Positions 1 to 64,000 of a DNA stretch of 64,000 bases are shown in pieces (the first letter of the stretch is position 1; each line of letters begins with the position of its first letter). Source of the stretch: Callorhinchus milii (taxonomy: Eukaryota); NCBI RefSeq assembly GCF_018977255.1, contig NW_024704742.1:19594001-19658000 (forward strand), written 5' to 3'. The notes beneath the pieces were generated by a model, which did no database searches, was not told where the DNA came from, and saw only the letters and a program-made list of their open reading frames with translations. A program made the position numbers and the translations under genes.

Positions 1-360
1 TCTCTCCAACTCTATTACAATTGCTCACCCGTCCATAAAAGCAAAGCCATTAAAAATGGAAAGGTAAAGGACCGTGGCAGAGCCATAGAAATGCACAGCA
101 CAGGAGGGAGCCTTCAGCCCATTGTGTTTGTGCTGTTCTTGTTGGATTTGGCTGAATCAGCAAAGCGGTGACATTTATAAGAATTGAACAACTATAATTT
201 TGCTGGTTCGCAGCTCTACCAGCTTCGCTGTCGTACCGCACGGCCTAGATTTTTAACCACGCGGCGATAAATGAAACCGTGATTTCGTTTGCAAAAAATG
301 TCGTAGTTCTGTTCATTGGTTTTAGTAACAAAGCCATTGAACATTTGTTTTTACAAAACC

Positions 361-603
361 AACAACTACAAGTTACATTTGTGTAGTGCCTTTCGCGTCA
401 GGAAGATATCCCAAGGTGCTGGGCAGTCAGGGATTTGGACCCCAGCAGGGCGTTGGGATCAGGAGGAGTGGAGGGCAGGGAGGGTAGGGGTAGGACAGTG
501 GCAAAAGGCGCGGTCGAAGAGGAAGGTCTTGAGACGTGCCTTGAATCAGGCAAGGGAGAAAGCAATGCGACGAGACTGTGGGATGGAAATCCAAAGGGTG
601 GGG
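361..603 (-). mobile_element. L2 LINE 3' end
   Basis: Reverse complement of the aagaccctcctcttcgaccg...gcgctatacaaatgtaa(tgt)n terminus found on the L2 RT fragments at 14601 and 21545. Confidence 0.85.
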
Positions 604-612
604 AAAGACCCA

Positions 613-767
613 CCTCAAGACCCTCCTCTTCGACCGTGCTTTCGATCTCCCTGCCCCCTCCCCCACCCCGACCCTCAGCTCGGGTCCGTAATTCTGACTG
701 TGCAGTGTCTTGGGACGAGCTCCCGATGTGAAAGGCGCTATACAAATGTAACTTTGTTGTTGTTGTT
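613..767 (+). mobile_element. L2 LINE 3' end
   Basis: ctcaagaccctcctcttcgaccgtgc...gtgaaaggcgctatacaaatgtaac(ttg)n. Confidence 0.85.
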
Positions 768-1003
768 ACCACACAAAAATTTTTAAAAATATTTTGACCA
801 AAATGAATTGCAAATCAAATTACAATGGAACATTTATCGTTGTAACTAAAGGCATTGTAGCAATACTTGCAACATCGTAATGTTCCTCAGTCAATGTGGG
901 ACCAGAGGGTGAGTAATTGCTCTGGTAAAAGGTACTGTCCTTCCTTGTTGTCCCTTCTCCAATTGTCAGAAATATTGTTGCTTTGTCCCTGAATCAAACA
1001 GCA

Positions 1004-1214
1004 ATAATAATAATAATATAATGATATAATAATCCTTGCATTTTATGTAGCGCTTTTCACGTCTTCTAAGTCTCAAAGCGCTTCACAGAATATACAGTAA
1101 AGTGAATTGGTATGTGGATGAAACGTGGCATCCAATTGCGCACAGCAGTGTCCCACAAACAGTCGTGGATTGAGTGACCAAATCATTATTGCTTTTTTCT
1201 TGAGGGATTATTAT
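1004..1214 (-). mobile_element. tRNA-headed Deu-domain SINE, 3' part
   Basis: (aat)n-ccttgcat tail and ccaattgcgcacagcagtgtcccacaaacag core, as in the full copy at 4090. Confidence 0.8.
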
Positions 1215-2729
1215 CAGGCATGTATCTCCCAGTGTTTCTCCTATACACACAACCTCTCCTATATACACACAGCCTCTCCCAGTGCCTATCACAATATTCC
1301 CCACAACAGGGGTAAATTGGACCAGGGATTCGACTCTCACTCTGGAACAGACTAGAGAGAAGAAAATCCTTACCGAGGCAAAAAAAAAGATCTTGAATCT
1401 AGATTCTTGATGGTCAAAAAATGATTGGAATTTAAAGTCACAGAACCTGAAGAATAATGCTTTCAAAAATATATTGTATTCTGGAATGAATATTACGAAG
1501 GGCCCAAACACAACCCAGATTTGTGCATTTGGCTATTTTATAAATTGGTAAATTGTATTTTAAAAGTTTCAAGTTGCGAGTTAAAAAATTGTTGATCTTA
1601 GCGTGGTAGTATACGTTTCAGTGTTAGAAGAAGAGTTAATAAATGGATTAATGTTAAGATGATTTCCCTATATGTGTATTGGAAGTACATTGGGGTAAGT
1701 TGTCACATCCAGCAATAGCTCAGATAAAAACGTTTTGGTTTGAGACATCAAACAACAAGATTACATTTGTCTAGCGCCTTTCACACCGGGACCCACTGAA
1801 AGCGTTAGATGTAGAAACAAGCCAAAATAGAGAGATGAATTAATACATTGAGCAATAATTGTATAAAATAGCTCCCATAAGAATCTAAGTTTATTGCCAC
1901 CTTCCGAATTTCTGCTCAAGATGGGTAATCACAACATTATAGCATTATAACTGGCAATGGTTATCACATCAACCGCAACTGTTGTAAAAAGCATTTATCA
2001 CTGGCCAGGTTCAGGGAACAGCCATAAGCATTAGTTACTTCTGACCTGCATTTATGGTCGATGTAATACAAGTGATGATAATAGTGGTCATAAAATACTG
2101 TTCTCCCCCACCGACCTCCCCACACACATACAAATACCAATCTTCCCATGTTTCAATGCCCACATTTAGATTTTCCTTGTCACACCTGCCAAACCGGATT
2201 GATAAAAATTTGACTTGACCAACTAATTAAATATTTAGCAAAAGAAATCTTTATTTTTTTTCAAGCAGTTGAAACTGCTTTGCCCTTCAATTCTCTACCT
2301 CGTCCTCAGCATAATTTATGTGTTGATAAAATATATCATTTAGAATTACAAGCCTGTCTTCAACAACCACTCAGCGGGCTAGGCCAAGGTGTTCTTTATA
2401 TAAGGGTGGCCTCTGAGTAAGAGTTTGTTGGTGAGTGATCCAGGCTGCCCGGGCGGATGTTAACAGGCTGTGGTTGCTGAATGCAGGTCGTTGCTTGAAC
2501 ATGTTTAACTATATTTAGTTTAACAGTTGAAACATTCCACTGTGATAACTGTACGACTGCAGTCTACTTCAGTTCTAATTTTCTAACTTATCCATTGTTT
2601 TCAGTTCGTGGAAATTCACCCGTTACAATGACACCAGGGTGGGTTAGTTATGAAGGGCTTTCTCACAAGAGTCTGATCGCTTTGCTATACTATATATTTT
2701 GAGACATTGAGATGTATATATTTCATCAT

Positions 2730-2985
2730 TGAGACGTCTCAAAGCGTTTCACAGAATATATTGTAAAGTGGATCGATTGGGTATTTTGTGAGCGAAACAA
2801 GCAGCCAATTGCACACCGCAGTATCCCACGAAAAGTTGTGGATTGAGTGACCACATTTTTTTCTGTGGGGGATTATTATCCCCGAAAAGCGATCTGCCAA
2901 TCGACTAATAACTGGGTTTCTACTTACTGCTAAGTGAACAGAGGCATGTGGAGTAAGGGAACTTGCCTAAGGTTTCGTCCCGCCC
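2730..2985 (-). mobile_element. Deu-domain SINE, partial
   Basis: Matches the body of the 4090-4450 copy. Confidence 0.8.
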
Positions 2986-4089
2986 GGTATTATTATACAG
3001 ATGCCCGTTCTAAAATATCACATTTCACCCAGGTAACTGATGACTAGCCACAGTTATTGATATCTCCACTGCAGTTGGTAAGTTTCTATTCAGTGGAAAT
3101 ATCATTAAGGTGAATTCGATAAATGCAGAGTAAGGGATAACGGGAGGGGAATTATAAAGGAGCAATCCTTTGTAAACTTTCCAGTATTCATTACTAGAAA
3201 TATACATTCATTTGAATCTTTGAATTTGTAGACTGCAGGCCGTTGTTACAGACAGTGTGTCTCAGCTTAAATCACCCTAGCTTCTGAGTCAGGGCTTGAA
3301 CCGGTGATCCGAATTGGGGAAGCGCTACATTGTTTGCAGGCGAAAGTTAATATTTTCTACCTGTTGGCTTATATTCCTGACATACTCACTTTAGAAATTG
3401 AAGAGTTGTAGGGTCTCTACTCTGTACCTATCAAATATGTTACAAGAAAAGAGTGTCTTCACATAGCTGGAACATTTAAAAAGGACGCTGTGAAATCTCA
3501 TTTTAATAGAAACTTATAGAAGAATATCCAAAGAAAATATGTACAAAATTCCCACAGCCAGCAAGGCATTCGCATTCCATTGAATGCTGCCGTCCAATTT
3601 TCTCCCATTGTACATAATGAATCTTCTTCACTATATCATGGAATAATGTGATAGATAGTTTAATGCAGAATATTAATCTGTACCTTGTAAACTCTCCCTT
3701 TTTTCCTCCAAATATTTATTGGGAAAATAATTAGCTTTTTTGTTTAAATGAGCTGCAAGTGGAATTTATAACTTTCTGGAACCAAGTTTCAAATAAAAAC
3801 ATATGGAAGAATGATGATAAATGTACTTAGAAGTACTTAATTGTGTTCAGTACAAGTGTTTAACTGTATTTAGAAGTACAGGGGATCAAAGTGAGCGCCA
3901 TCATTTTCATGGCAGATAGTAATCCGTTGCCATGTTCAGTGCAACATCTTCCGTAGCACCGGTGGAGTGATGAAGAGGCTACTGGTGTCAGACATTGCAG
4001 AAAATAAAAATTCATTGTAGGAAAAAAACAGGGGGTGTAACAGGATTTGGTGAACACCCTGTAGGTTCATCAGTTGGGGTAAGGGAATG

Positions 4090-4450
4090 AATAATAATCC
4101 TTGCATTTGATATAGCGCTTTTCGTGTCTTCTAGACGTCTCAAAGCACTTCACAGAATATACTGTAAAGTGAATTAACTATATTTGTGGGCAAAACATGG
4201 CAGCCAATTGCACACATCAGTGTTCCACAAGCAGTCATGGATTGAGTGACCAAATTATTTTTTTTGAAGGATTGTTATCTCTGGAAAAGCAATCTGCCAA
4301 TCGACTAACAACCAGGTTCCTACTCACTCCTAGGTAAACAGAGGCATGTGGAGTAAGGAAATTTACCCAACATTTCGCCATGCCGGGAATCAAACCCACG
4401 TCTTTCGCTTGCGAGGCGAGTGTTCTAACCACTGACCTAGAGGACTCCAC
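4090..4450 (-). mobile_element. Full-length tRNA-headed Deu-domain SINE
   Basis: Reverse complement reads gtggagtcc...tcagtggttagaacactcgc (A box), gggtttgattcccgg (B box), Deu-like gtgcaattggctgcc core, L2-type stem-loop tail and (att)n. Confidence 0.88.
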
Positions 4451-6239
4451 TGTAGCATTCCCGTAACAGGAATGTTGCAGGCATGCACGTTTCACAGCTT
4501 ATTTTTCAAATAGGAAAAAATGCTTGTTTGCAAAGTACTGCATTAACCTTTGAAACTACAGGATTTTTTCCCCTCCTGTTTTTAAAAGTAAATGAACGCG
4601 TCATCAATATTTTACTTTTTTTATAATTTCTGGTTGTTCACTATTTTTATTCAATATACCAATTATCAATTTGCTTCTCTTCCCGGGGTTTTTAACTGTA
4701 CTAAAACTTTAGCTCCCTCTTTTGATGTGTCAAGATTTTGCATCAAACATTCGAATGCCATAGTTAATGTGTTTGACCAGATTATAATAATAATAATAAT
4801 AATACTTGCATTTGATATAGCGCTTTTCACGTCGGGAGGACGTCCCAAAGCGCTTTATGTCTTTCACCTTCAAATGTAAGCCACCAACACATTCCGTCTT
4901 TATCACAGATGTGGTTAATGGAGTTGTTCCAAAACCAATGTCACCAAATCTTGGTTACTTTGTGCCAACAAGTGAGGTCAGTGAAATAAAAACAAAGGTT
5001 ACAGTTCCCACATATTATAGAGGATCAAACAAATTCCTATCAATTGGGTAGAGAAACTGACATCATCATATTAATACTAATTCATCACAAGAGTGGCTCC
5101 AGATAGTGAAGCTGTCAATGTTACGGGGGTGGGGTGGGGTGGGTTGGGAATACTTTATGGTCAAAGCAAGAATAAGAAACTGGTGGCATAAAAAGAACAC
5201 TCATTAGAGATTGATGAGAATCTTTGCAACTCACTCGCAATTTAGCTGTTTGTCACTTTTCTGGGCTTTGTGCAATGTACTTGAATTCTAATAAACACGT
5301 GGCTCTTTTGCAAAGAAAAGCTCTGTTGAGTCCCAACTCATATAAATTATATAGTGAAACAACAGTTCCTCGGTTTCTCACAGTCTTAGTTTTAAAACTA
5401 TCTTCTTAAAATTGAAGTTGAAGCAGAATTTTGGAAAATATTGAAATACAGTTTTTAATTTGATAGCTGTTTTTCTCCAGTTCTTTTTAAGGGTCAGAGA
5501 GAAAACAGGCTTCCAAATTTAAACCAAACTCTGCACAATTTAAAAATCAACACAACAGCAAAATTACATTTGTATAGCGCCTTTCACATTGGGGGGACGT
5601 CCCAAGGTACTGGACACGCAGTGAAACATTGGATTTAGGATTAAGACCCTGAAACATTTCAGGCCTCTGACTTGTAAAGTTTTATATCAATATTTAATTA
5701 GTCAGTTAACAAATTCAGTCTAACCTGCCCTAACCAAGCCCTCACTGTTAAAAAAAGTTTAAAAATACCAGATCATTGCTATGTATTTTATGCGCAAACA
5801 TAATTGGATTTGTTGATTAGCTGCTGTGTTTTTCTTAAAGTCTATAAGTGAATTGTGGTCTGGATATGTGCTGAGCGTTAGAGTGTAGACAGCTGGAGAG
5901 TATTTTAGAGTTGTGTTCTGGATTTTGCCCTTAAATGAGGGATATCCCTTTATTGTTTCATTGGAGGTCAAATCTCAGTTGTTCAACTTTACTAATTAAA
6001 ACTAGGTAATGTTTATAAGCACCTGCTAGTTACATTATCAGGCTGCCTTTTAAATACGGCTTGTTAAGCAGGCTGTAGAGTATGCTCCCAGTCAGTTATA
6101 CTCTGACTAGGTTCATTTTTCACTTCCATTTGTATTTTGCTATCCGTATCTCTTCCATTGCCATTGAGCAACTCAAACCATAAATTTAGCAAAACAAAAC
6201 TAATTTAATCATAAAAATATATACAGTTAAGCATGGGGG

Positions 6240-6590
6240 AGTACTTAGCACAATGCTTTCATCTCTGGGATTTGGGTTTGAATGTATTCCAGATTGGTAG
6301 GATGAAAGTCTCTCTCTCTCTGTAATGGTTATCAGGGCGCTGCATGAAATGAGTTTGGACTAGTTCCAGTTCCCAGTGAGAGTGACCCATAGCACAAGAC
6401 GTTCTATAATTTGGCACTAATTGGCATTAAATTAGAAAGTCTGGGATTAAGGCATACACTTGGCACAGAGGCACACTCTTTGCTTCTGGCCTGTGCTATT
6501 TCTGATTTGGGAATGCTGAATGCTGTAACTGTATGCCAATACTAGAATTGTTCTCCAAAACTGGCAGTTCTTACCTTGGTGAGCATAGAA
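6240..6590 (+). mobile_element. Ancient LF-SINE-like element
   Basis: gctttcatctctggg, atgaaatgagtttgg, ccagttcccagtg and aatttggcactaattggca occur in the order of the LF-SINE consensus as I recall it. Confidence 0.65.
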
Positions 6591-6785
6591 GAAAAATCCC
6601 CCAAATGTGAAGAAGAAAAATAGAGGATCCGCGATGAGATGAGGAGGTGTTTAATGTAATTGGTATTCCACAAGAACAACTCCTAGTTTTTATATAGCAC
6701 CTTTCATGTAGCATAACACCTCAAAGTGCTTTACAGTGATGGAAAGGGCACCTCAGGAAGGTGGGAGATAGTGGGAATGATTAAA

Positions 6786-7100
6786 AATAATAATAATCCT
6801 TGCATTTGATATAGCGCTTTTCACGTCTTCTAGACGTGCCAAAGCGCTTCACAGAATATACTGTAAAGTGAATTGACTGTATATTTGTGGGCGAACGCGG
6901 GAGCCAATTGCGCACAGCAATGTCCCACAAACAGTCGTAGATTGAAAATGACCAATTTATTATTGTTTATTTTTGGAGGGATTATCATTAGGTGTGTGGA
7001 GTAAGGAAACTTGCCCAAGGTTTCGCCCTCTGCCTGGAATTGAACTCAGGTCTCTCACTTGCAAAGCGAGTGCTCTAACTACTGAGCTACAGGACTCCAC
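6786..7100 (-). mobile_element. Near full-length Deu-domain SINE with internal deletion
   Basis: Same head (gtggagtcctgtagctcagt) and tail as 4090-4450. Confidence 0.88.
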
Positions 7101-8893
7101 GAGGGAGGGAGATGCTTGAAAGCAACGGTTGAGGTGGTAGATTTTGAAAGCAGAGAAGGAGGATGCAAATCAGGAGAGAGCATGAGATACAGTAAGCAGA
7201 GTCAACCAAGTGGGTTGATATATTTTGGACACCAGAAAGTTGATGATCTCCTCAAATCTGACGCTGGGGATAAGGATGAAAGGGGCATCAGAGATGGTTG
7301 GAGGAGATAATTTATAGTGGAGAACTTTCAACCTGGAGTGGTCCTTGCCCCCAGCATTAAGAAAGTTTTGAGCTAGTGCTGCATCACCATCGTGGGCTGA
7401 GATTGTTTCATTTCCTTCATTAACAATCCCCACTATCCCCACTAACCGCTTTGCTTAGAACACTAAAAATATATGCTCTGGTCAGAAGTATATATTTTGG
7501 AGTTTTGCCGAATCCATATTTCATCTGTTCCAAACCTTCAACTCTACATTAATCACCAAGTCCGAAAGGTGAATATTTTTTTCCTTAATGCTCGTGCGCA
7601 GGTGCACAGACATTGCTCACCTTCTTGACAGGACAGTCACTATCCATGTTGGCCTGGCTCAGTTGGTAATATCGCGCCTTTGAGTCAGAAGATTGTGCTT
7701 TCAAGCCCCACATCAGCATTTGGAACTCATATAGTCTAGATTGACATTGAGCAAGTCCATTTTTAAGGGCATAAATTGAATTTAATGACAAAAACTATAA
7801 TCTGTTGTCTCTATTTGTTTTCAAATTTCCACAAGGAAAGGCATGTGGGTTGTCATCTCACCTCACACATGATTAAATCCCTCCTGGCTTCAGGCCCAAA
7901 CTATTGTGCCCAAATCAGGATCAATTTACACCTGTGAACAGACTTTAGTTATTGAGTGTTTCAGCCCTTAAATTTGATGATGTGGTAATTATCCCAGTAA
8001 TAATTATTACATCACACGTTATTATTCATTCCCTCATGTTTCTATTGGTTGTCACTCATTCTGCTATAGTATGTGGATTTATCTGTTGTATATTCATGTG
8101 TCCTAACAGCAAATTAATTTGTAATGGTGGAATGGTTACGTCATTTAGTTTCTGTGTAGAGTCTCATTATTATTGAGACTCAGTACATCATTATTTTGTA
8201 TTGTGATGACATTGGAGTTTTGTATCATTTTTAAGTATTCATCAAATTGTCTTCATTCCCATTTGTACCATTGGTTTTGCTTTGATACATGTCAACAAAG
8301 AAAAATATTGGCTCAGTAGATAATGGCACTGTTCAGGAACTGAGGACTACCAACCAGAAAGGTCCTGGTTTAATTCAGGGTTTGTGCTGGTGTTGATGCC
8401 AGCAGCGGAGGGTAGGGGAAAAAAATCTGCAAGTTGCTTATCTTGATTGCTTTCCAATGAAGCTGCTGGAATGTGCACACATGAGGATGTTGGACGTGGA
8501 TAGGAATAGGCTCTGCTATGAGTCCTTCATGGCTACGTATGAAAAATGAACTTTCACTTTTAGCGTCTCAACACGTCGAACTTTCTTAAAAATGTTTTAA
8601 TTTACAGTAATTAATGGAATATTTTCCAACTGATTTTTAGGCAAATTTAGCAGACATTTTTCACACTGCGTGGTCCCACAAACAGCCACGAGTTGAATGA
8701 CCAATTTTATCTGCAGGATTGATGTTGAGAAACTGCCTTCTCTTTTCAATAGTGCAAAGGGATTATTAACATTCAAGGCAGACAAAACCTTCCATAATCG
8801 TAAATGCACAAAAGCAACAGATGCAATGGTTAAAAGCTATCAGTGCAACTATCGCAAAAGTTCTGAGCACTACAATACTATGTACTACCAATA

Positions 8894-9198
8894 TGTAGCT
8901 CAGTGGTTAGAGCACTCGCCTCGCAAGCAAGAGACATGGGTTCGATTCCCGGCAGGGCGAAACCTTGGGCAAGTTTCTTTACTCCACACAACTGATAATA
9001 ATCCCTCAAAGAAAATAAATAAATAAATTGGTCACTTCAATCCACGACTGTTTGTGGGACACTGCTGTGCACAATTGGCTGCCACGTTTCGCCCACAAAA
9101 TATACAGTCAATTTACTTTACAGTATACTCTGTGAAGCGGTTCAAGACATCTAGAAGACATGAAAAGCGCTATATCAAATGCAACCATTATTATTATT
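8894..9198 (+). mobile_element. Near full-length Deu-domain SINE
   Basis: tgtagctcagtggttagagc A box, gggttcgattccc B box, (att)n tail. Confidence 0.88.
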
Positions 9199-12100
9199 AA
9201 TATCTGACCCAGTTCGGAAAACATAATTTGCTATGGAAGCAAAGCAAAGGAGGAAGCAAAGTTTCATAAGTTGTATTCAGATCTGGAGCTCTTTTCTGCT
9301 TCCTCTCTCCCCAAAAGGTTGGGTCAGACTCCTTTTCATCCAAACAGGGCTCCTATAGGGCATATTGCTAAAACAAAGCACAGTGATTTGTTTGTGCTAT
9401 CCAAACTGATATGGAAGCACACAATGCTAACACTCATCTGGAGTCTACACAGTGAATGTAAAAAGAGGACAAACATTCCATTACTCTATATTTGCACTCA
9501 CTATTCTCAGGAGCCCAAATACAGTACAAATTAAAAATTAAAATAAAAACACCCGCCAAAAGTATAAAGTTAAGGGACACGCACTATTTTCTATTAACCT
9601 AATCTACTAAGCAATATAATCTTTTAATGTATCATTTACGTTTAAAATTTTCATGAAGTAATGTTATTTAAGCTGCAATTGTAAAGTAGAGAATAGAGTC
9701 GAAGGACCTAGCTTCATTGTGCTTTAACTAAAAACATTCTAATTTCACATTACGTCTCAGAAATAAATAGATTTTTGAAATGAAGCAGAAAGAAACATGT
9801 GAAACACAATTTTTGTCTGAAAGTACTGAATTATGATTTCTAAATCTAAGCATTGTAATGTTAGCTGTCAAAGCCTTTTCTTTTATAGGGTTACAATTCA
9901 GGTGGTAGCAACCGTAAGTAGGATCTTATGAAAAGCATGTTGTCAATGAGTACTGCAGGAACTGTTTGCATGTGATGAAAGGAATGAATCCCGAATTATG
10001 ATGTATGTTTTTCAGATTATGGGGTAAAAATGCAGTGTGTAATGTAATAAATAACATATTGTTGCTGTATTATGTTCCATCAAAATTCAAGATGATTGAA
10101 ACAAACCTGTTCAAATATTTGGTTTTAACTGTTCATCTTAGACTATGTGAGGATTTGTTCGACTAACAGAGGACAGACCTTAACGATCTTTATATTCATA
10201 AGTGACAGGTTATTGATTCCGTATATAATAATGGTGGCACTAGTCACTATAATCTCAATGGTGAATTTTAGCATTATTATAATAATGAAGTCTGACTTCT
10301 CTTTTCTCTTCAAAAATTTTCACCTCCAACACTGCCCTCGCCTAATCGTGCCTAACTCCATTTTGCTTCACTGTGTTTAGTTCCGTCGCCATTTTAAAGC
10401 ACCTGTGAATGCAAACAGGAAATCATGGCAGCTTCACTGAGCACTCTTGCCTCTAGCACTGCCTCTAGGTCAAAAGGTTGTTGATTCAAGACCCACAGTT
10501 CATCAATAGCAATAGGATAGCATTGCATTGTCAAAGGTGTCATCGTTCAGAAGACACATTAAACTGAGGTTCTGTCTTACTGGTCTTCAGGTAAACAATA
10601 AAGATCCCGTTGTTGGTGTAGGGGTGGACTGGGACAATGTTTGGATGCAGAGGAGTCCTCTGTTGGTGCAAACGTCAAAGCAGGTGGAAGGCTACGTGTA
10701 GTATTAATAAGAAAAAGAATCCTTGAATTTGCTAACAGCACCAATAAGATCAACAACATTTCAAAGTGCTTTGCAACGTTTCTGTAAAATGCAGTGACTG
10801 TAGCTGTCTGTCAAGCAAGCACCTTGGGACGTACTCCCAACGTGAAAGGCGATTTACAAATGTAATTTTGTTGTTGTTGTTGACTGTACATTTTGTAAGT
10901 GAACACAGCAGCCAATGTACACGCAGCAATGTCTCCTAAACAGTTATAAAATGATTGATCAATTTTATCTCAAGGCTTAGTGGTCGGTCAGGGCACTAGG
11001 AGAATCTCTTCTCTTTTTGAAAAGTGCCATGGGATCTTTAATATCCCTTCTGAAAGATGGCACTTTTGATACTGCAATCCTACCCTCCTGCTGTCTGCAC
11101 TGTGAGCTCAAATCATGCGGTGGGTCTTGAATGGGAAGTCGGCACCAACTGATACTGGCAACATCGAGCAACATTCTTACATGCCAATTCCCTGTATCAA
11201 TTAGACCTTCTCATCCTGCCCTCAGATTTCCATTATTGGCCTCAGGAGAAGTGACCCAGAGAGGGCCAACAATTGCCCTTGAAGGTTATTATAAAAAGAC
11301 TGACTCTTTTTTCAGGGACACCACTTTGCAAGGATTATTATCTCCCAATGTGTCCCCTGTGTAGCACAAGTCACTGATCCCTCCTACTTTTGCAGGCTTT
11401 CTTTCAGTGTCCTTTGTGCAAATACTCAGGATATTTGAGTTTAAAGTGATTTATTCCTGCAGAGGTCACAAGTGTCAGAACTACATTGATCGATAAATAT
11501 CAAGCAGACATGAATTATAACATTTGCAATTGATATAGAGCCTTATCATGTTGATATGTTTCACAGTGGTTCAAACAATAACTTACTTTGAAGTGTAGTG
11601 GCTTATTAATCTTGAAAAATGCAGCAACTAATCTACACTAGCAAGAACCCACAGATAGCACTGAGATGAATAAATCAAATGTAATCTTTTTCGGGGAGTA
11701 AATTTGGATGGGAAAGGAATATCAGCTTCCGCACCTGATATTATGTGCAGCAGTGCCAAGGAATCTTTAACATTTATCTGATCAACAGATAGGACAGGAA
11801 ATAAGAAATTAATTTAAACAGTATTTCAATTCATCACATAATGGAATCATGAAAATGAGACATTTCAGCCCATACCTGTCAGAGCTTGTCCAGTTGGGGT
11901 CTTACTGTGCAAATATTCTAAGCTCAATTCTCTGCTGTTTCACTGTACCCCTTTATATTGTTTCCTCTTCAACTATTTATCTCTTTTCTTTAAGAGTTAC
12001 AGTCTAAGCTTCAATAGCCACCATAGCAAAGCATTCCTGCTCTAATGAGCTTCTGTGTTAAAAAAACTTCTCATCTTCCCTTTTATTCTTCCAGTGACTG

Positions 12101-12619
12101 AACGTATGCTCTCCCATAACACAGCCCAGCCCCTCCTCCCAGCTTAGCCAATATTCATGGCATTTCAGTGAATATCCCTGACCTAATTTCAGACACCACT
12201 CTGGTCCTGAAATTACCCAGTGGCTACACTTCACAAAGACTCTGGAGTCTCACTCTGACCAAAAGGGTGACGATGCTTCCGTGCAACCCATTGAACTACC
12301 CTTGGTAATGATGATCATTGCTTTAAACTCCAAGATGCTGCATGTAACAACTGCAGATCGCCATAGAGCGTGAGAAAGCCTGTGCTCAGATTCAAGGAAG
12401 GTTCCCCTACTTCAACAATACAGGGTTCATCCTCTTCCCTTTGACTCATGTGCAAAGATATCTGAACAGACACCCTAAAACAACTTATAAATATAGTCAA
12501 CATATTTATGAGACCCACAGTGTCGATTGTACCTCAATACAATCAGCGAAAGAGCAAATAGAGAAGTTAGGAGATTTTGTTTATACAAAAATGTTTGTTA
12601 GACTGGGGAATTACCTACA

Positions 12620-12759
12620 GTCGTTCTGATGAAGGGTCGTGGACCCGAAACATTGACTCACTTTCCTTTCTCCATAGATGTTGCCTGACCTGCTGAGTGT
12701 TGCCAGCTCTCTCTGTTTTTGTTTCAGATTTCCAGCATCTGTATTTTGTGTTTTGTTGT
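12620..12759 (+). mobile_element. Non-autonomous Penelope-like element with hammerhead core
   Basis: 13-bp TSD GGAATTACCTACA (12607-12619 and 12760-12772); CTGATGA-A-GGGTC gtg GACCC-GAAA. Confidence 0.75.
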
Positions 12760-12780
12760 GGAATTACCTACATTGGAACG

Positions 12781-12928
12781 AACAACAACAACAAAATTAC
12801 ATTTGTATAGCATCGTTCACGTTGGGAGGATATCCCAAGGTGCTGGACAGTCAGTGTTTCGGACCCGAGCTGGGAGGTCAGGATTGGGGCGGGTAGAGGG
12901 TGGGAAGGAAGATGATCAAAAGCATGGT
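12781..12928 (-). mobile_element. L2 LINE 3' end
   Basis: (aac)n aaaattacatttgtatagc...cccaaggtgctggacagtcag. Confidence 0.8.
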
Positions 12929-13711
12929 TAACTAAGTTAGGAAATGTAGAGGGAATTGGATATATGTCTGTTAACGAGAAATATAAGAGGGTATAAGAGG
13001 AGAAAATAAGCCAAAATGGGCTCTCTTTTATGCCTATTTCTATAGATCTAGGGAAATTCTCTGGATTGTATCAAATGCTAGTTCAGTCCTTTTCATCAGG
13101 TGTTATTTGATGTGGTGACAGGATTATCCATGATTACCCCATCATTAGTAGAAACAGATGGGTTTGTGGAGGACTTATGTGATTACATTGGGCAGCCTTT
13201 TCCCTCCCTCACTCTCTTTCTTTCTCCAGAAGCTGACACAGTTCTAGACTGGCTAGATCCAGTCAAACCTTTCTAGCTACCAATCACTCCCACATGCTTA
13301 AAACTTTCTCCAAACTGCTTCACTGCAGCAATAGGTTGCAATGAACCCTTGCAACAATGTCAATCAGCCAAAGAATCCTATGTTAGCAGTTACCTTGTCT
13401 GCAGCCATTAGAATTTATAAGGAGTTCCAGCTCAAACTTATACAGATGCTTTCGATGGAAAAGGTTAGTTCATAAGTAAATGAAAGCACTACCCTGAAAA
13501 CAACAACAATAATTTATATAGACTAATACACATAATGGAATGTTTCAAATTACTTGATGAATATAATTGTGGAACCCGAGTGGGGAAGATTAAGATTTAG
13601 TGATGTTGACTAAAGGAGGATGAGGTATGTATTTAGGAGGACATTTAAGTCAGGGGAAGAAATAGTATTGCAAGATGGTTTTGGAAGAGAGTTCCAGAAG
13701 ACAAGGTTAAA

Positions 13712-14130
13712 AGTGTCAGCCTGGCTCCATTGGTAGCACTGTTGTCTTTGAGTCAGAAGGTTGCGAGTCCAAGCCTCACATAAGGACTTTGAACTCACAC
13801 AGCTAGGCTGACTTGCCAATGCAATACTGGGGATGTGCTGCATCATTGGAGGTGTCGTCCTTCGGATGAGTTGTTAAATCTAGAGCCCATCTACCTGTTC
13901 AGGTGGTCAGTAAAGATCCCATGACACTATTTGAAAAGAGAAGGGAGTTTCTCCTCTGGGCCTGACCAACAAACCCCAAAATAAAATTGGCCATTTTTTT
14001 CATCATTGTTTGCGGTGCAAAATTGGTTGCTGAATTCACCTATTAAAAAATTCACCTATAAAATACAGTCGTTACACTTTACAGCAAATCCTGGGAAGTG
14101 TTTTGAGATGTCCTCCTGATATGAAAAGCT
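13712..14130 (+). mobile_element. Older tRNA-headed Deu-domain SINE (SacSINE1-like)
   Basis: gtgtcagcctggctcc..ggtagcact..tgagtcagaaggttg head; gttcaggtgg..taaagatcccatgacactatttgaa body; gtgcaaaattggttgc core. Related copies near 7648, 18478, 26865(-), 34790(-), 42035, 46432, 54590 and 60495. Confidence 0.75.
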
Positions 14131-14600
14131 TCAACTGCAAAAAGAAATCTTAGGTGAGCATATCAGTTTCAACCATGGTTCATTTCCAAAGCAGCCAACA
14201 TTACTGATTGATTCTTTGATCTTAGTTTCAGCGCCTTGGGACGTCCTCCCGACGTGAAAGGCGCTCAATAAATGGAATCTTGTTGTTGTTGTTAATTGTT
14301 GCTGTTTCTGAAAAATAATAAACAAAGAACTTCATTATCCATAGAAACACTGTGTGAGCGGATGACTAACATTGCCTTTTCAGCATCATTTTACCTCTTC
14401 ACTAAAACTAAGCCTACAGTAATTGGACGAACAATATCTTAACACTAACCACTGTATATACAAGGATCTTAGTAAAAGCCTGATTTTCCACTTAGCAAGA
14501 CATGGAGTGATGCTGATCCAAAGAATGAAAGAAAAAAACATTGCAACCGTACAAGTATTTTGGAATGAGTTCTATGAAACTCTATGAACTGTATGAAACC

Positions 14601-16073
14601 CACCACCTGCTCCCTCAACCCCATCCCTACCCCTCCGTACCTCCCAGCTCCACCTCCTTGCCCCTCTACTCACTGACATTGTTAACCTCTCCCTGTCCTC
14701 TGGTACTGTTCCCACCCCTTTCAAAAACGTGTCACTCCTATCCTTAAAAAACCCTCCCTGGACCTTTCTCTGCTCCCTAACTACCACCCAATCTCCAACC
14801 TCCTCTTCCTCTCCAAGGTCCTGGAACGAGTTGTTGCTTCTCAGCAGAAACTGCCCTGGTCAAAGTGACAAATAACATTCTATCCATCTGCGACCAGGAC
14901 TCTGCCTCCTCGTCCTCCTTGACCTCTCTGCTGCTTTCGATACTGTGGACCTCTCAATCCTCTTCCACCGCCTCTCCTCTCACCTCAACCTCCACAGCGC
15001 TGTCCTTGATTGGTTCAGATCGTACCTCTCACATCGACTGCACGTCATCTCCTCAAAACAGCTTCTCTACTAGCCCCCGGACTGTCTCGTGTGCATTCCT
15101 CAGGGCTCTGTCCTTGGTCCCCTTCTCTTCAACATCCACATGCTCCCTTTTGGTGACATCATCTTCAGATATGGCGTCAATTTTCACATGTATGCGGATC
15201 ACACCCAACTGTTCCTCTCTGCCTCCATCCTTGACTCCAGGACCACTGCTGTGCTGACAGAATGTCTGTCAGACATCAAATCCTGGATGAGAGCTAACTT
15301 TCTTCAGTTGAACATCAACAAGACCGAGGCTCTCCTGATTGGCTCCCGTCAGCGCCTCCTCACCTCAGGCGCTGACAGCAAAACCATCCATGGTTACACA
15401 TTTCACCTCAGTAAGCCAGTCCGGAACCTTGGAGTCTTGTTTGACCTTCAACTATCCTTTCTGTCCCACATCAGTGCCATGACCCGCTCTGCCTTCCCCA
15501 CCTCCGCAACGTCGCCCAGCTCCGACACTGTCTCACTCCGCAGGCCGCCGAAACCCTCATACACGCATTCATTATTTCGAGGCTCGACCATGCAAACTCA
15601 TTGCTTGTCGGCCTCCACAACTCTCGCTCCATAGGCTGCAGATCATCCAGAACTCTGCAGCCCGTGTCTCTCCCGCACTAGGCTCCGCGACCCTATCACC
15701 CGCATCCTTGCCCAACTCCACTGGCTTCCCATCACACAGAGGATACAGTTCAAGATCCTGGTCCTCACCTTCAAAACCCTCCAGGTCTTGCTTCCCCCTG
15801 CCTCTCTGACCTCCTAACCCTCTACCATCCTGTTCGCTCCATCCGCTCAGTGAGCTCTGGCTTGCTTTACGTCCCCCGCCCAGCTCGTCCCACTATCGGC
15901 GGGCGGACTCTGCACCCACCCTCTGGAACTCCACCCCACAGACCCTCCATCTCGTCCCCTCCCTCACCACCTTCATGACCCACATTAAGACCGTCCTCTT
16001 CGACCGTGCTTTCGATCACCTTGCCTCCCCCCCGCCCTCCCTGTTCCCCCACCCTACCCCTCAGTTCGGGTCC
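14601..16073 (+). mobile_element. L2 LINE ORF2 (reverse transcriptase) fragment with 3' UTR, frameshifted
   Basis: PQGSVLGPLLFNIHMLPFGDII...FHMYADHTQL...WMRANFLQLNINKTE...VRNLGVLFD; downstream QLHWLP..RIQFKIL motif typical of L2. Confidence 0.93.
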
Positions 16074-18119
16074 ATATCCGTTCGGATACAACATGATTAG
16101 TTTCGACCTTAAAGTAATAATTGACTCACACTCTGTACACTCACACATAGATGCAAGTTGTTGTTGTTGATGTGTAAAAATGCTTCTGTTCAGTATTCTT
16201 GTTAAGGAACATTTTATTCGGACATTTTATTAGAGTGTCTTTTAATTCCATTTTTCCACCTTTTTGTCATATTCCTTAATACTCTTGTTTCTTGAGTTTC
16301 TATCTGATTCCCTTTTAACTTCCCAATTGTTTCTGCATCTAAGGTCTTTTGGGGTGGTGCATTCTACATTCTCATAACTTTGTGTGAAAAAGATATCATC
16401 TGATCTAAATTCTAATTGGTTTAGTTGTAACTTTAAAGGCGTTTATGCCCTCGTGTTTGGTTTCCTATGCCAAAGAGAAGAGTCGGCTCCTATCTTGCTT
16501 GTCAGTTCCCCCATTATATTAAACGTTTCAGTCAGACAGTCAACTCTAAAGACTTTACAGTGCTAATTCAAGGAGCAGAGGGATGGCACAGCCATTCCGG
16601 ATTTCGATGTGCTCTGTACAGTGGAGTAGGAATGTCAGGCTCAGACCCATGAGTGAATGTGTGAGTGGAGTTATACTACTAATAATAATAATAATCCTTA
16701 CATTAGATATAGGACCTTTTACATCAGGAGGACATCTCAAAGCACTTCACAGGATTTACTGTAAAGTGTAGCGTCTATATTTTGTAGGGAGGGGAAGGTC
16801 GAATTCAGCCTTTCTATTAGGTGGAGCTGCTAATTGGACACCACAAAGAGGGAGGCAAAATATGAAGGAGGATGTCATATTGAACCACTCATGGCACACA
16901 TTAGTGATTAGCTCAAGGGCAGAATTGGTAGAAGACCGGGGATTGATCACCAATGCAACCTCTCAATTAAGGGAATCTCGAAGGCTCAAGTCCACTAATA
17001 GATTCCTTGGATTCCCAAGGTTCTTAAGACATCGGATAGGAAATTCATTATGGAAGGGAAGAGTATCTTCTTGCCCCTCCTCATTTGCTTACTGGATTAT
17101 CTTGTTTATTATCAGCTTCATTAAATGAAATTACTTAGAGTAAAAAGGGGGTTAAATTTGCAACATTTCGTGACATGTTCTTTGTCTTAGTTAACCCATG
17201 AATGCCAGTTTGTAACACTGACAATTATGAAACACCACAAACCCCAATGTCAGGAAATCTCGTGCAATTGTTTTCTCCTTCTGTTCGGTTGTAAACTTTA
17301 AAACGCTTGACAACTCTCTTGCAGTGGGTAAAAAGTTCTGGGTTTATTGTGAGTTTTATTTTTCAAAATTTACAAAATCTCAAGGGTGCAGAAAACCCAC
17401 TAGAACAAAAAATCCAAATGTTTGCAAGCACCGCAGTATCCGCTACATGCCATAAGGGAATGATCAGCAAATGATCTGGAACAACCGTACAGGAAAATGT
17501 CTTGAGGCGTTTTGCCCAGGGCAGCATTGAGCACGATTGTCGAAGAGTTACAATCTGGCGTACTGATGGTGGTGATTCACAAACAGATGTGTTATGAGAT
17601 GCTTATATTCCATAGGGGAACAAAGAAGCGTTGAAATCCTGACATTTCTGCGCTGTACAATGAGGTTACTTTGGTCGAGGTTACTTTCTCTTAAAAAGGG
17701 AATTTCTCACAAGAAGCATGCTGGGTCAGTATGGCCCAATTGAATCTAAATTTGAACATTGAGCACATCTTCACAACTGGCAGATCTCATATCCCAAATA
17801 TTAATCTCTAATTAGTCACCACAAAGCATCAAGGAAATTAACTTTTGTACAGATGCTAGGTTAACTTAGTGGCAAGGAAATCACTGCTAAAGGTACCATG
17901 CAAAAGGTCAAAGGCTCAATTTTCTGGTGACGCTCTGGATAAAAGTGTAATTCCACTTGCTCTTACTGTTCTGGTTTTGGTTTTGTTATTTTCTCCATGA
18001 ATGAGGCCAGATGGTGAACTGAATTTTCATCTGGAGTACTTTCCTTACAGATTTTTGCTTCAGCCTTTTTTTTCAGATGGACTACATGTGAGACCAGAAA
18101 TAGATTCCATTTACTTCCA

Positions 18120-18272
18120 TTAGATAATTATTTGGGAAGGATAGGTTTGCAGGGCTATGGGGAGAGAGCGGGGGTGTGGGATTGATTCGGATAGCTCTTT
18201 TCAAAGAGCAGAGACAGACACGATGGGCCGAATGGCCCCCTTCTGTGGTGTATAATTGTATGATTCTATGAT
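18120..18272 (+). mobile_element. CR1 LINE 3' end
   Basis: gatgggccgaatggcc..cttctgt..gattctatgat terminus. Other CR1 ends near 85(-), 24795(-), 31660, 35690, 47787(-) and 52229(-). Confidence 0.75.
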
Positions 18273-19484
18273 ACGTTTACAATTGCACACTGAAATAGCA
18301 TTAAAGGGAATTAAATAAACATTGCCATCATCAGTCTATAAAATCTTTCAGACAAAATACAATATTTTAGAATATAAATGTTCTCCCGAGCAGAGAGTAA
18401 GTCATTACTTAATACCTAGCTATATGGGACATCTTAATATGGAATACCAATGACAAACACAGAAGTGAATGAACTAGTGTGGCAGCACTCTCGCCTCTGA
18501 GTCAAAAGGCGAGACTTGAACTCACACAAGCTAATGCTCCAGTGCAGTGTTGGTGGGGTGGTTGCCATCCTTTTGATGAGACATTAAACTGAGGTACTGT
18601 CTGCCTGTTCAAATGGACATTAAAGATCCCGTGGCACTATTCGAAAAGAGAAAGGAGTTTCTCCTGGTGAACCGACCAACAATTCTCCAAATAAGATTGA
18701 TCACTCACTTCATGGATGTTTGTGGCACATTGTGTACAATTGGGCTGCCAGTTCATCTACAAAATACACAGTCATTCCACTTCACAATCCAGTCCAGCGA
18801 GCCGGAATTTGCAGTTAAGTGTAATTACAATGCTAGTACTGACATTTACCAGCTTTTTCGGCGACGTTTTTTTTCAATGCTGGTACATTTCAGTACTGGC
18901 TTTGCAATTGTTTGAATCCAATGAGCAGAATTTAGTGATTAACCTACCTCCTTCTACTTGTGGGATTTAAACTGAGCCTAAAGTCGATATCCCTGACCAC
19001 TGCAGGCCAGCAAGGACAGTGAGACGCAGGTGTGTGCGCACCAGGATAGTGAGCCAGTGGGAGTCACAGTGCGCACAGGTCACAGAATTTTAAAAAAATT
19101 CAATTTGGGGTCCAGTCCAGCTAGATACAAATCGCAAATACTGGTAAGATGGGGCTTTACTGTATGGCAGATAAGAAATATGAATTCATATACGTGTGAT
19201 ATACTGCAATGTCGTATTACAAGTTGTGAAGCCAACAATGGGGTAATAACAAAGCATAAATATTTATTCACATGTGAGTATCAGCACACATTATAAACTA
19301 AGTCATGCAACAAAGAATTCAAACAAAACAGTATTCCATGAGTGCATGCTAATGTATACAAGTAATACAGAGGTTAAGACATAATCATCATCAATGGGAC
19401 TCAGGTAAGATCAAACTTACTTGGTGACTCAGAATGTTTCTTCCCAGGAAGTGAAATTTTTCCCATTGTAGAAATGGCCTACCA

Positions 19485-19736
19485 ACCTGACCGCTCCCTC
19501 CACTCAGCGGGCTCCAGCCTGCTTCATGTTCCTTACCTTGCCTGCCCTACCATTGGTGAGTGGGTCTTCAGCCACTCTGCTTCCACCCTCTGGAACTGTA
19601 TTCCGCAGTCCTTGCCCCTCGTCCCTCCCTTGCCTCCTTGAAGACCCTCCTCTTCGACCGTGCCTTCGGTCGCCCTCCTTCCCACATGTGCTCTCTGCTA
19701 TACAAATGTAATTTTGATGTTATTGTTGTTGTTGTA
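19485..19736 (+). mobile_element. L2 LINE 3' end
   Basis: aagaccctcctcttcgaccgtgcc...gctatacaaatgtaattttg. Confidence 0.8.
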
Positions 19737-21129
19737 ACTATTCATAAAGTGGAGACTTGATTTTGATTCAGAGGGGATTAGAGATGAATGTAACAAAAAT
19801 GTTGTTATACTTGGTGAAAGGGAACTCAAGCTGCTTTGTGGAAGAACTATAGACTCAGAATTGAAGAGAGCACTTTGTGCAAAGTATAATAGTAACTCTA
19901 GGAATTTCGTAACTCAGTGATCTAGCCTGAGACTCCAGTGTAATACTGAGTGAATGCTCCGTAGTCGGAGGTGATAGATGTTTGATGAATCAAATTTTAA
20001 AAATCAAAGTCCTACCTGTTCTAGTGGTTTAAGTAGAAATAAAAAAAATCGCAAGGGATTATTTTGTAGAAAATCAGGAATGTTCCTGGTGTCCTGGGCA
20101 TTATTTGTCTCTCAATCAAATTTACCAAAAAATAAATTACGGGTGCAGTAATTAGTCATTTATCTTGTTTGTAGATGTTTGTGGGGCAGATAATAATAAC
20201 AATCCTTGCATTTGATGTTGTACCTTAACATATGGTTGAAATATCTGAAAATGTTTTACGGGACTTACTATAAAGTGTATATATATATAGATTTCTAGCT
20301 AACCCAGCAACCAATTTGTACATAGCATTGTCCCACCTACAGTCATGGAAGTGAATAACCAATGTTATCCAATGGATTGTTGACTAGGCTACTTGGAGAA
20401 ACTCTTCTCTTTTTGAATAGAAGCATTTTCAGACACTTCAACCATGTGTTATGGCGCATTAACAAATGCAAGAATTATTTACACCCCTCTTCTTTCTAGT
20501 CCTTATTACAAATGCCTTCTTATTTCATCACTACGCTTGACAGTAATTACTTGGCAAGTGCTTTAATGCATTTTGACATGATAAAAGCCCTATAAAAGTA
20601 CAAGTTCTTCATTTCTTTTATTTAACTTTGCATTGTATCCACGTTCACCTTTAGCAGTCTCTAGGTTTCAAGATTCATAAGATCCATTTATTCAGCACCT
20701 CTAATGAAGTACAAATATTCACATTCACAGCTTTAAATCCTCTCCTATCCCAGTAAAGCTTGCATCCTGCTTTACAATTTCATTACTATGATTGCTATCC
20801 ACAAAAAATCCCCAACATACATCCAATGACTCATTGGATCCTGATAGTTGTGTTACAACTGACTTATAGGACCTTCAGCATATTCTTGCCTTCAATCATC
20901 CATTTTTACCCTTCATGAACAGCAGTACCCCCAACTGCTCTACGCTTACATACTATCCAGAAACCTTCAATATAGCACAGCATCCTGTTTGATTTGATTA
21001 TTGTAACCTCACACTATTTTGACATAGTGAACAATGAGTCAGCTAACACCTATAGATGCATTTCAGCTTCCCTCTTGGCAAGTTGTATCCCTTCAATGCA
21101 GTACCTATTTCCTATTCTTACTTCCTATA

Positions 21130-21410
21130 CATAATACCTTGCATTCACCTGCATTAAAATTAATTTGCAGTTAGTAGCTTATGTGTGTACTCTACCAAAC
21201 TTTCTTTGTAGTACCTTTGCGTCCTCCTCTGATTCCAGTTTCCCCCAATTTGATGGCACCTGCAAACTTAATTATCCTACACTTCGTCTGTGAATCCAGG
21301 TCATTAATATATACAAAGAACAGGAGGAGTGTCAATACAGATTACTGAGGCACCCGCTTAATATCTCGCTCCATTTAGACGTAGCTCCCATAACAATGAC
21401 CTTCTGCTCT
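21130..21410 (-). mobile_element. Degraded CR1-clade reverse transcriptase fragment
   Basis: Minus-strand reading GVPQ*SVL..LLFFVYINDLDS...KFAGAIKLG resembles CR1 GVPQGSVLGPLLF..YINDL...KFADDTKLG. Confidence 0.7.
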
Positions 21411-21544
21411 CAATCAACAGAAACTTTAGGCCAAGGCTGATACTCCAGCGTAGGAGAAAGGATTGCCAGTAGTTCGCCCAGTGTCTGAAGCGTTTCTTTC
21501 AAGAAATGTTTTGGCGAGTGTGAAGTAGCTGCCCCTGGTTACCA

Positions 21545-22408
21545 ACTGCCTGGTGGACATCAAGTCCTGGAAGAGAACTAACTTCCCGAGTTGAACGTCA
21601 ATAAGATCGACGGCTTCCTACTTGCCTCCTATCGGTGCCCCCATACCTCGGGTACTGACAGCATCACCCTCCATGGATGCACTCTACATCTCACGGAGCC
21701 AATACGGAACCTCGGAGTCCTGTTCGACCCTCCACTGTCCTTTATACCCCACATCCATGCCATGACCCGCTCCACCTTTCTCCACCTCCGCAACATCATC
21801 CGGTTCCGCCACTGTCTCAAACCGCAGGTTCTCGAAACCCTTATACACACAATCATAACATCCAGGCTCAAATACACAAACTCCTTGCTTATCGGGCTCC
21901 CCAGCTCCTCCCTCCATATGCTGCAGATCATCCAGAACTCTATAGCCCGTGTCCTCTCCTGCACCAAGCTCCGCAAACCTATCACGTCCATCCTCACCCA
22001 ATTCCACTGGCTTCCCAGCACACAGAGGATAAATTCAAGATTCTAGTCCCCACTTTCAAATCCCTTCATGGCCTTGCTCCCCCTTACCTCTGCGACCTCC
22101 TAACCTGCTACCAACCTGCCCATTCCCTTCACGTTCCTCACCTGGCCCACCCCACCATTGGCAATCAGGCCTATAGCCATTCTGCTCCCACCTTCTGGAA
22201 CTCCATCCCGCAGTCCCTCCGCCTCGTCCCCTCCCTTGTCTCAAGACCCTCCTCTTCGACCGTGCCTTCGGTCACCCTCCTTCCCTCCTTGCCCTCCACC
22301 CTCCCTGATCCCAGCCCCCAGCTTGGGTCCAAAACACTGATTATCCAGCGCCTCGGAACGTCCTCCCGACGTGAAAGACGCTATACAAATGTAATTTTTT
22401 TGTGTTGG
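21545..22408 (+). mobile_element. 5'-truncated L2 LINE
   Basis: [25 protein letters not shown] and QFHWLP motifs, then the 3' UTR and gacgtgaaagacgctatacaaatgtaa tail. Confidence 0.92.
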
Positions 22409-23327
22409 TTTTATCAGTTATTTATCCATCACAGTGACATTTATTGAGGGGGTTCATGTTCATTATTATTATGCAGTCGCTCCCCACTCACGGGGACAAA
22501 TTAATTCCCCATTGTTTTAAAGGAAGCGCAAGCATCAGTAAAAATTTACAGCTTTAACACGCTCCACAGAATGGATTGCATTTGCCTTCAGCAGCACCAA
22601 TGCTATTCTTCTGTGCACTTAAGAAGCATTTAAAGAGCATTGCAGCATTCTCTCTTCACTTCCCCTCCCCCCCTTTGACAGTTCAATTTAGACTGGTACA
22701 ATATACTGCTCTTTCCTTGCGTCTGCGGATATTTTCTATGCATTACTGCACATGTCAAAAAATGTTGACGTGTCTATAATTATAATCACTATATCATCAC
22801 ACTGGGAATTTCACTCCTCTGATATTCTCCACAAGACTACCAACCAACACGTACTTGTTGGGTTTTGAAAAGAGCTTTTATTCCAGATATTTGCCAAACA
22901 TTTTGTCGCCAAACATGTCATTCAATGTCACGATTTGCATCAAAACACATCACTGCATCCTAAAGTGTCATCTCATCCCCTTTCTTGATTGATAATGGAA
23001 TGAGATAAGATGACCATTGGGATAATATGGTAATGGTGTGTTATTGTGCCACAGCTTCTCTGAATAATAGGGGTCTTGGATATCATGTTCGCTAACTATA
23101 GTGAGCATTTCCCTTCACAAATTGATCCAGAGCAACTGCTTTATAAAGTTCCTTGCTCCTCTCCAGTTGAATATAGGTTCACTAGGTCTGCTGTGGACCT
23201 TTGCTAACTAGAAGTGTGGTACACCCTGAAGACACTGCCCAGGTGAAGGGCTCTATATCAATGCAAGTTGTTGCTGTTCTAATGCTGACCAGTCAGCTCT
23301 CTGTGCTAAAAAATAGTCTACTTCCAG

Positions 23328-23418
23328 ATTATCAGGACACTGCTGACGTCATTTCCTGTGCATTACATGTATGAACGCTATGCACAGCGTTGTCAGCAGT
23401 ACTTCTCATGCACAGCAG
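23328..23418 (+). CDS. Candidate extra coding exon (phase 0-1)
   Basis: ctacttccag|...cagcag|gtaagt (consensus donor); IIRTLLTSFPVHYMYERYAQRCQQYFSCTA; joins 24495 or 25344 in frame. Confidence 0.4.
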
Positions 23419-24494
23419 GTAAGTGCAGCCCAGAGAAAGTGAATGTTTTCACGCTCACTTATAACACAGAGGAACCTAGATGACCACATTATAATGGGGT
23501 TGCCCTGCAGTGGACACTGCATGACACATCCAAAAGATAGGGACCCATTAAAGTGTGCGTTCTTTGTGTATGTGGAGGTGGGGAGAATAAAAAAGTCCTC
23601 GCCTTTGTGTTGTCACTACAGGTACAAAGAGCAGATATTCATTCATTGTCACATATAATGATGGCCAGGTAATAGATGGTTGGTTAACATGCCAGGGAAA
23701 GCACAAACAGGTACGTTCTGTCTCTGAAGAAACATACAAACAATGAGACTTTCTGTACTGTTTTGGTTTGTTCTTACCTGTGTGCTTAAAGGAACATGTT
23801 GATCCAACATTCTGCCATTTATAACTTAGCTATTCTCTTTCTTCTTCCTCCTCCCACTAGACAAAAGCAGTAGCTTGACTGACAGATTCTTTGAAGTGCT
23901 TTTGCGCATTCAAATTCCACCACATTTTCCCCCTCTTCCTACATTTACAGCACAGAGAGACTTTAACAGGAGTGATGGTGGGTAATAGCAATGTGGTACC
24001 CACCTGGCTGAGCCACTGGAGTTTCCTTCCTGCTCTTCTCCAATTGTCTCTCCACCGCTCCTGAAGATCTTGATATCCTTATGCAGGATATACTGGATAA
24101 ATATACTGCATATATCCTATACTTAATGTGTGAAATTGCAAATTCACAAGGTCAGTTTGGATGAAGAGGATCCTTAAGCCCATCTGATTTCAAAGTGAAA
24201 GAAATAAAGAGAACCCTGTTAAGCCTTTGCAAGTTTGGCATAACTCATACTTTGCATAAGTCATATAAAATGCATGGTCCCAGCTGATATGACTTATGTG
24301 AGGTTCAATGTACTCGTCTAAAAAAAGCAATAAAAATGCAACTTTAAAAAAAATTGACCTATTTAGTAGAGGTTTATGTGGAACCAAATTACTCTATGTT
24401 ATAATGATTTCTTGTCGTTCCATATTATGCATGCGGTATTGTATCATTAACTTATATTATTTATGATATAATAACTGGATCAATTCTATTTTAG

Positions 24495-24665
24495 GAGTGG
24501 GATCAGAGTCCTGGAGGCTAGCCGATGGTGAAATCAAATTCTGGGAGCTGAATTCGACCTGGGAACAGAATGAGGAACTTAACAAGCAGTTAGAATCCTA
24601 TCTTTCACTGCATTCCCGGGACAAGGCCAACATAGCTGAAAAATTCCTGTTTGTTCAACAAAACC
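24495..24665 (+). CDS. Candidate extra coding exon upstream of the LDLa exon
   Basis: ttctattttag|...aacc|gtaagt; 171 nt, open, phase 1-1, in frame with exon 2; VGSESWRLADGEIKFWELNSTWEQNEELNKQLESYLSLHSRDKANIAEKFLFVQQN. Confidence 0.5.
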
Positions 24666-25343
24666 GTAAGTGGAAACCAAGAGTCAGGAGCAGAGTTGGG
24701 AGGTGAGGCCTTTGCAGATGGGCATGGAAACGTGATGCTTCATTGAGCATCAATAGAGTATCAAAGTAGTTTCAGAAGATAAGGATCGCAAAGGAATAGA
24801 ATACATTCAGAGGTGGAGGCCATTCAGCATGTTGGACCTGTGCTGAATGTCATCCACTAGAGCTAGCTAAACCATTCTCAATTTTGTGTTCTTCCCTCAC
24901 AACTTTTTATATTGTTCCTCTTCAGATACTTGTCCAGCACTGAAGGCCCAAATGTTTTGACACCTCTGCTTTATGAGATTACATCCTAACTACTCACTTT
25001 TCAGACATAAAGACCTGTGTTTCAAACCAATTTTCTAGCCTCTGTGCAACTCCAAACACAGCAGAAACTCAGTGAAGCACTCGTCCAACTTCTTAGAGTT
25101 TATGTGCCTCCATTACGTGGCACCATGGGTTGCTGTTCCAGTTAAATTTTTCATTGCATTATTTCTATTTGATAATCTTACTGTGTTGTACTACAACACA
25201 CAGTCACTCCACTTCACAGTAAATCCTGTGAAATTCTTTGGGAAGTCTACCTGACATGGGAGGCACTACACCAACTGCAAGGATAATTACTGGGAATTTC
25301 TCTGGCAAGTGTTTTTTTTCTTACATGGATTTTCTTCGTACAG

Positions 25344-25493
25344 TTTCTGCATCTGAGCTGAACGAGCAAAAGGTTCAAGTGACCTGTCCTCAGGGATACT
25401 TTCCATGTGGTAGGCACTCCATATGCTTGCCTCAATTTCTCCACTGCAATGGTGTGGACGACTGTGCAAACAATGCTGACGAGGATGACTGCG
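25344..25493 (+). CDS. rxfp1: RXFP1-like exon 2: LDLa module
   Basis: cttcgtacag|...tgcg|gtacga; [49 protein letters not shown], 6-Cys LDLa pattern; phase 1-1, 150 nt. Confidence 0.93.
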
Positions 25494-28400
25494 GTACGAA
25501 TATAATTTTACATCTTTTCTGTTGAATACTTCAAGATATAGAAGGCATAGTTTTTGAAGACCAGGTTTAGATGCATTATAACATTTTTGAGTAATATCCT
25601 TCATTGAAGTAATTTAAATGTGATTGACCATAGAGGTTAAAGTGATGAAGTGAGAGATAAATTAATCTGTGTTAGTGCTGTCCTAATTTACAATCCATTG
25701 CTTCAACCGCAGCTTCCAGCATTGAGTCCTGCTGATCGGGACTCACCACCCTCTGTTTGAAGAAGTTCCTCCTAAATTCCCTGTTACTGCTGGCTATCTT
25801 ACATTCACTCCATTTTAAATCAATTTAACTATCTGACCTGCAGATGCTGCTGCCAATCTTTCTGCAGAAATTATTAACATTTCAACAGACTGTATTAAAA
25901 TACCAAAGGTTGGGTCAGTGAAGGATGAGACCAGAGTGTATCTGTCAGCTTTGCAACAAATCCTCAGTTAATGAGAACATAACAATATGTAGGACCAGAA
26001 AAGACAACTGCAGTCCAGAAGATAAATAAGTAATTTTATGTATTTCTTGTCTTCAATGTTTTAATAAGGTCTTCTCTTCACCAGTGTAAATATTCCCAGT
26101 TTCTGCAGCCTCTCATTATAATTCTGATGCAAATTGCAACTATTAATCGCTTTGCCCTGCGCTGTACCACCATATCTCCAAGACTTATACAGCCTTGAAT
26201 ACCACATCTCAGGTTTTTAAAATAAATGAAATGATCTCTCCCTCCCATTTGTGATTGAATCTTATATTAACACCCCATTATCGCCATAGTATTTCACCCA
26301 CAAGGAAGACCACCTGTCGGCCTCTCAACTTTCAATGTGTGACATAAGTGAAACTGCGAGTCCAATTAGGGTCTTAAAGTATGTGTTTACGAAGTAGTTT
26401 TAAAAAACTGTAGAAAATTGGGGCTCGGATTTTATAACAAGTGAACATTTTTGATTGCAGAAGACTTCAGCGGCTGGTCTAAGTCTTTCGAAGCATATAT
26501 TGTAAATACATGGACATCCGAATTTCAAACCACATTGAAACCATGTAGTAAGTCTCGCCTGTTAATGTATACTTATTTTGAATTGATTCGTGACCCATTA
26601 CGTTAACAGCATTCAAGAATTAATGTAGCTTTGGACTATATTATTAGTAGCTTTGGAACATTAAAAATTCTAACCTCACTATACTCAGTATCACATTTCA
26701 CAGGTCATCATGAGGGCTGTATTTTGATCATGTTAATTCTAGGGAAATCATAGATCCGTCAAGGGTAATATGTCAAAAGGCATAGAAATCTTGGTGAAAA
26801 TCATGAAACCACATATCTAATGCTAGTTTCTTGTTCTTTCCTTTTATCCTTTCATTTGGGGATTTTTGGCCAGGACACTGGAGAAACTCCCTTCTCTTTT
26901 TGAATAGTGACATCGGATCTTTAACATCCACCTGATCGGTTCACCACAAGCACTGCACTAGAGTGCCATCTTAGACTACGTGCGTTCAAGTCCCAACATG
27001 GGGTTTGAACTCACAACCTTCCGACTCAGATGAGAGTGCTATCAAATGAGCCTGTAGTAGATTAATACAGAAAAATGCAATGTAATGAGATTTGGCAAAG
27101 AAGGGCTAGGAGTTCATGCCCAAAATTGAAGACCTGGATGTCATCGGAGCAAATAAGAAAGACAAAACGGGACTAGGAAATTAGGGAGAAATTTTTCAGT
27201 AAAACAAATAGCACATCTGGCGTAACATGAAGTACCAAAGATTTCAAAAAGGAAAGGAACAAGTTCCTGGAAATCAAAATGCTTAATAGCCTCCTCACCA
27301 CATTGTGAATCCAACAAACCCACTCACACAGATTGAGTCAAACAACCTGTGATTCTGCTTTGTTGGATTCAGGGTTGTTAGGTGATGAGATAACGGGAAA
27401 AATCACAAATGCTTTTTTTTTCACATTCGTCAAGAAACATTAAAATTTCCCATTGGATTTGGAAGCACTATTCCTTTCCCATCCCCCAATGACTTCTGCA
27501 CAATGGTTGGGCCCCAAGCCAGTCCAAACATTTCAGTGCTGCTATTTTTGTTGCCGAAACAGCTAGTGGTTGCCATTGTTGTTATCAACACCATTTCAGT
27601 GCCAATTCACGTGATACCAACCTAATTCAATCTGAACTGACAGTGCCTAAGAGTTAAGTCATCACAAAGGTTACCTGGGGGAGACACACTTCATGTCCTG
27701 AGGTACCTTTTATGATGCTGTTTTCCCAATATGTATTTTTTCAGCTCCAGTGCCTCAGATAACCATGCACCTCCTGGGCATATACCCTTCAAACTAATTT
27801 AGTCTCACCTCTCAGACAATAAACTGACCTCCCCAAGAAGAAGAATATTGGGTTCTTGTAGTCAACTTGAAAGAGTGAAGGTCTGTGTGGCAGCACCGCA
27901 ATTCGAATGAATCTCAAGTACCACAAACGGATCTCAAATACAACTGGGATGCCGCAAAGCCTTTCCAGAACCACCAATTGCTCGTCCAGGCAGAAGAGGT
28001 CATTTGGGAGAACTGTCCCTCTTAAAATTTATCACATAAAACAAAATGGTGAAACTGGCACTGAGGTGAAGGTTAAGGAAGGATTTTAAATCAATGTTGA
28101 AGGGTATCCATAAATAATGACTCTTTGGCGAAATTACGGAGCTTATGTAGTTAATGAAAAAGGTCAGAGCTCCTTAAGACAAAATGCTGTTTCTGTTTTT
28201 GCTGTTTCTATGACTAACATCTTCTAGGACTTTCCTACGGTGTTGGTGGTGGTGGGGGGGGGGGGGTGGAAATAAGGGTGGGTAAGGTCCCCCTCTCCTT
28301 GGAGCTGAGCTGCCTCCAAGGTGACATGCGTGGCAAGGGAATATCGGGATTGAGCCAACCCTCTGGTCTTGATAGTCCGGTTCCAGAGATAGGCAGGTCT

Positions 28401-31400
28401 GCAGTACTCCAGGCAGTACACACAGAGTCTCCTTGGCTCCACATTGAAGTACTCGGCAACTGAATGTCGGAATCGAGGCCACCCTCTGTGATGGTTTCAG
28501 TAGCCCAGTTCTTGAGTGAGGCAGGTCAACAGCATTCCAGAGCACTGCTGTTGACAGTCCATCCAGACTGGTCCATCTGCAAAATAAATTGCTGTTATTC
28601 CTGCTGCTGCTGTTGGCATGCATTCTGAAGAGTTTGTAATAAATGTTGTGCTGTCATCCTGTGGGGCCCAAATGGTTTAACAGCAGCTTTCATCTTATTA
28701 TTTACACTCAACCTTCTTGACTGTAATGTGGCCTGTACTGTGTGTGCAACTCACTTCATTTCTTATGACAGCATAAGAACAGCAGTATTGATAGTGTTAC
28801 GGAGGAAATGCACTCACAGCCTGACTATTGCCATAATAACTCTTTCTAGGCAGCTGCAGAGACATTGCACATTTGATCATTGCATTTTGATTGTTGTTAG
28901 AGAAGGACACCATTATAACGGCCCCCTAGTGATGGGGGTGGGGTTGGGGTGGGACGGGAGACACACAGTAAGCCTACGTAGAGGGGAGGAGCAGAGGAAT
29001 GGGGCAGGAGAAGATCGGAAAGATAGGAAGGTGCTAAGGCCTGAAGAGAGTTATAGGTGAAGAATGTAAGAACAACAACAAATTACATTTGCATAATGCC
29101 TTTAATTTGTCGCAAAGGAATGGATGGTTAAGGATGTAAAAACGATTCTGGTTTAATTAACTTATATCATCTTCCATTAAGTTTTTTAATTACTGTTTTA
29201 TGATGATTTTTCACTAATTGAGTGCTGAGAACAAATCTGCAACTACCATTAGAACCCACAATGTGTCTGCATTGCAGAAATTCCAATCTTACTCCTACCA
29301 ATGATTTGTGTCTTTAATTTGGCAACAGGAGACTTCTAGTCACCAATACTGGGAAAGTATATCATTCCCCAGCACTAATCGACCTCAATACACAACATAT
29401 CAGCAACAAATATAAAGTTAAATGTTTTTCTTGAAAAAAACTATTTAAGATTGAAAATGGGAAAGACACAGTAATAAAGTGGCCTAATGTTAGAGGACTA
29501 GGCTTGAGGGTGTTTTGTACTACAAAAAGTTATTTTCTGGAGGTGGAGAGTGCGCATTTTACCGCACTTCAGGAAATCAGCAGGATAAATGTTAAACAAA
29601 TAAAATGACTTTTAAAAGCAACACGTAAAATGTATCTCTACTTAGATATATATCTTAAGTAAAATGTATCATTTACAGATATTTCTTTGAATGGGCATTA
29701 AACCAAGTTCTCACTTTCTACAAACGTATTTGCAATACAAAAGCCTAGACTGTGAGTTCCAAATCCCGATGTGGGACTTAAACCCACAACCTTCTGACTT
29801 AGAGGAGAGAGTGCTATCAACTGAGTTAGGCTGAGACCTCTTCCGTAACACCTAATACAGCAGCTGCTATCCATTTGGAAAGCTTGAAATTTCCAACATT
29901 TGGCCCACAAAATATACAGTCAAATTCACTTAACATTATACACTGTGAAGCGCTTGGAGATGTCTTGAAGACGTGATAAGGAGCTATATCAAAATGCAAG
30001 GATTATTATTATTATTTTCGTTTTACATTTACACGTGAGTATGTGTCGTCAGATAAATGATACAATCATGTCACACGCATAAGCAAAACCATTCAAAGTT
30101 GTCTTTTCAATCGCCCAATACTGAAATAACAGGCCAGAACCTGGGAGACTTGCCTGATTATCAATATCGACTTAACTTCCTCCATTTTCTCCCATTTACA
30201 CTACATTACACGTTAGTTCTCTGCAGTGTCAAACTTACATCAGCAGGTAAAATTAAAATGTAAAAGTGGTATAAAAGTATATTTGTTTTGTGAACCCAAT
30301 TCCGATGAATAATATGTTGCAACATTTCTTTTTGTGTAGATCTTGAGTACACGTCAAGGAATGCATGTAGATGCAGTAGCACAGAGCTCAACTGTGATGA
30401 TGGTAATCTGGATACACTCCCTTTTGTGTCAACCAATTTGATACTTCTGTAAGTATAGCAGCATTTGCAATTCTTGTCTTGAAGGCATTTTTGTTTCATT
30501 CATTGCTTCTTCACTCATCTGTGTCTCAACCAGGTCTTTCAAGGACAATAAGCTAACAAAACTTTATCCTGATGGTTTCAGCAGATACCAAAGCCTCAGT
30601 GAGCTGTAAGTATACACATTGTTTAACACACTTGCGTAAAATATGTGGAAATAATGATCCTATTTAACATAACACCTTAAACTTTGAAATATCTGTGGTG
30701 GTATCAGTACTTAGGTTCCTGAGCCACATAAGTCTGCAGTACTCTAAGGCTCCACTGAAAACTAACTAAACAGCCTGTTTTGTCAGCTTAGAGGATAGGC
30801 CCCCATTGAAGATAGAAATTCTTCCCACTCGCCTACTGAAAACCATGAAAGACATAGGAGACAGAATGGTTCCAGCTGGACAAGCAATGGGAAGTTTTCC
30901 AGGAAATGCTCTCATTAGGAAGCGCATTTCACCCACAAAATATACAGTCAATTCACTCTACAGTATATTCTGTGAAGCGCTTTGAGACGTCTCGAAGACA
31001 TGATAAGGCACTATATCAAATGCAAGGATTATTATTATATATATTATATATACATATTATTAAACTCCAGCAGTATCCCGATACAGACTCTGGCATCTCC
31101 AAACCTTGACTCTCACCAACTTGTGTCAAACACTCACCAGAAATATCTTTAATTTTGCTTTCCCGGTGTTGATTTGGCAAGGAGAGTCAAAATCCCTGCT
31201 ATTTATTTGGAAAATGTATTTAGAGCCAGTCTTAGCTTGTAGCTTCGTGAAATGACTGAAATCACACCAGCTCCTTTTCCAGTTAACAAATAGGCTTTTA
31301 ATTCCAGATGTTATACAAATCTTATAAATTTATATTTGTCCATACACAGAATTTAAAATCAGTGAGTAAAAGATTAAGCAAAATAGAAAAAAGGAAGGAT

Positions 31401-34400
31401 TTACCGACAATCTGTTTTGCTTAGCAAAAAGGGTACTCTTTTTCACAGTACAGAAACAATCAGGTAGGTCTCTGTCTCAGTCTCTCTTTCTCTCGACTTT
31501 GTTCTGATCTTCAGACATGCCGTTGTCCCCAAAAGCCTCTCCAAATAAACAGTTTCTGTGGTCGGCTTACACTCAGCAAAAAAGCCTTTGAATTTAACAA
31601 GTCATTGTTTTCAACTTCAGAGAAGCTTCTAAGGACACATTCAGTTATTCAGTTTAAGAATAATCCTCATAAGGGATATGAGGCAAAGGCGGGTATTTGG
31701 AGTTGAGGTACATATCAGCCATGATCTAATAGAATGGCAGAACAGGCTCAAGGGGCTGAATTGCCTACTCCTGTTTCTTATGTTCATGCGAACAAACTTG
31801 CCCATTATCGTCAAGGCAATGACTGTGAAACATCTTAATCGGAACACGAAATCATAGTAACTAATAATAACAATCCTTACATTTATTATAATGCCTTTCA
31901 TGTCTGGAGGATGTCCCAAAGAGATTCACAGGATATATGGCCAAGTGGAAGGACTGTGTATTCTGTAGGGGAAAATTTAAACCTAAGCATGAATATCTTG
32001 GAAAGCAATACCCTCCCGGTGTAGGACTCTGCTGCAGGCTGGGGGGAGGGTGGGGGGGATCACACACAATTTCTGTGTGTGTTTTCACACACAAACTACT
32101 GACACGTAAGGCTTATTATTGTTTTAAATTTGAAGACAAAATGGTCTTCACAGGCTAAGACTAAATAGCCTCTTGTTTTGTGCCACTTTTAGGCAGCTGA
32201 AGCCATTGCAATTTCACATCTTTAGATTTTAAATATTGAATTAATATTATGTATTTTTGTTTCAGGTACTTACAAAACAATCAGATAACAACAATTTCTG
32301 GGCGGGCGTTTAAGGGATTGTACAATCTTACCAAACTGTGAGTATTTGCTTATTGCTGGAACATTCTTTGATCTGAAGGATAACTCAATGTTTTTTGATC
32401 CATAAAAATCAATCTGCTTCACAATTGTGTTCTGTCTTTCACTTTTCCTATTTTCTTCCTGAATATTATAACAATAATTATTAATAATAATAATCCTTGC
32501 ATTTGATATGTATTTCATATCGGGTTGCATCTCAAAGAGCTTCAGAGGATTAGATGTAGAGAAAGGAGACTATTATTTTATTCTTATGTGCATTTGGGTA
32601 AATATTCTGTGTTTTTTCTTGATTACATTTGGGAAATATCTATGCAAAACTTTCTTCCAGCAGATAGAGTGGGTGGGACAGTGTAAGAGCGAGTAGGTTT
32701 TTGTGAAAGGAATGTGAAATTGATGGGCTGAATAAATGTTTCTTGCTTCTTGGAATCTTGTGTTCTCAAAGAGCAAGGCTCTTGAAAAGAGATGCCTCAA
32801 AGGAGATAATGAAACCTCTATATGATACAAAACAGGATTAAAAAGTAAACGAAGCATACTTTCAGATTATTACCCCCAAAGTGCAAAGCAAGGGGGTAGA
32901 ATTTTACTGATGTGAAAGACAATTTAATAAAAATAATAATAATAATCCTTGCATTTGATATAGTGCCTTATCATGTCTTTGAGACATCTCAAAGTGATTC
33001 ACAAAATACACTCTAAAGTAAATTGACTGTACATTTTGTGGGCGAAACCAGCAGCCAATTGCTCACAGCAGTGTCCCACAAACAATCATAGAAAAAGATC
33101 ACATTACATAATCCAGTCAATATATTTTGAGTGCTGTTGCGATGCAGAGAAATGTAATGTAAATGATGTTTCAGACAAATAAATTGGTTTTCTTTCATTT
33201 ACTTTCCACTTCATTGGGAGAGATGTACCATCTTTGATAATTGGATTTCACTTCTGGTCCCAGCCATAGATTTCACTTGACCTGTGAGATATTTCTGCTA
33301 AAAGTATCTTGCAGATATTTCATTTTCAGATCACTATAAAAATCCATTGCATTGCTGTGAGCCTCACTCACGGTGCAAATCAAAAAGAGTGAAGAAAAAG
33401 ACTAAATAGGCAAGATTATATGTTTGTTTAACATGTATTTTTAAGCAGAAAGTATTTGACATTGACAGTATTTTGTCGTCAAATTTATCAACGCATGAAA
33501 GCAGAATTATTCTCCTCTTCCGAAAGCATTTATCAAACTATAGCTGACTATGCTTAGAATGTGATTTTCCCATTATAATTGCCCACCATCAGAGATCTGT
33601 ATGTAAATTTACCAACAAGTGCGGAACAGCCAACCAGAGTTTATAAGAGTAGCAAATGTGAGTGAGTTATTGAGCCAAGTAAAGCAAACTATTACTATAT
33701 GTCAATGTTTCAATACCTTCCTCGTTTATCGTGCTTTGGGCCATTTCCCCTCTCCCACTCCCCCAACCTATCGATACCCACCCCCAACTCAGGCACAAAG
33801 CTTAGACTGTCCAGTGCCTTGGGATATCTTCCCGACGTGAAAGGCACAGTATAAATGTTAATTTTTATTGTATTGTAACTCTTACCTCTCTTCATATAAA
33901 ATAAAATAATAATAATTTCTAATAGTTAGCACCTATAAGACCTTTTATGTTGGGAAGATGTCTCAAAGCGCACCATGAATTGTAATGTAAAATGTGGTGA
34001 CTGTGTGTTTGGTTGGTGAATGCTTATTTTGTAGGTGAATGCAGCAGCCAAACTGTGCAGAGCAATGTTTTGCATTTTAAAATAATTAAATATTTTTGAT
34101 TTGTGTACCAACACTAATGCTGGTGGGTGGTTGCCACAGGATCTGGTTCGCTTACACCATCTCTTGCTTTGTTCCTGTTATGTAAGGGCGCTGAGAGCTT
34201 GTAAAGCCAAGTTAGTCGTATTGTTCTTTTGCCAATTGCGCACATGATATTCCTCACATGATAGAGACAGTTAGTGTTAATTCCACTTGCTTGTGTAATG
34301 CAATTTCAATTCTCGCAAAAGAGAACTGTTTGGACTAGGAAAACAGCGGGAACAGATGTCTAAAGAATAATTAAAGATTATCATCATAAGTCACATTGGG

Positions 34401-37400
34401 CTAAGCTTCAATGCATGCCATTAAATAGCTTTATTAGCAGAGTCTACAGCATACAAAACATGTGCCAAATTTCTGTCTTATTAACAGTGGTATTTTTATG
34501 ATGTGCTCCTATAGGGAAGGGAATGGCTGCCGCATTTCACCCAAAAAATACAGAGTAAATCCACTTTACAATATATTTTGAGAAGCTCTTCGAAACGTCT
34601 CAATGACGTATAAATCTACCAAATGCAAGGATTATTATTATTATCAATAGAGAAGAATTTGAATGAGGTTTGCATTCTCAGACCTAATGATCCAGGTGTT
34701 TCAAATATTATAAGGCACAGAATCATGTAAACATACTCAAACTATCTGGCATGGATTTTTTGAGTGCAGCATGGGAGGACACAAGTTTAATAATAATATT
34801 GACCTTTGGTGCAGCCCCTTTCAAGTCAGGAGGACATCTCAAAGCAATTCACAGGATATGCTACATTATATTATTATACTATATTTTGTAGGCAAATACA
34901 GCATCCAAAACACTGCCTAGAAATGAATGACCTTTTTAGCTGGAGAATTGTTTCCCAGGACATCACAAGAAACTCCCTTCTCTTTTTATATTTTGCTATG
35001 GGTTCTATAATGTCCACCTGACCAGACAGACAGGACTTTGGTTTAATTTCTTATGAGAAGGTTGCACCCACAGCAAGCATTGCAGAGTCAGCCAGGATTA
35101 TGAAAGTTTAGAGTTTTGACGTGGGGTTTGAGTCCACAAACCTCTGACTCACAGGCGAGAGTGCGACCAACTGAGTCCAGCTGACACTAGCTCAGAGGAC
35201 TATGTGATTTCTTCAGGCCAGCATCAACAGCGAAGATGTGGGAATGAATAAACATTCCAAAGTTTTTTCATTCAGTTTGAAAGTAATGCTGTGGAGGAAA
35301 AATAGAAAATGATTTCCCACAGAAAAAGAAATATGTAAAGTAGATTCCTAGGAAAAAAAACAGTGATACAAGAACAATTCAGGACTTCAAAAGAGGACCT
35401 TGATAACTACCCTTCTAGGAGCTGTAATGCTAAGAATTGGTAGAAGTGGACATAAACAGATTTCCAGAAGAGGTGATGGAGCTGGGATGGGAGGATGATG
35501 TGGTGTCGTCATGGCAGTGTGCCAGCATCAACAGTGGAGGTGTGGAATACGTATATATTCCAAAGTTCCTGCTTGATATAATTTTGGAATCAGAGACTTT
35601 CATTCAGATTTGCCTACCTCGGACTGAATGTTCACTTTAGCAGCCAGGAACCCTCTTAAGTGGGATATACGATTTTAAATGGGAATGAGAAAGTAAATCC
35701 AGAACAATTTTTTCCGACTTGCCAGGGCAACAGGACAAGAAGCAAAGGTAATGGTTTGTGCAGGGCAAAATTAGGACAGACACCATGAAATATTTTCTTA
35801 CACACAGGGTAATATCCAGCTTGGACGGGTTACCAGAAAGAATAGCTGAGGCATGATGCTGGACTCATTTAAGATGCAGTTTGATGCTGTTATGGGAAGA
35901 TGTCAGGGTGGATGTTCTGGTTAGATGAGATCAAGTAGACTGAAGGGGCTTGTTCATCCAAATCTCTCTTGTGATTTTGTGAAGCAATTTGGTAGAAGTT
36001 AATATATATTTAAATACTCCATGGAATCACTAATTGATTCATTATTAAGTTTGATCAAATTATCAAACTTGATCAAATATGAAGAACAGTACGCAAGGTC
36101 TTCCATATCCCCAAAATGCTTCCAATTCTTCAATCGAATTTCAAATTTTCACAGCTTTTTGCTAATAGAGTCTATCCACACATGTTCAGTGCATTATTAT
36201 CTGCATTATAGGTCTGAGAATGGAAGTTGTGCTTATAATAATCACTGGGTAACGTAAGGTCAGCTATTAAAAAGTGAATCCCCTGAAAGTTCCTTCATAT
36301 AATTTAACCAAACTACTGCAAATTAAATGTCAGTCCTGAATACCAGTTAATTTGGCCTAATGAGTTTAGTCATCAAAGCACTTCTGACAGACCTGAAATT
36401 TCTCATGTTCTTAAGCTTAAGATTATTGTCTTAAAATGTTAAGACCATGCAGATGTTTGCAAAATAGTCCTAAAATCAGTCAGATTTTGGAAGCCAAGTT
36501 TTTACAGTACGCAAAAGGGAACTGGAGGAAATCATCTTCTAAATTGGCTGAATTTAAGACTGTTTTCAAACAATCGTAAATATTTTGAAAATGATCTCAA
36601 GCCTAAGGAGACCAAAAAAAGTGTTTTAAAACAACAAGGAATGTCAAGAATTCAAACTACAACAACAATAACAGGATTACATTTGTATAGTGCCTTTCAT
36701 GTCGGGAGGACATCCCAAGGAGCTGACACTAGTGAAACTAGTACTCAATAGGCTCCAATGTGTAGTATTCCTTAGAGGGGTAATAAGGAATCTGAGTCAT
36801 TCAAATGGGGAATCCTGATACCCATATGCATGTTCTCCATCTATGTCCGGCCAAAGAAAATTCTAACCGGAATTAATAAATAAAAAATCCATTAAGAAAT
36901 ACTGGACCGCAAATTAAACCCCAATCTTCCCATTGCTACTCATTCTTTTATTTTGATTGAGCCTGTTGAGCCTGTTCCAGTTTATTAGATCTTGGCAGAT
37001 CTTTTAATCCCAATGCCGTGCTATTCCTCCATTCATCTTAACACCTCTATTTCTCTTTTAAACATACTTGCCCTTTCCCTCTTTGTTGGAAGCAATCATT
37101 GAATTGAAGGTAGACAAGGCTGAAAGCAAGTTATAACCTTCATGATTAGAGGAAAGAAGTCAGGCTGACACCTGTGGTAAAGAAATCCTTCCTGATGTCT
37201 GTCCCGAAATTAGTCCTTCACAACAATAACAACAAAATTACATTTCTATCGCGCCTTTCAAGTCGAGAGGACGTCTCAAGGTACTGGACAATCTGCGTTT
37301 CAGACCCGAGCTGGGGGATTGGGATTGGGGATGGTGGAGGGCAGAGGGGAAGGAGGGTGATCAAAAGTACGGTCGAAGAAGAGGGTCTTGAGATGGGTCT

Positions 37401-40400
37401 TCAAGGAGGCAAGGGAGGGGGTAAGGCAGAGGGATGCAGGATGGAGTTCCAGGTGGGGGCAGAGTGACAGAAGGTCCACCTACCAATGGTGGGGCGGGTG
37501 AGGTGGGGGACGTGAAGCAGGCCGGAGATCTCTGAGCGGAGGGAGCAGGCAGGGTGATAGGGGGTTAGGAGGTCCCAGAAGTAGGGGGCATCGAGGCCAT
37601 GGAGGGCTTTGAAGGTAAGGACCAGGATCTTGAACTGTATCCTCTGTGTGATGGGAAGCCAGTGGAGTCAGACAAGGATGGGGTGTTAGGGTCACGGAGC
37701 CTGGTGCGGGAGAGGATACGGGCTGCAGAGTTCTGGATTATCTGCAGGCTATGAAGGGAGGAGTTGGGAGGCCAACAAGCAATGAGTTTCCATAATCAAG
37801 CCTGAATGTTATGAATGCGGCCTGTGGTGTGAGACAGTGGTGGAGCCGAGCGGTGTTGTGGAGGTGGGGAAAAGCAGAGCGGTCATGGCACGGATGTGGG
37901 GTAGAAAGAATAGTTGAGGGTCAAACAAGTCCACCTCGACTCTTTGACTAATGTTGGATACTGACTAATGTTGGATTGAAAAAATTGACTAATTCATCAC
38001 TGGTGATATTATCATGCCATTGAAAATTCTACCTCTTTAGATGGCTAAGGTTGAACTAAGGTGGAGCATCCCCTTCCCCTGACTTTGTGACAATGATTGG
38101 GTTCCATGCCAACTGGCTTACAGCCACCATTGAATGTACCACCCCACGACTGGGCTGTTTTAATGCCACGGCTTTAAAATTCAACTGGAGAAGGGAAAAA
38201 GGCAAGTCAAAAGCAGTCGTAAACCTTAGCTCCATCACCATGCTATAGCACGTAAGGCCATAAAAGCAGCCCAGTGATGTAAGAATAAAATATGCTGAGG
38301 ACGTCAGTCTGCAAACAGCAATTCTTAACCCCACTGTCTACTTCTAAACATCCCAAGGTGCTTCCCTGAGTGAAGGGTGCTATATTAATGCAAGTTGTTG
38401 TTGTTGGTAGGACAGGGAAGTAGGATTGAATAGCCATGCAGACCTCGCAATGGGCTGCATGCCTCCTTATGTGCTGTTAATTCCTATGATTCTACCTTCC
38501 TGAGATAGTCCCAATATATATCAGTGAGCACAAAACAGTCACCATTAACCAAAAAGAGACTTCAGCCGCCACAATTTCCTAAACCTGCTTTCCTTTGTGA
38601 TTACTGATTATTTAAATGCACATGTAGCCATGTGTTTTTAATTTTGCTCTTTTTTTTCATTTGTTTTTCCAAATGATTACTGTGGTAAAATATGATTTGC
38701 ATCTAATTTGTTTCATCCGTGGGGACTTGCCTCAGGGCCTGCAGATTCTGCACGCAGCCACGTAACATGAAAAATCCAGTTAGGTTCCCTTTGACGTTGC
38801 TAGCAAGCGATATTTGTGACCTAGGGGATTAGGGCTTCAGATTAAGGTGTATCTGGTTCCGAACGCTGAACTGAAGCTAGATGCTCGTATTTCTTTCTAA
38901 AATATTTCTTTCTAAAATTCAATACCAAACATTTTTTATAAGGCTAAATACCAAGTTTGTTATATCTATTGGATTGCTTTAGTTATTTACAAAGAGAATA
39001 ATTTTAATAATGAGGCTAGCCACACAAATACATTTATTAACGTTGTTACTAACATTTCCGAGGAATCCAATTGCAAAAGTATCCAAAATTACATTTCGCC
39101 CACAAAATACACAGTCAATTCCCTTTACTACTACTAGTATCCTGTGAAGCTCTTTGAGACGTCTCAGCAACGTGATAAGGCGCTATATCAAATGGAAGGA
39201 CTGTTGTAGGTATTAGTTTGTGTTAGTTTGAGCTGACTATCCACTCTGCAAGGCATGATAACCTGGGAATTTCAAAAGAAATTTATTGCATGAAGTTATT
39301 GGATTTTTTTTCAGTTTATGTTTGAAAGTTCCAGAATTCATTATGATTGCTGCAAAATGACCATACAATTGACATAAGAGGCAGAAAAGCATTTTATAGT
39401 ATTTATTCCCTGTTTTAGAGTGAGCTTTTGAACTTCAGAGTGTGGGAGGGATTCTGAAGGAAAACTTCTAGTGCAGTGAAGTGGGTCAGAATACCATATC
39501 GGTCCACTTAAACAAAGTTGTTTTTCAACTAGCTTTGTTAATCACATGCTGCTTGTGCTCATAATATATCACCAGGGATCAGTACCTAATGCGTTTAATC
39601 TGAAATGCTTCTAGAAATTTAAATTTAAAAAAATTGGGATTGATAAATGGGATGTTTTCATGAGAGATTCAATAATTGATGAATCTGTTAACAAATCTGT
39701 CAGGGAGTCACATTTGAAAGCCAGGCATCAAATTCTGAATTTAAGAATTTTCCCAAATTTCACAATCTTAAATTTTAAGACAATCTTAAAGCTAAAACCA
39801 TGCTGAATTTCAGGCCTCAAGTGTGATCATGGCAATACACAATTATAAACCACTTTTCTTGACTTATCCATATATCCCAACATTTTATTCACTTTCCTTC
39901 TTTGCTGATTATTTCATAGAAGTATGTATTCAAATAGATGTGCATTCATTTGGTGAAGTGATGATAACACATTAAATACAGCTGCAAGTGTGGTTTTCAT
40001 GTATTATCCACACCCTTCCCAAAAAGGTCTACACATTATATATGTAGGAAAAAAACATCACAAAATAGGGGGTAACAATTGTGAAATTTGTGACAATAAA
40101 TGCATCTTTAAAAAGTTTTCTTTCTTTTCAGGTATTTGACTGACAATAACATAACCATGTTGCCTCCAAGAGTGTTTGAAGATCTTCATAGCGTTAAATG
40201 GCTGTAAGTGAATCAATTATTTTCATTTATTTTACTGCCTCTTTAATATACGACAAACTCATACCATTTTACGTTTTACTTTGCGCTATCTACTTAGTAG
40301 CTGACCGTAGAGATAAGTGATGTAATAAATACTGTATGCCTTTCAAATGGCAATGTTCAATATGCTGATTTTTATTTAGAATTGTATTTTTGTTGGAAAA

Positions 40401-43400
40401 CCTATTGATTTTTTTTACTTATTTTCTCAGCAGTGTGTGCTTGTAGTAGACACTCTTTAAGTGCATACCAGTAAGGTTGCTCCTGTTATTGTACTGCTCC
40501 ATAGAATTTCACTTAGAACCCAATCTGTCAAACCTTGTTGCTTGGTGCTGTCATTCCCAGATGTGGTATGAAACTTGTCAGTGTGTCAAAAATATTCTAT
40601 TTTCCTCCGTAAATTTTCTCCCTGAAATTTTCCTTTTTTGAAGGTGTTTTGAATCCCTTTTTCTAATACAAAGGGTTCCACAAGCGCATACCACCGATAC
40701 CTCCCCACAAGTAGCTATTGCAGTAAAGTTCCATTATGACACTGTGGTTAATGTTCATATATTCCTAACCAGCAGTATAATGGAGTGTGATTGCCAGTCA
40801 GTGCTTCCCCATTAGTAATTAATGCTAAGAGTATTACCCCAATCGTGCTGTTGGCCAGGATCCTCCAACCTTTTGAATGATGCCCTATTTGAGAAACTTC
40901 CCTTCCAATTTTAATACCAGAAACATAACGTACCATTTACAGGTTACAGAGGGAGTGGGTTAGCCAGATTCAATGAAGGGGGGTGGGGGAGCATGACATC
41001 AGCATCTCGGAGCAGTTAACAGTCGCAGAGCCTGATGCCGGGAGGAGAGACGGAAGAGGTCCAAGAGGAATGTCTTGAGTCATGATCTGAAGGAAGGGGA
41101 AAGGCAGAGGGATTGGGTGAGAGAGTTCTAGAGTTCCGGGGAGTAGCAGCCCAAAGGACGCTGCCAATGGAGGAACAGTGGGGATGAACGACAAGCAGGA
41201 TGCCAGATTTTGAATGAGAGTTTCAGAGAAGGGGGGCAAAGGCGTAGAGATTTTGGGAGAGTTTCAGAGAAGAAGGGCAAAGTGGCTGAAAGGTTCCCAC
41301 CAATGGTGGGTGTGAATAGTCAGGGGGATGTGACAAGAATCTTAACCCAACACAAAACTCTAGTGGACCACCATTGGGAAATCTCGCCCACCCAGTTGTG
41401 AATAAATAAGAAAAAGCTGGGTCCTGCTCGGGTGTGCTGGCTCAGCTACAGTTGGCTGCTCTCATCCGACATTTACAGGATTTACCTGAGGTCACAGTAA
41501 CATGGAGTTGTGCAACCAAGTTGAACAGAAGGAAACTGAAATCAACATCAGATGTGAGTTAGGAAAATGTTTCCAGTGAATGAGACAGCACGGGCTACAA
41601 AAGTAAAGAATTAAGTGTATGCATCTGTGTGCACTAATGATCGTAATGCTGGCTAAATATTGATACAGTGGGCTGTTGTCTTCACATGTAATTTCATTGG
41701 AGAGCTTTGTATGGCTAGTTCTTGATAAATGTATATCTAGCTTGCCAGTAATTTAGCCTGTGCATGCAAAAACAGCCATAAATCGTTTCTAATGTTGTTC
41801 AAGTGCCATTGAACTTGGGAGACAAAAGAGGGAACACAGAGAAGACATAATGCACCCCACTTAAGCAAAGTTAATGGCTCACTCCCATTTGGAATGCCAA
41901 AGTACAGCTATATACTAGGTTAAATGCTAAGTCCTATGTACAATAAACAGGTTGTAAACAGTCACATGGAACTTGTAACCCATGCATTGCATTCTGACAG
42001 TCCAATTCAATGCTGAGATGTACTGCATGTTTAGAAGTGCCGTCCTTTGGATGAGTTGTTAAACCAAGGTCACCATCTGCCTGCCCAGGTGGACTTCAAA
42101 GATTCCACTATTTGAAAAGAGAAGTGAGTTTCTCCCAGTGTCCTGACCAACAATCCTCCCCAAAATAAAAAATTGTTCACTCAACTCCATGGCTGTGTGA
42201 CATCTAGCTGTGCACAAATTGGCTGCCAAATTCACCCACAAAATGTACACAGTCACACCACTATCTTGTGAAACGCTTTGAGATGTCTCGTTAACATGTT
42301 AAAGCGTTATATCAAATGCTACTCTTTTCCCCAATCACATTCCCAAATTCCTGAAACAAAAACAGAGAAAGCTGGGAAAACTCAGCAGGTCAGGCAGCAT
42401 CTACGGAGAAAGGAAAGTGAGTCAACGTTTCTGGTCCACGACCACGTTCTGACGAAGGGTCGTGGACCCGAAACGTTGACTCACTTTCCTTTCTCCGTAG
42501 ATGCTGCCTGACCTGTTGAGTTTTCCCTGCTCTCTCTGTTTTTGTTTCAGATTCCAGCATCTGCAGTATTTTGTGTTTTTTTCCGAAATTCCTGATTGTG
42601 TACACTCATTAAACCCAACATTATTTCCAATGGAACTCACACATAAAAGAGTTCTTCATCTGATGTCCCATCATTTATTCAAATGTAACATTTGTTTATA
42701 ATTCATTTTTTCAGGCTGATCGAGGACAATAAAATCCACAAGATTGCCATCCACTCCTTCATTGGGCTAGAATCGGTCATGCTCCTGTAAGTTTCTACAT
42801 TGTGCAACAGCAAGTTCAATATTTAACTTAAAGCTTTCATTCTTACTGATGTAAACAGACATTGATGTTTTCTTCTTTGTAGGTCACTGAACAACAACTC
42901 TATCTCTGAGATGCCAGAAGAAACCATTTGCAAAGAGATGCCAAAGTTAATGTACCTGTAAGAATTTCAATATGAATTTTAAACTGCAGTATAACTAAGC
43001 ATTGATGATTTACTGAATAAAATATGTTCATTGTCTCAAGGTCGCAAAATCACAAAACCACAGTAATATGTCTGTTTCACACAGAAAGCAATATACAAAC
43101 TCCATGGCAAGGGCAAAGGGGCTCTCGCCCCCTCTCAAACCCCTCCCCCAACAACCAAACCTACCATTACCCCCCTCCCCCAGAGGACCTGGGTTCAATT
43201 CCCAGGTGGGATGAAACCTTCGGCAAATTTCCTTACTTCACACACACACGCACCTCTGTTCACCTAGCAGTAAGTAGGAATCGGTGGCTAGTCGATTGGT
43301 GGTTCACTTTCTGGTTGTAATAATCCTCCTAAAACAAATAACAATAATAATTTGGTCATTCAATCTATGACTGTTTGTGGCAAATGCAAAGATTATTATT

Positions 43401-46400
43401 ATATATCACCCTTTAAAATAAACTAAAAAGGGATTTTGGCTTTCTTACTAATCTTCTGAGGTTAGTAGATATATTTCCTCACCTTCAATCCATGACGACT
43501 GTTTGTGCGAAATTGACTGTCATGTTTCGCCCACAAAATATACAGTCAAATACTTTACAGTTTATTCTGTGAACCCCTTTAGACATCTCGAAGACGTGAT
43601 AAGGTGCTTTATCAAATGCAAGGATTATTATTATTTATCTGCTGATGTATTTCGAACGTTTATAATCTGGCGTGAAATTTGAATTTCCTAATGTTAACTG
43701 CACCTATCAGTGAAGCACTGCAAATTTCGTCCCAACAAGTGAAGACGTAGGATAAGTCTTAGCGACAAACCAAATAACTTAGATGACATCAAGGCCCAAA
43801 AATGTTTTTATTACAACAGGAAACATAAAAAATAGCTTGCATTTATGTGATACCCTTCACATAAGACAACGTGTCTGAGCTCTTCAAAAGCAAGAGAGAA
43901 GTTGTTTAGGTTGGCATAGTGGCTAATAGATTAAACATACAGATCTATGTACGTGATTGAAATAGCAATACAGAATTAGAAAATACAACAGTCAGGGTTC
44001 TCTCCACTCTCAATGTACAGGTATATAGAACTTTAGCACTCTGTGTGTAAGTGGGTATTGTTCTTTAATCATCCCTGAAATTATTACATTATTCAGGGAA
44101 GAGGGAGGGGAATCGCTTGCATATGCACGTTACCTAAAGGATAGTTAGCAGCCCTAGCGAAACCAATGAAAATGGGGGTGGCTTGGTGTAAATAACAACT
44201 GCGGCTGAATACATGCATTGTCTTTTGTGAAGCTTTTTGTCCGCGATCAATCACAAGGCTGTGTAAGTAGTCAGGCTGTGACTGCGCTGAGATAGGGATC
44301 CATTAAAAGGGTACTGTTTTAATGAAAAACTTGTGCGGCAAACATTTTTTCTCAATTGTTTACAAATGGGCAATGAGGTGACATAAATCGCAGTGAGCTG
44401 TGTTCTTACATCACCTTCAGATAAAATCTTTGTGACGGTAATAACACAGGTCTCTTCTCCCACCCCCAAAAAGAAATGCCAACAAATTGTTTCATGAAGA
44501 GTCTTGTTTAAATGGAGTTCAAGCGCCACCTAGCAATCTGTTATGGTAACTACATATTCAGTTGAGGACTGTATAATCAATAATAATGGCACTCAAAGGG
44601 TAATAATAATAATCCTTGCATATAGCGCCTTATCACTTTGTTGAGACATCTCAAAGCGCTTCACAGAATATATTGACCATGAATTTGTAGACGAAACTGG
44701 AACAGAGGTCAATTGATGAGCTATACATTATCTTCTCCATGAAGCGCTTTGAGACATTTTTTCCTTTTGTTACTCTCCTGCATCAAACGCCACATAAATG
44801 TGCTATATAATTGCAAACAGTTGTTTTTTTTTGTTGGACAAGTCCATTTGGGCTCAGATAACCAAATGGTTTACATACTACCATCTCCTATTTATTGGCT
44901 GTTAATGAGAACTCTTGCTCTGTTCACTTGGTTTAAATTTTGAGTTACAATATATATTTTCGAATTGTTGCGCCTTCCAGCTAGAATGCTGTAGCCCTCA
45001 CTTGAATGTTAAAACTTCCTTTACATTTTGTGGTTCAGCTCTCTGTCACAATGGTTTATAATAGTTTGCTTTAAATAGACCTAGAACGGAAAGCAAATTG
45101 TGACAAATATTTTGAACTTGGCTCAATTATGTGTGTCTTTTTTAAAAAAAAATAATAATTTTAGAACTTTTAATAAGGTTGCTTATTTTTAGATAGAAAG
45201 TGGTCTTTTGGACAGGACATAGAAACACTATAGACATGTGGGGGCGCTGGTGCTGTCATCTAAGTTAATATAGTATATTAATGGGAGCTTATTTCTGTCA
45301 CATTATCAGGTTTCTAACAAGAGAAAGACAGAATGTCTGGAATAAAAACAGCTTTTATTAAAATGACATAATAATGGCAATCGTAAACAAAGTCCCATGT
45401 GCAAGTATAGTATATGACAATTGGGTGCAAGACATTGAGCGAGAGGGTAAGAGAGGGAGGAGGGAGGTGAAAAAGAGTTAGGGTTTCAGTTTTTTTTTAA
45501 AGATAATAATACTTAAACCATAATTGTTTTTAAAGCATAGGAGTAGGCAATTCAGCCCATCATGTCTGGGCCAGTTCCTTTAAGAGCAATCCTTTCAGTT
45601 CCATTTACCTGTCCTCTCCCTGTACCCTTGCAGTTGAATTATTTTATTCCTTATCATGTTCCCTTTTGAAAGCCACCTGCATTCGAATAGTGTCCTTCAC
45701 ATCAGGACAATGTCTCAAATCATTAGGGAGATGGGAAAATTGAGGGGATGAGGGAAATTGGGAGGATGAGGGAAACTGGAAGAATGGGACGTGATTTAGG
45801 GGAATAGGAGGAGATTGGTTTCCTGAGATCCAAATGAATTGTGTTATCGAAAATCTTTAGCAATTGGACAGGAGCTGAAATAGTTTCTAAAATGCTGGAA
45901 AAACTCTTATGCATATTAAAACTAGGTAGGGGTTCTGCAATATTTATGTTCTATTTTTATTCATGCAGATTCAGTTTCATGATTAGAGTTTTACATGATC
46001 TCTATTTTATTTTAGTGACATGGGAATAAACAATATCCAAATTCTGAAGAATACTACTTTCAAGCATTGCAGCATGTTAAGCGTATTGTAAGTAAAAAAA
46101 ACTTAGCACAGTGATTATGGCATTTCTCATGTATTTCTCATGTAAGTGCTCCAGGACACTATCCCGTGTGGAGAGCGCTATATAAATGCAAGTTGTTGGT
46201 GTTGTATTTCACATAGCTTGTTTTATGCTTTTTTAAGCACACCGAGATGGCACCCTACGTGAAAGCTGCTAGGTGAATGCAAGTTGTTGTTGTTGTACAG
46301 TTCTTCAGATGAATTTAGTTTTGTTTCAAGATATTTTATTGACCTTTAGTGCCTGAGTTTATTTGCTTAATATTATCTCATTGTAGTTCAGTTTATCAAT

Positions 46401-49400
46401 ATCAATTATATCTATCTGGTTCCATGTTAAGTGTCAGCTTAGTTCAATAGTTAGCTCTCTCAGGGGGTTGCAGATTGAAGCCCCATGTTGGAACTTCAGC
46501 TTGTGGTCTCAGTTAACCCTCCTGGAGAGCCCTTCTGTCATTTCAATGAGATGTTAAGCCAAAGTGATGCCTGTCTGTTCAAGTGGATGTTAAGGAACCC
46601 ATGACACTATTCTAAAAAAGTGAAGGAAATTTCTCCTGGTGCCCTGGTCAACAATCCTCCAGATAAATTGGTCATTCACCTCATGTTTGTGGGAGATTCC
46701 TGTGTGAAAAATTGGCTGTATTTTGTCTGCAAAATAGTCACTGTACTTTACAGTAATTTGAGATATTTAAACATTCTATAGGATCTATAAAAACACAATG
46801 ATTTGTATTACATTATCTCTCCCAGTGCAGTTATCCACTCTAATCCAATTCTCTCCCCAAATCTTTTAATATTATTTTCCTCAAAAGGAATTGGATAGAT
46901 TCCTTTTTAAATGCTTTATGAACTCAACTTCAACATCCATTTGTGGTGATATATTCCATTCCACATTATAATAATCCGGGTGAGAAAAATCTCTTCCACT
47001 CTTCCCCCTTTTATCTTCTGATTATAATCTTCAATTTCTTGCCTAGCTGATCCGTGGGAATAGTATCCGTCTGTTAAAGCCATTTATAAGTCCAAAGAAG
47101 ATATCAAGGGAATTGATTGGGAGATTCAAGGGGCTTTAGTCTCAATTGTTGAAACTTATCGGTATCTTGGGGACGTGGTGAACACCCAAGTTTTGCCTGG
47201 AGGTTACAGAGACGTCACGGAATCGTACCACAGTAGTAGGAAAAATAAGTAAAACTAATTCCTTCAGGAGAGGAGGATAGAGAAATCAGAGGATAACAAA
47301 TAGTAAACAATAGGATTACCTGCCAGGAAAGTGCATTGTGGCTTTGGCAGGAATTGATATAGTAGCTATGTAACTGAGAATATTAATGGACCTGTACGCT
47401 AACCTGTTTAACATTTCAATTCCTTTCAGTGCATTCAGCGAAAACAAGATCAACATTATACAAGATCATGCTTTCTCAGGATTGCAGAATCTTATAGAAC
47501 TGTAAGTTTTATAGAGTGTAAAGAAATCTACAAATCTTAATTCATAAGATCATCGAGCAGGTGGCAGGTGTAGCAAGCAAAGTACTCTGTTGCAATGATT
47601 AAAAGGAAGGTCATGAGGGAATCTAACCCCATCATTCTTGAGACTGCTGTGTCCAATTTCACAGCAGTACTGACAGAGAGAGATCCGATATCCAAGGTGA
47701 AGGATATCTGTCTGCAAACATTTTGTTCCAACTCAGAAACCCAGTCCAAGATGCATACTCAAAAAGACCATTACGTTTGCAAAAGATCATAGAAACATAG
47801 AATCTTACACCACAGAAGGAGGCAATTTAGCCCGTTGTGCCTCTTTGAAAACGTATCAAACTAGTCCCACTTCCCCCTCTTACATCATAGCCCTGCAATT
47901 ATTTCCTTTTCAAGTATAATAGCAGAAAGAATACGTTCAATTGGTATAGGGAAGCTAATGAAGGAAGGGAAGAAGAAAATAATTTTAAAAGGGGATTTTT
48001 AAATGAGGTGAAGCGAATAAAACTTGAAACAATCCAGAATTTTTTTAAGGGACCATCTATGAAGGCAAAGCCATTAAGAGCTACTGAAGCTAAAGGTTTG
48101 CACTGTGTTCATTGGTTTCATTATGCATAGATTCTCTTTAGTGTCTATTGAGTTTCTCTTAGAATTGTTGTGTTATATTTCACAGAAACTGATATGATCT
48201 TTTTATATGTTTCCACAGGGATCTGTCTAAAAACCGGATACAAGATATCTCTCCCCACTTATTTAAAGATATAACTGAACTTCGACAATTGTAATTTCAG
48301 CATCATTTACAACTACTTACTTTTACTGTTTCATCCTTATAATATCAATGTTGTGAAATATGTTCTAATTAACTGAAAGAGAAATTCACTCTCATTGTAG
48401 CATTTCACAAGACATAAAAGTTGTTACTTTCACACTGGTGCACATTATTGTTGGTACTGTTATGCAAATAGTGTAAGCAGATGCCATCATTATTTCACTA
48501 ACACTTAGAATGGTGGCAATCTGGTGCAAGCTCTTGATAGCATACCTCTTAAAAATATCAAAAACAGGTGCACATTTGCAGAACTGGCACCGTTTCCATA
48601 TTTCACTGATAGTTTGAACACATTTACTGCCTTAATACTTGTATCAGCCTTCTAACATTTAACATACTCCAATTAATGTAAAGCATGCCAGTGGATCTGG
48701 AGATACTGTTGATATGACATTATCCTTACAGTAGGAAGACAAAAGAATGCTGTTGTAAGCCCTCCGAGATGCGTTCTGGTGTGAAGGGCTCTATGTAAAT
48801 GCAAGTTGTTGTTGTTGTAACACTCTTCGGTCTAACGCTGCCCTGCTTCTAGTTTGATTCCAGCATTGATTAGCCGTCTTCCTGCGCTAACCGATGGAGA
48901 GGGAAGAGTTCTGATTCAACAACAATAACAATTTATATTTGTATACCATCTTTCATGTCAGGAGCTGGGGGTGTGGGAGCCAAGGTTGGGTGGGAAAGAG
49001 ACGGTCAAAGAGATAGGTCTTGAAACATATCTTGAATTCTGTCACATCTCCTTCATTGAGTACATATATCACTCACGCCACATTTTGTGGTTTGCTAATG
49101 AATGTGCACAAAGTGATATTAGTGCTTCTTCCTGCGCATAAAACAACAACAACAAAATTACATTTGTATAGCGTTTTTCACGTTGGGAGGACGTCCCAAG
49201 GTACTGGACAGCGTACAGCATTTCAGACACGAGCTGGGGTGAGGGCGGAAGAAGGGAGGGGAGAGGAAGGGGGGTTCGCTGATGGCATGGTCGAAGAGGA
49301 GGGTCTTGAGGCAGGATTTGAAGGAGGCTAAGGAGAGGGCGAGGCGGAGTGACTGGGGGATAGAATTCCAGAAGTTGGGGACAGAGTGGCTGAAGGCTCT

Positions 49401-52400
49401 TCCACCAATAGTGGGGTGGGTGGGTCGGGGGACATGGAGCAGGCCAGAGCCAGCTGAGTGGAGGGAGCGGGCGGGTTGTAGAGGGTTAGGAGGTCACAGA
49501 GGTAGGGTGGGGCAAGGCCATTGAGGGCTTTGTATGTGAGGACCAGGATCTTGAACTGGATCCTCTGAAGGATAGGGAGCCAATGGAGTCAGGCGAGAGT
49601 GGGGGAGATGGGGTCACAGAGTTTGGTGCAGGAGAGGACACGGGCTGCAGAGTTCTGGATTATCTGTAGTCTGTGGAGGGAAGAGTTGAAAAGGCCGACA
49701 AGCAGAGTATTTGCATAGTGGAGCTTGGAGATGATGAAGGCATGAACAAGAGTTTCAGTGGCCTGAGGGGTGAGGTAGTGGCGGAGTCTGGCAATGTTAC
49801 GGAGGTGAGGGAAGGCAGAGCGGGTCATGGCTTGGATGTGGGGAAGAAAAGATAGTTGAGGGTCGAACAAGAACCTAGGTTCCTGACTGGCTTGGTGAGT
49901 AGCGTGCAACATGCAGGAAGTGGGGGCAGTGGCAACCTAATGATCCAGAAGTCAACTATGATTCTTGTAATGATTCGCTTATGACATATTTGCTGAGAAG
50001 TTGGTCCCAGCCAAAAGTGCTATAAAATGTTCCTCTCTACCATGAAACTCAGTATATTAGTTATATTGTTGCAGGGCTGGATTTGCCAGATCACATTTAT
50101 AACTCACTTATAGCTGAGTGGGTATTAATGGACCATCGGCATTCTCAGGTATGCACAGAGATGTGAATCCTGTGTCATGCCGGCAATATAAAAAATCACA
50201 GTTACAGCAATGGTGAGAATTATCAAACAAATGGAATGCCCTCAGTCTAGGTAGACCCATTTTATCTCATCCTTCCAGAATATCCATCCTAACATTTTCC
50301 TATTAGCAATCAAACTGTTTCTTAGAAGAGTCCAGCAGCCTGGCCTCAAGTCTCTTCCTGGAAATCCATTTCAATTGTTAATTATACTCTGCACCAAGAG
50401 ATACTTCCTGGTTTGTGCATTCAAATTGCCCATTGAAGCCAGAATCCTGTGCCCTCTCGTTCTGCTCTCTAAGTGCATCCAAAACTAATTCCTGTTGGCA
50501 TTTGCTAGGAATTGAACTCGGCCTCCTGCTTCAAAGGTGGGAATTCTACCCTTGAGCCACTCCATTGTAAAATTTCTCTTTACTTCCAACAGTATTAGGC
50601 CAATAGAAAGTGTTTGATCCATTGGGTCACTATGAAAATCACTATTAAATCAAGTCATAGAAACTTGACACAGGCTTTTCAACTGAGCCGACAATGTATG
50701 TGCTGCATATGTAGATCATCAAAGTGTTTACATGTTCCAAACAGGGATGGCTTAGCATTCGTCTAGTCTGTCTTAATGTGGAATGTTTATGACCACATAA
50801 AGTAACAGGACTCTTTGTATGCAAAAGTACTGAATTAAAACTATTTCTCATTGTGTTTTGCAGGAATATTTCTTACAATCCAATTCAGCAAATTCAGTTG
50901 GATCAGTTTGACAATCTATTGAAATTAAAGTCACTGTAAGTTTTTGTGGCACTCTTTTGATATGGATCTTCTGATCTCCGTTTTAATATTCCACCTTTTG
51001 CTTTAAATTAATGAGCAGTATTGTTTTTTTTTAGTCGGCCGAATGTCTGACACATGTGGAAATCCCAAACCATGCTTAAGAGTATCCAGCACAACTGAGA
51101 ATTCCATGCATCCCACCAAACATGCAAATGCCAGAGATAAATTGTTGGAATGGAATACACATGCTCTCCCTGGAGGGACGCAGCCTGCTTACCTAATTCC
51201 AGAGAGTATTAGATGCAGGTTGGCAAGAGCCAAGGCTTGGTACCCATAGTGTGTTTTGGGGTACTGCTGGAGTGTAACAGCTAAACTACAATAATAATAA
51301 TCTTGCATTTGATACAGCTTAGAGGGCTCCGGCCTGCCTCACATCCCCCACCTCGCCGGGCCCCCCCATTGGCGGGCGGGCTTTCTGCCACTCTGCCCCA
51401 TCCTCTGGAACTCCATCCTGCAGTTCCTCTGCCTCGTTGCCTCCCTTGCCTCCTTCAAGGCCCATCTCAGGAAATCTTTAACATCTACCTGAACAGGCAG
51501 ATAGGACCTCAGATTAACGTCCCAACCAATGTACAGCACCTCCCCCAGCATTGCACTGGATTGTCAGTTTGGACGATTTGAGTTCAAGTCCCGAAATGGG
51601 TCTTGGCCTAGAGTGCTAACACTAAGCCAGGCTGACACTCTTAGAACTGCATAGCTTGTCATTGAAAGTATTGTCTCAAGCTTCCTCTGCTTATCCAGGG
51701 ACGTTGTCTCGCAAAGTCTTGTTGTCAATTGTCTTAATCTTATTTACTGTCACAATTTTCATCCCATTGCTTTTAGACTCTCCTTGTATTGTCCTGGTAA
51801 TTCCATCTCCACTTTGGGAAGGCAGGCCCTTGTTTCCCTCTGGGAACACGGATTCTGGGAGCTGGTTTATTTAGCAGTAAAAGATGATAGTGTGCATGCT
51901 GCAAACCAAACGTGGCTTTTTATGGACTTTGTTATTTTCTGTTATTGCAGTAACATGGAAGGAATGGAATTATCATTTCTGGAAGCCAGGATGTTTCAGC
52001 CACTTACAAATTTGTCCTTCGTGTAAGTATTATACAAGAATAGAGTCTGTGCTTTGCAATATATTTGCAGTGTTCCTCAAAGCGTTCCTTATCCTCATCA
52101 GCACAAGCAACAATAATTTGTTACTGTTTCTTAAGTAGCGTCACCCTTGTGGATGCTTCATTCACCATGTTGTTCCTCTAATTTCCTCTGTACTGGCTTC
52201 TCCTGTACTAGGTCAGCTGGCCAATGGTTCATAAAATCATAGAATCCAACAGCACAGAAGGAGGTCATTCAGCCTGTGCCAGCTCTTTGAAAGAGCTATG
52301 CAATTGGTCCCAATTTATCCAATTTAATGTGGTAAAACACCCATGGCAAATTGACTTCATGCAGATCTGGTGGAGACTCATAAAAGGAATTGTGTCTCAA

Positions 52401-55400
52401 GAATTTCCCAGAGTTAAAATTCCTATTGCTGAATGAACTTACAACCATGTTCTCACTTACATCAGAAAACTAACTGCTGAATATAAAGTCAGTTTACTGC
52501 TTTTTCACCAGCAAACAGACAGCTGACCATGTCTGGGAATTGGAGGCTGGAAGTAGTGTGATGAATGAAAGTAAGTCTTCAATTAATAACAATGATGGCA
52601 ATGAAAAAACAAAAACATATTTGTGAGATTCACTAAAGCTTGTGGCATATAAAACAAGGAGTGCATTATGGAAAATAACTAATGTTGCCCTCAGCTCCTG
52701 TTGGCACTTTCGTGCTCAATATTAGGGTAATACCAAATTGCCTTCTCTTCTAGATACTTTAAAAAGTTCCAATACTGTGGCTACGCCCCTCATGCTCGGA
52801 ATTGCAGACCTAACACAGATGGTATCTCCTCGTTCGAGAACCTCCTGGCTAACATTGTGCTCCGAGTCTTCATTTGGGTTGTCTCTGCCATTACGTGTTT
52901 TGGAAACATCTTCGTCATATGCATGAGACCTTACATCAGATCTGAGAACAAGCTTCACGCCATGTCCATAATGTCTCTCTGCTGTGAGTATACACTCTTG
53001 GGCATTCATTGCAAAAACCTTTTATCTTTCAATATTTTAACTCTACAAATGTTCTCGCCTTCTCTTCTCCTGAACAGATCTGATATCATTTTTTTGTTCT
53101 ACTGTGGTACATTGCCAGTCACTGGTGACCCAGCTTGTGAATGGTGGAGCTAGGGAGACCAGCAACTAGCACCTTAAAAGTAGGATGACCGTCTTGAATC
53201 ACTTAACAAATGTAATAGAAAGAGCCAAGCAGGAAGAACGGAGGGAAGAGTGCTAACAAAAAGCATAGCCAAAGGGATATGTCAAAAGCTTTTGGAGCCA
53301 GGGAAGTGTTGGAAAACTATTGGACCATGAGAGAAAATCATAGCCAAACCTTTAATATCACTGCACATTCATCTTCTACGAAGACATTTGGATAGTGATC
53401 AGAACCGAGAAGTCTCGCTGATTAGAAATAAAGTATAGCTTCACAGATTGTAGGACGTAGTGTTCCGAAGGGATCTGAAACTCTGGAACACCCTTCCTCT
53501 TTTCCTCCCCTTGCCCCTGCTCCCCCACCGCATCTCCCCCCCACCCCCCTCCACGGCCTTAGAGTCAGGCTCCATGACTATCAAGTGCTCAAAGATGCTA
53601 CCCTGCGTGAGGGGCGCTACATAAATGCAAGTTGTTGATGTTAAATGCAAGTTATTTTTGTTGAATATATGAGGGAGAAGGAAATGGAGGAATACAGAAG
53701 AGGGGATTAGGAGGGATGAAGGCTTATGTGGTGTAAAAATACTGGTGTTTCTATGAGTCCGAAACACTGATTGGGACGTCCTCCCGACGTGAAAGGCGCT
53801 ATACAAATGTAATTTTGTTGTTGTTGTTTCTCTTCCTAACGTGAACTAACTCAGAACAGACTGGGTTTGAATTTATGACCTATCAGTAAGGCCTAGTGCG
53901 ATACTGGGCAGTGATTTTACTCACTAAGTTATCGGGGAGTTCTGCTTTTTTCTATAGGGTGAAAATGGCAATGTTTCTTAACATGAAAAACATTACAATT
54001 TTCATCTCTTTTGTTTATTTTCTTTCTTATCCTCCTTTTCTGCTCTCTCTCCTGGTACACAAAAACAAGGAGATACACAAGAATAAAAACAGAAGTCACT
54101 GGGAACAAACAGCAGGTCGGGCAGCATCTATGGAGAGAGGAAAATTAGTTAACGTTTAGGTATATGACCTTTCGTCAGCTCTTTGACATTGCAGGTCAAT
54201 GACTGTTCTGAAGAAAGTTCATAGACCTGAAATGTTAACTAATTTTCCTCTCTCCATAGATGCTGCCTGATCTGATGTATGTTCCCGGTGACTTCTGTTT
54301 TTATTTCAGATTTCCAGCATCCGTAGTACTTTGCTTTTTGCAGATACACAAAAGTCTGCTTCCTGAATTCCATTTCACAGCCATCTGTTTGAGTTCCCTG
54401 TTTAGGTTTCACTGAAATTAGTTTCTTACTTAGCGTCTTCCAATTTACCCTTTATTTCAGGCACACTTAAAGACTTCAAGTTTCATTAAAATGAATGAGT
54501 TATTCAGTTGCATGGTGCTGATGGTTTATCTGTATAATGTGGTATGTTTATGCATGTGTGTTTTCTGGGTCACAAACTTCCCTGTTCTGGATGCGTAGAC
54601 ATCCTTCAGATGAGACATTAAACCAAGGTCTGTTTGCCTATCCAAGTCCCACCGTACTATTCAAAAGTTGAAGGGAGCTTCATTCGGTGTCCTGGCCAAC
54701 AATTGCTGAAATAAAATTGTTCATTTGCTTCATGCTGTTTGTGGAACATTGCTGTGTACAAAATTGACTGCAACACTTGCTTACAAAATACAGTCTCTAA
54801 TTCATTGTGCAGTAATTCCTGTGAAGTTCCTTTAAACATCTCAACGATGTGAAAGGGTATTATATCTAATACAAGAATAATTAATAATTATTAATGTTGT
54901 GTCTATCATGATAGACCCTCAACATGTGTTCATCATGATAAACCCAATGTTGTGTGTCTATCTTACACTATCTCCAGGGCAAATTTCCAGATCTTCAGAA
55001 CTCTAGTAGTTGAGTAGGATAATCAGTGATATTGAGCACATTTCCAACCATAACCCATGTCTTCATATTTTTGTAGCCTTGACCTGGCCAACAATCCTCC
55101 AACTAAATTAATCATTCATTTCAAGATTATTTACTGTGTGCAAATTGTATGCTGTGTTTACCTACAAATACACTGTCGTTGCACTTGACAACAATTATCT
55201 GTGAGGCACTTTGAGGCATTTCAACATTACTGAAACTATATCAAGTGCAATTATTATGAAGGTCAAATGAAGGCCAAAAACAACCCAAAGACACTGCTTT
55301 CCACCACCCGTCACCTCCTCCACGCACCCCTCTAGCTCCCTCTATCATCACATCAAACGCCAAGTGCAGCGAGGTCCTATGCTTCTTTGCCTCAAAGATT

Positions 55401-58400
55401 GGAAACATCCCCTTGGCTGCATCGTCCCCACCCCCCCATATCCCCTTTCACCTCACCCACACCATCCACACTACTTTCTTCCAATGTGATGGCTCCTGCC
55501 ACTCCCCTCTCTTTACACTGCTTTGCTCCCATTTCTCTCTCCTAACTCTCAGCCACAATCATCTGCATGAAGTTCACCACCTGCTGCCTCGATGCCCTAT
55601 TCACCCAGCTGCTGGTCACTCAACTCCCCCTTCTCTCCGCCCTGCTGGCTGACATGATCAACAAGTCTCTCTCCTCTGGCTCTGTTCTGCTCCCACTAAA
55701 AAACTCTGTTCTCGCACCCTTCCTCAAAAAATCCACCCTCGATCCCTCTAATCTCCCACACTACTGTCCCATCTCCAACCTTCCCTTCCCTGCCAAGTCC
55801 TGGAACTCATTGTTGCAAGTCAACTTAGGTCATACCGCTCCTTCTACTCCCTACTTAAGTGCTCTGATATGCTGTGTGGAGGGCACTATATAAGTCCAAT
55901 TTTTGTTGTTGTTGTTATTTTTATTACACCCTTTTCTGTATGTTCACTCTAGGTGCAGACTGCTTGATGGGGATATATCTTTTTGTGATCGGAGCTTATG
56001 ACCTTAAATATCGTGGCAAGTACAACAAGCATGCTCACCTGTGGATGGACAGTATGCAGTGTCGGATAACTGGGTCTTTGGCAATGCTGTCAACAGAAGT
56101 GTCCGTCTTACTCTTGTCCTACCTGACTTTGGAAAAATACCTCTGCATTGTTTATCCTTTCAGCAACCTGAAGCCAGGAAAGTACAGGACAGTTTCCATT
56201 CTGATCCTTATCTGGTGTGTGGGGTTTGCCATTGCGTTCACTCCCCTGATGAGTAACGATGTATTTAAGAATTACTATGGCACAAATGGAGTGTGTTTTC
56301 CACTGCACTCAGAACAGATGGAGTCTTACAGAGCACAGGCCTATTCCGTTGTCATTTTTCTTGGTAAGTTTGAAGCAAGCCATTCTTTTCATCTTTATGG
56401 TTTTTAATGTTGCATATGCCAGGCAATCATTTCATTTACGAAACAACATTCCCATCTCTGTCTTGTGTTTAGTTAATGGATCTTAGTTGAAAAAGCAATA
56501 GGAAGACAGCTGGTCTTGCACCTGTGGGCAAGAGAGGAAAACATTCAGCCAGAGTTCCCCAATCACCTTTTTTTTGTTTTGCATATCCACAGTAAAGCTG
56601 GAAGTAATGATAACTGCAATTTAATGACTCCAAAATTGGCCATTTTAGCACAAATGGAGCGTGGGCAAGGTCGGTGGAAAACAAATGGGCCAGCTACCCA
56701 TAACCAAATTTGCACTACAGTGAAGTGTATTATAATGGGGTTGCAGTGTACCTTTTAAATGCTGTTATGAACTCAGTTTCAACAGTCATTTTGATAAGGT
56801 ATACCACATTCTCTGGGTAAACTAAATTCTTCTGACCTCCCTAGAAGTACTGAAGTATTAAAAGCACTAAAATGTTTGGTTTGAATTTAATTGTTAGATA
56901 GTTTTAGCAGAGCAGGACACTTAGAAACAACTCAAATGTCAGTGGAAACTCAGTTTGAAAAACATTTTTTGTGTTTTTTTTGCAGGTGTGAACTTGATTG
57001 CTTTCATAGTGATAATATTTTCCTACGCAAGCATGTTCCACAGTATTCATCAGACAGGTGCAATGGCAACAGAAATCAGCAACCACATTAAAAAGGAAGT
57101 AACCATCGCCAAGCGCTTCTTTTTCATTGTCTTCACAGATGCGCTTTGTTGGATTCCTATTTTCGTATTAAAAATTCTGTCCGTGCTTCAGGTCGAAATA
57201 CCAGGTAAGTCAGTCACTCCCCCTTCCTACATTTAAAGACCAATAATTATAATAATAATGCTTACATTTCATACAATGCCTTTCATGTCAAGATGTACCC
57301 AAGCACTTCACAAGATATATTGTAGTGAAGTTATTGCGTTGTTTGGGCAAACACAGCAGCCAATTTTATGCACAGGAAAGACCCACAAACAGCCATGGAG
57401 TGAATGACTTTGCTGTATTATTGGCCAGGACATCAGGAGAAACTTTCTTCTCTTTTTGAGAAGAGAAATAAACCTAAAGAGACCAAGTGCTAGATGCAAA
57501 AGCAATACATTTCAAAATGGTCAGTATTAGTTTCTAATAATTACTTCACTAAAAACACATGGCATAGGCTATTTACCATTCTCTTCAATGCATTTTAATG
57601 CAACTGACAATTCTTCAGTAAGATAATTGGATCACAATTTGAAGTATATAAATGTATTGTTAGGAGCAACATATATTGCTAGAGCTTAAGTCATAGCTTC
57701 TTTCGAGCACTGCTCCCTGGAACAATTAATGAAACAATGAGATCGTAGTTTCCAATATGCTTAGAAACAATAGCACCAATTTCTCAGGAAATCAACAGGA
57801 TACATTGCTCTCCTAACGGAAGATCAAATACAATTCCAAACAATTAAAGTTGAAACTCCAATATCATCTTATCTTATTGTTGATTATTTATGAACATTAA
57901 CAAAAATATCACCAACATTTCAAAATAGACAGAAATTATGCTTGTTTTGTTGGGACGTGCTCCTGACGTGAAAAGCGCCATACAAATGTTGTTGCTGTTG
58001 CTTACCTGCTTCTCCTGAAACCAAATGCAGATGGATAATTGTACCTGTATCAACCACGAGAGGGCACTCACAAACAGCTAAACTTGTGCTCACTGTGCAA
58101 TACAATTAGTGAAGCAAATTGGGCAGATTGTTCTTTCAGAGCCAACACAGGTAACAATGGGCCACAAGACCTTATGTTCAGTAACAATCTGACACTGTGT
58201 TTAGATGAGATTCTTTGAAGTGCCTATAATACAATATCACAGGAAATAAGACATATTTATACTCTCAGCACCCGCAGTGATTGTATAGTGAGGGCCTGGT
58301 ATGAATGTAACTGCAGGGCTTATCGTAGGTTCTTGATGTTTGCATTTTCTTTTTTTTTAAATATGCAGGTTCAATAAGTTCATGGGTGGTCATATTCATA

Positions 58401-58643
58401 TTGCCAATTAACAGCGCACTGAACCCAATCCTCTACACTATAACAACTCGTCCATTCAAAGAAATGATACTACAGTGCTGGTACAACTATAAAAAGAGAG
58501 GAAGCAATGGAAGCCAGAAAAACTCTGCGCCATCGTTCATCCTCTTGGAAATGTGGCCATTACAAGAGACTATACCAACAGTAACAAGAACTGAAATCTT
58601 TCAAAATACATCAGAAGATTCACTCAATCCCGAGACACCATGA
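25344..58643 (+). CDS. rxfp1: Relaxin family peptide receptor 1-like (LGR7-type GPCR), spliced CDS of 17 exons, 5' end incomplete: join(25344..25493,26461..26547,30340..30448,30534..30605,32266..32337,40132..40203,42715..42786,42883..42957,46016..46087,47430..47501,48219..48290,50864..50935,51951..52022,52754..52983,55953..56363,56986..57204,58369..58643)
   Basis: All introns are GT-AG with matching phases. Translation gives LDLa, linker, LRRNT, LRRs, hinge [13 protein letters not shown], then 7TM with [41 protein letters not shown] and [12 protein letters not shown]. Exon sizes 72/75/230/411/219 match the RXFP1 pattern as I recall it. Ortholog versus paralog is unresolved. Confidence 0.95.
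26461..26547 (+). CDS. rxfp1: RXFP1-like exon 3: LDLa-LRR linker
   Basis: tttgattgcag|...tgta|gtaagt; (E)[28 protein letters not shown] with DxxGWxxxF motif; 87 nt, phase 1-1. Confidence 0.9.
30340..30448 (+). CDS. rxfp1: RXFP1-like exon 4: LRRNT cap
   Basis: tttgtgtag|...ct|gtaagt; (N)[35 protein letters not shown]; 109 nt, phase 1-2. Confidence 0.92.
30534..30605 (+). CDS. rxfp1: RXFP1-like exon 5: LRR
   Basis: 72 nt, phase 2-2; [23 protein letters not shown]; ccag/gtaagt. Confidence 0.93.
32266..32337 (+). CDS. rxfp1: RXFP1-like exon 6: LRR
   Basis: 72 nt; [23 protein letters not shown]; ttcag/gtgagt. Confidence 0.95.
32933..33090 (-). mobile_element. Deu-domain SINE 3' part
   Basis: (aat)n tail and agccaattgctcacagcagtgtcccacaaac. 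Similar tails near 29900, 30925, 34524, 39094, 43486, 44601 and 57242. Confidence 0.8.
33740..33875 (+). mobile_element. L2 LINE 3' end
   Basis: gactgtccagtgccttgggatatcttcccgacgtgaaaggc. Confidence 0.7.
37222..37928 (-). mobile_element. 5'-truncated L2 LINE
   Basis: Reverse complement of the ORF2 C-terminus and 3' UTR seen at 15440-16070, with (aac)n tail. Confidence 0.9.
40132..40203 (+). CDS. rxfp1: RXFP1-like exon 7: LRR
   Basis: 72 nt; [23 protein letters not shown]; ttcag/gtaagt. Confidence 0.95.
42355..42580 (+). mobile_element. Palindromic non-autonomous Penelope-like element with hammerhead core
   Basis: ~93-bp near-perfect inverted arms; TSD TTCC(C/G)AAATTCCTGA at 42340-42354 and 42581-42595. 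Confidence 0.8.
42446..42480 (+). ncRNA. Minimal type-I hammerhead ribozyme motif
   Basis: CUGACGA (42449-55), A, stem II GGGUC/GACCC, GAAA (42470-73), palindromic ACGU, GUU triplet; stem I only ~3 bp (guu/gac). Confidence 0.6.
42715..42786 (+). CDS. rxfp1: RXFP1-like exon 8: LRR
   Basis: 72 nt; [23 protein letters not shown]; ttcag/gtaagt. Confidence 0.95.
42883..42957 (+). CDS. rxfp1: RXFP1-like exon 9: LRR (75 nt)
   Basis: [24 protein letters not shown]; tgtag/gtaaga. Confidence 0.95.
43183..43400 (+). mobile_element. Deu-domain SINE, partial
   Basis: gacctgggttcaattccc B box, ggcaaatttccttacttcacac, cctctgttcacctagcagtaagtagg. Confidence 0.75.
46016..46087 (+). CDS. rxfp1: RXFP1-like exon 10: LRR
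   Basis: 72 nt; [23 protein letters not shown]; tttag/gtaagt. Confidence 0.93.
47430..47501 (+). CDS. rxfp1: RXFP1-like exon 11: LRR
   Basis: 72 nt; [23 protein letters not shown]; ttcag/gtaagt. Confidence 0.93.
48219..48290 (+). CDS. rxfp1: RXFP1-like exon 12: LRR
   Basis: 72 nt; [23 protein letters not shown]; cacag/gtaatt. Confidence 0.94.
49143..49905 (-). mobile_element. 5'-truncated L2 LINE
   Basis: Minus [33 protein letters not shown]...[12 protein letters not shown] plus 3' UTR and (aac)n tail. Confidence 0.92.
50497..50568 (-). pseudogene. Decayed tRNA-Gly-like copy (tRNA pseudogene or isolated SINE head)
   Basis: Reverse complement acaatggagtggctcaagggtagaattcccacctttgaagcaggaggcccgagttcaattcctagcaaatgc is colinear with vertebrate tRNA-Gly; stems disrupted, many CpG-type transitions. 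Confidence 0.6.
50864..50935 (+). CDS. rxfp1: RXFP1-like exon 13: LRR
   Basis: 72 nt; [23 protein letters not shown]; tgcag/gtaagt. Confidence 0.95.
51951..52022 (+). CDS. rxfp1: RXFP1-like exon 14: last LRR
   Basis: 72 nt; [23 protein letters not shown]; tgcag/gtaagt. Confidence 0.94.
52754..52983 (+). CDS. rxfp1: RXFP1-like exon 15: hinge and TM1
   Basis: 230 nt; [76 protein letters not shown]. Confidence 0.97.
54081..54341 (+). mobile_element. Palindromic Penelope-like element, second subfamily
   Basis: Inverted arms ~54082-54178 and ~54208-54305; 10-bp TSD AGATACACAA (54071-54080 and 54342-54351); degenerate CTGANGA...GAAA cores. Confidence 0.78.
55280..55820 (+). mobile_element. L2 LINE ORF2 internal fragment
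   Basis: [13 protein letters not shown]...[11 protein letters not shown]...[22 protein letters not shown], matching the L2 N-terminal RT region. Confidence 0.85.
55953..56363 (+). CDS. rxfp1: RXFP1-like exon 16: TM2-TM5
   Basis: 411 nt; [13 protein letters not shown]...[12 protein letters not shown]...[13 protein letters not shown]...YSVVIFL; ctag/gtaagt. Confidence 0.97.
56986..57204 (+). CDS. rxfp1: RXFP1-like exon 17: TM5-TM6
   Basis: 219 nt; [17 protein letters not shown]...[32 protein letters not shown]. Confidence 0.97.
58369..58643 (+). CDS. rxfp1: RXFP1-like exon 18: TM7 and C-terminal tail, TGA stop
   Basis: [41 protein letters not shown]...[14 protein letters not shown]...NPETP*. 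Confidence 0.96.
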
Positions 58644-59073
58644 AGCTGGACTCTTAGCACACACACACACAAAACTTCTAGAACATTTTGTATCAAAAAC
58701 TTTAGCACGAGGTGGTATTCTTACACACAGAGTGATCACATTTGGCTAAAGATCTGGAGGATCTGGTTGAAAACATTGCCAAGATTTTAGCATAATAAAA
58801 AAAACTTCATCTTATTTATTTTTGGGGCAAAGCTTAAATTCTGATTATGTTTTGCCTTGTGGCATTGTTGAGACACTTCCGTACTTCAAATTGGATGTAA
58901 CTTCCATATTACATGTAAAAAGTGAGCACAGCTCTTTGGTGTGTTATCATACATCTTGTTTACACAGTTTGATACCTCAGAACGACAACGAGTGACTTGA
59001 ACCATGTTTTAATGAATTGTTTCAGTGGCTTTGCACGTTGTATTAATGCTTTGTGTAGAACTTTTACTATTTA

Positions 59074-59079
59074 AATAAA
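59074..59079 (+). promoter_or_regulatory. Candidate polyadenylation signal of the receptor gene (alternatives at 58794 and 60166)
   Basis: AATAAA ~430 nt downstream of the stop codon. Confidence 0.4.
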
Positions 59080-59604
59080 TGCTCTATTTGTATGAAGTAC
59101 AGGATTATCTTTGAAGGTGTCTTAATTGCAGCTCATAAGCAATGAGAGGCGATGGCAACAACAACTGTGGTCTGCTGCTCGTCAGTTTGAAATAACTGAA
59201 ATAACTTTGCCTAATGTTGTTTTGTGGGCATCACTCAGCCTCTGTAATTTGGATGTTTGTGCGTGTACCTAAGCCAAATATGTTAGAAAGTCACCTTGAG
59301 CACTGCAGCATGTAGATAGTGCAAGGTCAATCTGCATGAACAACTGCTAGCCTTGGCACAAGAGGCCTTGGCAATGCCATAGAGATGTCATTGTGGTCTC
59401 CTCTAGTCAAATGCGTTAGTTTAAAAAATCTAAAAATCATATTACGATATTCCCATCTGCAAAGGTTACACCTCCTTGTACTAATATATGAACACTGTTG
59501 TGAATATTTAACAAGAGTAATTTAATATATTATAATGTGCTGTGTCTTTACTATGAATAGTTTGGTTTGTACAATCTTGTTGTTGCTACATGTTATTTAA
59601 CAGG

Positions 59605-60003
59605 AGGGAGGTTTGGCTGGCTTAGTAGCTTCAAATCCAGTCCCAAACCATAGGATGAAGTCTCTTCTCTCTACTAACAGTACAGGTGAGATTGGTTTGC
59701 TCATTGCAATTCTAGTTTCCCAGTGGGGATGAGCCTTGTTATCGGCATTGTTATGAAATTGAGATTACCTCTCAGACAAGGCAGAACGGTGGCGGATGTG
59801 GGAACTGACGATGTATATTATACCGCTGGTGAAATAGAAGCTACTCTTAAAGTTGTGGTTGGGCTATTGCTGGGGCAAAATGGAGGGAGCTTTATTTTGC
59901 ATCTGGCCTATCTTATATACCTGACAGTGCTTGATGCTGACACTGAGTGCCAAAAATGGAAGATCCATTTCCCAGCACTGACATCACTTATCATGTTGAG
60001 CAC
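59605..60003 (+). mobile_element. Second ancient LF-SINE-like element
   Basis: Shares taggatgaa(a)gtctct, agtt(t)cccagtg, tctggcct..gct..gatgctg and terminal gagcac blocks with 6240-6590. Confidence 0.55.
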
Positions 60004-62939
60004 AACTGCTCATTGATTAGTTACCATACTGTGAATATTTTCTGTAGATATTATCTAAGACAATAATAGAACTGTAAAAAAAATTCAAATTTTCTGAAAC
60101 ATTTTCAATTGCAATGAAAACTTGGACAAATTATTGTATTGTGAACTTTAACTTACTGTCAAACAAATAAAATGCTAAAAGCAATATAGCTTCCAGATTT
60201 GCCAACAATGTTGAACTCTTTCAGCTCATTGGACAGCATACCATATCCCCTGAGGTAAAATATAATTTGCAGATACAAAGCCAGGTTGAAATAAATAGAA
60301 ACTGTCATCAGCTAAATGGCCTGTTCAAATTCTATTTAATTTCTTGCACTATTTGCATTACTAAACTATTTGCTCAAATGATTCAAGAGAAATCAATTAA
60401 TTTGAGATCTAAGTAGCCCGCTGAGGCCTGAAAGTCCATTTAGGATTGTAAAACTATTCTGTCTTAAAACTTGATATTGCACAGAATTGTTGAAGGTGCA
60501 TCCTTCAGATAAGTCGATAAAACTAAGGTCCCGTCAGCCTGTTTGTGTGGACATTAAAGATCCCATGGAAATATTCAAAAGGAGAAGGAAGTTTTTTCTG
60601 GTGTCCTGGCCAAAATCCCCACCGCCCACCCCCACCCCCCCCACACAAAAAATATTCATATTTCATGACTGTCGCACATTGCTGTGAAAACATTGGCAGT
60701 TGTGTTCACCTACAAATACACAGACCTATACTTTACAGTAAATTGCAGTGCTTTAAGACGTCTCAACAATGTAATATGAAATGCAAAGGTTACTATACTA
60801 TTATATCATAATTGAAATCGTAAATTCAGGCTTAATTTGGAAGTCAATTTTCTACTATTCTTAAAAAGAACCGATTTCCAGTTTAAGATGAAATGTAACA
60901 ATGTTCCATAATTCTGCGTGAATTTATATTTTAAGACAATATAGATTTATAGGAATACTGCCAGGGGTAATAGGAATTTCAGACAACGCATCAGAGCCTG
61001 TGGTGAATGAGAGACACTGGGGAGAAAATAAAGGGAGCCATACCCTCAAAAGAAATGATTATGCATTACTGATTCAGGGTACCCATTAGTATAATCGTGC
61101 AGCACATCAGTACGAGGTAGGTTGGTAAAATTTATGGCATTTGCATATCTAGGATCAATATCAGGCTTTGGCTTGAGGTGATGTCTTCTTGCTTCACCAA
61201 TGATACCAAACAGCCTGGTCAAACATCAATAATCCCTTTGGATTACAGTTTCTCAGAATCAATCAACATTTTTTTAAAAAACAAAACCTTTTATCAAGCT
61301 TAAAAAGACAAGGGCCTGAATGGAAGCAACCACTTCAAACGCAGAATATTCCTGGCTCAAGTGCAGTGCCTCACAACTGAAATTACAGTAATTCATTGCA
61401 TACCACTGCCAGTTATGGCTCTATTTATACATACATTTCAAAACCTTTTAATAAGTTTTTTGGCATCAGAGTTCCACAATTCCACCTAATGTTAAACTGT
61501 TAGACCATTTTTCTCAAAATTAAAGTTTACGCACAATTGTACAAATCCTTGAAATCAATCTGAATTTGGAACCAGATCCTCTTTGAGAAGCGGCTTCCAA
61601 ATTAAGATTCAATTTAAGAATTTTTCACAGTTGTGAGCAATATTACATTTGAAGACAAAATGGTAATTCAGACAGATTACATGAAATTTCAAGCCTCAAA
61701 AGTGTGGATATGGAACAAATAGTTCACTCATTTGATTGACAGTTGTCATTACTTCTTCACATATTTTTCTCCTTGAGATCAATGGGCCATTTGCTGCTTT
61801 GAAGGCTGGTTGTTCGCCAGCCACAATCATTTTGACTTTCTTACCCAACAGCCATCGCAACTGGTTTCCCAACCAAGTGTAACCCATTTATACCAACCAT
61901 TGAACTGCTGCCCTGTTGATTGGCCACTTTGCTGTGATTCCTACAGACTTTAAGGAGGACTTGTGGGATTATTTCAGAGCAGGTTGAATTTCCAGAGAGG
62001 CTAACAACTGTCAATATGGATTTCCGAATCACCTACATAAAAGGTGCCATAATTAGAGTTTTTTCAGTCAAATATGAAAGCAAAATGTTTGTAAACCAAA
62101 TACTGTCTTCAATCAGTAATATAAACACACTGCAGGTTTGCACCAAACAATACCCGAGAGATTTGGGAAGAAAGCCCTTTGGCTCATTTGATTCCAATTT
62201 TCCAAAACAACATCAAGTTGTTTCTTAATTAAGTTTGGGGTCCTGATTCACTTCAGTCATTAGTTACCTTCCATGAAGAAAAATACTTCCTGGTGTGAAC
62301 AACATTATTCATTTTGAGAAAGGATGAGAGGAATAGCACTTCTAGTCCTCTACAAAACATTCAGCTACTTTCACAAACACCTACTTTTGAGGAAAGGACA
62401 GGGACATTTAATTCAAAGCATTTATTACATAGTGTGACATAAAATAATGCACAGATAATATTCCTGTGTTGCCCGTTCTCTCCAGAGTCTATTGATGAAT
62501 TTAAACCATGTTTACTTTCAAAACGGTCATAACTGATCCATTGTTATTCAGCTCTTTTCAGTCTAAAGTCTGAGTTTGTGAGATACAAATGATTCACTGC
62601 TACAACTCAGCCCCACAAAGGAAACCTCTTATCTTCTAATGAGAACATAAGGTGCAAGCTTCTGGAGATATTTTTGTGTTGGGAGGAGGATAAAGAGCAA
62701 TGAAGCCAGTAGAGCAGAGTTTAGACCCATTCCATTGTCCATCTGTGAAGGAGTGTGTGTATTTATGGTCAGCAAGGAATAGGATTGTGCTTCATATGAT
62801 CAGTGCTACGATCAAAAACCCTGCTGCCTGCTTACCATTTTGGGTTCATTTTGACAAATGCTCACTGGTGTAAGGTACCAGGGCTCTCACTGATAAGCCA
62901 ATGTCCTCATTATTCTATTTGAAGGGACTATTCACAAAT

Positions 62940-63449
62940 CCAGCTCATTCAGAACTCTGCCGCCCACACACTGACCCGGACCAAACTCTGTACCCGTCTC
63001 ACCAGTTCTGACCAGGCTCCACTGGCTCCCCCTCACTGAACGGATCGACTTCAAGATCCTCACTCGTGTTCAAATTCATTCGCTCCCTGGCACCTCCCTA
63101 TCTCTCCGACCTCCTCACTCCCCAATCCACCACCCGGCACCTCCGCTCGACTGGCACCGGCCTCCTGCTCGTCCCTCGCACCCTCCACCCCACCATTAGA
63201 GGTTGTGCTTTCAGCCACTGCGCCCCAAAACTCTGGAACACTCTCCCTCAATCCCTTCGCCTTGACCTCTCTCTCACCTCTTTCAAGTCCTGCCTGAAAT
63301 CTTTCCTGTTCGACCATGTTTACGGCCACCTCCCTCCTCCCCCTGCTCGGAGTCAGGCTCCGCCACTTTTAAGCGCTCTGAGACACTACCCTGAGTGGAG
63401 GGCATTGTTATTGTTATGTCTAAGTATGAATAAGTGCAAGTTGTTGTTG
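62940..63449 (+). mobile_element. L2 LINE 3' region (different subfamily), with a short L2 tail appended at ~63450-63517
   Basis: QNSAA..L, LHWLP..ERIDFKIL, LAPPYLSDLL, AFSHCAPKLWNTLP, FKSCLKSFLF. Confidence 0.9.
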
Positions 63450-63721
63450 CCTTGGGATGTCCTTCCGACATGAAAGGCGGAAATACAATTGCAATTTTGT
63501 TCTTTTTGTTGTTGTTATGTCTAATTATGAATTCCTCTCAAACTATCACCACAAGAAATATGTGAATAAGGACAGGGCTAGGCTTCATGGTTTCCAAGGA
63601 GATACAATATCCAGGTTTGTATATGAATATTGCATTGACCATTTGGGAAGAACACCAACTTCTGAATATCAAGAGATTTTGTGGCACTTATCCTTTAAAC
63701 CCTGTGTTCAATACTCATTTA

Positions 63722-64000
63722 CAACAACAACAACAACAACAACAAAATTACATTTATAGAGCGCCTTTCACGTCTGGAGGACATCCCAAAGCACTGAACA
63801 GTCAGGTGTTGGGGCCCGAGCTCGGGGGAGTCGTGATTTAGGGGTGAGGGAAGGCAGAGAGGTGGGAGGGCCATCAAAGTCACGATCGAAAAGAAGAGTC
63901 TTGAGACCGGCCTTGAAGGAGGCAGGGGAGGAAGCGATGGAGTTTCAGAGTGTGGGGACAGAGAGGCTGAAAGCCCGGCCACCGATGGTAGGGAGGGTCA
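63722..64000 (-). mobile_element. L2 LINE 3' end, runs off the window
   Basis: (aca)n microsatellite tail, gcgcctttcacgtc, gatcgaaaagaagagtcttgag. Confidence 0.85.

Follow-up and report, generated by a model that had tools for sequence, protein, structure and literature searches.

The RXFP1 gene in the analyzed window

The window, that is, the whole 64-kb stretch of Callorhinchus milii DNA that was analyzed, covers G000:C1:19594001-19658000 of a 991-Mb assembly. The peptide translated from 25346-25492, in the LDLa exon, is 100% identical to a single protein, the 774-amino-acid 'relaxin receptor 1 [Callorhinchus milii]' (P0001), the entire coding sequence of which was placed by tblastn on the + strand, from 23689 to 58640. 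The coding region of C. milii RXFP1 lies wholly inside the window, with the exception of the exon encoding the signal peptide. A search with full-length P0001 returned 1395 proteins at E ≤ 0.001, and the best 120 are vertebrate RXFP1 models sharing 58-68% sequence identity. Among the 119 other matches listed, 108 are named relaxin receptor 1, RXFP1 or relaxin family peptide receptor 1, 7 bear generic names and 4 are unnamed; the name RXFP2 is absent from all 115 source-named rows among these 119. Judged by match names and identity, the C. milii gene is classified as an ortholog of RXFP1, not of RXFP2. Its domain composition, that of a type C LGR, comprises a single N-terminal LDLa module (PF00057, residues 86-122 of the P0121 model, 28.1 bits for a cut-off of 24.1), with a cysteine pattern that is kept in the ortholog alignment A1, an LRR ectodomain (LRR_8, 98 bits) and a rhodopsin-type 7TM domain (PF00001, listed for P0001). 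The exons mapped from the LDLa module onwards are as follows.

25344..25493, + strand: LDLa exon of RXFP1, 150 nt, with a phase-1 acceptor and 13-14 residues before the first Cys
26460..26549, + strand: linker exon 3' of the LDLa exon, placed by tblastn, with approximate boundaries
30339..58640, + strand: remaining RXFP1 exons (LRRNT, LRRs, 7TM, C-tail), placed by tblastn of P0001, with the stop codon directly after 58640
30534..30606, + strand: first 24-residue LRR exon, present in P0121 and P0122 and left out of P0001, the current NCBI model

P0121, P0122 and P0123 share a 90% cluster with P0001, and these four public models of C. milii RXFP1 were compared.

P0001 (RefSeq XP_042195625.1), 774 aa: current NCBI model, starting with MPGKAQT-GVGSESWRL...
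P0122 (XP_007897411.1), 798 aa: older NCBI model, with a start identical to that of P0001
P0121 (UniProt A0A4W3I1K4), 333-aa fragment: starting with MWFHIQFSLVMLVAR-GVGSESWRL...
P0123, 450 aa: 3' fragment

All three models reaching the 5' end (P0001, P0122 and P0121) join a 171-nt segment, 24495-24665, to the LDLa acceptor at 25344. The C-terminal end of P0121 (...SMLSVL, then a stop) corresponds to intron read-through after about 46086. This model looks transcript-derived, because it ends in read-through of an intron up to a stop and because a homology-based method would have no reason to add a non-homologous exon; UniProt A0A4W3 entries presumably come from Ensembl. Both NCBI annotation rounds use another first exon, devoid of a signal peptide, and the junction between the signal-peptide exon and 24495 is therefore unused by the NCBI pipeline. 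Since exon prediction relies on the same criteria as those that led the initial annotation of this DNA to the segment, agreement between gene models is not independent of the sequence signals.

The ortholog consensus contains the LRR repeat encoded by 30534-30606, and the current RefSeq model P0001 may therefore lack LRR1. This exon starts only ~84 nt past the exon at 30339-30449. The models of two assemblies show two amino-acid differences, in 30339-30449 and in 42884-42958 (MPN/MPK LMYL in the latter), which are presumably polymorphisms between individuals. An in-frame ATG (MDFLRTV...) is found in 25323-25343, 21 nt before the LDLa acceptor and inside the 97-codon stop-free frame 25232-25522 that surrounds the LDLa exon; the start it would provide is not hydrophobic and is used by no model. 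A crude LRR regular expression, a tandem repeat scan and a composition profile of the window yielded nothing useful.

The 5' end of the gene

The features upstream of the LDLa exon that have to be considered are the following.

-4735 to -4690 relative to the window (G000:C1:19589265-19589310, L002:5265-5310), + strand: RXFP1 signal-peptide exon, with an ATG, encoding MWFHIQFSLVMLVAR, hydrophobic, phase 1, donor GAG/GTGAGT
23328..23418, + strand: first segment of the initial annotation, 91 nt with frame 0 open between ccag/ and /gtaagt, donor CAG/GTAAGT with a score of 12.6
23689..23710, + strand: initial coding exon in the two NCBI models, encoding MPGKAQT + G, with donor CAG/GTACGT and no signal peptide
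24495..24665, + strand: 171-nt phase 1-1 exon, bounded by ttttag/ and /gtaagt, encoding 57 residues (G-VGSESWRL...FVQQN) that follow the signal peptide and precede the LDLa module

The initial annotation had noticed that no ATG followed by a hydrophobic phase-1 exon precedes the LDLa exon, and had proposed either a novel ectodomain architecture or a fusion with an upstream gene. Within the window the observation holds: scans for an ATG, a hydrophobic core and a phase-1 GT donor gave 2, 6 and 5 weak candidates at three settings, a chance rate (5 upstream on the + strand versus 11 per 64 kb of the minus control strand and 12 in 38.5 kb downstream), and tblastn of 13 ortholog N-termini against the window did not find the signal-peptide exon. 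Two such candidates were discarded, at 23261-23291 (10 residues, donor score 2.7, within a repeat tail) and at 23743-23779 (12 residues, donor score 3.4), both occurring at the chance rate and the real exon being elsewhere. The observation fails beyond the edge. The first 15 residues of P0121, absent in all six frames of the window, have exactly one match in the 100 kb to its left, at C1:19589265, where the DNA reads ggagaATGTGG...GCGAGAG/gtgagtggg (46 nt coding, phase 1, donor score 12.0). This exon is located 4,735 bases to the left of the window, so that it could not be seen by the initial annotation, and the intron separating it from 24495 measures ~29.2 kb. Its last G together with GA at 24495 produces the Gly found in P0121, and together with TT at 25344 it would produce a Val. 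The 125 kb preceding the LDLa exon contain 3 signal-peptide-like phase-1 exons with a donor score of at least 6, and 164 kb of control strand contain 10; the exon at -4735 has the best donor of those 3. When the C. milii signal peptide was aligned with the start of Heptranchias RXFP1 (M.F.I.-FSLV), 159 of 5000 shuffles scored as high, and for Scyliorhinus RXFP1 the corresponding count was 592 of 5000. We conclude that the exon at -4735 to -4690 is RXFP1's own signal-peptide exon, resembling those of the elasmobranchs Heptranchias and Scyliorhinus, and that the idea of a fusion with an upstream gene has no support. Near the edge of a window, the apparent lack of a first exon is no sign of a new architecture. 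As for the public sequences, both RefSeq models of C. milii RXFP1 are devoid of a signal peptide, which the exon 29 kb upstream supplies, and the current one also omits the first LRR exon. Neither the signal-peptide exon nor the sequence near 23.6 kb shows a clear CpG island.

The two open, well-bounded segments on which the initial annotation was built, 23328-23418 and 24495-24665, exist with the boundaries and phases it described, and their in-frame join with the LDLa exon yields the peptide it quoted. Their status differs. The segment 23328-23418, contained in a stop-free frame of 57 codons (23310-23480), is part of 0 of the 4 C. milii models. When the genome was searched at the DNA level with 23230-23480, 40 of 205 candidates were scored; at least 35 of these 40 fall on the high-copy repeat tail at 23230-23285, and 23294-23387 has partial matches to 4 other genomic loci (77-87% identity). 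Protein searches with the 57-codon frame returned nothing at E < 0.4 except the sequence itself, and no Pfam family was assigned to 23328-23418. We also computed a codon score, a log-likelihood trained on the other RXFP1 exons, known exons being scored leave-one-out and intronic ORFs of at least 56 codons serving as null; for 23328-23417 it is 0.004, which is not distinctive. The segment 23328-23418 is most likely a chance pseudo-exon in partly repeat-derived intron sequence. An insertion ahead of the LDLa module, as initially proposed, is thus retained for 24495-24665, which appears in three models, one of them with a proper signal peptide, but not for 23328-23418, given its absence from the models and its repeat matches. 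The retained part was not 'unrecognised' either, as it is already present in XP_042195625.1, XP_007897411.1 and A0A4W3I1K4.

The window also contains LINE fragments (reverse-transcriptase-like open frames) at 14500-16100 and 21580-22450, and a SINE- or LINE-tail motif recurs, as peptide or DNA, at 307-786, 12768-13070, about 22400 and 23230-23285. Read depth is extreme over the LINE/SINE-tail bins.

Properties of the probable 171-nt exon and of the predicted peptide

The segment 24495-24665 gives a 100% tblastn match to the model peptide and sits in a stop-free frame of 79 codons (24467-24703). Its acceptor is weak (score 1.6, for 5.5 at the LDLa exon). With identical splice-score thresholds, 164 kb of control strand contain 3 open phase-1-1 segments that measure 171 nt or more, and the chance expectation for such a segment in the first intron (about 29-30 kb) is ~0.55. 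On sequence alone, 24495-24665 does not stand out from chance. Its codon score (24497-24664) reaches 0.086, compared with a mean of 0.018 for known exons and of -0.101 (sd 0.091) for null intronic ORFs, only 4 of 163 of which attain this value; its codon usage is coding-like, in the top 2.5% of the null ORFs. It is single copy in the 991-Mb genome according to DNA and six-frame protein searches (next protein match, E = 3.1), with no second locus that could be a paralog of the insert. Skipping it keeps the frame (G/TT = Val) and connects the signal peptide straight to the LDLa module.

Sequence reads were examined for the candidate junctions. Six sequencing runs from 2 studies contain the LDLa exon; their type is guessed or unknown and none is recorded as RNA. 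Four of them (X1, X2, X3 and X11) were aligned to 6601-26600. X1 and X3 are DNA-like, their contigs continuing through introns. Among the joints listed, none is a GT..AG joint for any candidate junction, -4690^24495 and 24665^25344 included, and repeat artefacts dominate (3346 joints and 5641 loose ends lie beyond those). X2 provides one contig of 151 letters, at depth 3, which coincides with 25344-25492 except for 2 leading letters that do not match; it hints that the acceptor at 25344 is used and does not indicate the upstream partner. None of the 8 X2 pieces listed falls on 24495-24665, which is not evidence of absence. A direct splice joining the signal-peptide and LDLa exons would be frame-compatible, but all three 5' models place the 171-nt exon between them.

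The 57-residue insert matches none of the 119 other RXFP1 models listed (4 elasmobranchs included) at E ≤ 1, has no Pfam family, and a search with residues 1-180 of P0001 retrieved only P0001 itself among 147 candidates. A comparison of the 56-residue exon peptide with 1.84 billion representatives yielded 4 matches at E ≤ 0.001, none of which attains E ≤ 1e-10. They were rejected as homologs of the exon, being repeat proteins each matched at 4-10 stretches; the best of them, the WD40 repeat protein P0124, aligns several times through a 17-residue motif similar to ...DGEIKFWELNS.... Within the exon peptide, residues 9-25 (LADGEIKFWELNSTWEQ, window 24521-24571) look like a single WD40-blade motif, probably by chance. 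Homologous sequence in orthologs or paralogs, as expected of a conserved coding exon, was not found for 24495-24665. The elasmobranch proteins P0002 and P0003, which possess proper signal peptides, pass directly to the LDLa module (M(M)RF.ILCFS.VVG..VAFNVLEL.RERTGC). Among the 116 ortholog models with the LDLa start motif, at most 35 residues precede the first Cys in 106 and more than 35 in the other 10, which are mutually unrelated and several of which are flagged as low quality or partial. We found no printed account of the 171-nt exon in elephant-shark RXFP1 among the literature matches listed.

The N-terminus was modeled with AlphaFold2 on P0121, using an alignment of 49 orthologs in which the insert has no depth (mean pLDDT 74.7). 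Values are below 50 at residues 1-37, a stretch made up of the signal peptide plus the initial third of the insert, 50-63 for the LDLa module and above 90 for the LRRs. Two helices are predicted in the insert, at 38-54 and 56-76, with pLDDT of about 67-76. Of the extended N-terminus examined by domain search and structure prediction, there remains, next to the missing Pfam family, a helix-like second half, and given the lack of alignment depth this helical look is all that the prediction conveys. The model would describe the insert as disordered in its first third and, with moderate confidence, as two helices in the remainder; over the insert as a whole its confidence is low to moderate.

Interpretation of the N-terminal insert

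We propose that 24495-24665 is probably a genuine cassette exon, specific to the lineage and included at least some of the time. Transcription would start upstream of -4735, with a phase-1 exon encoding the signal peptide MWFHIQFSLVMLVAR and ending at the donor GAG/GTGAGT. In at least some transcripts this exon would be spliced to 24495-24665 and the latter to the LDLa exon at 25344, and the secreted ectodomain would begin with about 57 lineage-specific residues, belonging to no known family, before the LDLa module. Skipping of the exon would yield the standard vertebrate form, in which the signal peptide leads directly to LDLa. As a 171-nt, phase-1-1 unit whose skipping restores the canonical receptor, it can be read as a possibly alternative cassette exon; it may be young and functionally neutral, adding to the tethered LDLa module no more than a passive spacer or tag at the N-terminus. 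The insert is already annotated in RefSeq and UniProt: provided that it is real, a well-known receptor has here a minor variant restricted to one lineage; otherwise the insert is an annotation artefact.

The latter case, which we regard as rather unlikely, would make the 171-nt segment a pseudo-exon of the gene models, the mRNA splicing the -4735 exon directly to 25344 to encode a standard receptor. The frame preserved on skipping would be expected from it, as would the direct passage to LDLa in P0002 and P0003 and the 106 of 116 ortholog models with at most 35 residues before the first Cys; the weak acceptor at 24495, the ~0.55 comparable bounded open segments per about 30 kb expected by chance, and the failure of the homolog search, whose 4 library matches are repeat proteins aligned on a 17-residue WD-like motif, point the same way. 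Artefactual long N-termini are moreover encountered in other Gnomon RXFP1 models, and because these are unrelated to each other and lack a signal peptide, such extensions are often prediction artefacts. Against the pseudo-exon stand the occurrence of 24495-24665 in three models from two sources, codon usage in the top 2.5% of null ORFs and P0121, which looks transcript-derived and pairs the exon with the true signal-peptide exon 29 kb away.

A further question is whether the start chosen by NCBI could be genuine. An internal promoter near 23.65 kb, the ATG at 23689 and a 23710^24495 junction would produce an insert-bearing RXFP1 without signal peptide, a form compatible with the cassette-exon reading but very unlikely in our opinion. 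The same start was selected in two annotation rounds on two assemblies, its donor CAG/GTACGT is strong (score 9.9) and a TATAAT-like motif can be recognized by eye ~35 nt before the ATG. Against this, CpG observed/expected is 0.1-0.3 around 23.5 kb, with no enrichment, the ATG at 23689 opens a frame of only 12 codons if unspliced, predictors typically fall back on the closest ATG exon if they miss the true first one, and a large LDLa-LRR ectodomain without signal peptide is, from general knowledge, unlikely to be found at the cell surface. Gnomon, the gene predictor of NCBI, probably did not reach the signal-peptide exon and used the start at 23689 in its place. Finally, the complete version of the initial annotation, in which 23328-23418 and 24495-24665 are both coding and belong to a new, enlarged ectodomain or to a fusion with a gene further upstream, is hardly credible: the open frame 0, the strong donor (12.6) and the compatible phase of 23328-23418 are outweighed by its absence from all 4 models, the lack of start codon context or signal peptide, the matches of 23294-23387 to 4 other loci next to the high-copy repeat tail at 23230-23285, an undistinctive codon score (0.004) and a true upstream exon that is RXFP1's own.

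RXFP1 activation runs through the N-terminal LDLa module and the linker. A holocephalan RXFP1 constitutively carrying a partly helical module of ~57 residues that alters the engagement of LDLa and linker with receptor or ligand is an option that we consider quite unlikely; if true, this module would represent a naturally occurring variation on the way in which RXFP1 is activated. A real and constitutive insert would amount to a small evolutionary test of the N-terminal load that RXFP1 activation through LDLa and linker tolerates.

Apart from the insert attributed here to a cassette exon, the C. milii receptor has the organization of Heptranchias perlo (P0002) and Scyliorhinus torazame (P0003) RXFP1, with LDLa module, linker, LRRs and rhodopsin-type 7TM domain as defined by Pfam, and it shares 58-68% identity over about 90% of its length with vertebrate RXFP1 (LGR7) of this type. 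A short phase-1 signal-peptide exon of similar sequence (M.F.I..FSLV) and about 12-14 residues before the first LDLa Cys inside the LDLa exon are also common to them, whereas the C. milii models have 57 additional residues after the signal peptide and before the LDLa exon, with nothing similar in the 119 models listed. The MPGKAQT start of NCBI is reminiscent of over-extended automated models such as those of Carcharodon (P0004), Microcaecilia (P0083) and Rhinatrema (P0062), which have long N-termini and no signal peptide; unlike these extensions, the 171-nt exon of C. milii is also found in a model with a proper signal peptide (P0121). A parallel to the proposed arrangement is that of engineered human receptors: according to the published account (PMC6667744), human RXFP1 bearing FLAG, HiBiT, Nanoluc or mCitrine before LDLa, that is, an added polypeptide between signal peptide and LDLa module, still signals. 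These tags are artificial, whereas that of C. milii would be a natural holocephalan exon; a passive N-terminal appendage is therefore compatible with receptor function.
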